From assembly GCA_051294375.1 (NCBI GenBank), contig JBJCIZ010000035.1, positions 62,001-126,000 on the forward strand: 64,000 nt of DNA, in the 5' to 3' direction. The first letter of the stretch is position 1, and each line of letters starts with the position of its first letter. This document shows, piece by piece, positions 1 to 64,000 of the stretch. Below the pieces are notes generated by a model, which did no database searches, was not told the DNA's origin, and worked only from the letters and a program-made list of their open reading frames with translations. Both the position numbers and the translations under genes were made by a program. Source of the stretch: Paraspadella gotoi. Its lineage: Eukaryota > Animalia > Chaetognatha.

Positions 1-264
1 AAAATATTCCTTAGTATTTACAGTAAAATACAAAAAAAAGACAAATCAAAGGAAAACCGTTCGAGGAGTAATCGTTTTAAATGGCTTTAAATACTACTAA
101 AATATTTATGGAGTCAATTTCTCCTCCTCTCACTCTCTCTTTGGCGAAGCCATTTGAGATTGGCAGCATGGAATAAAACGAAATCTGACGTGGAAGAGGA
201 GTGGATTTTTTTGGAACACAATGGCATCTCATGGAGAGAGAAAAATGGAATCTGAAGGAGAAAT

Positions 265-1005
265 GTTGAATTTGATGGAATAAAGTGTAATTTGATGAAA
301 TAAAGTGGAATCGGATTGAGAAGAAAAGTGGAATTTGATGGAATAAAGTGGAATCGGATAGAGAAGAAAAGTGGAATTTGATGGAATTAAGTGGAATCGG
401 ATAGAGAAGAAAAGTAGAATTTGATGGAATTAAATGGAATCGAATAGAGAAGAGTAAAGTGGAATTTTATGAAATAAAGTGGAATCGGATAGAGAAGAAA
501 AGTGGAATTTGATGGAATTAAGTGGAGTCGGAGAGAAGAGAAAAGTGGAATTTGATGAAAAAAAATGAAATCTGATAGAGAAGAGAATGTGGAATTTGAT
601 GGAATAAAGAGTAATTTGATGAAATAAAGTGTAATTTGATGAAATAAAGTGGAATCGGATAGAGAAGAAACGTGGAATTTGATGGAATTAAATGGAATCG
701 AATAGAGAAGAGTAAAGTGGAATTTGATGGAATTAAGTGGAATCGGATAGAGAAGAAAAGTGGAATTTGATGGAATTAAATGGAATCGAATAGAGAAGAG
801 TAAAGTGGAATTTTATGAAAGTGGAATCGGATAGAGAAGAAAAGTGGAATTTGATGGAAGTAAGTGGAATCGGAGAGAAGAGTAAAGTAGAATTTTATGA
901 AATAAAGTGGAATCGGATCGAGAAGAAAATTGGAATTTGATGGAATAAAGTGGAATCTGATGGAGAAGAAATGTGGAATTTGATGGAATAAAGTGGAACA
1001 GAATG
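265..1005. repeat. Minisatellite, ~43-45 bp unit built from 20+23 bp subunits
   Basis: Tandem GTGGAATTTGATGGAATAAAGTGGAATCGGATAGAGAAGAAAA variants; the ORFs overlapping it are repeat translations. Confidence 0.95.
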
Positions 1006-2094
1006 GAATCTGTCGGCGAGCAAGAGTGGAATCTGTCGGAATGCTTGCAGCTGGACACCACCCCCCCCTTACGCGGCGTCGACTTCAAAGAGCAGGTTAC
1101 CATGCCCCCAAAGATCCCGGCCAATTGGACGTCGTTGAAACAGGCTTGGCCCTGTTTAGCCTCACAACCTCCCCCTCTGCTGCTTCAACATCGACGTGTA
1201 ACGCGGTGTCTCTCCCATACCCCTTCCTTACGAACTGCCACGCCCACTTCCGGTTCAAGATGAGACGCAACGACGATAAACGCTAATTAAACATCTAGAT
1301 TAGACGGAAAATGAGGCGTACACAACACCTCGCAAAAACATCGCAAAATAAAAAAATTCCCAATATTCTATGCATGGCGGACAAGACGTCGAGTTCTCCT
1401 CGCTCATGGGTTTGAGGGTAAGGGAAACTTCACACTCACCCAGCACTCACCATTGCTGTAAATATTGTAATATTTTTTTTTTAAATGCATTCCGTCACCT
1501 TTTTAAAATATCTTAAAATGTCTTAAAATGTCCCTTTATTTGTCTCCGTCAAATTCGTTTTAGCTTAGCTCGCGTCTCTGTACTGTCAAAAATTTTACGA
1601 TTATTGTATTGATTGATCATTGATAGGGTATTGCATAAAAATTGTAAAAATACTGATTTTTTTCATTCGATGGTTTTAAACCTTATATTAGGCCTAACGA
1701 AGTGTACTTTAATCATTAATTCAAAGTTTGACTTTTAAATATTTGATTTACGCCAACTGATTTACGTCAATTTGGAGTAACGTTTCTGCCTCTTTACTAC
1801 TGTCAAGGATATTCAACCAAAATTTTTTAAAACGCTTTTTTCTAATTAAGAATACATTGTAGTATTGGATTCAGATTTGATTTCTTTTTTTTTACGTGTT
1901 GTTGGCGCTGGTGGCGTAAAAACTACGCCAAAACGTATTATTTCCTAATTACATATGTAGCGTTAATGATTTTTTAAAAAAAAATTTAAAATATATAAAA
2001 TTAAATAATTGTAAATGTTTATATTTATTTGGAAAAGAATTGTGGCGTAAAATGGCGTGAAATGAAGGTAAAATCGTTTAATATGATATCATGA

Positions 2095-2460
2095 TGTGGC
2101 GTAAAGACTTTCTGATTATTTTCTAGTAAAAGCTATTCAGATAAGTGGTTTTAAAGATTTATCCGGCCTTTTTTATAGAGATGTGGCGTAGAATGGCGTA
2201 AACTGAACAAAAAACCATATAAATTTTAATTAATTCTGTGGCGTAAAAACATTTTGTTTATTTTCTAATAAAAACTACTCAATTGAGTTGTTTTAAATAT
2301 TTTCCGGCCTTTTTTATACAGGTTTGGCGTAGAATGGTGTAAAATGAACAGAAAACCATATTAATAGCATTTAATTTTGTGGCGTAAAAACTTTTTTCAT
2401 TTTCGAAATAAAACTAAGTTAAGATGCTTTGGCGTAGAATGGCGTAAATTGACGTAAAAC
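2095..2460. repeat. ~142-bp tandem repeat rich in TGGCGTA motifs
   Basis: Units start TGTGGCGTAAA at 2095, 2237 and 2378 (third unit partial). Confidence 0.8.
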
Positions 2461-2855
2461 TGCGCCACTTTATCCTTTCATCTCTTTCCCTTTCCTCCCT
2501 TTTCTTTTCTCTTTTATTTTTATACAATCTCCGATTCTAAAGAGATTATTTTTCGGTTTTAATTCTTTGAACTCAAAGAAAAATGAATACCGAAAATAAA
2601 TCTCAATCATAGATAAAAAGAAACAAAGATACACCACGTAAAAGCCAGTGGACCAATTTTATTAAAAGTATCAGAAATTGTGGATCAACAATGGTTCTTT
2701 AGGTTTATGTTTTAAAATGTTTAAAAGTAAAGACTATAATAAAGATATTGCCCATTATAATAATTCTAGGTATCAAGTATATTTAGCAAAGGAGGAATTG
2801 TTGTAAGCAGAAAAAAGGCACAATAAATCTTAAGATCATAATAAATATATTATAT

Positions 2856-3096
2856 TGTGGGGTATATTCACACCGCCTCACGCACCATCGTTCAGCCAAA
2901 TCCATTGGCTCAGAGGGGAACACACCATCCAGCGTAGTGTTCCATCACAGTCCTAACGACTTCCCTCTGCGTTGGCAAGCGAGACCGTCCTAGGGTAACC
3001 GCGCCAGTGACTGGATGCGTCACTGAGGTCGGAAGCCCCCAAGCAACAGTGAGATGCCCCATCCCAATGGCATCACAGCAACCCGCTGTTGCCATA
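2856..3096 (-). mobile_element. 241-bp structured solo-LTR-like element (TATGG...CCACA on the minus strand)
   Basis: GC-rich island flanked by ATAT (2852-2855, 3097-3100); many hairpins; same TATGG...CA termini as the 5451 and 10167 elements. Confidence 0.6.
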
Positions 3097-4159
3097 ATAT
3101 AAGTTTTACATATGGATGATTCATAGGCCTTAATATACAGTAGAAAGATGATATAAAATGACTATCGCCAAAACTGCTGCTGGCGCATTTTTGCGCATCA
3201 TTTTAGGGAATCAAGAATGATCAATTTGTTGAGAGAAAATCCATTTGCATCTCCTGTAACCAGAGGTTTTGCGAGGAAAGCCTATTTTTTGCGCTACAAT
3301 AAAAAGAAATATTGCTTTCTGTACTATTCCATATTTTTTCTTATTTGAAAGATTTTTTTTCGGTTTTTAGTTAAACCTAACTTTACAGTATCTAGATTTA
3401 AAAATAAAATTTTTCTTTTTAGTATTTTCCATATAGTAACTATTTCAAAAGGCCTTGTTTTTTGGAATCAAATTCCCTATTATTTTTGGCCGATAGAAAA
3501 ATAAAAATTTCGTCGAATACTGCTAATCCCTATCATTGATTGGTTTATTGATTGCTTCTTTGATTGATTGCATTCCTCCCCCACCCCATTTTTTGTTTTT
3601 TTTATTCGCTTGCATCACACTCACCACACACTGAGAGTCTCACCCTTCCACTCACACTGGCACGATGCCATCTCAAGCCATTCGGGGCATGAGATGCCAT
3701 CTCGGTCAAAGTATGGGGCGGCAATGAGGAGGAGGGGCTTCGCCTCCTGCATCTCTTCCTCCCCATTCCTCCCCATTCCTCGTCCTCTTCCTCACGGGGC
3801 TCGTTAATTTTCACGATTTCACTTTTTCACCTTTCTCCCGTTGTTCTTACATTTTGCTGATTACTGGACGCCTCTCAATAAACGCTTTACCTTTTATTTC
3901 CCGTTCTATTATTTCACGAGGATACTTATTCCAAGGCAAGTGAAATAAGAACTCGAAAAGAGATATGTGATGAAGGCCGTCACAAGCGCTATAATGGTGC
4001 TCAGAGCGGCAGTCACTTGGATTCGTGTCCTGGACAAAAGCATCGTAAACAATTCACTACTTAAATTACGATAGTGGGAGCAGAAAATGAAGTATAGTTT
4101 TCTTCATAGAAGATACACGCGACGATCTTTTGGTGCCGGTTGAGTTTTTTTGACTTCAG

Positions 4160-5780
4160 TGACGTCCTTGGCGACGAAATCGGTCGTGGAGCCGAAGATG
4201 AAGGATCCGGCGAAGGAAACGGCGCTGAAGATGACAGAGTCGGCGCTGAAGTTGATGCAGGAGACGCTGGAGACGGTGCTGTCGGAGCAGAAGACGACGA
4301 AGGAGTCGTTATCAGCGGCGACGTAAAGGCAACCTTTCTTCTCCTGAAAGATTTTCTATTTTTTGGTTGAAACTTCGTCGATTCGAGTCGGAGAAAGAAT
4401 AGGCGAGGATTGAAGGTTTCTCATTCGATGGAGATTTTCCTTCAGTTGTCGAATTCGACCATGGAGTGGAGAAATTGCAAAAGCAACGGCCGCATCAATG
4501 AGCGGCGCTAATTGCATGATCGAGATAACCCCAAACTCGGAATTCGCGATTAAAAAATAGTGATGAGAAAATTATTTGAATGAAATATTAGTCGGAATAA
4601 CAAAATTAATTTGTGATGAACGGCGAGTCCACGAGACTGGTTAAGTCGTTTTTACTGTAGAAAATGTTCGTTGGCCGTAGGTTAACTGACTTTAACATAG
4701 AGCAAGGTTTTCTAAATCTCGAATGATGTAAATGTTGAATAAATGACGAATAAATCATGAATAAAAAAATATTCTTAGATTCTGTAAAAACTACGGTTCC
4801 ATACAGCCATTCTTTTCCAGAGAAACGATTATGGTCGAATAACAAGTTACGAGGTTTTCAGCTAAAAGAGGGCTATCGACGTCCTTGGCGACGGAATCGG
4901 TCGTTGAGCCGATGATAAAAGATCCGGCGAAGGAAACGGCGTTGAAGTCAGCGATGAAGTCGACGATGAAGATGGCAACATCGATGTAATCAGCGGCGTC
5001 GTGAAGCCAACCTTTCTTCTCCTGAAAGATTTTCTATTTCGTGGCGATGAAATTGCAAAGGGCATTGATTAATTGTCGATCTGACTCCCAAATCAAAAAT
5101 AATTTTTTCTTAACTTGTAAGATTTTGTAACATGAAAAAAAAATTATTTGATTGGCAAAATATATATATGAAACTTTTTTTTTGGTAAATTTGAAAGAGA
5201 AAAAAATATTAATTTGAGTTGAATGGCGATTCCACGAGGTGGGTTTTGTAGTTTTTTTCTGTAGTAAATGTTTATTATTTTTTATGTCTCGAGGGTCGCG
5301 TATTTGATTCGTCGGCCATTGGTTGAACTGGCTTTAACTTGGAAAAAGGATTTATAAATCTCAAATGACGTAAATGTCGAATAAATGACGAATAAATCGT
5401 GAATAAGTTTATTTATTGTAGAGAATGAATTAATGGCGAAATTAATGAAGTATGGTGGACTAAAATCCACCAATCGTTCATCAGGCGGCAAGTCATTCGC
5501 CTCCCAACCCAGAGGTCCGTGGTTCTAGCCCAGTGGTCGCCTAGCAGTTAAGAGGGACGGGGCGCTGAACCCGCCTGTAACACGGTGTTACAGCCTGATT
5601 CAAGGCTCAGGGACTGCATATATTGAACGGTTCTGTCACTAACTCATAACAATTATTACTGTCTCTTCAGAAGTACAATAAATTGGTGTAGAAAATCCTT
5701 GGATTCTGTAAAAACTACGGTTCCATACGGCCGAACTTTTCCAGAGAAAATATTATGACGAGGTTTTCGGCTAAAAGAAA
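4160..5780. repeat. Two diverged ~720-bp tandem units, the second interrupted by a solo LTR; partial inverted copy at ~8282-8510
   Basis: GACGTCCTTGGCGACG... at 4161 and 4878; shared tail GATTCTGTAAAAACTACGGTTCCATAC...GCTAAAAGA at ~4779-4869 and ~5702-5778. Confidence 0.85.
5451..5669 (+). mobile_element. Solo LTR with tRNA-Gly-like Pol III cassette (TRIM relative)
   Basis: TATGG...CTCTTCA with 4-bp TSD GAAG; B-box GGTTCTAGCCC at 5521; TTCGCCTCCCAA resembles the tRNA-Gly anticodon arm; no polyA tail. Confidence 0.75.
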
Positions 5781-6249
5781 GCGACGAGAACTGTGAAAAG
5801 ACTGGCCTGAAAAGGTCAACTAAATAACCAGGGAAAAATGACTGGACGCGAGGTCACAAAATCTTTCATTTGTTTATTTATATTCTTTCCAAAAAAAGAG
5901 TTACTCACTTATGTACAAATAAATATTACTGTTAAGATAAGACAGTGCAGATTTTAATTTATTTGCCAATATTTCGATTTATATTGAGAAATTATTTGTC
6001 GTTTAATCTCATTTGCATATTAGAGTGCGGTAAAATTTTTAAACGTAAATATTCAATAATGCGGTTTAATTTTTCAAAAAAATTACTTCATATACTTATT
6101 TAAGTACATGGAAAGTACAGGAATCACAGACAGGCAAGGCCTAACTCTGAACTCGATCCGGCCTAATATTTATAATTAATAAATAGTAGATAATAAACTT
6201 CATGAACATTTAAAAAAAATCATGTTTAAGGTTTTAATAGAACTTGATG

Positions 6250-7865
6250 GTAAAAAAACAAGTTTGAGCAAACAATGTCGGATCTGCCTACGATAATTAA
6301 TTAATTAATTAATCGATTAATTAATTAATTTTAATAATTAATTATAAATTATATTCAGCTTGTCATAATCGATGTCCTTAAAATTGAGTCAGGACAGTTA
6401 TTAAATGTTATGTTTACATTTTATCAAAACAAACAAATATCCTCTATTTTATTTTATGTCTCCTTTTCACTCTCTCACTCTTTCTCTCTCTCTCTCTCTC
6501 TCTCTTTTTATGCAATTGCGACGATCCTTATGCTTTTAAGATTTTTTTAACTTTCATCATTTTTTCAACTTGCATAATTTTTTCAACTTCATTCCGTCAA
6601 AACTTTAAATCTAGCTTTTTCACACATTTTTCTACCCACACACAAAATTTCAACTCAATCTATCCATCCAATTATGATTAATTAGAGTATTTATTGGTTT
6701 AAATAAGTAAAAAGATTTTAGTAAATGCGACTTATGTATTTTCCATTTAAACTAATTTCCACTCACACGATTCCATTGAAACTTTATATCCAGCTTTATC
6801 ACACACTTTCCTACCAACACACAAAATTTAATTCCAATCCAACCAGCCAATCACGAGTTATTGGAGCTTTTTGCTAAGGTGGGACGGACGGATGGATGGA
6901 TTGATTGACTAATTAATTAATTATTGATTAATTTATTTACTAATTGATTAATTAACTGATTAATTATTTGATTTATTAATACATCCTGCATATACATTTA
7001 ATATCATCTACGGAATGGACCTATAAACGGACTTGGTTGGCCTAGTGATGTGATTGCTCGTCTCCTTCACGAATCATCAGAATGCCGACGAATCACAGAC
7101 CTTACTTCAACCTTAGAATGACCAATGACCGACAGAGAAACCGACGGAGGGATTGATGGTCAAAATTGCTAGGAAAACTCGAGGCATTCACCTCGACACC
7201 CAAACTCAAGAAAGAACTCTTCTTCAAATAATTATTGGAACCATTTAATATTGTCATCACCTTTCTCTTAACCTTTGTCATCGTGTCATCGTTACCTATG
7301 TCATCACCCTAATCATTGTCCGTCATTAAATAAAACCATTGTCAACCAAATACTTTGCCACTTATTATTTACCCTCGTTATTTGACTAAACGTCAACGAT
7401 ATAAAAGGAAAAAGAAGCATAATCAATTAGTGAAACAGGTTTTTTGTTTTTTTTCATTTAAACTCATTTCCACTCAAACTATTCCATCGAAACTTGATTT
7501 CCTGTTCAATCACACACTTTCCTACCCACATACAAAATTCCAGGTCATTCAGCCCATCCACTCATGAGCAATTGGTGTTCAAATAGTGAATATATTTTTT
7601 TGTTTTTCCATTTAAACTCATTTCCACTCAGACGATTCCATCGAAACTTCATATCCAGCTCAATCACACACTTCCCTATCCACACACAAAATTTTATTCA
7701 AATCCATCCTCCAATCACGAGTAATTGGTGTTTTTTGCTAAGGTGGGACGGACGGACGGACATAATTTTTTTGCATAATTTATCATAATTCGATGTTCTG
7801 ACATGATATAAGTTAGGGCCGACAATATTGAGGGGCGGACCGACGGACTGACAAAGTGAATTATA
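6250..7865 (-). mobile_element. Helentron-associated (HINE/DINE-1-like) non-autonomous element(s), composite
   Basis: Subterminal repeat GTCGGATCTGC at ~6277, GGAC microsatellite, internal repeats shared with 8800-11840 and 40931-45600. Confidence 0.65.
7005..7398. mobile_element. 394-bp insertion of unknown class
   Basis: Splits the host motif TTTAATAT|AAAA (uninterrupted at ~9030) with an ATAT duplication (7001-7004, 7399-7402). Confidence 0.6.
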
Positions 7866-8154
7866 AAAATTTTAAATATTGATCTAAAAAAGTACTTTAT
7901 TATAAATAATAAAATTAAATTATATTTTTATGCATTATGTAGCCCCTAATTAGCTGATTCACGATATAATTTTATTTTTTCTAAAAATTAAGCCGTTTTT
8001 AATTAATAGCACCTAGAATCTTAGAAAAATGACGAAAATGGATTGTTTTTAAACCCTTATAAAAACTGACTTAATAATATTTGGTTGAAATCATTTGGTG
8101 AAATCAAAGATATGTGTCTGTACTAATTTAATAATTATAATCTTATTTTATTTT

Positions 8155-8280
8155 TATGGAGCTGGAGCTGAGCATTTTTATTTCGGCTCCGGCTCCGGCC
8201 AGATAAAAATTCTGGCTCCGACTTCAGCTCCGACAAAAAAGCTCGGCTCCGGCGGCTCCAGCTCCGGCTCCACATCCCTG
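8155..8280. mobile_element. End of a hAT-like MITE with GGCTCC subterminal repeats
   Basis: GGCTCC array ending in CATCCCTG (reverse complement of a CAGGGATG TIR); partner end not found. Confidence 0.6.
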
Positions 8281-9791
8281 GTTTTTACAGAATCCAAGGA
8301 TTTTCTACTTGAATTTATAGTACATCATTAATTTCGCCATTTATTTATCTCTACAATAAATAAACTTATTCACGATTTATTCGTCATTTATAAGACATTT
8401 ACGTCATTCGAGATTTAGAAACCTTGCTCCATGTTAAAGCCAGTTTAACCTACGGGTGACGAATCGAACGCGCGACCCTCGTGCAAGAGAAAATAATAAA
8501 CATTTTCTACATGTACTGAATTGATTATATTTTCATTTCTTTTCACTCTCTCTCATTGTGAAGGTGTTTCTCCTTCAAGCCCGCGGAGTCGCGTATTCTA
8601 GACGTCGCCCGTTCCTTGTAGAGTGACGAAGGATCTTTTCTATATGAATACTTGAATCTTGCTGAATATCGAGTCGAATTCTGATGAATATTAAGACGCG
8701 AAAAGATTTCCAAATATTTATTAATCAAGTATATAAAAAAGTCCCGTAAAACTGTAATCAGAACGGTGAAACGTTTTAATTGAGTCCAAAGTAAAACTAA
8801 CAAGTTTGAGCAAACAATGTCGGATCTGCCCACGATCATTATCGGTAATTAAATAATTAATTAATTATTAATTAATTAATTCAAGTTATTTATTTAATTA
8901 TTCGATTAATTAACTTGATCCAAAATGTTTGTTTTGATTTACTGATTAATTAATAATTGATTAATGAATTGACTAATTGATTAATTAACTGATTAATTAT
9001 TTTATTAATTTATACATCTTGCATTTATATTTAATATAAAAAGATAAAGAAGCATAATCAATTAGTGAAACAGGTTTTTTATTTTTTTTCATTTAAACTT
9101 ATTTCCGCTCAAATGATTCCAACGATTTCCAGCTTAATCACACACTTTCCTACCCACATACAAAATTTCAGGTCAATTGCCCCATCCACTCATGAGTAAT
9201 TGGTGTTCAAATAACGAAATATATTTTTTTGTTTTTTCCATTTGAATTCATTTCCACGATTCCATCGAAACATCATATCCAGCTCAATCACACACTACCC
9301 TAAGCACATACAAAATTTCATTACAATCCACCCATCTAATCACGAGTAATTGGTGGTTTTTGTTAAGGTGGGATGGACAGACGGACATTGTTTTTTTTGC
9401 ATAATTTATCATAATTCGATGTTCTGACTAGGGTTCCGTTAACCATTAATTTTTAAGGAACTTCGCTTAACCGTTAAAACTCACGTTTTTAACGGTTAAC
9501 CGTTAAAATCGGTTAATTTTATAATTTAACTTTAAATATAAAATATTAATATTTAAAACTAATTAAAGTATTTAATGGTATTTTCTCCTTAACTCCGGCT
9601 CCTGAATTGTCTTTATCTTCTATTTTAGATAGATGAGGTACACATTATAGTTGATAAATGAGAAAACTATCTTGAATCTACCCATCAGCTAATCAAATAA
9701 AGCATTATAATAAATATTTCTTTTGACTCATAGCATAATAAAAATATGAAAAAAGACTTTCTTTTCGTTGCGTTTATAGATAAGTGAAAGC

Positions 9792-9931
9792 AAAGTTTAT
9801 TTGTTTACAAACAACGGGTTTTTATTTAAAAAAAAAAACTCTCACGCGCTGATGTAGACTCGGAAAAACTAGAGTCGAAACATGTCCGTTTTTTTTAATA
9901 AAAACCCGTTGTTTGTAAACAAATAAACTTT
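9792..9931 (+). mobile_element. Penelope-like remnant: minimal hammerhead between inverted tails
   Basis: CTGATG-TA-GACTC...GAGTC-GAAA-CATGTC at 9849-9886, flanked by a ~45-bp near-perfect inverted repeat. Confidence 0.7.
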
Positions 9932-10166
9932 ATTTTCTCTTAATTATGAATATCAATTTATTAATTGAATGGTTGAATGATCGATAATTAATAAATATTT
10001 TTTTCAATTTTAATAAAGTAAAGTATATCATCATTGAAAGATAGTTTTAGTTAGCCTTAATGTCTTTTCAAAGATTTATTCCTTCTATTGTTCATTTTTT
10101 AAATGTTTTTAATAATTTTTTTATTTAGTTTTTTTTAAATTTATTCGGTTTTATTTTATTTACTTC

Positions 10167-11204
10167 TATGGTGGACTAAAATCCACCAACCGTTCATCAG
10201 CGGCCATTGGTGCCGGAGGCAAGTCATTCGCCTCCCAACCCAAAAGGTCCGGGGTTCTAGCCCGGTGGTCGTCTGGCAGTTAAGAGGGACGGGGCGCTTA
10301 ACCCGCCTGTAACATAGTGTTACAGCCTGATCCGAAGCTCAGGGCCTGCTTATATTGAACGGTTCTGTCACTAACAATGTTACGTAATGATGATCAATAT
10401 ATTACGAAGAAATTCCAGCTTCTCTACCTTTTCCCCCACTGCTCTTTTGTTCCCTTACTAACGCAAGGATATTCCGTTTCTCTGGCGATCACAGCGACAC
10501 CTGTAGTATCGATTTTGTATTAAAGTATATACTTAAGTACAAGTTTCCGAGGCAGTGTGTGGCGGCTTCTGATTGGTTCCCGCCCTTTCGATAGATTTCA
10601 GTCCTGATTTCTATCGACGTGTGACCTTTCAGAATTCACTTAGTCTCACACTGCGTTTTGCTACTTTTTATAAGTTTTCTACAATTCGCATATAGTAGGA
10701 CTAAGCTCTGACGAACAAAGCCAGAGGTTTTTTTAATATATTTTTTAATATAATAGATATTCTCGGAAACACGTTTTTTAATAATAAGTTTTTGTGATCG
10801 CTGGATTGGTGGACTTTCTTTGTGATAGAGGCAACATTTTACAATTCTGGCTTCAGAAACAAGTAAGAGAATCTCTTTAAAATTTTTATATATATTTACT
10901 GAGTGTGTATTAAATGTTTTGTTCCCTTCGTCCAGAATTTCTAACTTTAGCTTTAGAGAAGATCCTGGATTTCGCATCGATTTGATCGTCCGCCTTGTCG
11001 TCGACGATCATCTTTGCCGAGACTTTGTCGTCAGCCATCTTGAGCTAAGTGGACCGGTGCCATCGTCTCTTTTGCGCCATCAACCTCGAATTCCTCTACT
11101 TATGATAGCGCAGAATTAGTTCAGGAAAGTTAGCGAATCAACGATAGCCACCTCTACGACTTCAGTTCGTTTACAAACACATAACAATAATTACTGTCTC
11201 TTCA
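10167..11204 (+). mobile_element. Second copy of the tRNA-Gly-like solo LTR, interrupted at 10378-11175
   Basis: Highly similar to 5451-5669; A-box-like TGGTGCCGGAGG at 10208, B-box at 10253; TSD CTTC; tail resumes at 11176-11204. Confidence 0.8.
10378..11175. mobile_element. ~800-bp solo LTR
   Basis: TGTTACG...CGTTTACA termini; 5-bp TSD AACAA/AACAC (1 mismatch); absent from the homologous copy at 5451. Confidence 0.65.
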
Positions 11205-12405
11205 CTTCTTTGTTCTTTTTAAAAATGGAAAAAAAGTGAGAAAAAGTAAAATTAGAAAGATTATTTATTTTTTTATTAGCAAAATAGAATATTATTGCAT
11301 GTAAGAATTTTATTTGCAAGAAATTATATGCAGATGCATATTATATTTCAAAATATTCTTTGATGTAAATGTATAAAATTAGCTGAAAGGAAAAACGAAA
11401 ACAATTAGGAGAAAGTAAGTAAAAAAAATACTGGAAGGGCAGAAAAAAATGATAAGAGATTAGGATAGAAAAAAGTTTAAAGGGTTGAAAATAACAAAAG
11501 AAAAAAAGGGAAAAAATGTAGAAGAGAAAAAAGGCCAAAAAAATAGTAAGAAAGGGAGAAGATAATAAGAGAGGACAGGAAAATAAACTTTTCTCTTAAA
11601 AAATCCAAGTTTTCATAACAAAAAATAACAAAAAGCATACTTGAAAATTAAACGAATTTAACCGTTAAAATAAATATATTAACGGTTAAGTTAAAATTAT
11701 TTTTAACCGTTAATAACCGTTAACTGTTAACGGTTATCGAAACTCTAGTTCTGACATGATATAAGTGAATGCCCGACAAGAACGGACCGACAAAGTGAAT
11801 TATAGAGTCGGGATCTGCTGATAAGCAGATCCGACTAAAAACGAAGTTTCTCTCTCTGTAAATTTTGAGGTGAACAAACAAAGATATCAGACCGACAGGT
11901 CAAATACGACCCTGATAGAACCAAAAACGTCAACGAGAGCGAAAGAAAAAGAGTTTAAAATGTAGGAGGCGAGGCATAATATTTCACACTCATTGTCATC
12001 TGTCCTCACCTAAAGCTCTCTCAGTGTGTCTCTCGCTCTCCCTCTCAATGTCTCTCTCTCTGTGCCTCTGTCTCTCTCTTCCACTCTCTCACTATCGTCG
12101 TGAGAGAAGTAAGAAATTGACTACTGAACTGTCACTAGCAAATTATTTTGCAATTATCAAACTGAATAAATGATAGAAAGAGTTGACTTCCATGAGGGAA
12201 AAAAATTCTTTGGCCGGTAAATAGGTTTTAATATGTAATATGACCTCCCGAGGACTGAATAAAAAGATTATTGTATCTCAAATCGTTAAGCTTTGTCTCA
12301 ATACAGGGTCCCACCCCTGTAGGTATGCTTTAAGATTTCACGACTTGCCAATATTTGTATGATATTTTAATGTTGAAGTCTTAGCCAACTTTTTTCTTCT
12401 TCCAG

Positions 12406-12584
12406 CCTCATCAATGATGGCGACGTCAGTGACCGGGAACCCGATTTGGGATTCACTGGGGTGCTGCGGCGTGGGTTCTCTTTTAGGCGGAGTGGCAGCT
12501 TTCATCATCTACTCCAACACGGTCGTTCTTGTGGGACGATCTATACCCGAGGAAAAAAAAATCACCATCTCCAATCATCTCGAG
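12406..12584 (+). CDS. SLC30A9: ZnT9/SLC30A9 penultimate exon
   Basis: Pyrimidine tract plus AG acceptor, GT donor at 12585; SSMMATSVTGNPIWDSLGCCGVGSLLGGVAAFIIYSNTVVLVGRSIPEEKKITISNHLE matches the last TM region of ZnT9 and joins in frame to the 28233 exon. Confidence 0.92.
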
Positions 12585-12857
12585 GTTGTTATTATTTGCA
12601 TTTGGAAGTCATGAAATTAATCGTTACGATTGAGCTCATTTAAGTAAGTAGTAAGGCGGGCCAAAATTTTAAAATTATTATTGAAGGAAGTAGGCGTGGT
12701 TAATTGAGGAGAAATTAGAGAAGTTTTATTAACATTAAACACACGAGGAGATAACGATAATTGATGGAGATTAGGCAGAATAAACAGACAGTAAACAAAT
12801 ACATTTAATAAATAAGCTATCTTGCCCCTGACTTTGAATAGGGAAATCTGGCGTTAA

Positions 12858-14051
12858 GGCCTGGGATCATTCAAACAAGAATTGCATAAAGCTTTGTACA
12901 ATTTATTATTATGTCAAAGAAAGTGTATTCCCTTCACGTTTCAAAAAAAAAAACTAAATTTGATTAAGGTTCAGCTTCAAGAGGCAACTAAAAATCGGGC
13001 AATTTTTTTTATCAGTAAACCTTAAAAATTTCATCCAACACGGTAAAGTCATTTTTAAACGCAAATTTTTAATTTTTTTTTCAATTAACAGCACCTACCT
13101 CAGTGTAATACTAACAACTAAAACCAAGTCATTCCAATTATGTTGAATGATGAATGATGAAAACAAACGTTTATGTAGAGAGAGAGCAGAACGCTTATAT
13201 GAGGATGTCTATTATCATTTTATTACAAAAAAGAATGATTAAAAATTGTAAAATTTTAAAATTCAAAGACATTCGTCCCCTGGCATCTGAAGTTGGGTCC
13301 ACTTTGATAACAACCCTCAATGGTGCCCTAGACTGCCACAGATTCCACAGACGAACCAGCCTCATGCTCTGCTTTTGACATTTAGTTTCTGTTCCCCAGG
13401 TTCAAAACTGTTTCAAAACAAGACTGAGAAAAAAAAATAAACACTTTGCAGCATTCCTCCTTGTTTACTGACTGCTTTCCCCATCCACAGCCATTTGTTA
13501 ATTTAAAAAAAATTGTACAAAATTTGGATAAAACTTTAAAGATCGGTAAAGCTATCATTTAAACTAGAAATGAAAATAGATTTCGGAAAAGCGTATTGAT
13601 TTTAAATTCTTTGCTCGACTTTCAGTTCTGTAAAATCTACAGAAAAAAAATAAAAATAAAAAATAAATAAACAAAAAGAGTTGGAGCTAAAACCGTTTGA
13701 AATAAAAATAAACTAAAATTATTTTTTATAAGTATGGAAAGGTGGGAGAAATTCTATGAGAGGGATTTTGGAAAATGTTACTAGTTTTCAAGATATTTAG
13801 AATTTAATGCCAAAATTTTCTTATTCTTTTTTTTTCTTATGAAGATAAGTGAAAATCCCTTTAGCCGTTTGGGCCGCAACTCTTCCAAAAGGTTTCTTTT
13901 ATTTTATATAGTATTATAAAATTCGAAAAAACAGCAATGGATTCGAAGAGAAGATAAAGTGAATACATTTTCAGAATCAACTGGACCTCTACTTTTCGAA
14001 TATAAGCTTTATTTAATCCTAATTATAACTTTTGGCCAGTGATCCCAGACC
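12858..14051. mobile_element. Non-autonomous DNA transposon with TTAA TSD (Kolobok-like)
   Basis: TTAA-GGCCTGGGATCA...TGATCCCAGACC-TTAA; related left end at ~57092 and internal match at ~62476-62585. Confidence 0.75.
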
Positions 14052-15483
14052 TTAAGCGTCCGAGATAAAAATTAGCGAATAAAAAAGTTATTTTACTCAC
14101 TGAATAAAAATACTTAAAATACTTAAAAAATACATAAAATTGATAAAATTATTATTGCGATAACATAGTTCAATCACATGCAATATATCTAGTGCCTTTT
14201 TTTCATTGAAATCGATAGATATTAACTACAAATATAGAATTAATTTTTCTCGTTGATATAATAAGAGAACCGAACTTCCGTCACTTGATGTCCTCAGGTT
14301 ACTAGTAAATATGCGTTTGAGGATTCCAAATGTTTTTAAAATTGACCTACGTAGACGCGCATAGACGCAATATGCCTTGAAAGCAAGTTGTTCCGTTACA
14401 TCTAAGAATGGAATTGTTATTAGCTTATAAAAAAATCCGAAAGAACAAAGCGGTTTCTGATAATTTTGGTTCCTAGCAATTTTTGCACCAGTTGCGCAGT
14501 AAATGTTACAAAACCATGGATGATTTCTGAAACTGCAGTGTTTGGGCTATCCAACGCCGCCGGAACAAAAAAAATCCATAAGGGTTTTGATTAAAAAATA
14601 CTGAAAATAAACCCGGCGGTTAGTCTGAATTCTTTTTAATTTTTTTTTTATTTTGCAGTATTTGCTGTACAAATCAAATAAATATACAGCGGTCATGCAC
14701 TGATTCCGATTCTGTTGGGTTTAGCCTATCTTTCAAGCACATAACAATAAAAATAAATTGACGTCATAGTAAGAAATAATAGCAATTAATCCAAATTTTT
14801 TTCTCACAATTTGTTGTCATTTTTGTTTCTTACCGTTTTTGCCAAACATGCCCTTAAAAATTATAAAAATTGATCTGGCAAGCGCCTGTTACCTCTCTAA
14901 ACCTTGAAATATAATAATGAGAATTTTCTTCATGATTTCAAGACATTATACTAAATAGAGATGTGCATCGTTCGAATCGAAGCTCCGATCAAGATTCCTT
15001 TATATTTCACTTCTATTCAAAACTGCATAGTCAAGGCCAAAACAAATTATGTCAATATGGGCAGATTTTGAAAGCTTGGCGTCTTGGGAAGCCAATGGAG
15101 GTAGAGCGCGATCAAAATTCCCATTTTATTATGCCCAAAATGGTATTTAAATGGACTGGTCAGGCCGTTTTTTCCCTATTCCAAGAAAACCTCCTGGCTC
15201 TTGAGTAAAAAAGACCAAATCATACATATCAGTACAGTTTCCGAAACCTTATTGTCTTCTCTACATGATGAAAAAAAGCAAATTCTTGCAATCTTAATTG
15301 CTTGATAGCGCAATCAAATGAACTGGTTTTTTAGGTGAAAACTGCATAGTAAGGCGTAGTGAAAGTTACATACGAAAATTCTAAAAGTCAATTATGAACA
15401 ACATACCATCAGTGAACATTAATTTATAAAAAAAATTAATTTTATGTTTTTAATTTTTGCAGTAGGCTATAATTATATATATA

Positions 15484-15647
15484 TGTAAGCATTAGCTAAA
15501 ATAAAAGGAGACAGGATTTGATCTCGTGACTTAGAGGTCGCAGTCTCAATCGCTACCATTACGCCATCGGGCGTAATTACAAATTGATATCATAAAGTTC
15601 AACATATTTAGTCAATTGATAACTATTATTAATGTATTGTTCTTTTG

Positions 15648-15683
<36 letters not shown>

Positions 15684-15856
15684 AAAAGGTTATTTGGTAA
15701 TTCTATAAACGATCTGTTTTCACTCTGCTTTCTCTCTGAATAAAGCTAAACACCAAAACGTCGACCTTTTTATTCTAACGATAATAATCGTTTACAAGTG
15801 TGATACAAATTACAGAGAATGTAATGTTAAAATATCCGCTCGGTCAGACATCCACA
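15484..15856 (+). repeat. 5' LTR (373 bp)
   Basis: TGTAAGC...TCCACA; differs from the 3' LTR only by a few small changes and CT-repeat length. Confidence 0.97.
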
Positions 15857-15858
15857 AA

Positions 15859-15874
15859 TGGTGAACCCAACATT
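15859..15874 (+). promoter_or_regulatory. Primer-binding site, tRNA-Trp-like
   Basis: TGGTGAACCCAACAT, 2 nt after the LTR; the canonical Trp PBS is TGGTGACCCCGACGT. Confidence 0.7.
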
Positions 15875-16070
15875 CGAAATATTTCTAACCTTCTGATCTT
15901 CAAGAGGGGTGGCGTGACCCCAGACAAGCCTCCTACAGGTCGTCGAAGCCTTCAACGGAAAAACACCTTTTCTCAGGTGGGCAGGAGCGAGTAAATTGAG
16001 AGTTAAGCCTCTCCTGTCGATTAACCATCGATTTCCCCTTCTCTCCCCAAACTTCCTCGGTCAACACCGG

Positions 16071-17210
16071 ATGGTCGACACACGGCAAACAGCTCGCCAA
16101 AGAACTGGCGACGACGACCCGACTGCCTTTTCAGCGCCACCCTCACAGCATCGTCTGGACATCCCTATAGGACGCGGAGGACGCGGAGGACGTGGATCAC
16201 GATCGCCCTCGCCAGGAGCAATCTTTGCTTTTCCTTCGCGCCCGGAGCAATTCGCCAACGTGGTTGGCGAGATGGCATCGAATTTCCATTCATCGGCGGA
16301 TTCGTCAGAAGTCAACGAATTGCGCGCCGCACTACAGCAATCGCAGGCGGCAACAGCGGCGGCGACGGCGGCATTAGAGCGGGCTCTTCGACCCAAGAAA
16401 CCAGAGCTCCCGCCGTTCGACAAAACAAACGTAGAGATTTGGATTCGTCGTGTAGAGGCAGCATATACACGTGCCAACATTGTCACCGCGAAAGATAAAT
16501 TCGCTTTTCTGGAAAATAAATTCACAGTCGACACCGACGAACGAGTAAATAATTTTCTCTTTGGCGAAGCAACGGAGGAAGCTTGGGCGACATTTCTCTC
16601 CTATTTGCGTCGTGAATACGGTCTCTCCCGCCAAAAGCAAGCGTCCACGTTATTAGATGGCGTTGAGCGTGACGGAATGAAACCATCTAGACTCTTAGCC
16701 AGGATTGAGCAAAGATCAAAGGATGTATCGGTAGATGACATCAGGAAAGAGATGGTGAAAAGAAAACTCCCTACAGAAATTCAACGCGCCCTCGCCGATC
16801 GCATCGATGATGCATCCGCAGCAGAATACGCTGCCGCAGCGGACAAATTCTTTGATAATGAAGGACGCCCTCTCCATCCTTCGACAGCACCAACAGTCAA
16901 CGCCGTGAATCCCGAGGAGAATGACATTGACGACGCTTATTCGGACGACGAGTGTGGAATCAATTCAGTACGTCAAAGGAAGCCTCCCTTTAACAAACGC
17001 GGTTACAGCAAGGAGAGCAGCACTACAGAGAATGTCGCGGCCCCGCCACAAGGCGCTTCTCTTGCTTCACGGCCAAACCAATTAAAAACCCTTTGCTCTT
17101 TCCACGCGCGATTTGGGAAGAAGGCAAAAAATTGCAGACCAGGATGCGATTATTTCAGCAACTTTAAGAGTAAGCCAGCGGAAAACGCAAACGGGGGCCG
17201 GCGATGGTGA
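16071..17210 (+). CDS. gag: Gag
   Basis: First ATG at 16071 in the 15996-17210 ORF; C-terminal Cx2Hx9Cx3C motif (CSFHARFGKKAKNCRPGC) typical of CsRN1-clade gag. Confidence 0.93.
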   Translation: MVDTRQTARQRTGDDDPTAFSAPPSQHRLDIPIGRGGRGGRGSRSPSPGAIFAFPSRPEQFANVVGEMASNFHSSADSSEVNELRAALQQSQAATAAATAALERALRPKKPELPPFDKTNVEIWIRRVEAAYTRANIVTAKDKFAFLENKFTVDTDERVNNFLFGEATEEAWATFLSYLRREYGLSRQKQASTLLDGVERDGMKPSRLLARIEQRSKDVSVDDIRKEMVKRKLPTEIQRALADRIDDASAAEYAAAADKFFDNEGRPLHPSTAPTVNAVNPEENDIDDAYSDDECGINSVRQRKPPFNKRGYSKESSTTENVAAPPQGASLASRPNQLKTLCSFHARFGKKAKNCRPGCDYFSNFKSKPAENANGGRRW

Positions 17211-20200
17211 ACGCCGTCCCCCAAGGGCAAAAAATTAATTCACCGGCCTCTTCAACTCTTCTTTACGTCGTCGACGCTTCCGACGGCAGATTTTGGCTGG
17301 TGGATGGGGGTGCATTGGTTTCCCTTATTCCACCAACCCCTGAACAACGCGAGGCCGGCCCAGAAGCCCATACGCGCCTCCAAGCAGCCAACGGGACTCC
17401 AATCAACTGTTATGGAACCAAGATTGTCAATGTAACTCTTGGGCCAAGAATTTTTCCTTTCGAGGTGGTGGTTGCCGACGTCAAACAAAGTATTCTCGGC
17501 GCCGATTTTCTCGCCGAAAATTACTTGGCACCCAACCATCGTGACGGCGTACTATTGGATCTAAAAGATTATTCCACAATTGCTGCCGCACCTGCCCCTT
17601 TTGCTTTAAGTTCTCACGTTCATTTTGTCGACGAGACGGGAAACAAATTCTATCAGCTCCTTGATAGGTATCCTTCTCTCTCGGTCCCAACTTTCGAGCC
17701 AAAGCCTCCAAAACACGGAATAAAACATTATATTCCAACTACAGGAAGGCCATGCCAGTCTCGCGCGCGCCGCCTTGACCCTGAGAAACTTGCAGTTGCC
17801 AAGGCAGAAATGGACAAACTTGTCGCACTTGGTATTGCACAAAGGGACAAAAGCGAATGGTCATCACCTCTGCATGTGGTAGCCAAAGCTGATGGTGGAT
17901 GGCGCTGCTGTGGCGACTTTCGGCGCCTGAATTCCTTAACAACAGATGACAAATATCCTGTCAAACTGTTAGCCGACTTTAATGCAAATTTGGCTGGGAA
18001 AAAAATCTTTTCAAAGATTGACCTCCTAAAAGGGTACCATCAGATACCAGTGGCTGAGGAAGATATCAAGAAAACAGCCGTGATCACACCATTTGGCCTC
18101 TTCACTTTCCCTCGTTGCCCATTTGGATTGAAAAACGCAGGGCAGGATTTTCAACGCCTCATGGATGAAATCCTGGGAGACCTGCCTTATTGTTATGTGT
18201 ATCTGGACGATATCCTCGTCGCCTCAGATAACCCAGAAGAACATCAACAACACCTGGAGGAAGTCTTCAAGAACCTTTCTGACAACGGCCTCGTTGTTAA
18301 CAGAAAGAAATGTGTCCTTGGTCAGTCATCCTTAGAGTTCTTGGGTTATACTGTCGATTCCACTGGCATCAAACCACTTCAAAATCGTGTTGAAGTAATT
18401 CGTAAGACAGTGAAGCCAAACACTGTGAAGGAGCTGCAGCGTTTTCTTGGCGTAATAAATTATTACCGCCGCTTTATGCCTCGCGTTGCCCATACATGCA
18501 CACCCCTTTACGAGGCATTAAAAGGAAAGCCCAAGACACTAAAATGGACTGCAGAATGTACCCGTGCCTTTGAAGAGATAAAGGAAACTTTAGCAAAGGC
18601 CGTCCTTCTTCACCATCCTCGTACGGGTGCCCAATTGGCGCTCACAACGGACGCCTCTGACCATGCAATAGGAGCTGTCTTGGAACAAAGAGGAGACAAA
18701 GGATGGGAGCCACTGGCATTTTTCAGTGCCAAGCTTGAGACGAATCAGCGCAAATGGCCGCCATTCGAACGCGAATTATATGGCGCTTTTCGGGCCATTC
18801 GCCACTTTCGTCATTGGCTTGAAGGAAGGGCATTCACCCTGTATACAGACCACCAAAGCCTCATCTCAGCCCTTCACAAAAAGACGGAACCACAAACGGC
18901 AAGACAAACTTTCCAGTTGTCGGCAATCGCCGAATTTACAACAGACATTCGTCATTTGGAAGGAAAGGCCAATGTGGTGGCCGACGCCCTGTCACGCCCC
19001 ACATCATCACCAACAGTTGCTGCAGCCACTAACGTCCTGCCGAATGCCAATGATGACCTGCAACCGACAAGCTCAGCCCATCAGATCAGCGATGAGAAAA
19101 GGCAAGAATTGGATGGTTTTGTCTCGGCAATTAGCAACTTTGACATAGATTTGGAATTAATGGCCCAAGAGCAAGCATTGGATCCAGACCTCCAACAACT
19201 AATCAATGGAAGCAGCACAAGCTTAGCCTTCAAACGCGTCAAAATCGGCAACACAGATTTAATTGTAGACCTATCGAATGGCCCAGCCCGACCGTTTGTT
19301 CCTTTTTCCTGGAGGAGAAAGATTTTCAATACAATCCACAATTTAGGCCACCCAGGAGTGGCGCGCACAAGGCAGGCTGTAACAGCCAAATTTGTCTGGC
19401 CATCTGTTCGTCAAGATGTCTCAAAATGGGCCCGCGAGTGCCAATCTTGCCAGGCCACAAAAGTGCAACGAAACACCGTGCCTGATATTGGCGAATTTGT
19501 AGTTCCAAACAAAAGGTTTCAGCACTTACACATTGATTTGGTAAAAATGCCATCATCCAATGGTTTCAAGCACCTCCTTACCATTGTGGACAGATTTTCT
19601 CGCTGGCCTACTGCCATCCCTCTTTCCGACACCCTTGCTGTAACTGTTGTTGATGCTTTTGCATATGGTTGGGTGTCTATGTTTGGCATACCAGCAACCA
19701 TAACAACAGACCGAGGATCCCAATTTACTTCAGCTATGTGGGAGCAGATGAGCAAGGTATGGGGCATTAAAAGGCAACCAACTACAGCCTATCACCCAGA
19801 GGCAAATGGCATGGTGGAGCGATTTCATCGTAGACTAAAAGAATCACTGACGGCGATAGCGAGGGACGAACCTGAAAAATGGTTTTGGAGACTACCAATG
19901 GCGCTGCTGTCAATACGAACAACGATCAAAGCTGATTTAAAGGCATCGCCAGCAGAACTCGTCTTTGGCGAGGGAGTTGCCGTCCCTGGAGACATTCTCA
20001 GCCAACCAGAAAATGACGAGAGAAATCTTGAGGCGGATCGTCGTAACCTTCTCTCCAACCTCCGCCTGGAAATCGATCGACTTCAACCCACAAAAACGTC
20101 AAGACATCGTCAACCGAATGTTTTCGTTCCGGAAGATCTTGCAACCGCAACACACATTTTTGTCCGTCGCGGCGGTATCACTCCTCCACTCACCGCCGCA

Positions 20201-20671
20201 TATGAAGGACCCTACCGAGTCATCGCGAGAGGAGAAACAAACTTTCAAGTCGAATTTCCCGGAAGAGGAGCCGATAACGTCGCCATAGCGAGAATTAAAC
20301 CTGCATTCATCAATAACGACGACGAAAGAGAACAAACAGCAACTGCAACGCCTCCATCAAATCCGCCTCCCGGACGTCGCTCAAGAAGGGGCGATCGACC
20401 CCCTGAATCGACCAGGAGCACTCGCGTAACGAGACGCGAGACTCATCCTTCCGTTTCTCCCCCATTACCCCCACTTCCCCCTCTTCCCCCAATTACTTCT
20501 CCTTCCCTCCTTCCCCTTCCTTCCACTATTAACCCTTCTCCCCTTCACCCTCCGCTTACAACTTCTCCGTCAACGAATTCAAGAGAAAAAGGGCAAACAG
20601 AGGAACCCCGACGGCCTTTCCGACAATTACCAGTTAATTGCCCGTACCAACTACTCCTAGACCGCTGGTAA
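17174..20671 (+). CDS. pol: Pol (protease, RT, RNase H, integrase), -1 frame relative to gag
   Basis: LVDGGA, YLDD, TDAS/ADALSR, HHCC zinc finger, DDE core (HIDLV, TDRG, ERFHR), GPY; frame is open from the stop at 17171-17173. Confidence 0.98.
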   Translation, partial: ASGKRKRGPAMVNAVPQGQKINSPASSTLLYVVDASDGRFWLVDGGALVSLIPPTPEQREAGPEAHTRLQAANGTPINCYGTKIVNVTLGPRIFPFEVVVADVKQSILGADFLAENYLAPNHRDGVLLDLKDYSTIAAAPAPFALSSHVHFVDETGNKFYQLLDRYPSLSVPTFEPKPPKHGIKHYIPTTGRPCQSRARRLDPEKLAVAKAEMDKLVALGIAQRDKSEWSSPLHVVAKADGGWRCCGDFRRLNSLTTDDKYPVKLLADFNANLAGKKIFSKIDLLKGYHQIPVAEEDIKKTAVITPFGLFTFPRCPFGLKNAGQDFQRLMDEILGDLPYCYVYLDDILVASDNPEEHQQHLEEVFKNLSDNGLVVNRKKCVLGQSSLEFLGYTVDSTGIKPLQNRVEVIRKTVKPNTVKELQRFLGVINYYRRFMPRVAHTCTPLYEALKGKPKTLKWTAECTRAFEEIKETLAKAVLLHHPRTGAQLALTTDASDHAIGAVLEQRGDKGWEPLAFFSAKLETNQRKWPPFERELYGAFRAIRHFRHWLEGRAFTLYTDHQSLISALHKKTEPQTARQTFQLSAIAEFTTDIRHLEGKANVVADALSRPTSSPTVAAATNVLPNANDDLQPTSSAHQISDEKRQELDGFVSAISNFDIDLELMAQEQALDPDLQQLINGSSTSLAFKRVKIGNTDLIVDLSNGPARPFVPFSWRRKIFNTIHNLGHPGVARTRQAVTAKFVWPSVRQDVSKWARECQSCQATKVQRNTVPDIGEFVVPNKRFQHLHIDLVKMPSSNGFKHLLTIVDRFSRWPTAIPLSDTLAVTVVDAFAYGWVSMFGIPATITTDRGSQFTSAMWEQMSKVWGIKRQPTTAYHPEANGMVERFHRRLKESLTAIARDEPEKWFWRLPMALLSIRTTIKADLKASPAELVFGEGVAVPGDILSQPENDERNLEADRRNLLSNLRLEIDRLQPTKTSRHRQPNVFVPEDLATATHIFVRRGGITPPLTAAYEGPYRVIARGETNFQVEFPGRGADNVAIARIKPAFINNDDEREQTATATPPSNPPPGRRSRRGDRPPESTRSTRVTRRETHPSVSPPLPPLPPLPPITSPSLLPLPSTINPSPLHPPLTTSPSTNSREKGQTEEPRRPFRQLPVNCPYQLLLDRW
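17180..17244 (+). promoter_or_regulatory. -1 ribosomal frameshift signal (slippery site plus pseudoknot)
   Basis: G GAA AAC at 17180-17186, 6-nt spacer, stem GGGGG-C-CGGCG / CGCCG-T-CCCCC, loop GGTGAA complementary to TTCACC at 17239-17244. Confidence 0.8.
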
Positions 20672-21028
20672 ACGCCGTCCCGTCATATGCGGCAGTACTG
20701 AAAGAGATTCTACGCCGTCAGAATACTAAAGATAACAACTCTGAGCCAACACCTCCGTGAAAGATTTTGATTTTGTATATTTTCCTTTTTAAATTTAATT
20801 TAGTATATTGAAACCGAAACGTTTAAATTTTAAAACGTTCCAATATTTAAAAATTGTTAATTCTTTTTGTGTATAATTGTTAGGCGAATTCGTTCGTCAA
20901 GATTTGTAGATTAAGCAACATTGTAAAAACGTAATTGTAAACTATAAATGGTGCTCTTTTACTCAAACGTATTTGTATTTACAAAATCGTAGACGCCACT
21001 TTCCTTATTATTTCCTAAACTGGCATCT

Positions 21029-21035
21029 GGGGGGA
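21029..21035 (+). promoter_or_regulatory. Polypurine tract
   Basis: CT-GGGGGGA immediately before the 3' LTR. Confidence 0.85.
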
Positions 21036-21200
21036 TGTAAGCATTAGCTAAAATAAAAGGAGACAGGATTTGATCTCGTGACTTTAGAGGTCGCAGTCTC
21101 AATCGCTACCATTACGCCATCGGGCGTAATTACAAATTGATATCATAAAGTTCAACATATTTAGTCAATTGATAACTATTATTAATGTATTGTTTCTTTG

Positions 21201-21240
<40 letters not shown>

Positions 21241-21412
21241 AAAAGGTTATTTGGTAATTCTATAAACGATCTGTTTTCACTCTGCTTTCTCTCTGAATAA
21301 AGCTAAACACCAAAACGTCGACCTTTTTATTCTAACGATAATAATCGTTTACAAGTGTGATACAAATTACAGAGAATTAATGTTAAAATATCCGCTCGGT
21401 CAGACATCCACA
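21036..21412 (+). repeat. 3' LTR (377 bp)
   Basis: Near-identical to 15484-15856; followed by TATA. Confidence 0.97.
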
Positions 21413-22059
21413 TATATATCCTTATAAAATCGAAAAATTTCAAAATAGGCTTTTCTTAATTTTGATTGCAGATTTGAATTCCTCGTCAAAAGTTGATAAA
21501 AGAAATATAATTCATTTTTAAAAATTCTTTCATTAAGTGGGTTAAAATTAAAAAAACTATATTTAATATATAAAAAATTAATTTTCAGCTTAAAATATAG
21601 CTTTTTCTAAATTTTGACCCACTTAATGAAGGAATTTTTCAAAAAGAGTTATATTTCTTTTTATCAACTTTTTATGACGAATCCAAATCTGCAAAAAAAT
21701 CTTTAAAAAAACTGTTTTGAAATTTTAACATTTATTGATTTAGTATTAGTATAAATATGGCCTACTGCGTAAATTGTAAAATTTATAATAAATTTTATTA
21801 TTAACTAAATGTTCATTAATATAATATTGTTCGTTCCTCACTTTTAGAATTTTAATTAAAGTTAAATTTAGAAATTTTACTACGCCTTACTGCATAGTCA
21901 AGCCTTCATTTTTTTCAATTTTGAACACAATTGATAGAAACTGTATTGATTTTACTATTCAAATCAGGTAGAGCGGCGGGCTTAATTCAAAAGCGTTTTC
22001 TTAATATCATGCAAAATTTAAAAAGTCTAATAAAAACTTATTAGAAACAAAAATCGTCG

Positions 22060-22715
22060 CACAGTGTTGCTTGTGAGTCCCAAATTCTAGAAAATATTTT
22101 TTAAAATTTTTTATATTATTACATAATATATAAAAATATTTATATATATTTATAGCGTTAAAAATAATTTTTTTTTATTCAATCCAAAAAGGTAGTACTA
22201 TATATTAAAAAATATATATATTTATATTTATATTTTACAATAAAATTAGCTAATTTTTTTAAACTGCAACAGTTTTTTTTTCTATCATAGTATAATTAAA
22301 AAATATAAGATTAAAATAAAATTTTAATTTTAATAAAATATAATATTTATATAAAATATAATCAAAAAATTTTTTAATTTTTTTATTTTGATAATAATAA
22401 TAATAATAATAATAAAAATAATAATAATAAATAAAATATAAATATTTAATTTTTAATTTTATTTTTTTAATTATAATTATTATTTTTATTATTATTATTA
22501 TTATTTTACTGTTATTATATAATTTGATAATAATATATATTTTATTATAAAATAATTTCATTTTATCTATTTAAAATTATACAAAATTACTTTTTAATTA
22601 TTTTAATATTTAAATACATTTTAAAAAAATTATTTTTATAATTAATATATAATAAAAAAATATTTTTAACTGAACAGGATTTTTCTGAAAAATTCAGGCC
22701 CAGGATCTCACTGTG
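22060..22715. mobile_element. Transib-like MITE
   Basis: CACAGTG...CACTGTG termini with 5-bp flanks CGTCG/CGCCG; almost pure AT interior. Confidence 0.7.
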
Positions 22716-22802
22716 CGCCGGTTCTAAAGCTTAGTACTACGCATAGTATCTTTGTTAAATCAAAACGAGCTCGATTTTAAGCGAAAGTTGATCGGTTTGA
22801 AG

Positions 22803-25800
22803 CAGAGATGCAGACGCGATCCGGGAGGCGGAGTGGAAACGCGCGGAGGCGCATGTTTTTTGAGGTGGCGAACTTGGACAAGTCAAAAATTGGGGAGAAG
22901 GGAGGCGAATGCGGAGGCACAAAAAACGTTGCGCGTTCGCCTCTTGTGCTTTTGTTTTTATAGGCGAAAATCAAAAGGTTTTTGCCAAATTAAAACCTTT
23001 CTATTGTTCCAAAAATTTTTTCCAAATTTAGATATTGCTAAATTCTGAAGCGTTTATCAGCTGCCATTGGTTTTTTATTAACATATTTTTTATTAAAAAA
23101 AAAATTGGTTCTGTTTATATTTATTTTATCTAATAAGTTGTACATAAGCATATATTTTATATCTTTTTCTTTTCATGCATTCATTCACTCAATTTATTCT
23201 TTTTTATTTTAAACAAAAGATAATTAATTAATATTTAATTAAATTTGTTAATTTATTCCTATGAATATTTAATTAAATCATTTATTCATAATTCTATTCT
23301 ATTTATTTATTTACTTTATTGATTTTATTAATCAAATAATTTTTTTATCTAGCATCATTTTTTAAACTTGGATCTTTTTTGATTTGCATTATTATTTTAA
23401 CTGGCATCATTTTTTCAACTGGCATAATTTTTATAACATGGATTATTTTTTTATTTATATTATTTTACAACTTGAATCATATTTTGAATTTGCATTATTT
23501 TTTTAACCTATATAATTTTTGAATGCATTATTTTTAAATTTAATTTAATTTAAATTAATTTTATTATTTTTCCAACTTGCATCATGTTTTTATCTTGGAT
23601 CATTTTTTAACTTGCATCATTTCTTAAACTAGCTTCATTTTTAAACTTGTATATTTTTTTTGATTTGCAATAATTTTTTAATTTGCATCATTTTTTAATT
23701 CATTTCATTTTTTTATTTGCATTATTTTTGAAACTTGCATCATTTTTTTTAACTTCTATTATTTTTTTGATTATAATATTTTTTTGATTTACATTATTTT
23801 TTTTTATTACATTATTTTTTACTTACATCATTTTTGCACCTTATATCATTTTTTCATTTTAAATCATTTTTAATCTCGCATCATTTTTTGAATGCATAAT
23901 TTTTTAACCTATATCATTTTTCAACTTGCATCATTTTTTTTCAAATCGCAACATTTTTTAAATTGCAGCATTTTTTTAAACTTGCCTTATTTTCTTAACT
24001 TGTATTATTTTTTAACTTGTATTATTTTTCTTTTTTTGTAATTTTTTAAATTTATGAAATTGGTACAACCAATATAAAAATTATCCATTCATTTAATAAA
24101 TAAGCTATCTTGCCCCTGACTTTGGACAGGCTTTGGTGGTTTAAGGCCTCCATCACTCTTACAAGATAATTACATAGCAGGTCCCTGCAAGCTTTCAATC
24201 AAGACTCTCTCACAGTCCCGTTTATTCACTCCCAGAGTACCTGGCTTCCCTATCAATGAAGTGGAAAATATTTCAAAGAATGTTTCAATTGTATTGAAAA
24301 GACCACTCCCTTAAGTATTAGATCGGGGAATACTTATTGTACTTATATTACTTATATTACCTTTTAACTTATATGGTTTTAATTTTTATATTAAAATTTA
24401 TATTATCAATTTATTTATAAAAAACAATTCATAAAATTAGTACAAACAATATAACAATTATCCATTTGTTGTTAGTTTGTAAAAAATAATTAATTTATTA
24501 ATTAATATATAAGAAACTAATTAATTATTGTTTTAACTAATTAATTAATTAATTATCGCTAATGATCGTCATCAGATCCAGCATTGTTTGCTTTTTTTTA
24601 TTCTAAGTAAAACTAAAAACTTTCAGCTTGAATTGAAAAAACAAGAAAAAAATTTTTTTAATGCCAAATAGTAAAAAGATATAAAATTATGGTAATATTA
24701 TAATTTTTTAATAAATTACACAATTCGATTTTTACTGATTTGGAATACTACTAAAATTTTTGGATTTTTAATTGATATTTTTTTAAACAATTAGTAAAAT
24801 AATATCTTCTTTATTTTAATTTAATTAATCATATTAAATTAATAAAATGTTTGATTGGAACATAAAAAAAAGAAATAGAAAAAAAGAAAGTAAAATAAAA
24901 AAATAAAGGAATACAGAAAAAGTAAGAGAGAGAAAGAGGAAAAAGAGTGAGTGAAGAGAATAAGAGTAAATAAAAAGAAATGAAATAAAGTCATATAAAA
25001 ATAAATTTTGTCCTTACTCCTTATTCTCAATAATATCCTTTTCCTAAGTATTTTTTAAAAGCTTTATCTCTTTCTCTCCCCATTTCTTTTTTCTCTTTCT
25101 TTCTATCTCTTTCTCCCTCTCTCTCCCTCTCTCTTTTTTAAAATGTCTTGCAAAAATTGTTTAAAATATATATTTTGTTAAAAAGATTTGAAAAAAGTTA
25201 ATACATATTTAAAAATAAAAAAAATGTTTTATTTATTTATTTATTAATTTTAAACATAACAAATTGAAAGTTTTTTCATGACCCATTGATCTGAATTTTA
25301 AAAAAATAATATCAAATACAAAACTATAAATACATTTTTTAACAAAAAGCCGGAGGCATTAAGGAGGCGAACGCGGAGGCGNNNNNNNNNNTGCATTATT
25401 TTTTTAAATTTAATTTAATTTAAATTAATTTTATTATTTTTTCCAACTTGCATCATGTTTTTATCTTGGATCATTTTTTAACTTGCATCATTTCTTAAAC
25501 TAGCTTCATTTTTAAACTTGTATATTTTTTTTGATTTGCAATAATTTTTTAATTTGCATCATTTTTTAATTCATTTCATTTTTTTTAATTTGCATTATTT
25601 TTGAAACTTGCATCATTTTTTTAACTTCTATTATTTTTTTGATTTATAATATTTTTTTGATTTACATTATTTTTTTGATTTACATTATTTTTTAACTTAC
25701 ATCATTTTTGCACCTTATATCATTTTTTTCATTTTAAATCATTTTTTATCTCGCATCATTTTTTGAATGCATAATTTTTTAACCTATATCATTTTTCAAC

Positions 25801-27329
25801 TTGCATCATTTTTTTTCAAATCGCAACATTTTTTAAATTGCAGCATTTTTTTAAACTTGCCTTATTTTCTTAACTTGTATATTTTTTTAACTTGTATTAT
25901 TTTTCTTTTTGTAATTTTTTAAATTTATGAAATTGGTACAACCAATATAAAAATATCCATTCATTTAATAAATAAGCTATCTTGCCCTGACTTTGGACAG
26001 GCTTTGGTGGTTTAAGGCCTCCATCACTCTTACAAGATAATTACATTGCAGGTCCCTGCAAGCTTTCAATCAAGACTCTCTCACAGTCCCGTTTATTCAC
26101 TCCCAGAGTACCTGGCTTCCCTATCAATGAAGTGGAAAATATTTCAAAGAATGTTTCAATTGTATGAAAAGACCACTCCCTAAGTATTAGATCGGGGAAT
26201 ACTTATTGTACTTATATTACTTATATTACCTTTTAACTTATATGGTTTTAATTTTTATATTAAAATTTATATTATCAATTTATTTATAAAAAACAATTCA
26301 TAAAAATTAGTACAAACAATATAACAATTATCCATTTGTTGTTAGTTTGTAAAAAATAATTAATTTATTAATTAATATATAAGAAACTAATTAATTATTG
26401 TTTTAACTAATTAATTAATTAATTATCGCTAATGATCGTCATCAGATCCAGCATTGTTTGCTTTTTTTTATTCTAAGTAAAACTAAAAACTTTCAGCTTG
26501 AATTGAAAAACAAGAAAAAAAATTTTTTTAATGCCAAATAGTAAAAAGATATAAAATTATGGTAATATTATAATTTTTTTAATAAATTACACAATTCGAT
26601 TTTTACTGATTTGGAAATACTACTAAAATTTTTGGATTTTTAATTGATATTTTTTAAACAATTAGTAAAATAATATCTTTCTTTATTTTAATTAATTAAT
26701 CATATTAAATTAATAAAATGTTTGATTGGAACATAAAAAAAAGAAATAGAAAAAAAGAAAGTAAATAAAAAAATAAAGGAATACAGAAAAAGTAAGAGAG
26801 AGAAAGAGGAAAAAGAGTGAGTGAAGAGAATAAGAGTAAATAAAAAGAAATGAAAAAAGTCATATAAAAATAAATTTTGTCCTTACTCCTTATTCTCAAT
26901 AATATCCTTTTCCTAAGTATTTTTTAAAAGCTTTATCTCTTTCTCTCCCCATTTCTTTTTTCTCTTTCTTTCTATCTCTTTCTCTCCCTCTCTCTTTTTA
27001 AAATGTCTTGCAAAAATTGTTTAAAATATATATTTTGTTAAAAAGATTTGAAAAAAGTTAATACATATTTAAAAATAAAAAAAATGTTTTATTTATTTAT
27101 TTATTAATTTTAAACATAACAATTGAAAGTTTTTTCATGACCCATGATCTGAATTTTAAAAAAATAATATCAAATACAAACTATAAATAATTTTTTAACA
27201 AAAAGCCGGAGGCATTAAGGAGGCGAACGCGGAGGCGATCCGGGCTAAAAAAAATGAGAGCACAACGCAAAACCGGAGGCGAGGGGGTCTCGGGAGGCGG
27301 GGCGAAATTCACCGCCTCCAGCATCCCTG
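22803..27329. mobile_element. Non-autonomous hAT-like element (length inflated by an assembly duplication)
   Basis: CAGAGATGC...GCATCCCTG TIRs, perfect 8-bp TSD GTTTGAAG, GGAGGCG subterminal repeats. Confidence 0.88.
23524..27237. other. Probable false tandem duplication across a 10-N gap
   Basis: 23524-25381 is near-identical to 25392-27237; differences are mostly homopolymer lengths. Confidence 0.85.
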
Positions 27330-28232
27330 GTTTGAAGAGCGATTTTTACGATTGCTTTTTGGCGATTACTTTTGAACGGATTGTCGGATTATGATGAAAT
27401 TATGCATGTAGATAATGTTCCAATTGTCTATCGAACGCTACCAAATTTGATATAAAACAATGAGTTGTTTAGAAACGATGCTCATCCCCATACTAAATAA
27501 TGAATGTAAAAGAAATTATAATATTTGTCACAACTTTTTTCAAAATAAGTTTGAAATTGAATTATCAAATAAGAGGGGAAAAATTCTGCAAAAAAAATCT
27601 GCTGGAAAGCAAGCGCGCCAGTTATTATCCCTGAAATAAGACTCTGGCTAAGTATGAACTCGAAGGAATGACGGTAAGGCGTATATTGAGAAAAACGATC
27701 AAAAAAAATAATAAAAATACAGAGGCAGAAAATAGGTCTTATCGAGAAAGAGGGAAAGTAGGAAGTGAATCTGGAATGGAAAAATCTCGTGGCTGCGCGA
27801 AAACCTCGATCGAAAAGGAGGAGGAAGCGAAACAGGAGGGAGAAGAAGATCTGCGCGTCGCCTCCTCCTCCTCACGGTTATGATGTTATATAGGAACATA
27901 AACGTCAGGGAATTTTCTAACTAATGAAATGATCAAATATCAATCATATTGAGTCAGTTAAGAGTAATAACAAATCTTTTCATTTCACTCCGATTTGAAA
28001 TCCGAGTTAATATTTTGTTCCGGAAAACACTTTTTTTAATCATTCGAGCTGATCTATTGAAGTTAGAGACGCAAACGCAAGTGGCGACGACGACGCCATC
28101 CATTTCCGTTTCTGGCGTTGAGCCACATGGTCACAAAATTATTAGATTGTTAATTTTTTTCTTTTCAAGAATTTACTGATATAAAAGTTTGGCTGGCAAG
28201 ATCACTTTAGTTTAATTTTTTTTCCCTCGCAG

Positions 28233-28538
28233 AACGACCGTATGATTCGCGCCCTTCACGACGTCAAGGCGACCGACATGGGAAATCACTTTGTCCGCTT
28301 TAAAGCTGAAGTGGACTTTGATGGTCGGGAGTTGACGCGGAGCTACTTGGACAAACAAGAACTCGATGAGCTTCTTCTGGAAATGCAGTCACTCAAGTCA
28401 ATCGACGAGGCAGAGGCCTTCCTTCTCCTTCACGGCGAGAACATTGTTGACTCCCTTGGCGCAGAAGTTGACCGGATCGAGCAAAAGTTGCGAAAGGCAC
28501 ATCCAGAACTCAAACATGTCGACCTCGAGGTTTTGTGA
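28233..28538 (+). CDS. SLC30A9: ZnT9/SLC30A9 terminal exon
   Basis: AG acceptor at 28231-28232; NDRMIRALHDVKATDMG...RFKAEVDFDG...HGENIVDSLGAEVDRIE...HVDLEVL* is the conserved ZnT9 C-terminus. Confidence 0.96.
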   Translation, partial: NDRMIRALHDVKATDMGNHFVRFKAEVDFDGRELTRSYLDKQELDELLLEMQSLKSIDEAEAFLLLHGENIVDSLGAEVDRIEQKLRKAHPELKHVDLEVL

Positions 28539-29033
28539 AGAAGAATACGTCTCGTCACATTTTCCCTTTAGGTCCTTCCACTCCTTTTACAACATTTATT
28601 TGTTGAGAGAGCCCTGCCCACCGCCGCGATCTAAATCTATAAAAATCTGCCTCGTTATCGTCCTAAATTAACTCCTAGTAGTAGTAGTACATGGTGACAA
28701 TTTTACAAGCGCCGGTAAAAACACGCTGTAATTTGCAAACCAGTGGTCATTTCATTGATTTTAAAAATTAGTTGAGTAGAAAATATTAAAGTCATTTATG
28801 TGTTCAAATTTTATATTGATCAGTTAAGATATGCCTTGACAATGAGTGGAGAAAGTTGGCTTGTAAACTTTTAGCACTTTTTTAAACAAAGTATTTATTA
28901 AGATATTAACAATATTAATATCCTCAAAAAGCCCTTTAATAAATGAAGAGAATGATATACTTACGAAAGCTCTAACATAAAATTTAAGCTGCCCAGCCTT
29001 GGTTCAAAAGTTAATTATTTAAAATTTTAAATC

Positions 29034-29225
29034 TTTTTATCGTCGCAATCGCTTAGCGTTTGCGACGATATTGTAACGCTTTTGCCCATAAGTGGCGTCG
29101 TCGTCGTCGTTGTTGTCGTCGGCTTTCCAAATTATAGATCGCCTTTTTTATAATTAAATTTGGGTTTATGAAGCTGAAAATTTATATACAGCTTCTCATT
29201 ATCGATGTGCTTAAAATTGAGGACA
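29034..29225 (+). mobile_element. 5' end of a second HINE-like family (also ~34030 and 56416-56700)
   Basis: T-run, hairpin ATCGTCGCAA...TTGCGACGAT, GTC microsatellite; the same subterminal word occurs at ~6516, ~44586 and ~45372. Confidence 0.65.
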
Positions 29226-29619
29226 ATAGAGTGAGGGAGAGTGGCAAGTATGTCATCCTTCAGAATCGCTTCCCCCGGGGGCGGTGCTGGGGGCGGCCCC
29301 GCGGGGTGGCTCCGCGGGGCGGCCCCGAGGGGAAGGCAAATCCTTACCGCCTAGGGGTGGCTCCCTGTAGCCACTCCAGGGGGAATCCCCAGGGGCTAGA
29401 AAAACCTTGCCCCCTGGGGCTACCCCCAGGCAGATGGATTTTCCTGCCCCCTGGAACGGCTCTCTCTCCCTCTACTCTCTCTTTTTCTCTCCCTCTCTCT
29501 CTCTCTCTTTCTCTATCTATTTTCTATTTTCATCTTTCATTACAATAAAATATAAAAATAAAAATAATATTTTTCTCTTCAATTAATCAATCAATGAACC
29601 AATAGCTGCACCAATACCA

Positions 29620-30110
29620 ACTTGCATAATTTGGTCACCTTGCATAATTTAGTCAATTGACATAATTTGGTCAACTGACATAAATTGGTCAACTGATATA
29701 ATTTAATCAACTTTTAAAATTTGGTAAACTTTTATAATTTGGTAAACTTTCATAATTTGGTAATTTTTTTATAATTTAGTTAACTTGCTTAATTTGGTTA
29801 ACCTTCATAATTGGCTAAACTTTTATAATTTGGTAAACTTTAATAAATTGGTAAACTTTCATAATTTGGTAAACTTTCATAATTTAATCAATTTGCATAA
29901 TTAAATCAACTCGCATAATTTGGTCAATTTGTATAATTTGGTCAATTTCATAGATTTGTCAATTGGCATAAATTGGTCAACTGGTATAAATTGGTTAATT
30001 TGCTTAATTTAGTCAACAGTCATAATTTGGTCAACTTGCATAATTTGGTCAACTTAGATAATTTGGACAACTTGGATAATTTGGTCAAATTAATTAATTT
30101 GGTCAACAAT
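29620..30110. repeat. 18-bp minisatellite TTGCATAATTTGGTCAAC (also ~34645-35180, inverted at 41655-42805)
   Basis: Direct tandem units visible. Confidence 0.92.
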
Positions 30111-30974
30111 CAACTTAACAATTAGCTAATTAATAATTTTATCCGATAGAAATAAAAAAAAGAAGAGAGAAATAGAGTGCAAAAAATTTTTTAATAATGT
30201 TCAAGTAAAAGTAACTTTTGTTTTTCCATTAAAACTCACTTTCATTTTTCTACCCACACACAAAATTTTATCTTAATAATTTTATAGAATAAAGAGTAGG
30301 ATGGTTTTAATTTTTTAATTCACTTATAAAAAATAATTAATTAAAAAATATTTAATTGATTAATTAATTAATATCAGTCTTTAAGTCCATCCCATATTAG
30401 CATTAAACTCCAATTATTTGTGCTTAAATAGATGGATTGGAATAAAATTTTGTGTGTGGGTATAAAAGTATGTGATTGAGCTAGATATAAAGTTTTGCTC
30501 ACTCTCTCTCTCAAATCGTCAGCCTCTACTTAACAACGTGAGTTCATCTTAAGCAATCTACAAACTGACGATTATTAATTACAAATCTTAAATAAAATAA
30601 AATTTATTTTACGATGTAGAACTCGTTTAATGTTGATGAATAGTTTTTATTTTTTTGGGGGGGGACTCCATAATTCACTAAGGAGGTCTGTCAGTCACTG
30701 CCCATTATTTGTTTGGTGATTTATTTAATTTCTTTTTAAACATCAAATTATGAATATTTTTTTTAAAAATTATGTCTCTCTATCAGTCTATCAGTATGTC
30801 CATCCAACAAAAAAAAAAGAAAAAAAAAATTAAAAAAGAAAGATAAAAAAAAAAGAAGACAAATGACTGATTAGCTTTTTACCACTAAATTTTCGTGGCT
30901 ACGTCCTATATTGTTTGCTAAAACTTGTTTTTATATCTTTTAACTGAAANNNNNNNNNNNNNNNNNNNNNNNNN

Positions 30975-33900
30975 AATATTTCAAAGAATGTTTCAAATTT
31001 GTTATTGAAAAGACCACTCCCTTTAAGTATTAGATCGGGAATAATCTTATTTGTACTCTATTATTACTTATATTACTTTTAACTTAATGTTTTAATTTTA
31101 TATACAAATTTATATTTATCAATTTATTATAAAAAACAATTCATAAAATTAGTACCAAACAATATAACAATATCCATTTGTGTTTAGTTTGTAAAAAATA
31201 ATTAATTTATTAATTTAATAATATAAGAAAACTAATTAATTATTGTCTTTAACTAATGTAATTAATTCCAATTATCGCTAATGATCGTCATCAGATCCAG
31301 ATTGTTTGCTTATTTCTTATTCTAAGTAAACCTAAAAAACTTTCAGCTGAATGAAACCACACAAGAAAAAAAAATTTTTTTTAATGCCAAATAGTAAAAA
31401 AGATATAAAATTATGGTAATATTATAATTTTTTAATAAATTACACCATTCGATTCTTACTGGATTTTGCGGGAAATACTACTAAAATTTTTTGGATTTTA
31501 ATATATTTTTCTTAAACAATTAGTAAAATAATATCTTTCTTTTATTTTAATTTAATGTGAAATCATATTAAATTAATAAAATGTTTTGATTGGAACATAA
31601 AAATAAAAGAAAATAGAAAAAAGAAAGTAAATAAAAATTAAGGAATACAGAAAAAGTAAGAGAGGAGAAAGCAGAAAACGATTAGTAGTGAAAGAGAATA
31701 AAGAGTAAATATAAAAGGAAATGAAATAAAGTCATATAAAAAATAAATTTGTTGTCCCTTACTCCCTTATTCTCAATAATATCCTTTCCTAAAGTATTTT
31801 AAAAAGCTTTATCTCTTTCTTCTCCCCATTTCTTTTTCTCTTTCTTTCTATCTCTTTCTCCCTCTCTTTTCCCTTCTCTTCTTTTTTTAAAATGTTCTTT
31901 GCAAAAATTGTTTAAAATATATATTTTGTTAAAAAGCATTTGAAAAAAGTTAATACATATTTACAAAAAAAAAATGTTTTTATTTATTTATTTATAATTT
32001 TTAACATAACAAAATTTTGAAAGTTTATTTCATGAAGATCTGAATTTTAAAAAAATCATATCAAATACAAAACTATAACCTAATTTTTTAACAAAAAGCC
32101 GGGCTTAAGGAGGCGAACGCGGAGGCGATCCGGGGCTAAAAAAAAATGAGAGACAAAACGGCAGAAACCGGTAGGCGAGGGGGGTCTCGCGGAGGCGGGG
32201 AGTGGAGGCGGCGGCGAAATCACCGGCCTCCAGCATTCCCCTTGGTTTTGAAGAGCGATTTTTTACGATTGCCTTTTTGGCGACTTACTTTTGAACGGAT
32301 TGTCGGATGATGATGAAATTATGCATGTAGATCAATGTTTCCAATTGTCATAAAGAACGCTACCAAATTTGGAATAAAACAATGAGTTGTTTAGAAACGA
32401 TGCTCCATCCCCAACTTAAATAATTGAATGTTTAAAAGAAATTATTTAATATTTGTCACAACTTTTTTCAAAATAAGTGTTGGGAAATGAATTATCAAAT
32501 AAGAGGGAAAAACTTCTGCAAAAAAAATCTGCTGGGGAAAGCAAGCGCGCCAGTTAATTATCCTGAAATAAGACCCTCTTGGGCTAAGGGTATGAACTCG
32601 ATAGGAATGACGGGTTAAGGCGTTATATTTTGAGAAAAAACCGATTCAAAAAATAATTAATAAATACAGAGGCAGAAAATAGGTCTTATCGAGAAGAGGG
32701 AAAGGTAGGAAGTGGAAGTCTGGAATGGAAAAATCTCGTGGCTGCGCGTAAAACCTCGATCGAAAAGGAGAGGAAGCGAAACAGGAGGGGAGAAGAAGAT
32801 CTGGCGCGTCGCTCCTCCTCCTCAACGGGTTATGATGTTATATAGAACAATAAACGTCAGGGAATTTTCTAAACTAATGAAATGATCAAATATCAATCAT
32901 ATCTGAGTCAGTTAAGTAATAACAAAATCTTTCATTTCACTCCGATTTGAAATCGAGTTAATAGTTTTGTTCCGCGAAAACACTTTTTTAATCATTCGAG
33001 CTGATCTTATGAAAGTTAGAGACGCAAACGCAAGTGGCGACGACGACCGCCATCCATTTTCCGTTTCTGGCGTTGAGCCACATGGTCACAAAATATTAGA
33101 TTGTTAATTTTTTTTCTTTTCAAGATTCACTGATAATAAAAGTTTGGGGCTGGCAGACACTTAGTTTAATTTTTTTTCCCTCGCAGAAACGACCGTATGA
33201 ATTCGCGCCCTCTCAGACGTCAAGGGCGACCGACTATGGGAAATCACTTTGTCCGCTTTAAAGCTGAAGTGGACTTTGATGGTCGGGAGTGACGCGGAGC
33301 TACTTGGACAAACAAGAACTTCGATGAGCTTCTTCTGGAAATGCCCAGGTCCACTCAAGTCAATCGACGAGCAGAGGCCTTCCTTCTCCTTCACTGGCGA
33401 GAACCTTGTTGACTCCCCTGGCCAGAAGATTGACCGGATCGCCAGCAAAAGTTGCGACAAGGCACATCCAGAACTCAAACCATGTCACTCGATGTTTGTG
33501 AAGGAAAGAATATACGTCTCGTCACATTTTTCCCTTTAGTCCCTTCCCACTCCTTTTACAACCATTTATTTGTGAGAGAGCCCTGCCCCGACCGCCGCGA
33601 TTCTAAATCTATAAAAATCTGCCCGTTATCGTCCTAAAATTAAACTCCTCAGTATTAGATAGTTACATCGGTGACAATTTTACAAGCGCCGGTAAAAAAC
33701 ACGACTGTAATTTCCAAACCAGTGGTCATTTCATTGATTTTAAAAATTAGTGATGAGAAAATATTAAAGTCATTTATGTGTTCAAATCTTTATATGATCA
33801 GTTAAGATATGCCTTGACAACAATGAGTGGAGAAAGTTGGCTTGTAAACTTTTTAGCACTTTTTTAAACAAAGTAATTTATTTAAGATATTTAACAATAT

Positions 33901-36047
33901 TATATCCTCTTCAAAAGCCCTTTAATAATTGAAGAGAAATGACTATACTTACGAAAGCTCTAACATAAAATTTAAGCTGCCCAGCCATTGGTTCAAAAGT
34001 TAAATTATTTAAAATTTTTTAAATCTTTTTATTTTCGTCGCCAAATCGCTTAGCGTTTGCGACGAATATTTGTAACGCTTTTTGCCCATAAAGCTGCGTC
34101 GCGGCGTTGTCTGGTCGTCGGTTTCCAAATACTAGATCGCCTTTTTTATTAATTAAATTTGGGTTTATGAAGCTGAAAATATATACGCTTCTCATTATCC
34201 GATGTGCCTTAAAATTTGAGGACAATAGAGTGGAGCGGAGAGTTTGGCAAGTATTCGTCATCCTTCAGAATCTGCCTTTCCCCCGGGGCGGTGCTTGGGG
34301 GCGGCCCGCGGGGTGGCCTCCGGCGGGGCGGCCCGAGGGGAAGGCAAATCCTTTACCGCCTAGGGGTTGGCCTCCCTGTAGCCCACTCCAGGGGAATCCC
34401 CCCAGGGGGCTAGGAAAAACCTTTGCCCCCTGGGGGCTACCCCAGGCAGATGGATTTTCCTGCCCCCCTGGAAACAGGCTCTCTCTCCTCTTAACTCTCT
34501 TCTTTTTCTCTCCCTCTCTCTCTCCCTCTTTCTCTATCTATTTTCTATTTTCATCTTTCATTACAATAAAATTATAAAAATAAAAATAATATTTTTTTCT
34601 CTTCAATTAATCAATCAATGAACCAATAGCTGCAACCCAATACCAACTTGCACATAATTTGGTCAACCTTGCATCTTATTCAGGGTCAATTGACATAATT
34701 TGGTCAACTGACATAACATTGGGTCATACTGATATAATTTTTAATCAACTTTTTAAAAATCTGATGTAAACTTTTATAATTTGGTAAACACAAAACTTTC
34801 ATAATTTGGTAATTTTTTTTCATAATTCTAGTTAACTTGCTTAATGGTAACCTTCATAATTTCGGCTAAACTTTATAATTTCGGTAAACTATTAATAAAT
34901 TGCGTAAACTTTTCATAACTTTGTGTAAAACTTTCATAATTTAATTCAATTTGCATAATTAAATCAACTCGCATTAATTGTTGTCAATTTGCACTATATT
35001 TGCGTCAATTTTCATATGATTTGTCAATTGGCCATAAATTGGATCAACTTGGTAAATTGTTAATTTGGCTCTAATTTGTCAACAGTCATATTGGTCAACT
35101 TGCATAATTTGCGTCAAACTTTAGATAATTTGGAACAACTTGGATAATTTTGGTTTCAATTAATTTAATTTGCGTCAACCAACAACTTAAACAATTAGCT
35201 AATTAAAATAATTTTATCCGATAGAAATAAAAAAAAGAAGAGAGAAATATTAGTGCAAAAAATTTTTTTAATAATGGTCAAAGTAAATAGAACTTTGTTT
35301 TCCATTTAAAAACTCACTTTCATTTTCTACCACACACAATAAATTTTATCTTAATAATTTTATAGAATTAAAGAGTAGATGTTTTAATTTTTTTAATTCA
35401 CTTATAAAAATAATTAATTTAAGAAAATATTAATTAATTAATTAATTCAATATCAGTCTTAAGTCCATCCCCATATTAGCGCATATAAACTCAATTTATT
35501 TGTGCTTAAATATATGGAGCGAATAAAATTTCTGTGTGTGGTATAAAATATGTGATTGAGCCTAGATATAAAGTATTTTGCTCACTCTCTCTCTAAATCG
35601 ATCAGGCCTCTATTAACAACGTTGATTTCATCTTTAAGCAATCTACCAAATGACGATTATTAATTACAAATCTTAAATAAATAAAATTTATTTTACGATG
35701 TAGAACTCGTTTTAAATGTTGATGAAATAGTTTTTATTTTTGGGGGGACTCCATAATTCACTAAGGGAGGCTCTGTCATCCATTGCCCCATTATTTTGTT
35801 TGGTGATTATTTAATTTCTTTAATCATCAAATTAATGCAATATTTTTTTTTTTAAAAAATTTATGTCTCTCTATCAGTCTATCAGTATGTCCATCCAACA
35901 AAGAAAAAAAAGAAAAAAATTAAAAAAGAAAGATAAAAAAAAAAAGAAGGACAAATGACTTGATTAGCTTGTTATACACTAACATTTTTCGTGCTACGCC
36001 CTATAATTGTTTGCCCTAAAACTTGTTTTTATATCTTTTAACTGAAA
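30975..36047. other. Error-rich duplicate of 26137-30949 following an N gap
   Basis: Colinear copy with dense single-base indels spread evenly over coding and non-coding DNA. Confidence 0.9.
33187..33502 (+). pseudogene. SLC30A9: Frameshifted copy of the ZnT9 terminal exon, probably artefactual
   Basis: Colinear with 28233-28538 with many indels; lies inside the noisy duplicate. Confidence 0.8.
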
Positions 36048-38459
36048 TAGAATAATTGCGCGTTAAAAAAATACCAAATATTAAATTTTTAGATAAAAAT
36101 ATTGGAATAAATGAGTGTAATAATAATTTTAAAATATATGGTATATTTTAATTCAGTTACTTATTAAAACCAAGTCTGAAGATGAGAGAGAAAAAAACAA
36201 GATTTAATAGAGAGAGAACAAAAAGAGGAGAGAGAAAAAAAAGAAAGAGTGAATGAGAAAAAGAGAGAGAGAGAAAAAGAAAGAGAGAGAGTAAGAAAAA
36301 GTGATAGAGAGAAAGAGAGGAGTAACAGACCAAGGGTGAGAAATAATTTCCTTCATGATATAATAACTAACTATAATCAGGTATAAACATAATCCTTTTC
36401 TCAATCTAAACTTTGCCGTCTCCTTTAACTCGGCCCCCTGGAGGGAGCAGTTTTTTGACCTCCCAAGGGGCGTACCGCCAAGGGGCAAGAATCTTTTTTT
36501 GAGCCGCCAGGGGGCTAAGATTAAGGGGCGCACCTCAATAGCTAACAAAATGTCTCTGGCCCCAGGGGAACCCCCCTGCGGCAGCCCCCTGAGGCAATCG
36601 CAGAGGCGGGCGTCGCCCCCTCAATGAGCCATCTTTGCTGCTCCCCCTAGAATAGTCTGCCCCCCTGGTGGGCCCCGCCTCTAGAGCCGCCCCGCGGGGC
36701 GGCGTAGGATATTTGGGGATGACCACTGAATACTCGAGAGTGGAAGTTCACCCAATGCCAAGTGCGAAAATGATCTACTAATCGGGCCATGACCACCTTT
36801 TAACCAAAATTAAGTTCTTCCTAAAGACTTCCGCACATTGACTTATTAAGCCGCAAGCTTTTAATCAAAGAGAGCATATCCGATATACAAATATCTTAGA
36901 AAACTTTTCATGGATAAATGTGATATTGATGTTGGTCGCAATAATTACTACAACCAATTTTGCGGAAGTAGTAAAATAATTCTTTCTTTCAACTATTTTT
37001 TTAGCAGCTGCAATATAGTATTATATGATCGTAGTGGACTCGTTGTTCGTAAACAATTTCTCTTGAAACTTTATTAAATATATATATAAAATTATCTTTT
37101 ATCTTATCATACACAGAAAGGAATATCTGTGCTACCCTGTATTGCCTAATCCAGAATTTAAATTACCCAACCTTTTTTTTTAAGTTATGCCAATATTAAA
37201 TTTTGATTAATAAAGTTTTGAGTTGCCTTTTGTTGTCACGTTTTTCTGACATTTTCCTCTGAACAGCTGTGGTTGACAGGCCAAGTTGTCTCGGGCACGA
37301 ATGAACGGCACAGCCCCTATAACAACTCCCTCCTCCTCTTTAAGTATTTTTTTGAAACTAATTTAATATTACGTTTGAGGCAATGGTCAGTTGGACAAGT
37401 AATGCTTGTATTACAAACTTAAAGAAAAAAACATTTTCAAATGGCGCCCTTTAAAACTAAAGAAGTTTATTATTTATTTACAGTTTCATCATGTTTATTT
37501 CTGCGTTTGTTACTTATAAATTATTTATAATGTTTTTTTCATAAAAGTATTGAAGATGCTGAATAAAAACGACTTTTCGTCCTTCTCCTTCATAGTGATT
37601 TTTATCCGGAAATCTGCTATACAGCAGATTCGCGGATCTATAATTCACTTTGTCGGTCCGTGGTCCGCCCCCCAAGTCTTGTCGGGCTTATTCTTTATTA
37701 GAACCATCAAAATTATGAAAAAATTATGCATTGACGGCAAAATGGTTTGGTTTACAACCGGAATTTTCTATTTTCATAAGCACATGCATCACGTAATCTT
37801 TTCGGCTCAGATGCCAAGCCTTCTTTCTCAGCAGTCAAATGATTTGTCATGATAAAATCTTATGCCAAAAAAATTGATGGTCCGCTCCATTTGTCTTGTC
37901 ATCCTGTTTCTGGCTCCGTTCCCCACCTTAGAAAATAAACACCCCAAGTAACTTGTGATATCCTTGATGGGATGGATTGGAATAAAAATTTTGTATGGTG
38001 GGTAGGAAAGTGTGTGAGGCTCTGACCGCAGGAAATAAAGTTTCGATGGAAATCGCTCTAAGCGGAAAATGATTTTAAATGGAAATAAAACAATCAATTA
38101 ATTTCACTATTTTATTATTGCTTTTTTAATTTTTATATTAAATGTAACAATTCAAGCCTGCATTTAATAAGTAGTTCATAAACATCTGTTATAATTATAA
38201 GTTATTAATTATTGTACATTAATAATTTATATTAAATATTTATTGTAATCCGAGATTGTTGTTTAGTGATTGAGAGGCGAGACAAAGTAAAAAACGATTT
38301 TGAAACGAAATAAAAAAATTAATTCAAATTAAAGTTAATTAATTCATTAAGTCATTATCTGATCAGCTGCTTACCGCTAATTGATTAGTGGGCAGACTCG
38401 TGCATTGTCTGTGCCCAAACTTGTTCTGTTGTTTTCTAGTTTCTTCCCCTATTCCTGAG

Positions 38460-38850
38460 CGGTCTTCTTTTCATTCTTTCTGTTCTGCTCTTTCTTTTCA
38501 TCTTCTGTCTGCGCTGTTCTTTCTTTTCGTTTTTTCTCTTTTGTTCTGGTTTTCTTTTTCCTCTCTTTCTTTCCTTTCTCTCTTTCCTTTCTCGTTTTCC
38601 TTTTCTCTCTTTCTTTTCTCGTTTTCTATTTCTTCTCTCTTTCTTTTACCGTCTTCTTTCATCTCTTTCTTTCTCGTTTTCTTTTTCTCTCTTTTTTTCT
38701 CGTTTTCTTTTCTCTCTTTTTACTCGTTTTCTTTTCTACTCTTTTTTACTCGTTTCCTTTTTCTCTCTTTTTTACTCGTTTTCTTTTTCTCTCCTTTTTC
38801 TCGTTCTCTTTCTTTCTTCTTTTCTTTTTTCTTTCATTTCTTTCTTCTGT
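38460..38850. repeat. CT-rich low-complexity tandem repeat (~23 bp)
   Basis: Repeated TTTTCTCTCTTTTTACTCGTTTTC variants. Confidence 0.85.
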
Positions 38851-41627
38851 TCAGTCGTTTCCCTTTATAAAAGGTTATATATCATTCTTTCTTACATTTA
38901 CTGTAGCACTGTTAATTTTAGTACCAGTCAATTCTAAATAAGATGTTCTTCAAAATACATTCTGACATTTGTCCCCCTTCTTGCTTTTGTCTTCAACAAA
39001 TTCTCTATGGAAAGCAAAATACGGATACCAAAATCCACTTTGCATAATCGCAGTCATTTCAAGAATCTTCTTCAGTTTTTAATAGTATTAAGGATGTATA
39101 CTTGACGTAAACCGAGCTTGATATGCGACAAGTCATAATATTTCGATATGCGCCGGTCAATTAAAATTTATTCAAGCTGCCCGAGAACAACGCATGTATT
39201 AGCTATTTAAAAAATAGAAGTATCCTGTTACTCCAGTACTCTTAAAGAGGACGTGCCGTCTGTGAGTTGCTTCCCACGATCCTTCAAGAGAGTATAAATC
39301 TAGCTAATTCATGCAATATTTTTGGATCGCATCGACCAAATTACGTAACTCATCTTACATCAGCGTATCTGTCAACTGTGCTAAAATTTATCCCAAATAC
39401 GAGCGAATATTTAAAGTATGTAAAACTTCTAATGAAACATAACACTGAAAGCCTACTGTCAACTTATGAAGTATCTCTCCGAGATGAGAGATAACGACTA
39501 CCACTACTTAATAAAATCCCAATATATTAGCTTGATATTATACGATCATAAGGACAGCGCGAGATCGGCATATTAGTTGTAACAACTATGTCATGAGTAA
39601 GAGATTCTACCCTTGACTGTATGGTTAGGAATAGATATTAAAGCAATGATGTTATCAACTCCACATCTCCAGGGCCATGCTGTGGAGCCAGTTGTGAAGG
39701 CTGTGGATGGAAAGAAGCACTTTCAAATTGACGGCTGAAATAATCTTGTATGAGTTCCTCACTAATAAAGTTGAGGTGGACGGGCTAAACAAGTCATATT
39801 TTCAAGACCACCATTAATCTTTTTAGTCAAAGTGCTAGCAAAAATCCCTTATAAGCCACAGGGGTTATTGCTAACGGGTGTTGAAGCAAATTCCGCATGA
39901 GATTTGGCGCAAACATATTTTTATCACGCCCCCACATCATTGTGCCGGATGCTAAATTAGCAATTGAGCTACTAAAATTTTGAAATTTTTGGCACACCCT
40001 ACCGCCATGGTGGTCTATGTCGATCCTTCTGCATGCCGCGCATCTGTTTCCCGTCCCTATTGAGCGAGGAACGACCCTCTTCAACTCGTCCGCCGTTCGA
40101 ATCGCAATGGTCTCCCATTCGCCAATCTGGCGGTCCAGACCCGACGGATCCCCTGATGCCATGTCTAAAACAAAAACGCAAGAAAAAGTTAAGATAAGGC
40201 CTGTGAGAGACCTTGGGAAAAATATGAAATGGTAACGAATTTTTCTGATCTTAATTATCTATTTGTTATAAAAAAATTAAGGCCTATTATTTATTTATAA
40301 CTCCTTGCTTATAATTAAATCAGAATAGTCTCACTTCAAATTCGATGTCCTTTTGTTGAATCTCTGTATTTGCGAAGGCTCGGAAAAAAATTTGGAAAAA
40401 ATTGACGCGATGGGATTTTCTCTCTTTTAATTTGTAGAAATTTAGGTAGCGAAGAACGAGTAATTTCAATGGAGGCAAAAAAACTTTTTTCGTAACCAGC
40501 GCTGAACACCAAGTGGAGGACGGAATTTTTAGTGAAAAGAATTCGAGACCAAAGTAAAATGAACGAGGGTTTATTTCAGTATAACATCGAAGGGAAATGC
40601 GCGCGAGAATAAAATAACAATGACTTTTATATGAACTACTTTGTTTACCAAAGTAGGAATGTGAAAGGGAATGGAATTTTAGGTCGAGAAATATTATTGA
40701 CATTTTTGCAATTTTCAAAATTCTTTCTCACGAACTTCACTCCTTTTTTCATAATATTTTTATATTTTTGGATAGAGAATGACTGGAATAATGTAAATCT
40801 TAAGTTACGTCTAAATTGGCCTGTGGATTTAGAAGAAATAGACCAAAAACAACCAAAATTCCTCTCCCTTTTTTCAACATTCTCGCCGATTCTGACTTCC
40901 TCTTACAAACTTATAATTCTGGGAGTTAATTTTTAGTCGGATCTGCTTATCAGCAGATCCGACTCTATAACTCACTTTGTCGGTCCGTCGGTCCGCCCCC
41001 TCAATATTGTCGGGCACACACTTATATCATGTCAGAACATCGAATTATGATAAATTATGCAAAAAAAATGATGTCCGTCCGTCCGTCTGTCTGTCCGTCC
41101 GTCCGTCCCACCTTAGCAAAAAACTCCAATTACTCGTGATTGGATGGATGGATTGGTATGAAATTTTGTGTGTGGGTAGTAAACTGTGTGATTGAGATGG
41201 ATATGAAGTTTCGAGGGAATCGTGCGAGTGGAAATGGGTTTAAATGGGAAAAAAAAAATTTCACTATTTGAACGTCAATTGCTCATGAGTGGATAAGGCA
41301 ATTGACTTGAAATTTTGTATGATGGTAGGAAAGTTTGTGATTGAGCTGGATATAAAGTTTCGATGGAATCGTGCAAGTGGAAATGAGTTAAAATGGAAAA
41401 AACAAAAGTCATATTTACTTGAAGTATTTTTACTTAAATTTACTCATAATTATTATGTTTATTAAAAATTGGATAGATAAATCGAAATTGAATTTTGTGT
41501 GTGGGTAGGAAAGTATGTGATAAAGCTGGATATAAATTTTTTGATGGAATCGTAGGAGTGGAAAAAGTTCAAATTAGAAAACCAAAAGACACATTTATTT
41601 GAATTTTTTAAAGTTTCTCTCTCTCTC

Positions 41628-41658
<31 letters not shown>

Positions 41659-41728
41659 CCAAATTATGCCAATTGACAAAAATATGCCAGTTGACCAAAT
41701 TCTGCAAGTTGACCAAATTATGCCAGTT

Positions 41729-42506
41729 TCTGGTGGTCCTATCACCACAGATAAATTTAAGCTGTTGCTTTCGCAGCGCCTCGGTGGCTCGCAGGTGGAC
41801 GTAATGGCACTCCCATCCGCAAATGTTGCGATGCCCATTGAGGTTCGAGCCCGTGAGGTTTCATGTTAGGAAGAAGATGATGGACCGGGCTAACCCGCCT
41901 GGTTTAGGCCATGGAGCCTGACGTGCCAGATCGCAAAGCTACTCGGAAGTACATGACATGCTGTTCTGCGCTTGGTCGCCACGAGGTGACACCGGCTCGC
42001 GGCTGTGGCGGCCGCTGTAAAAACAGCCTCTTTCAATGGTGAGCCCGAGTGGATCCCGAAACACGCAACCGGGCATGATAATATCGCTTGCCTTGATGAT
42101 GGTTTTGAGCTACACAGCTTTGCCAACTCAAAGCCAAGGCCACGCAGAATGAAGATGAGGTTCAGCGGAGGAGAACATGCGCTTGCATCCCCTGCTTCGT
42201 ACTCTTCATGATGCGAGAGTCCTGGGGGCGGCTGTCCTGGTGGTCCTATCACCACAGATAAATTAAAGCTGTTTGCTTTCGCAGCGCCTCGGTGGTCAGC
42301 TGACTAATGCACCATTCCAATGTGCGTCCCTGGTTCCAGCCTGAGGTTGTCATGTAGAAAGTGGGATGGACGGGCGGGTAACCCGCCTGTAGGCATGGGC
42401 CTACTGCCAGATCCAAAGCTGCTGGACTACATGAACATGCTGTCTCGCTGTCGCCACGAAGGTGACACGCCTGCGGGTGTGGCGCCCTTGTAAAACCAGC
42501 CTCTTA
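41729..42506 (+). mobile_element. Complete TRIM with tRNA-like Pol III promoter in its LTRs
   Basis: LTR1 41729-42035, PBS TGGTGAGCCCGAGTG 42037-42051, ~200-bp non-coding interior, PPT CTGGGGGCGG at ~42222, LTR2 ~42235-42506, 4-bp TSD AGTT; A-box 41785-41795, B-box GGTTCGAGCCC 41842-41852. Confidence 0.88.
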
Positions 42507-42990
42507 AGTTGACCAAATTATGCCAGTTGACCAAATTCTGCAAGTTGACCAAATTATGCCTGTTACCAATTATGCCTGTTGACCAAATTTATGCCTGTTG
42601 ACCAAATTAGGCCAGTTGACCAAATTAGGCCAGTTGATAAAATTTGCCAGTTGACCAAATTATGCTGGTTGACCAAATTATTTAATTGATCAAATTATGT
42701 CAGTTGACCAAATATATGTCAGTTGACCAAATTATGTCAGCTAGACCAAATTATGTCAGTTGACCAAATTATGCAAGTTGATTAAATTATGCAAGTTGAC
42801 CAAGTTAGCTTATTACCACTTAATTATCGATTGACCTGGAATTTTGTATGTGAGTAGAAAAGTGTGTGATTGAACAGGAAACCAAGTTTCGATGGAATCT
42901 TTTGAGTGGAAATGAGTTTAAATGGAAAAAAAACAAAAAACCTGTTTCTCTAATTGATTATGATTCTTTCCTTTATATTAAATGTATATG

Positions 42991-43881
42991 TGTAGAATCG
43001 AACCCAAGTATTTTGATCCACAATTGATCCTGACGCCTCGACGCCAATTCGGATCGATATTTACTGTTTGTTTTTAACTTTTTTTATATTATAAAAATAA
43101 GTTATTAAATTATTTAAATTAATAATAAAAACGTCGCGACCTGGTCTCGAACTCGGGATTTCCAATCCACTCGTCATGTCTTAACCAGAGTCGCCACTGA
43201 AATAGTTACTCTGTTTCTTTCAAATCTTGCTTATAACATTTCCCTTATAATAATAGAATTGATCTTTTGTTATCAATTAACAAAGGAACACTGTCAAATA
43301 TCAATAAGCAGCTGATTCCATATTTATATTATTTTTCTTTGTTATTCCAGTTAAAGTCTGGAAACCATTTTGAATTCTTCAGAGGAAATTAACTGCATTT
43401 ACATCCATATTAATTTCTCTTCGATTCGTTATTATTTAATTACTGTCAATTAATTAATTGTTTTATTATTGTTTACATATAGCTATTTGAATTGCTTGAT
43501 GGCAAAAGCACTTCGAATATCTATATGCTTTGATTATTTATTAAGGTATTGCTTTTAACGATTAACCAAGCAAGTTGGTTTAGAAACCTTTTATTGACGC
43601 CATCATAACTCTGCCACGTACGTGCGTCAGCGTCACGCCAGCGTTAAGTCATTTCCGGTTCAATTAAAAAACTCTTCTAATCGAACTAAAATCAAGTCTA
43701 CGTCACGTTGAGTCACGCCACGTCTCTAACGCCTTCTTACGACGCCGGTAACGACGCCAGCGGCGACGCCACTTCGCGGCCACGCCCACTCTCATTCAAG
43801 CGAGCCAATCTCTTCGTTGATTCGCCTGACGTTGGATGGCGTTATTCTGCATCAAATTTGAATTGTCCTACGCCATCTACA
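42991..43881. mobile_element. 891-bp solo LTR with two minus-strand tRNA-like cassettes
   Basis: TGTAGA...TCTACA termini, perfect TSD TATG; an empty site is visible (inverted) at ~6981-7000. Confidence 0.85.
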
Positions 43882-44574
43882 TATGCAGGATGTATTAATA
43901 AATCAAATAATTAATCAGTAATTAATCAATTAGTCATTAATTAATCAATAATTAATTAATCAGTCAATCAATTGTCCATCCGTCCACCTTAGCAAAAAGC
44001 TCCAATAACTCGTGATTGGCTGTTTGGATTGGAATGAAATGGTGGGTAGGAAAGTGTGTGTGATAAAGCTGGATATAAAGTTCTGCGAACGTGTGAGTGG
44101 AAATGAGTTTAAGTGGAAAAAACATAAGTCGCATTTACTAAAATATTTTTACTTATTTTAACTAATAAGTACTCTAATTAATCATAATTGGATGGATAGA
44201 TTGAGTTCAAATTTTTTGTGTGGGTAGAAAAATGTGTAACGATGCTTGATATAAAGTTTTCGGTGGAAACGTACGAGTGGAAATGAGTTTAAATGAAAAA
44301 AATATGAGTCACATTTACTTGAATCTTTTTACTTATTTTAACCCATATTAGATTGAGATGAAATTTTGTGAGCGGGTAGGAAAGTGTGTGAAGAAGCTAG
44401 ATATAAAGTTTTGACGGAATTGTGCAGTGTAAATGAGTTTAAATGGAAAAAACATAAGTCACATTTACTTGAATCTTTATTATTCATGATTACTAATTTA
44501 TGATTACTAATAAATGTTTTAATTAATTAATTAATTAATTAATGTGAAAAAATGATGCAATTTAAAAAATCCTA

Positions 44575-44601
44575 AAAGCATAAGGATCGTCGCATTGCAC
44601 A

Positions 44602-44633
<32 letters not shown>

Positions 44634-44765
44634 CAGAAAATTGAGCATAAGGATCGTCTCAATTGCAAAGAGAGAAAGAGAGAGAGAGAGAGAAAGCAGA
44701 AAAATGAGCATAAGGATCGTTGCAATTGCAAAGAGAGAGAGAGAGAGAGAGAGAGAAAAAGAAAG
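44575..44765. repeat. Three tandem ~60-66 bp units containing a HINE subterminal word and a GA microsatellite
   Basis: GCATAAGGATCGT...TTGCA plus (GA)n at ~44578, ~44645 and ~44708. Confidence 0.85.
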
Positions 44766-46199
44766 AGACAGTCCGAGATAAAAATTAGCGAATAAAAAAG
44801 TTGTTATTTTACTCACTGAATAAAAATACTTAAAATACTTACAAAATACATAAAATTGATAAAATTTTTATTCCGATAACATTGTTTAATCACATGCAAT
44901 ATATCTAGTAAGGCGGGCCAAAATTGAACACTTTTTATAACTTCTAGTTCTCCCAAAAAAAATAGTTTTCCCTTCTACTACTAAATTGATTTTCAATGTA
45001 ACTTTTTGAATTAGTTCATTGAGTTGTTGCACTGAAGCTTTTAAATATTTATTAATATATAACAAATGACAAAAAAAAAATTTAAAAATTTGATTTTTTT
45101 AAGAACGGGTTCTTGTAGAGCTTAAAAAGTTAAATGAAAGTTAGTACTATAATTTTTTCAAATTTTGACAATAAATTGGTTAAAAATAGAAAAAACCTTA
45201 AAAAATCATCATCATCATCATTATTGGCTGAATTTTATTTTTTTTAATTTTTCATTAATAAAACAAAAAAATTGAATCTTTAATATTAATGATTACTAAT
45301 AAATGTTTCAATTAATTAATTAATTAATGTGAAAAAATGATGCAAGTTAAAAAAATCTTAAAAGCATAAAGATCGTCGCAATTGCATAAAAAGAGAGAGA
45401 AAGAGAGAGAGAGAGAAGGAGACATAAAATAAAATAGAGGATATTTGTTTGTTTTGATAAAATGTAAACAAAACATATTTAATAACTGTCCTAACCCAAT
45501 TTTAAGGACATCGATGATGATAAGTTGAATATAAATTTAAAATTATTTATTACTTTTTAAAATTAATTAATTAATCAATTAATTAATTAATTAATTTCTG
45601 ATGGATTTTGATGGAATACGGGAAGTTGAACAAGAAATATAATTACAGCTTTTAAAAATTCTTTTATTTTCTCAATAAAAATTTAACAAAAACTGATAAA
45701 GATGATGAGTTTTTACGGTTTTTCTTATTTTTTCACCTACTTATCATAAAAATATTTAAAAAGGAATTAAACTTTGTGTAAACAGCTTTTTGTGAGCCAT
45801 CTGAATCTGATCTTAAAGTTGTAAATTTTTTTCAAAATATTACGGGCCTTTCCTATCTATAAATAAATATTAAAAAAATAATTACTAGGGTATAAAGCCA
45901 TATAAAAAATTTTTTGTCCATAAAATGTATACTTAAAAATGTAAAAATTTTTGTTTGAGCATGTACTGACTAGCCCCATTGAGTGCGGCTACCCCTACTA
46001 CTAAAATCGATAGGAATTTATTCTCAGCTGATGCGGAAAATTGTCAAGGACAGAATTGATAACAGATGTGAATTGTTAAGAAAAAACTTAGAAACAGGTG
46101 AAATTAACAATTCGGATCTAGCTTTTGATAAATGTTCAGGCGAATTACTCCAGCATGGAGAACCAATCTCAATTGTAGAGTTAGTGAATCACGTGTATT

Positions 46200-49140
46200 T
46201 CCCAGCAATGGGAGAAAATCAACTCTCAGTAAAAGAAGCTTTTTTTTCATAATTTTGCACAATTACTGGAGTCACTCGGAGATGAACATCTCCAGAAGCG
46301 GAACATCGACGCGGATGTGACAGTAAAGCTTGTTCAGCTTTCTTTAGAAGCTGACTTAGAATAGTTTGAACGTAAGGACGCGTTGACCAATGTGATGAAA
46401 AGTCCGATGCTGAAGCTGGAAGAGGCCAGGGCTCTTGTCCGGGTTGAGCATGAATTGGAAGACCCAGTCTTGGCTCCTCCCGCAGCTTTTCAGGATCGCG
46501 ATGCAATTTATCCATCACAGCGAATGGCTGCTTGTTTCTCCATTTATAAGGATGAATCAACCCATGGACGAGTTTCACCTCTCCAACGTAGCGACGCAAG
46601 AACCGTCCTTTATCTGAAAGAAAGGAAAAACCCGGTTAAACGCGGATCTCTTTCTTCTTGTGAAAATAAATAAAGGTAAGCCCACCTTCTTCTCCCCATA
46701 GTAATGTCCAAGGTTTTAAAAGGCGACGTCATCGTCAGGCCTCTCATGTCTTGCCCATGGACTACAGTGGAGATAAGGATGATCAATTGGGCGTCCTTTG
46801 GAAAGAGAGGCTGCTCTCGGCAAGGAAGAATAGTGCGGAACTGAAGAAAAGGGATGCTGTCAATCAATCAGCTGATGAAGACCATGATGCGATCAAATTT
46901 GCCGCAATAATTACACCTAAGTCAAAAAAGAAAAAGATTAAAATTACGAATTGCCCTCAATCCAAGGTTTTTGGAGTTAATGAATGCCTAGGTGAATTGG
47001 TGCCTGAAGATATCTCACCCGTCACTGATGATGGCAATGATAACAAAAAACCTTTCAAACATACAATAAATACTATTTTTGAAATGGTCACATGACAAGA
47101 GTTAAATAAAAGACAAAAAACTCGGACAAAACGGTCGTGGGGGGTGTATGGTAAATGAGGCGGGATCCAAGAACATCCACACCAGTCAATGCTTTGGATG
47201 AAGACCCCGCATATTCAACCCTTTTGTCTGCGATAAGAAAAAAACTCTAAGACGAAAAAGCCAAGGATTGGAGAAAGGATTCGGATAGTGATTCTGATGA
47301 ATTTGGCCATACAAAGTAACCTAATGACGACATGGATCTTGAAACAAGATCTATGCCATGGGGGCGAAGGCACAAAGGCCATTCACCTGATTAAAGCTGT
47401 TGACAACTTTAGGACAAATAATTTTATGGCACAACAGGTGAAATTTGAAGACAAAATTTGCAAACGAATTATGCAAAACAGCGATTTGGCCAGTGCAGAC
47501 TATACTGTGTCTTTTTTATGACCCATCAAAAAAAGGCAAACTATTAAAGGCAAAGAAAAACTACTCCTTTGATAGATCAATCCATCTGGGATAAGGATCA
47601 CAAGACCTTACAAATTATGATACACAATGAGAAATCTTAATCTTGATGAAGCAGAAAAAAGAATTCTAATTCTGCATGGCATGGGCATTGAAAAGATTAG
47701 ATCTGTTGTGATGGATCATCTGTCGTTTGAGAAGATTGCATCAATACTGTCAATAATGTTTGGCTCTCTCTCTCTTCAAAAAAACATTTGAAGAAGGCAA
47801 GCCAAGACAAAGCAGAAAAGAAAGAACAAGCATATTTTCTCCCCATTGTGTCAGAGAAGTCGTGAGCACTTTTCTTCACTCGTTTTCAGAGATAGAAGTT
47901 ATGCCATGGCCAGGCAGGTCTGGAGAAGAACACTTGGTTTTACAAACTCAAGTTTCTTACCATGGTACCCATTCTAAAGAAAACCATTAAAGAGGCATTA
48001 TCATGGGATATGACTCAAATTAAATAAAAATAAATGAACAAAAATAAATTTAAAAAAATCATTCAATATAACAGTATTATCTAATTTAAATGTAGATGCA
48101 CCCTCTATTTCCGGAGGACAACGCTGGCATCCCCATCCCAAACAGATAAATAATATTATATTTAAATACTTAACAAAATATTCTAACAAATAAATGAATT
48201 CATAAATAATAGTTATTTTAAATACAAAAAAAAATAAATAAAGATAGTGAAACAAGTAATCTTGCAACTTTTATAAAAAATAATATAATAATATAATATA
48301 TATAATAATTTAATTTTGTTTGCAGTGAGGAGACTGAGCACGTCAATGAAATTTTTGCTTTTCAACAAAAATCCTTCTGAACTGAGAGAAAACTTGTCTT
48401 TTCTTCAATTCATGTTGAATGGATCGTGCTTACACCCAATCACTGGAGAAACGCCTTTTGAGACGCTTTCCTCTCGGGAAGCCTCATATTTTCATTCTCT
48501 GCTGGTCAAGAGTTCTTGCAAGACAGAGTGGAAAAAATGAGAAAAATAATTTCAGTTTTCCGTGAAAAATATGTTTACTATTCAGAGAGAGTCTCAACGT
48601 TTAGAACAGTAAACTCAGAAAATTTTCAAGAAGGAGAAAATGTCTGGATAAAAATTTTTTCAGCTAAGAAACATTTGAAATACTTAAAATCAGTCTTGCC
48701 TCGTTACCGTTTAGCAAAAATCATCAAAATAGTCTCACCTGTTTCGCTGATGCTTGAAGAGTTGTCCACTGGAAGGCTGGTCTCACGACACATTGTGGAT
48801 GTTTTTAAAATGGCGCCAACGTCGTCATTTGGAAATGTTTTCACTGACACGAAGAGCGCCCGCGTTCGCGAAATGGAAGATTTTGAGGGTGATGACGATT
48901 TTAGCAATAAAAAACTTGAACTCGGTGACCGAAGTGGAAATGTAGCGGAGGCGGGTCTGGAAAACCTTAAAATGGCAAACCAGGACCCAGAGAACGATCG
49001 GAGAGCAGACGATTCGAATGATAAACCGCGATCCTCCTCCCGGAGATCGGAAAGAACAAAGTCTCAAAAACAAAAAACGGCGAAAAAACTGAACGTAGAT
49101 ACAACTTACGAGCGAGAAATGGAGTTAACTATAAAGAATA
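46200..49140 (+). pseudogene. pol: Degenerate Ty3/gypsy pol (RNase H/integrase fragments)
   Basis: FMLNGSCLHPITGETPFETL and LPRYRLAKIIKIVSPVSLMLEELSTGRLVSRHIVDV resemble the integrase C-terminal region; weaker RNase H-like SDARTVLYL; many frameshifts; AT-rich stretch at ~48000-48315. Confidence 0.7.
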
Positions 49141-50399
49141 GTTCTGCCCATATTCTTCTTCTAATTATGTTGATATTGTTTAAAATTGTATTTATTTAAA
49201 TTTATTTCAACTTTTCCCCTGAAAAAAAATTTTTAAGAGAATATTTAACATATTTAAAAGAATTAAATTTATTTCAAATCTTTACTCCGAAAAAAATGTT
49301 TTTTTTTCTCTTCCCTTTTTAAATTTTAAACTTTTTTATTAAAATCTTTTTTCCTTTCTAATTTTTTAATTATTTAATTCTTTTCCTTTTCAAATTGTTT
49401 ATTCTCTTTCTTCTTTATTTTTCTTGTTTTATTGATGGCAGAAGTTTTTTGGAGATTGACTCTGAACACGTTCTTACGTTGTATGTTGTTGCTCACTTTT
49501 AAGACAAACTTTTTTACATTTAAAACTGCCTGGGGGCCAAGGGTATCCATACTCACGGCTCGCGACTTTTTCAAAATCTAAAAATCTTTTACTTTAAAAC
49601 TTAAATTTAAACTTATTTAATTTAATTTTAAAATAATTACCCTTGAAAAACTTAAACTTAAAAATAACTTAAAAAAAGTTTATACTTGAACTCGAACTTA
49701 AATTTAAACTTGAATTTAAACTTGAATTAAAAACCTTGGTAAACTTGAATTAAAATTAAATTAAAATTAAGACTCTTGACTGACGAGATGAACTGATCAA
49801 TTACATGTTAATCATGTAAACAAATTTAATATACTATCTAAATAAATATGCATGTTGAATAACATGCAAACGAAATATAAACTATCTAAATTTTTACATG
49901 CTTTGGAGCATGTAAACAAACGATTTAATCTAATCTACACAATCTCAAAACACGCTAAATTCACTTAATACTATCTAACACTAAGCGGCGTGGATGTCGA
50001 CGTTGTCGTCCGACGCGTCAGCGGCGGCGTCGCATTCAACGCGCTGAAGATTGCAGCTCTAAAAGGGATTATTGTTTATGGAAATATTATTTTGTGAAAT
50101 AAAAATATCTCTTGATAATGGATTGTAATTCTTTTGAGACTACATCGCCAGTGATTGACGGCGGTGGAGTGACGCGGAGACGGCGGCGGCGAAACCAAGG
50201 GTGGCGCCGGAATCTGGTCGCCCGCGATGGCGGACAGACGGTGCTGCGCGGTCTGCGCGCGTGCTGCCTCGACTCCTGCAGCTGCATTGGCTGCCTGCAA
50301 CGTGGCGAAATTGGCGTTGGCGGCGCCGGCGTTTGAGGATTTTCTGAACTGTTTTTTCCAAAATATTTTTAAATTTTTTTTTTTTATTTAATGTTGAAT

Positions 50400-50935
50400 T
50401 TAAAAGTTGAAGTCTTGAAACTGAATCAACTTTGGATGAGATTGTAAAAACCTACTCATTCGGAAGATGAGGCTAATGGTGAGGGCGACGGTGAGGCCGA
50501 GGATGACTCCGGCGGAAAAGCCGCGGATAAAGGTGTCGTTGTTCGTCGACGTGGGCCCTGGAAGGTGCGTTGGCGGAGCGACGTGCTCGTCGTAGTTATT
50601 TTTTAAGGTGGTTGTCTCCACCCCCGCCCGTGAATCGGACCCGGTGGGCCGATCCATTGTTGGCGGCGGTATGAGGCCGCAAGTTGGCGGCGGCGTTGGC
50701 GGCGGTCTGCCCCGCAAGCGGTGGCGGAGACGCATGCTTGGCGTCGACGATGTTATTGTCAAATCAAAAGGCTTTCTAGGGGCAGATTCGGAAGCGGCTC
50801 AGTCATGCTGTAACTTGGTGTGGTCCTTCACTGGGTGTGCATTGGCCATGTATGCAGGTGCGGGACACATGCAGGTGTATGAGCTGAGTTGGGTTTGTAA
50901 GCCCTTGGGCAGGGTGCCACGGGATTGGACGCCCG
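50400..50935 (-). pseudogene. Putative antisense membrane protein (EGF-like, Pro/Thr stalk, TM), frameshifted
   Basis: ORF 50400-50762 has a P/T-rich stalk and hydrophobic FSAGVILGLTVALTISLIF; upstream frames read RGT/C...SYTCMCPAPAY/GQCT. Confidence 0.4.
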
Positions 50936-50994
50936 TCTTCTAATATCTGAGGTATTTGTGTGGCAGTAGGGGTAACCATAGTTCAAAATGCAAA

Positions 50995-51152
50995 AGAGTT
51001 TGGCGGTCTACAAAAATTGCCTCGAGTTGAGCGAACTCGGAAAACGGAGTTTTCATAAAATCGCAAAAACCGACAAGAGTTCGGCGATCTACAAAAATCG
51101 CCTCGAGTTTAGCGTACTCGGAAAACAGAGTTTTCATAAAAACGCAAAACAT
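50995..51152. repeat. Two 81-bp tandem units
   Basis: AGAGTT...TCATAAAA at 50995 and 51076; reads as a 27-aa repeat in ORF 50940-51152(-). Confidence 0.9.
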
Positions 51153-52262
51153 TAAAATGTTTAGATGGCTGGGTGAGTTCCACTAGTTGAATTGCGAATT
51201 GGCGATAAATCAGGCTGGGTGAACGTCTTTGGGATCCGTGGTCCTACAACTGAAAACTGGGTGAACTTAGCAGGAAGCGGTTTGCAGGTTTTGTTGTGAG
51301 CGCAGCGGTGAACGGTTTGCAGGCCGTGAGGAAGCCAAAGAGCTTGGAGTGGCTCGCAGGTCTTTTTGCTGGCAGTGACCAGTTTAAGTCCACACCTCTT
51401 TTCACCTTTCCCCGCGGAAGCTGGATGTTTGGATGATCCAGACAACAGCGGTCAGAGCGCTCGCTCAAATAAGAATAACCGGTTTGACCTAATTTGGAGC
51501 CGGGTTGACCTTTCACTTAAAATAATTCTAATCCAAGTTGCAGTCAACTTACCATCGCGGTTAAAACGAAACAAAAGGGAAATTAACGGGAATAAGTCCT
51601 GGGGCCAGGTCGTAAGGAAGGGATCTGTTCTCTTGCTTTTATTCTTCTATTTTTTCATTTCATTTGTCGTTGTCGTCGTCGTCGTTGTCGCGAAAATTTG
51701 TTTGCTGATCATGTGACTTTACAGAAGCAAAACTATTTTATCCGACTTGTGACCACGTCAGCGCCAATCTCTTGTTGTTGTTTCAGTTGATATTATTGTA
51801 GCAATAAATTTTAACAGTTAGTTATTTGAGTTTAAGAAATATCTCCCCTCGTTCACAGGCCACCATTTACTTTGGCATTTTGGGCCTCGCTTGCCAAGGT
51901 CTTGCATGGCAGGTGCGACATTTGCCTGGAACAGGTCATTGGGAGTGGCTGGAACGGACAGCTTCCTTATTTCATTGGATGTAAAGCCGCCAGTTATTTC
52001 TGACTTTCTGGTGTCTTACCAAAACGCCGATGATCATGAAGGGGAAATTGCCTGGCAAAACTAGAAAAACGTCTAAATTTTACTTTAAATCTACTGGATA
52101 ACGAGCTGAACGGCTGAGCATTGAGATGAGCGATGTGAATTACTATCTGCAGAACATTCACGAGTTTGACAAAAGGGCAATCTCTGCAGGAACGATTGCT
52201 GTTTTGTTTGGTCTGGTGAATGCGTTTGCAACGGGAATGCACATTGTTAATACCAAGTTCAA

Positions 52263-53448
52263 ATGACAAACATGCAAAGCCGTATCAATCTGATTGGTAA
52301 CTATATCGAAAAACTTTATCATAATGAAGTTCAGTTACATAACAAAGCTAAATATCTCTATGATGAACAAACACTGCTTGGTTATCACTCGGATCTGATT
52401 GTAAAGCATTTAAATCTGGTAAAGAGTGTGCATGCGTGTGAGCTGCTTGAGTTGGGCGGAACTGTGATAGCGGAAAGAGTACTTGATGGAAACGCGATTC
52501 GGAGCGCTGTATATGACCATAAGCTGACTTTTAGGCTACTTAATTACCAACACTTGAGTGACTTGACGATGGATGATGCATTCACGGGGACCATCTACCA
52601 AGTAAACCCTACCCAACTTTACGATTATGCCTGACTTGACATGGTTTCTTACAATAATGGATTCTTAATTCTTTTGTGTACTTATCCAAAAATTACCGAT
52701 CATTTTATTTTTAATGTTTACCACTTAGTTCAAAGTCCGTATGAAATTATTTTTCAAGAATCCAACCCTAATAGAAAATTTGAATTTCTTTCGGAGACCA
52801 ACGTTACGATTAATTCCGTTAGTTCTGAAAACACTGTTTTATTCTCATCCAAAGATTGTATCAGAAATGCACAATTTATGGCTTGTCCAGCGGGACATAT
52901 TTTATTAAGCTCTACACAACGTTGTATAAAATCTATATTTTTCAATGAAACTAATTGTAAGATGTTACGTAAAAAGAGTAGAAAATATTTTCTTAATCAA
53001 CAAAGTGATTATGCATTGATTAATTTTGATCGGACTTACAGAATCATGAATCCTACTGATGAATTTTCGAATCCTAAGGTATCAGAGCATATTGAGGCCA
53101 AACGTAGCTGCGCACTAATTCCCAAAGACAATCGTGTAAAACTTATCTCGGAAAACGGCGTCTGTCTAATATTTTTTCAAATCTGCCTCAGTTTCAATTA
53201 TCCCGTACGAAAAACTTAAAACCATGGCATTTTTCATTTGTACACAATCTTGTTTTGCCTGACAATATTAAGAGAACAGCTTTATTCCAACAGACATGGA
53301 ATCTGTATATGATCTGTCAGAGAAACACCTGCTTGACCCAACCGAGATATTATACATATTGGTAGCCGTAATTGTTTTCATGCTTTTGACATTTGTTATT
53401 GCCATTGCATTGTGTGTTACATCAAATGTATTAAACCATTGCGTGTGA
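52263..53448 (+). pseudogene. env: Env-like (baculovirus F / errantivirus-type) glycoprotein
   Basis: ORFs 52263-52634 and 52641-53219 share a frame separated by one TGA; heptad-like segment, YHLVQSP, spaced Cys cluster, N-glycosylation sequons, then a frameshifted TM ILVAVIVFMLLTFVIAIALCV; downstream of and co-oriented with pol; followed by AGGGGG. Confidence 0.65.
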
Positions 53449-53546
53449 GAGCTTGAGCTGTACTCCCGGAGGCTTAGAGCGTTGCGTCAGGGGGCCATAT
53501 AGTTTGAAGTGACATTTGTTTAGACTTACCTTTGGAGCCCCTCAGT

Positions 53547-53605
53547 CAGTGATAGTGCCCTCTTGTGGTAGTGGGCACGAAACTTACCCCATGTGGTAAT
53601 TAGAA
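53547..53605 (+). ncRNA. Degenerate hammerhead-like motif
   Basis: GTGATA-GTGCCC...GGGCAC-GAAA-CTTACC...GGTAA-TTA; stems II and III are clear, core and stem I are imperfect. Confidence 0.45.
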
Positions 53606-54089
53606 GCCAGATTTTGGACCCACGCTATGAAGCCCCCTCCTTCCTTTGTTCTCTCTGGGCTTCCTCTCTACCTCGTGCTCTTCTTCTCTCATTCCCTCTC
53701 TCCTCTCTCTACCCTCTGCTCCTGCTTCTCACGCGGGTATTAGATTTTAACTCCTGCTTCCATTTTTTAACATCAATCTGGAATTTAAAGGTAAATACCC
53801 ACGCGTAACTCGGTCATGTATTAATTAATTATTTTAGATAACTACACATTAAACTAGGTTGATTAGTTTTATTTAATAAATATCTCTAACCAATTTGCTT
53901 GGTTAATTATTAAAAGCAGACCTTAATAAAATAATCAAAGCATATAGATATTTACAAGTTAAAAATGAAGTTCTTCATCCATATAATTGGCTACTCGCCC
54001 TGATGGCTGGATCCTGATTGCAGCTATTCGGGGTTCCAGCCTACAATGTCTTACTGTATTTTGAACTCATAGAAATGTAACTGAACAGC

Positions 54090-55065
54090 TAGGGCGTTGA
54101 AAAATAACAAAATATAACAAATCAAGTGAGGTACATAGCTATTTAGTGTAATAAAGTCTGTAGAATTCGATGATGATCACCATTTTTTTGTATAGTCTCA
54201 TCTTCCTTTGTCGGAAATGGCGATTTTTTAGCATATAAGGTACTATTAAAATGAAGAAAACATTGTAGAGTATAAGAACTCAAATTATTAAGATTTTTAT
54301 AAAGCCATATTTAACTTACATAATATGAAAATAAAGACCCATATTAAATATTTTGGTAAGTTTATTTACAAATTTTATATTTTATTAATAGTTTGTTAGC
54401 TATATTATTAATAAATAATAAAAAATAAGCTAAAGTAAAAAATAAAAAAATAAAAATTTTAAAACCGGATTTGAATTCCTTACAAAAAGTTGATATAAGA
54501 AAGTATAATCTATTTTTAAATAATTCTTTCATTAAGTAGGTTAAAAATATTGAAATATTTTTGTTTACTTTTTCAATTTTTGGTTTAAAATTATAGTTTT
54601 TCTAAATTTTGACCAACTTAATGACATAATTTTGATATAAAAATTATATTTTCTTATATCAACTTTTTGCAAAGAATGCAAATCCATGAAAAAAATCTTG
54701 AAATTATTATTTTTTAACTTTAACCTAATTTTTACTCATAATTATTAATAAATATAGTTAACTAACTTTTTATAAAACATATAATTTAGAAATAAACTTA
54801 CCAAAATATTTTTATAAGTCTTTATTTTTATATTTCAAAAGCTCATATAAATTTTATAAAATTTTAATAATTTGATTTATCATAACTTATAATGGTTTTG
54901 TATTTTATAACAATTTTATATACATTAAAAACCGTCATTTCCGACAAGAAAGCTAAAATTATACAAAAAAATGGTCATCACCATGGAATTCTACAGACTA
55001 CATTACACTAAAATAGCTATGTACCTCACTTGATTTGTTATATTTTATTATTTTTCAACGCTCTA
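54090..55065. mobile_element. Foldback MITE with long imperfect arms
   Basis: TAGGGCGTTGAAAAATAA...TTATTTTTCAACGCTCTA; CTGAACAG on both sides (one extra base on the left). Confidence 0.88.
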
Positions 55066-55389
55066 CTGAACAGTACTATGTAATATGAATGAGATAACAA
55101 TAGCAAACTGCTTTTTTAAATAAAGAAAGCTTCATACTAATAATCAGTGAAATCAAAAGATATAATAATTATTTAAGTTCTGAAAACATTGTCTAAAAGA
55201 ATAATTGTACATGGAGCAATTTATTTATTTGAATTCTTTCATTTATTTTAATTAAATAAATTTAAATTTAATTCATTCATTCAATTAATTTCATTCAATT
55301 AATTTCATTCAACTCATTTCATTAAATTTATTTTATTCATTTCATTTTATTGATTCATTATATTTTTTAAACGTTTTCCCATCAATGAT

Positions 55390-55575
55390 TCCTTATCATC
55401 GCATCAATAATTTGTCATCATCACATCAATAATTGGTTAATGGTTATTATTGCATTAATAATTGGTTATCATCGTATCAATAATTGGTTATCATTGCATC
55501 AATTTCGTTATCGCATCAATAATTCGTTATCATCGCATCAATAACTAATTATTATTGCATCAATAATCATTAATC
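55390..55575. repeat. ~23-bp minisatellite CATCAATAATTGGTTATCAT
   Basis: Direct tandem units. Confidence 0.8.
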
Positions 55576-55849
55576 AATTACTATCATTTGGTTTTTTTTT
55601 CTCGAATTTTTTCATAATTTTCTTTGATAATAACGTCTGGCGAGATCACTATACTTTAAGATTTCTTCGATTGCTTCTAGTCTTTTAAGAATATTTCCTA
55701 GCATTTTGAATGTGCATTTCCAGTGTCACCTTCATGACTGCATGAATAATGGATTCAATTTCAAACTTTAAACGAAATTGAATTGTTTAAACGGAAGAGC
55801 GTTTACATAAATGGACGTAAGAATGTAAGAAATTATCAAGACCCAGACG

Positions 55850-55919
55850 ATGGACTACGAGTTTAAAACACGATTAGCAGCGGAAAGGCAAAAAGTGGAA
55901 GAAGAATTTGATTATGAAG
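55850..55919 (+). CDS. CDK8: CDK8 (Mediator kinase) coding exon 1
   Basis: MDYEFKTRLAAERQKVEEEFDYE(G) matches the CDK8/19 N-terminus; 66-nt GT-AG intron at 55920-55985. Confidence 0.95.
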
Positions 55920-55985
55920 GTAAAACTCGTTTGAAAAAAGAAACTAAAGGTTTAAAATAAAATTTGAGAAAGAAAATTATCTCAG

Positions 55986-56191
55986 GTTGCAAAGTGGGGC
56001 GAGGGACTTATGGCCACGTGTACAAGGCGAAGCGAAAGGGCGCCAACGACGGGAAGGAATATGCACTAAAGCAGATTGAGGGCTCAGGCATTTCCATGTC
56101 GGCCTGCCGCGAGATCGCGCTCCTCAGGGAACTTAAGCACCACAACGTGATCAACCTGCAGAAGGTTTTCCTTTCTCATGGAGATAGAAAG
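55986..56191 (+). CDS. CDK8: CDK8 coding exon 2
   Basis: [14 protein letters not shown]...[27 protein letters not shown]...LSHGDRK with the diagnostic SMSACRE helix; GT donor at 56192; next exon not seen in the window. Confidence 0.97.
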
Positions 56192-57914
56192 GTTTGAAAT
56201 ATTACTACACCACTATAGAGTTATAATTCGGATTTGCCGGGCCCTGTGTACTTGTGTGTACCAATACCAAAAAATAAAGCTCTTTATCAAATTTTAAAAA
56301 ACAGTACAAAACCATTACTTCATTTAGTTTTTTTGGTGGCTCACCTTGCGAACTAAAAATGCTGCTAGGAAAAGTTTTGGCAGCTTTTTCAAGTTTACAC
56401 CAGCCACTTATTCATTTTTATCGTCGCAATCGCTAAGCGTTTGCGACGATATTGTAACGCTTTTGCGCATAAGTGGCGTCGTCGTCGTCGTTCCAAATTA
56501 TAGATCGCCTTTTTTATGATGTATGAAGCTAAAAATTTATATACAGCTTCGCATCATCGATGTGCTTAAAATTGAGTCTGGACAGTTATTAAATATGTTT
56601 TGTTTACGTTTTATCAAAACAAACAAATTTTCTCTTTTTTATTTTTATATTTTTTTCTCTCTCTCTTTTCTCTTTTAATTACATGTCTCTCTCCCTTTAT
56701 CTTTTCCCTAGTCACTGATTCATAGAGAAAGGGAAAAAACGAGTCTGCAGCTGGCTCTGCAGTAGACACATTTGAATCCGACAATGTTTTAAATAAACAA
56801 CCAGTCTGGGTGTCATTCTGTTCGTTTTTCCAAGCTCTTTTAAACTAAAAAAGTTTTATTTAAAAAAAAAACTTTTTCGCCCAAGCCAGGGGTGTTAAAA
56901 AGCCAAAAAATGAAATTTCGCCTTTTATAAGTATTTTTTAGCGCTTGTTCAGTTAAAGTTTTATAAGCTATAATTATTATAATCCAGTTTAATTTACTAA
57001 TGATACTGCTTTTAATTTATCATATTTTAACTATTTCTAAAACATTCATTCACAAAAAATATTAGTTTAGGGCTTAAGCCGAGGGTATTAAGGCCAGGGA
57101 TCACTCAACCTAAAATTGTAGAAATCTCAATTTACTGTATCTAATCATTTTCTTGCATCCTGTAAGAGATTTTCCATTAAAAAAATAATCGAAAACTTTT
57201 AAAATCTACCTAAAATGTGTTCATAAAATTTTAACAAATTTTTTTTCTCGGTTAAACTAGATTTTAAAGAGAGAAAAATATTTTTTTAAAGGTAAGCTAA
57301 AATTTTTAACTTAAAACTGATTCTTTACAGTAAGTTCATTTCTACTTCTTATATTTAAATTCTTCTTTTGATGCAAAGTACGTACTTGAAGTTGATCACT
57401 AATAAGTCTAAAATAAACTACTCTACACATTTTCCAGACGGTTTTTATGGTTTTATGAGTTTATTAGTTAAAAAATTTTATCTAATTTCAATTTGGCTTT
57501 TTACTTATGTAAATGCTTATTAGACCTTGCATATATGAAAAGTTTTGAAATCAAAAACGAGTATTGTGTAAAAGGTGCCCTCATACATCATATGAATTTT
57601 TTGAACTAATTTTTCAAAAAAAAATTTACAGTAAATTGCTCGCCAACTTTGAAAAAAAAACTGAAAAAAAATTCGTTAAAAAATGACTTTTTGCTAAATA
57701 TTCTTTAAAAGCTTTATTGCTAGCAGGACTGAAAACCCAAACTATCTTGTAGAGTGGAAAAATGACTATGTTACATACCTCGCATTATAAATTAAGTTAG
57801 TTTTTTTACTAAGGAAAATTTTTTTAAAACCTATTGTTTTGGGTCAATTTTGATAAATATTTTTAAAAATGATATTATAACAATGTTTCGTGAAATTTTG
57901 TAAAAAAATTTATG

Positions 57915-59210
57915 GCGAATTGAATAAAGAAATAATTGCCTTTGTTTTGCTTGAAAGAATTTTTTTTAAAAAAGGACTTATTTCGGTTAAAAAGTTATAA
58001 TTTTTAAAATTTAAAAAAAATCTCACTTTTCTTAATAATTATTTTTTATTTAATAGGTTTGAAACTTAGGCCTAAGGGGAAAAAAAGGAATGCACTTTTC
58101 TTCAGAGTAATATAAAAAAATAGTAAATTCTGATTTGAAAGGGTAACTTTAAATTTTTGTCTCACCAGTCGATTAATTTTTTTTTAAATTGTTTAACAAT
58201 TTTTATAATGGAATTATGACTTTTTAATAAGGTAGTTTTTTGAATTTTTTTATCTATTAATAGAAAAAGAAAATCACAAAAGGCGATAGAATTTAATTAA
58301 AAATTGATGCAAAATTGAGCACAAAAAAAAGCAACTGAGAAGAAGGTTGTGCTGCTTCTGATTACCGATCGAGAAAAAAAAAGTCATCATCTAGAGTGCC
58401 AAAGAAAAAAATAGTTATTCTAATTTTTTTCATAAATACCTTGTCAAGCTAGTTCTTCCAAACTGAGTTGAATTATAATTTGTTGTTAAATATATTGCTA
58501 ATCAAAAGTGGAAAAGACTTGGAAAAATATATTAAGCTTGCTTGATAAATTTAAGAATAGATCCAACTTGTTGATAAATTCATCAACATAAAAGTATGAA
58601 ATTAATAAAAATCAAATGAATTAAAAATTTTATTTTAAAACTAAATCGACTATTTCAATAGACTTAATTATTAACTTTAAATCATGAATAGATACAAAAA
58701 AAACAGAATAACTAGTTTTCTTTCTTTGGCTACAAAACCTTTTTTTCTCGACCGGCAAGCAGCAAGCAACTCTTTTCTCAGTTATTTAACTTCATTAATT
58801 TTACTCTTTTTGTCTCATTTTATCAATTTAATCATCTAATCGCTTTTTGTCAATTTTTCTTTTTCTTTTATATAGGAAAAATTAAAAAACTACCTTATTT
58901 AAAAGTCATAATCCATTATAAAATGTTAAAAATTAAAAAAAAACTTTAATGATCCTGGTAAGAAAAATATTAAAGTTACCCATTTGTCAATTCAGAATTT
59001 ACTATTTTTTATTTACTCTGAAAAAAGTGCATTCCCTTTTTCCCTTTAGGCTAGTTCAAACCTATTAAATTAAAATAATTATTAAGAAAATATGATTTTT
59101 TTTTATATTTTTAAAAAAAATAACTTTTTAAACCAATAATCCTTTTTTTAAAAATTCTTCTTCAGCAAAAACAAAGGCAATTATTTTCTTTATTCCCCAA
59201 TTTCCGCCCC
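57915..59210. repeat. ~1.3-kb imperfect palindrome
   Basis: Arms pair block by block (e.g. 58083-58110 with 59012-59040; ~58340-58420 with ~58705-58785); no TSD identified. Confidence 0.8.
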
Positions 59211-61817
59211 CAATAATATCGTCTTATGCGCCCAAAATCATCTTTTCAATTCCCACCTCTTATTCTCACGCCGTCGATATATTCGTTACGTTACAATAAT
59301 AAGAGTAAATATAAAAGTCATGGGGCAATAAAAAATACACAAATTTTGGATTTCTTAGGTTTGGTAATCTTGCATTCTCTCTGGCCGTGTCCGGCCTGTA
59401 CCCTCTCCTTTCTCATTTTATTTCCTTATTATCCTCTCTTCTAACTCATTACTAAATGTATTTAATATCAAGTTAATGATAATTGAAACATATATAGTGT
59501 TTATTCTTATAATGAATTCGACTCTGACCCCGCACGCCTAACAAGCGAGTTCTTTTCGCTTGTTAGTACTCTCTCCTTTGCTAACAACCAAACCCCATCC
59601 TTGCCAAAGCCAGATGTACCAGTCCATGGGTCCTTTGTTCTGTCTTTTTTCTCGATATTTTTACAAATCATAAAAATTGACCAAACATATAAGGTGTTAT
59701 TTACAAAGGAACAATTCTCCTCACGCTATGCAGTTCACCAAAAACTACCTTATAATTATCTTCGCCCGTGGGATTGAAACATAATTAATTGAAGGGAGTA
59801 GCACCCTAGTCCAACTTTCCGATAATTAGAATCCTGTTTCTTTTCTACTTATCCTCGTTGGTTAGTTTTACAATAATGTCCCCATTTTTTGTGACGACTC
59901 CAGTAACAGGATTTCAAAGGTTTTATGCAACGTCTCTCCGTCCACCAGTCCTTCGTCCGGACCCGCTCTCTTAGCAGATATATATCATAGCCTTTCTCAT
60001 ATAACCCACTTATCTTTAGCAAAAACGTCCATTTTTATGATTTTTCTCTCTTTTTTTTCAACGCTTCCCAGTCGGGCCAGCAGGGCATTTTACTGCTAAA
60101 ATTTTTTTTTTTGTAAAAATAAACAATTGAGTTTTCCAAAATAAATATTCATATTGTCCTTTACGGTGTCCCAGATAAACTCTATCTTGTTCTTCTGTGC
60201 TAATCTCTTTAAGTACACCAAATATACTGTTTAGTTTCTTTTTGCATTCCTACTTTCCAAATCTTTTCATCTATTTTTATGGCTTCCTAAGGTTTCCTAA
60301 TCTGCGTTGACACTTATATTCATAAATATAGTTGACCCCATTTCTAGTTTGTCGCGCGGCGACATATCTACTTATGAAGAATCACAAAATCAAATTGTCT
60401 GCGGCAACCTTTTAAAAAAAAATTACTAAAACAGCTCAACCCGGTTTCTTTTCAAGATTGACTCCGCCGGTTGACACAAACCGTCCTATCACTCCTTTTG
60501 TGCTCTTCCATGCTGTTTACCTTTCGTCGATGTGTTTCCATTCTTGCTCTTTTGTATGTTTTTAAGTAGTAAATGTGATGTTACGGAATTCTAATCTTCT
60601 TCCTTTGATCCAATGAATCTGTGTTTGAATTAACTTTATATTGCACGCCCATCCATAAAGCCCGTGGGAGACTTAATCTCGAGAAATAAATATCTAGGGC
60701 AAGAAACAGAAAGGTGGTGGGAGATTCTAATAGAGCGACTTGGTTTTTTTGAACAATACGTTTTGTTTTCAAAAGATAAAGTAGGAATTACATCTCGACA
60801 TAATTGACTATATAATAATCTAATGTTTCTATGAAGCGATAGGTAAAGCAAATTTTGAAAAGTATCTTTATCATAGAATTGGGAGTTTGGTCACCGCTAT
60901 AAGCGGTGACTCTATATGGGTAATATTTTTTGCCTGATTAACTGAGCAAAGTGGTTTCTGAAATTGCCTAGGTAAAGAAAGTGATTTTCTTAATTAATAT
61001 AGGCAATTTCTGAATCAAAATTTTTGTCTTATATTATTTTTAAAGATAAAAAACATATATTTTCTTTTATTGTTTTAATTTCGTTATCAACTATATTTGT
61101 AATTTGTCATTACTATATTTTAAGCCCATAAATACTTTTCCCAGATGGTATGAAATATGATTATCAATAGTAGCATGGCATTAAGTCTGTAATCTACTTG
61201 GCTACTACCAGAACCAGAACCAATAAAATTATTAGGGAAGATTAATTCATTGATATTAATTAATTAATTCATGAATTAACAGATAATAAAGAAATTAGTA
61301 ATAACAATGAGGATGTATACATTTAAAGAGATTTGCAATGTACGTAATTCAGTTGTATCCTGATATGATTGACAAGATTAAAACCTCGATCAAAGATGAT
61401 GTAACAATGTACTCAAGACTCAAGTCGCCCAAAAATATTTTGTATCTTATTAAGAATGGCAAAGCTTACTAGAATTCTTTGCAGAATATGATATGGATTA
61501 CTCAATACCTCCCAAGCTGATTATATTTAAAAAATTCGAGCTCAATATAGAAAGTAAATATCCTATTGATATAATTTTCAAATATTGTATAAGATGTATA
61601 ATGTATTGATCTAATTGTTGACCTCTGCATCTCTCTCTCTCTCTCTCTCTGCCAAATTTCAATTTCTTTTCCTCACCACCTTCTTTCTCTCTCCTCAAAC
61701 TTACCCTGTCCTCAAAACTGACCACTGTCATTTTTTTAATTCTTTGTTGGAAACATTTATTTCCCTTTCTCTCTCTCTCTTTCCCTCCATCCCTTTCACT
61801 ATCAAAACTAAATAAGC

Positions 61818-61856
61818 ACTGATAAAGACTTGCAAATTAAGTCGAAACATGTATGT
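61818..61856 (+). ncRNA. Penelope-type minimal hammerhead (mutated core)
   Basis: CTGATAA-AGACTT...AAGTC-GAAA-CATGTA followed by AATAAA. Confidence 0.6.
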
Positions 61857-63280
61857 TTAATCATAATAAAAAACATTGTTATTAAATTTTCTTTCTCTAA
61901 AAATCCAAAAAAGTTTTCCTTCTGTTTTTTCATCATTAACAAAGATTTTAACTCAAAATAAAAAAATGACATTTTTTGATCAATTTGAAAAATGTTTATC
62001 TTAATTAAAAACAACTATATTATTGACTCCAACCCCTGTCACCAAACTTGGTTAAATCTGAATAAATATTTTTATCTATTAATTTTTTTTTACAAAATTA
62101 TTTTGTCTTTCATTAAAAATATTCTAAAAATATTTGGGCTAAAACTAATTGAATTTCAATGATGAACAAATTAAAGTTTTATATTTGATAAAGATTTTGT
62201 TTAAAAATTAATACCGAAAAATATCCTATTTTGTTATTTTTTTAATTCTAAATTTAATTTAATATTATTTGGTTTTAAATTATTGAAGATAATATTTCCC
62301 TTTTAAATCTTTTAAAGCTCCTTTCCTCAATTAAAAATTGCTTACTTTTATTCAGTTAACTACTAGGTAAACCAAAAAATTGTCTATTACCTATTTAAGA
62401 AAAAAATTTTGCCTAAGTTCACCCCTTAGTCACCTAAAGGTAATTCATCCCAAATTTTATTAGAAACCGCCTTACCGTTTGGGCTGCAACTCTTTAAATA
62501 GGTTTCTTTTATTTTATATAGTACAAAAAAAATCAAAAAAACGACTACGCCTTTGAAAAAATAGTAAAGTGAATACATTTTCGGAATAATTTACTATTTT
62601 TTTAAGGATTACATATTTTAATCATAATCATAAAAATATTTCATAATTTTAAATGGTTTTCAAGTTAATTAACATAGTTAATTGATTTTTTTATAATTAA
62701 AAGCATCAAAAACTATTGTGACCTATTTCTAAAAAAAATTTTTTTAAAGATTCATCTTTAAAACAAAGCAATTCATAAATTTTTTTAATAATATAATGAA
62801 ATTGTTACAACAAAGATATAATTATTCAAATGATATCCACTATCCAGATTTTATGCGATATCGCATAGAAAATAATAATTTTGTTAATGAACTGAAACTA
62901 ATGTTATAGTTATAGCAATTTTACCAAAATTAGGTTAAGGGTTAGTGTTTAGTTTTAACATTTGAGGTAGTTGTAATTCAGGTTGAATAAGTAAAAGTTA
63001 GCATTACGATCAACAAGGTTGTTGTAGTTATACCCAACTGGAAAGTTACAGATGGGATAAGTTTTATGGGCGATGATAGGTTCAAGGTTCATGCTTGGCC
63101 TTGGACGCGAAGCTGAGGTTAGGGCTAGGGGAGGGACTTACGTGGGATGCTAGGATAGAAATGATTTATATTTTAATTGAATTTTTGTGTAATTTTTCTT
63201 TCTTTTCGTTGTTCAATAAGACAGCAGATTCGAAAACGAAAGTTTTTAGTATTTTTACAATGATTTTATTACAAAGTATT

Positions 63281-63320
63281 GGACATGTTTTGACTCTTGT
63301 TTTCGAGTCTTCATCAGTAT
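63281..63320 (-). ncRNA. Penelope-type minimal hammerhead (GAAA mutated to AAAA)
   Basis: Minus strand CTGATGA-AGACTC-GAAAACAA-GAGTC-AAAA-CATGTC. Confidence 0.6.
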
Positions 63321-63566
63321 TTGACAGTTGTATTTTTCACAATCATAAAGTTGGGGATAGAGAGAGATTGAGAGAGAGAGAAAGATTCCAACAAAGAATT
63401 GAGAAAGGACAGTGGTCAGATTTAAAGGACAGGTGAAGGCAAGGACAGGAGATAGGGGAAATAAGTTGATTTTGAAATGGTGAAAAAAAAGAAGGAGAGA
63501 GGGAGAGAAACATTACATTTCTAAAATGTAATGTTTCTTTTACACAAATTTGTAAATGCATCACTA

Positions 63567-63612
63567 ACGCTGATGAAAACTCGAAAATAAAGAGGTCGAA
63601 AACATGTCCGTA
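63567..63612 (+). ncRNA. Penelope-type minimal hammerhead
   Basis: ACG-CTGATGA-AAACTC...GAGGTC-GAAAA-CATGTC-CGT; divergent from the 63281 copy. Confidence 0.6.
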
Positions 63613-64000
63613 TATCATTAAATAAATCTGATATGAAAATATTTTTCAAACTTTGTTTAAATCTTTACACTCAATGAAGCTGAAAGGATTAATACAATGG
63701 TTAAAAATTATTGTATATTAAAAAAATTATTTTATTTAATAACAAAATATTTGTATATAAAGTTAAACCAAACTATTACTCTTATCCATACAAAATTTAT
63801 ATGCAGATATCATTTTTAAATTTTTTTTAAAATAAAATTATATTTATATATTATAAAGTAAACATATTTTTTATAATAATATCCGAATGATTATTTAAGA
63901 TAATTTTATCTTATAAATCAATTAACATTTTAGTGATTAAAATTAAATTAATTGCTTTGGATTGCATAGAAGTTTTGGGAATTTTCACGTTTTAAAATTA

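What the first reader, a model, noticed from the sequence alone, without database searches (positions are those of the whole stretch)
41729..42506. Complete miniature LTR element with a tRNA-like Pol III promoter, and a plausible autonomous partner in the same window
Seen: two ~300-bp direct repeats inserted in an 18-bp minisatellite with TSD AGTT. LTR1 is followed by TGGTGAGCCCGAGTG and LTR2 is preceded by CTGGGGG. LTR1 contains a sense A-box, a perfect B-box, an acceptor-like stem (GCCTCGG...CCGTGAGGT) and several hairpins. There is no T-run of 5 or more (one T4 at 42103) in an AT-rich genome. Known: Cassandra TRIMs carry 5S promoters, and tRNA-bearing TRIMs (Helenus type, from memory) have been reported, so the concept has precedent. 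Inference: this element is Pol III-transcribed and mobilised by CsRN1-clade machinery, because the intact element at 15484 shares the Trp-like PBS with a non-C at position 7, the CTGGGGG PPT and the 4-bp TSD. The family and the partner link may be undescribed.
Basis: partly seen in the sequence, partly recalled or inferred. Interest (0 to 1): 0.85.

Follow-up and report, generated by a model that had tools for sequence, protein, structure and literature searches.

The report
Twister ribozyme in animal mini-retrotransposon
This is one poorly sequenced copy of a small, gene-less jumping element of an invertebrate whose end repeats carry tRNA-type promoter boxes followed by a fold predicted to be a self-cutting twister ribozyme, so it likely cuts its RNA free, closes it into a circle and is copied by a Gypsy-type element, a route so far described for plant elements with a different ribozyme.

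Summary
The miniature LTR element is real: two repeats (77.7% alike), a tRNA-Trp-type primer site, a G tract and tRNA-type A/B boxes. That fits Helenus (Kojima 2024). Behind the tRNA-like head, LTR2 (42350-42434) holds a permuted (type-P5) twister ribozyme fold: cleavage triplet, catalytic G, both pseudoknots, and stems P3, P4 and P5. Two of 43,128 element shuffles gave the core, none with the P5 stem. A sister family (two solo LTRs with clean 4-bp duplications) and a third family show the same fold with compensatory changes. P1 is replaced by a short self-complementary linker, hinting at cleavage as a dimer. Best reading: a Pol III-driven, twister-bearing LTR retrozyme of an animal, mobilised by a CsRN1-clade Gypsy. 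Nothing ties it specifically to the element at 15484. Cleavage, transcription and circles are untested, and Rfam does not score this fold. Nine literature searches listed no such element.

The parts
41725..41728 (+). Left copy of probable 4-bp target duplication (AGTT) in 18-bp minisatellite
   Evidence: element ends damaged, so uncertain
41729..42035 (+). LTR1, noisy copy (5' TG missing, ends CA)
41785..41852 (+). A box (41785-41795) and B box (41842-41852) in LTR1; spacing inflated by insertions
41861..41956 (+). Corrupted twister counterpart in LTR1; UAA at 41891-41893; fails the descriptor
42037..42054 (+). Primer binding site, tRNA-Trp type (11 of first 12 bases match the Trp 3' end printed in PMC10886601 Fig S2A)
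   Evidence: read by eye
42036..42232 (+). Non-coding interior, 197 bases; no other match in the window
42222..42232 (+). G-rich tract directly before LTR2
42233..42506 (+). LTR2 (starts TG), the copy closer to the family
42286..42347 (+). tRNA-like head in LTR2 with imperfect A box (42293) and B box (42332)
42350..42434 (+). Type-P5 twister fold: P5 42350-57/42427-34, P2' 42361-64, catalytic G 42365, T1' 42367-69, linker 42370-78, UAA 42379-81 (predicted cut 42379/42380), T2 42385-86, P3 42387-406, P4 42407-11/42420-25, L4 42412-19
   Evidence: layout compared with PMC8501958 Table 1
42507..42510 (+). Right copy of probable target duplication (AGTT)
5451..5669 (+). Sister-family solo LTR (TA...CA, 219 bp, 4-bp duplication GAAG); decayed tRNA head and twister
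10167..11204 (+). Sister-family solo LTR with about 800-bp insert, 4-bp duplication CTTC; tRNA head 10200-10272, intact twister fold 10276-10349
15484..21412 (+). Intact CsRN1-type Gypsy element (LTRs 97.6% alike; gag 15918-17210 with CHCC motif, pol 17174-20671 in a shifted frame); a possible, not shown, helper
24104..24170 (-). Third twister family (type P5, no P3), duplicated near 25986-26027; comparison for covariation

Best explanation
This is a gene-less miniature LTR retrotransposon whose LTR carries tRNA-type promoter boxes followed by a permuted twister fold; it is likely transcribed by RNA polymerase III, is predicted to cut itself in both LTRs, and the released unit would be closed into a circle and copied by a CsRN1-clade Gypsy element. 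Shown: LTR-primer site-interior-G tract-LTR layout, many related copies, A/B boxes, the twister core with P3, P4, P5 and both pseudoknot complementarities, 4-bp duplications in a sister family. Inferred steps: (1) Pol III starts at the tRNA head of LTR1 and reads through, as the element has no T5 run; (2) the two twisters, whose P1 is reduced to a short self-complementary linker, cut at U/A 41891 and 42379, possibly only as a pair; (3) the unit between the cuts (488 bases in this noisy copy) has no terminal repeat and is ligated by a host tRNA ligase; (4) tRNA-Trp primes reverse transcription round the circle, regenerating two LTRs; (5) a Gypsy integrase inserts it with a 4-bp duplication.
For: Descriptor of a permuted twister finds 4 sites (3 families) in the window against a mean of 0.37 in 100 shuffles, maximum 3. 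The P5 stem, not part of that descriptor, is 8, 4, 7 and 7 pairs at the four sites, with unrelated sequence in each family; 0 of 2023 window shuffles had 3 sites with P5 of 4 or more; 2 of 43,128 shuffles of the element had a core, 0 had core plus 8-pair P5. Changes on both sides between families: T1 CCA/UGG against CCG/CGG (CCC/GGG in S. mansoni); T2 GC/GC against AC/GU; first P2 pair C-G against A-U. LTR2's P3 ends (CUGUAG...UACUG) repeat those of S. mansoni twisters. Control: of 29 public loci matching the bare letter pattern, 1 pairs T1 and 0 have a P4 of 3 or more. LTR nature: sister solo LTRs with 4-bp duplications, chance 0.0083 each; 8 contigs run on past 42505 starting CA and then diverge (agreement 0.53); 374, 282, 59 and 34 contigs of four runs lie on the element stretch. 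Linkers hold an inner 4-base palindrome in all three families (GCGC, GGCC; CCGG in LTR1 and in the contigs that lack three letters at 42372, 79-99% of depth in four runs), chance about 0.0003-0.0015. Model by analogy with plant LTR retrozymes and dimeric minimal hammerheads.
Against: No cleavage, transcript or circle was observed. Rfam gives no twister hit on LTR2 or the 10167 copy even at E 10; only the third family scores, 25.8 bits against a cut-off of 37.6. The descriptor was written after I saw the sites. Only 1 of 2 LTRs and 1 of 2 sister copies pass it. P2 is three pairs with a bulge, not the four of S. mansoni, and P1 is not a normal stem. The window's own LTR2 linker is 9 bases, not palindromic, and a competing hairpin over the UAA is the minimum-energy fold. 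The predicted circle is no more stable than shuffles (z +0.3), unlike the stable rods described for retrozymes, though the sequence is noisy. Contigs cross the LTR1/primer-site and interior/LTR2 junctions by only 11 and 27 letters, under the tool's 31-letter bar. No second full-length copy was seen; no genome is held.
Confidence: 0.55

Rival explanations
1. The twister is active but serves only to form the RNA's 3' end: a linear Pol III transcript from the tRNA head of LTR1 to the cut in LTR2 carries a repeat of about 100 bases and is copied by ordinary strand transfer, without a circle.
For: The LTR has no T-run terminator; the first T4 after LTR2 is 335 bases into the flank (42842), so a precise 3' end is needed. 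The predicted circle shows no excess stability. Twisters form ends of linear RNAs in Perere-3.
Against: Both LTRs are copies of one sequence after retrotransposition, so the LTR1 ribozyme should cut too and remove the repeat; a dimer would cut both at once (inference).
Confidence: 0.2
2. An ordinary Helenus TRIM whose LTR captured a tRNA-headed, twister-bearing module (from a SINE-like or Penelope-type repeat); the ribozyme is now an inactive passenger.
For: Short P2, no normal P1, no Rfam score; decayed cores in the 5451 copy and in LTR1; a third family with the same variant sits outside any recognised LTR; Kojima proposes SINE capture as the origin of Helenus.
Against: Two LTR families that are only about 53% alike overall (145 of 276 columns) keep every core element with compensatory changes in T1, P3, P4 and P5, which points to selection on the fold inside LTRs.
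Confidence: 0.2
3. The two-LTR layout is an assembly stutter or a partial tandem of a Penelope-type (non-LTR) repeat, not an LTR element.
For: The contig has unpolished stretches: neighbouring duplications show indel/substitution ratios of 4.0 and 5.5. Junction-crossing contigs are short. Unchecked earlier notes place similar twisters in Naiad elements.
Against: Primer site right after CA, G tract right before TG, a distinct 197-base interior covered by contigs of independent studies, and 4-bp duplications of two sister solo LTRs; animal non-LTR retrozymes lack these marks.
Confidence: 0.05

Closest known systems
Helenus (TRIMp3), Kojima 2024, PMC10886601
   Same: Non-coding TRIM under 1000 bp, tRNA-derived A/B boxes in the LTR, primer site and purine tract, 4-bp duplication and Gypsy-type primer as in animal families; tRNA-Trp primer as in wasp Helenus-2_SyJa.
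   Different: A twister fold follows the tRNA head and no T-run does; the paper's main text has no mention of twister and mentions ribozymes only in one reference title. Three short LTR motifs from the window found no matching Helenus LTR in Data S1 (line breaks can hide matches). Host unresolved, probably an arthropod.
Plant LTR retrozymes, Cervera et al. 2016, PMC4918200
   Same: 300-400-bp LTRs each with a self-cleaving motif, short non-coding interior, primer site and purine tract, 4-bp duplication, GC about 55%, Gypsy helper.
   Different: Animal host; twister instead of type III hammerhead; tRNA-Trp instead of tRNA-Met; internal Pol III boxes; circles and cleavage not shown here.
Twister ribozyme, type P5 (Rfam RF02684; reviews PMC5408937, PMC6154101; S. 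mansoni twisters in PMC8501958)
   Same: UAA cleavage triplet, G-A before T1', L4 of eight bases, T1 and T2 complementarity, P3, P4, ends in P5.
   Different: P2 of three pairs with a bulge; P1 reduced to a 6-base self-complementary linker; no Rfam score for the P3-bearing form; found in an LTR, whereas published retroelement twisters I saw are in non-LTR elements (Perere-3; RTE 'in preparation').
Schistosoma SM-alpha repeats and animal non-LTR retrozymes (PMC6765202, PMC7229834, bioRxiv 10.64898/2026.07.22.740005)
   Same: Animal repeats with a ribozyme; SM-alpha has a Pol III promoter followed by a hammerhead.
   Different: Those are tandem repeats without LTR, primer site or purine tract, with type I hammerheads and a proposed Penelope helper.
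CsRN1 clade of Ty3/Gypsy (PMC2582038)
   Same: The element at 15484 has the CHCC Gag motif, overlapping frames and a Trp-like primer site; the TRIM's primer site matches the clade pattern.
   Different: The TRIM encodes nothing and shares no sequence above chance with this particular element. No tree was built.

Membership tests
Helenus (TRIMp3) | Non-coding TRIM under 1000 bp with two LTRs | tested here: met
   778 bp, repeats 77.7% alike; no ORF of 150 aa there
Helenus (TRIMp3) | tRNA-derived sequence with A and B boxes in the LTR | tested here: met
   Boxes in LTR1 and LTR2, canonical forms in contig ends; ARAGORN and Rfam call no tRNA
Helenus (TRIMp3) | Primer binding site and polypurine tract | tested here: met
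   42037 and 42222; host tRNA-Trp not available
Helenus (TRIMp3) | 4-bp target duplication (animal families) | tested here: inconclusive
   AGTT on damaged ends in this copy; met in 2 of 2 sister solo LTRs
Helenus (TRIMp3) | Transcription by RNA polymerase III | not testable with these tools
   No raw RNA reads offered; also unvalidated for published Helenus
Twister ribozyme, type P5 | UAA at the cleavage site and catalytic G-A in L1 | tested here: met
   42379-42381 and 42365-42366 against PMC8501958 Table 1
Twister ribozyme, type P5 | Pseudoknots T1 and T2 | tested here: met
   Complementary at 4 of 4 descriptor sites by construction, with changes on both sides between families; 1 of 29 control loci pair T1
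Twister ribozyme, type P5 | Stem P4 with loop L4, and ends in stem P5 | tested here: met
   P4 5 pairs with one bulge in the window copy; P5 8 pairs
Twister ribozyme, type P5 | Stem P2 | tested here: inconclusive
   Three pairs with a bulged base in all three families, against four pairs in S. mansoni
Twister ribozyme, type P5 | Stem P1 (essential in the consensus; dispensable in a mini-twister) | tested here: not met
   Short self-complementary linker instead of a hairpin; P1 reported dispensable
Twister ribozyme, type P5 | Rfam RF02684 gathering score | tested here: not met
   No hit on LTR2 or 10167 copy; 25.8 of 37.6 bits for the third family
Twister ribozyme, type P5 | Self-cleavage | not testable with these tools
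   Needs an in vitro assay
LTR retrozyme (plant type) | Hammerhead ribozyme in each LTR | tested here: not met
   No hammerhead hit; a twister fold stands in its place. Works like one, is not a member by this definition
LTR retrozyme (plant type) | LTRs, primer site, purine tract, 4-bp duplication, no coding capacity | tested here: met
   As above; duplication firm only for the sister family
LTR retrozyme (plant type) | Abundant circular RNA | not testable with these tools
   Only contigs, none on record as RNA
CsRN1 clade (element at 15484) | CHCC Gag motif and tRNA-Trp primer site | tested here: met
   C-x2-H-x9-C-x3-C at Gag residue 393; primer site 11 of first 13 bases (by eye)
CsRN1 clade (element at 15484) | Phylogenetic placement of RT | not tested
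   Named hits among the best 120 include three tapeworm polyproteins at 47-51%; no tree built

The most novel reading that the evidence does not exclude
The first animal LTR retrozyme built on a twister: a Pol III-driven TRIM whose two P1-less twisters cut only when both LTRs pair through a palindromic linker, releasing a circular RNA that a CsRN1-clade Gypsy copies. With the unremarked hammerhead in wasp Helenus-2_SyJa, this would mean that 'tRNA promoter plus ribozyme in an LTR with a Trp primer' arose more than once in animals with different ribozymes.
Probability: 0.4. Interest if true: 0.85.

Novelty: new variant of a known kind. Interest (0 to 1): 0.72.

Why it matters
Papers read here describe LTR retrozymes as plant elements with hammerheads and animal retrozymes as lacking LTRs, primer sites and purine tracts. 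This element joins the Helenus and retrozyme layouts and uses a different ribozyme class. It gives a testable answer to two open points: how a TRIM with an internal Pol III promoter and no terminator makes a copyable RNA, and what eukaryotic twisters are for. It also offers a natural P1-less twister that may act as a dimer, a form that Rfam misses, so such elements may be overlooked in other genomes.

Tried and rejected
LTR1 41796-41957 had no contig cover at 80% in any of the 7 runs laid: noted only, not used as evidence. Summed depth on LTR2 is about 10 times or more that on the interior, but the tool states this is no copy number, and the noisy interior may lose matches. Exact LTR 27-mer in metagenome contigs: 0 hits. 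Twister letter pattern in metagenome and viral contigs: 20 and 9 loci, no relatives; two are tmRNA; kept as a negative control. MAFFT put the twister cores out of register, so the pair count on it (248 of 500 shuffles as high) is uninformative and a covariance model was not built. Hammerhead or other Rfam family in the element: none. Special link to the Gypsy at 15484: rejected for lack of shared sequence. LTR identity as an age: rejected. Host taxon from a zinc-transporter exon: invertebrate, best named close hits arthropods at 73-76%, not resolved. Roth et al. 2014 was not held; twister features come from reviews and PMC8501958. Earlier-finding look-ups by sequence and place gave nothing.

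Full report
1. The observation. The two repeats are real: 41730-42032 and 42237-42505 align at 77.7% over 309 columns and interrupt an 18-bp minisatellite. LTR1 ends CA, one base follows, then TGGTGAGCCCGA (42037). A G tract (42222-42232) precedes LTR2, which starts TG. AGTT lies on both sides, but LTR1 lacks the opening TG and LTR2 lacks a clean CA, so the duplication rests on damaged ends. The element has one T4 and no T5.

2. The window's copy is noisy. LTR1 differs from LTR2 by 14 substitutions and 36 indel events, 31 of them extra letters in LTR1 (ratio 2.6). Four dispersed repeat pairs in the window give 0.2-0.55, the Gypsy LTR pair 1.0 on three substitutions, and two neighbouring duplications 4.0 and 5.5. 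Contigs of public runs depart from the window at fixed places, mostly by lacking single letters (42206, 42210, 42236, 42372-42374, 42421, 42488); one covers 42157-42259 with 0 substitutions and 7 gaps. I infer unpolished long-read sequence. The family is not an artefact: 374, 282, 59 and 34 contigs from four runs (three studies) lie on the 806-base stretch; their loose ends show canonical A and B boxes; 8 contigs continue past 42505 with CA and then diverge. Contigs carrying about 40%, 100%, 40% and 2% of depth in the four runs show a form of the primer site that extends the tRNA-Trp match to 17 of 18 bases (compared by eye with Fig S2A). Contigs cross the two internal junctions by 11 and 27 letters only, short of the tool's bar, and no second full-length copy was seen.

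3. Helenus fit. Kojima 2024 (PMC10886601; main text parts 1-4 of 6 read, supplement parts 1, 9, 10 of 11 and two term searches) defines Helenus as TRIMs with tRNA-derived LTR sequence; animal families have 4-bp duplications and Gypsy-type primer sites, tRNA-Trp among them. The element fits. Three LTR motifs from the window matched no Helenus LTR in Data S1. The host is an invertebrate, probably an arthropod.

4. What was missed: a twister fold. A weak match at 10284 led to a second tRNA-headed family and Rfam gave sub-threshold Twister-P5 hits at 24157 and 26028 (25.8 bits, E 0.32). Reading LTR2 against the published S. mansoni layout (PMC8501958 Table 1, passages) gives a circularly permuted twister: P2' GTGG, catalytic G and A, T1' TGG, linker, TAA (predicted cut 42379/42380), P2 CCC, T2 GC, P3 CTGTAGGC/GCCTACTG, P4 CCAGA with loop TCCAAAGC. 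A descriptor finds 4 sites in 3 families against 0.37 per shuffle. I wrote it after seeing the sites, so the stronger test is the P5 stem that a type-P5 twister must have (PMC5408937, passages) and that the descriptor did not use: 8 pairs in LTR2, 4 in the sister family, 7 in the third, each of different sequence. Of 775 chance cores in 2023 window shuffles, 203 had 4 pairs or more, 12 had 7 and 5 had 8; no shuffle had three sites with 4 or more; 2 of 43,128 shuffles of the element alone had a core. T1, T2 and the first P2 pair change on both sides between families. Of 29 public loci with the bare letter pattern, 1 pairs T1 and none forms P4. Against: Rfam does not score LTR2 or the 10167 copy, probably because its P5 model as shown has no P3 (inference); LTR1, the 5451 copy and a copy near 12800 fail the descriptor; P2 is short; P1 is not a hairpin; a competing hairpin over the UAA is the lowest-energy fold of the window's LTR2. 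P1 is reported dispensable. In its place all three families have a short linker with an inner palindrome (chance about 0.0003-0.0015; for this family it rests on LTR1 and the contigs, not on the window's LTR2). Minimal hammerheads with palindromic loops cleave as dimers (PMC6765202, passages); the same is my inference here, noted before I saw two unchecked earlier notes with a like idea for Naiad elements.

5. The layout is LTR-type. The sister family occurs as two solo LTRs, 5451-5669 and 10167-11204 (the second with an insert of about 800 bases), both ending CTCTTCA like the TRIM's LTR and flanked by GAAG and CTTC duplications (chance 0.0083 each). The two families align at only 145 of 276 columns yet both keep tRNA head and twister fold.

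6. The partner. The element at 15484-21412 is an intact Gypsy (Pfam RT, RNase H, integrase) with the CHCC Gag motif of the CsRN1 clade. The clade's published primer site is TGGTGA[G/C]CCCG[T/A] (PMC2582038, passages): the TRIM matches it, the neighbour departs at positions 7 and 11. Shared 10-mers are at chance level and the neighbour's duplication length is undefined in a TA repeat. A CsRN1-clade helper is likely; this copy is not singled out.

7. Mechanism. Most likely (0.55): Pol III transcription from the LTR1 head, cleavage in both LTRs, ligation to a circle, Trp-primed reverse transcription and Gypsy integration, as modelled for plant LTR retrozymes (PMC4918200, PMC7761336, PMC7229834; passages). 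All five steps are inferred. The predicted circle of the noisy copy is not unusually stable (z +0.3). Rivals: 3'-end formation of a linear RNA (0.2), inactive passenger (0.2), artefact or Penelope-type tandem (0.05).

8. Novelty. Searches (listings and abstract openings) showed no LTR element with a twister and no animal LTR retrozyme; subscription papers, Repbase and bioRxiv supplements could not be seen, and PMC7761336 mentions unpublished insect type III hammerhead elements. A 2026 preprint (passages) still places LTR retrozymes primarily in plants. PMC12471100 (passages) and PMC6154101 (passages) were used for background. I rate it a new variant of a known kind, interest 0.72.

Noticed in passing
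PMC10886601 Data S1, Helenus-2_SyJa-LTR and Helenus-2_SyUm-LTR: Read by eye, these wasp LTRs hold a complete type III hammerhead core (CTGATGA, stem II, GAAAC, complementary loops) after the tRNA-like part, with a tRNA-Trp primer site; the paper's main text does not mention it. Not run through any tool.
   Followed up: partly
PMC10886601 Data S1, Ajax LTRs: Both Ajax LTRs contain a stretch resembling the first half of this twister (TGG, short linker, TAACCCGCC, hairpin) but no visible L4 loop or catalytic G; relic or chance.
   Followed up: no
window 15511-15566 (-), and 21063-21119 in the other LTR: The Gypsy element's LTR starts with an antisense tRNA-like sequence (A box, B-like box); Rfam tRNA 11.8 bits, E 7.8.
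   Followed up: partly
window 24104-24170 (-), 25975-26040 (-), decayed copy 12799-12888 (-): Third family of P5-type twister without P3, with AC/GU in T2; its parent element was not identified and no reverse transcriptase frame was seen nearby.
   Followed up: partly
window 10373-11187: An insert of about 800 bases with TG...CA-like ends splits the sister solo LTR; probably another solo LTR.
   Followed up: no
window 23524-27237 and 26138-36047: Neighbouring duplications with indel-dominated differences (ratios 4.0 and 5.5), holding a zinc-transporter (SLC30A9) exon at 28236-28538; may be assembly duplicates of noisy reads.
   Followed up: partly
window about 42990-43050 (-): Another tRNA-like A/B box pair with 31-base spacing, probably a SINE head.
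   Followed up: no
window 45983-53219: Broken reading frames resembling integrase-end and envelope-like parts of another retroelement, read by eye; no Pfam hit.
   Followed up: no
window 5447-5450/5670-5673 and 10163-10166/11205-11208: The two sister duplications, GAAG and CTTC, are reverse complements of each other; a target preference is possible but two copies cannot show it.
   Followed up: no
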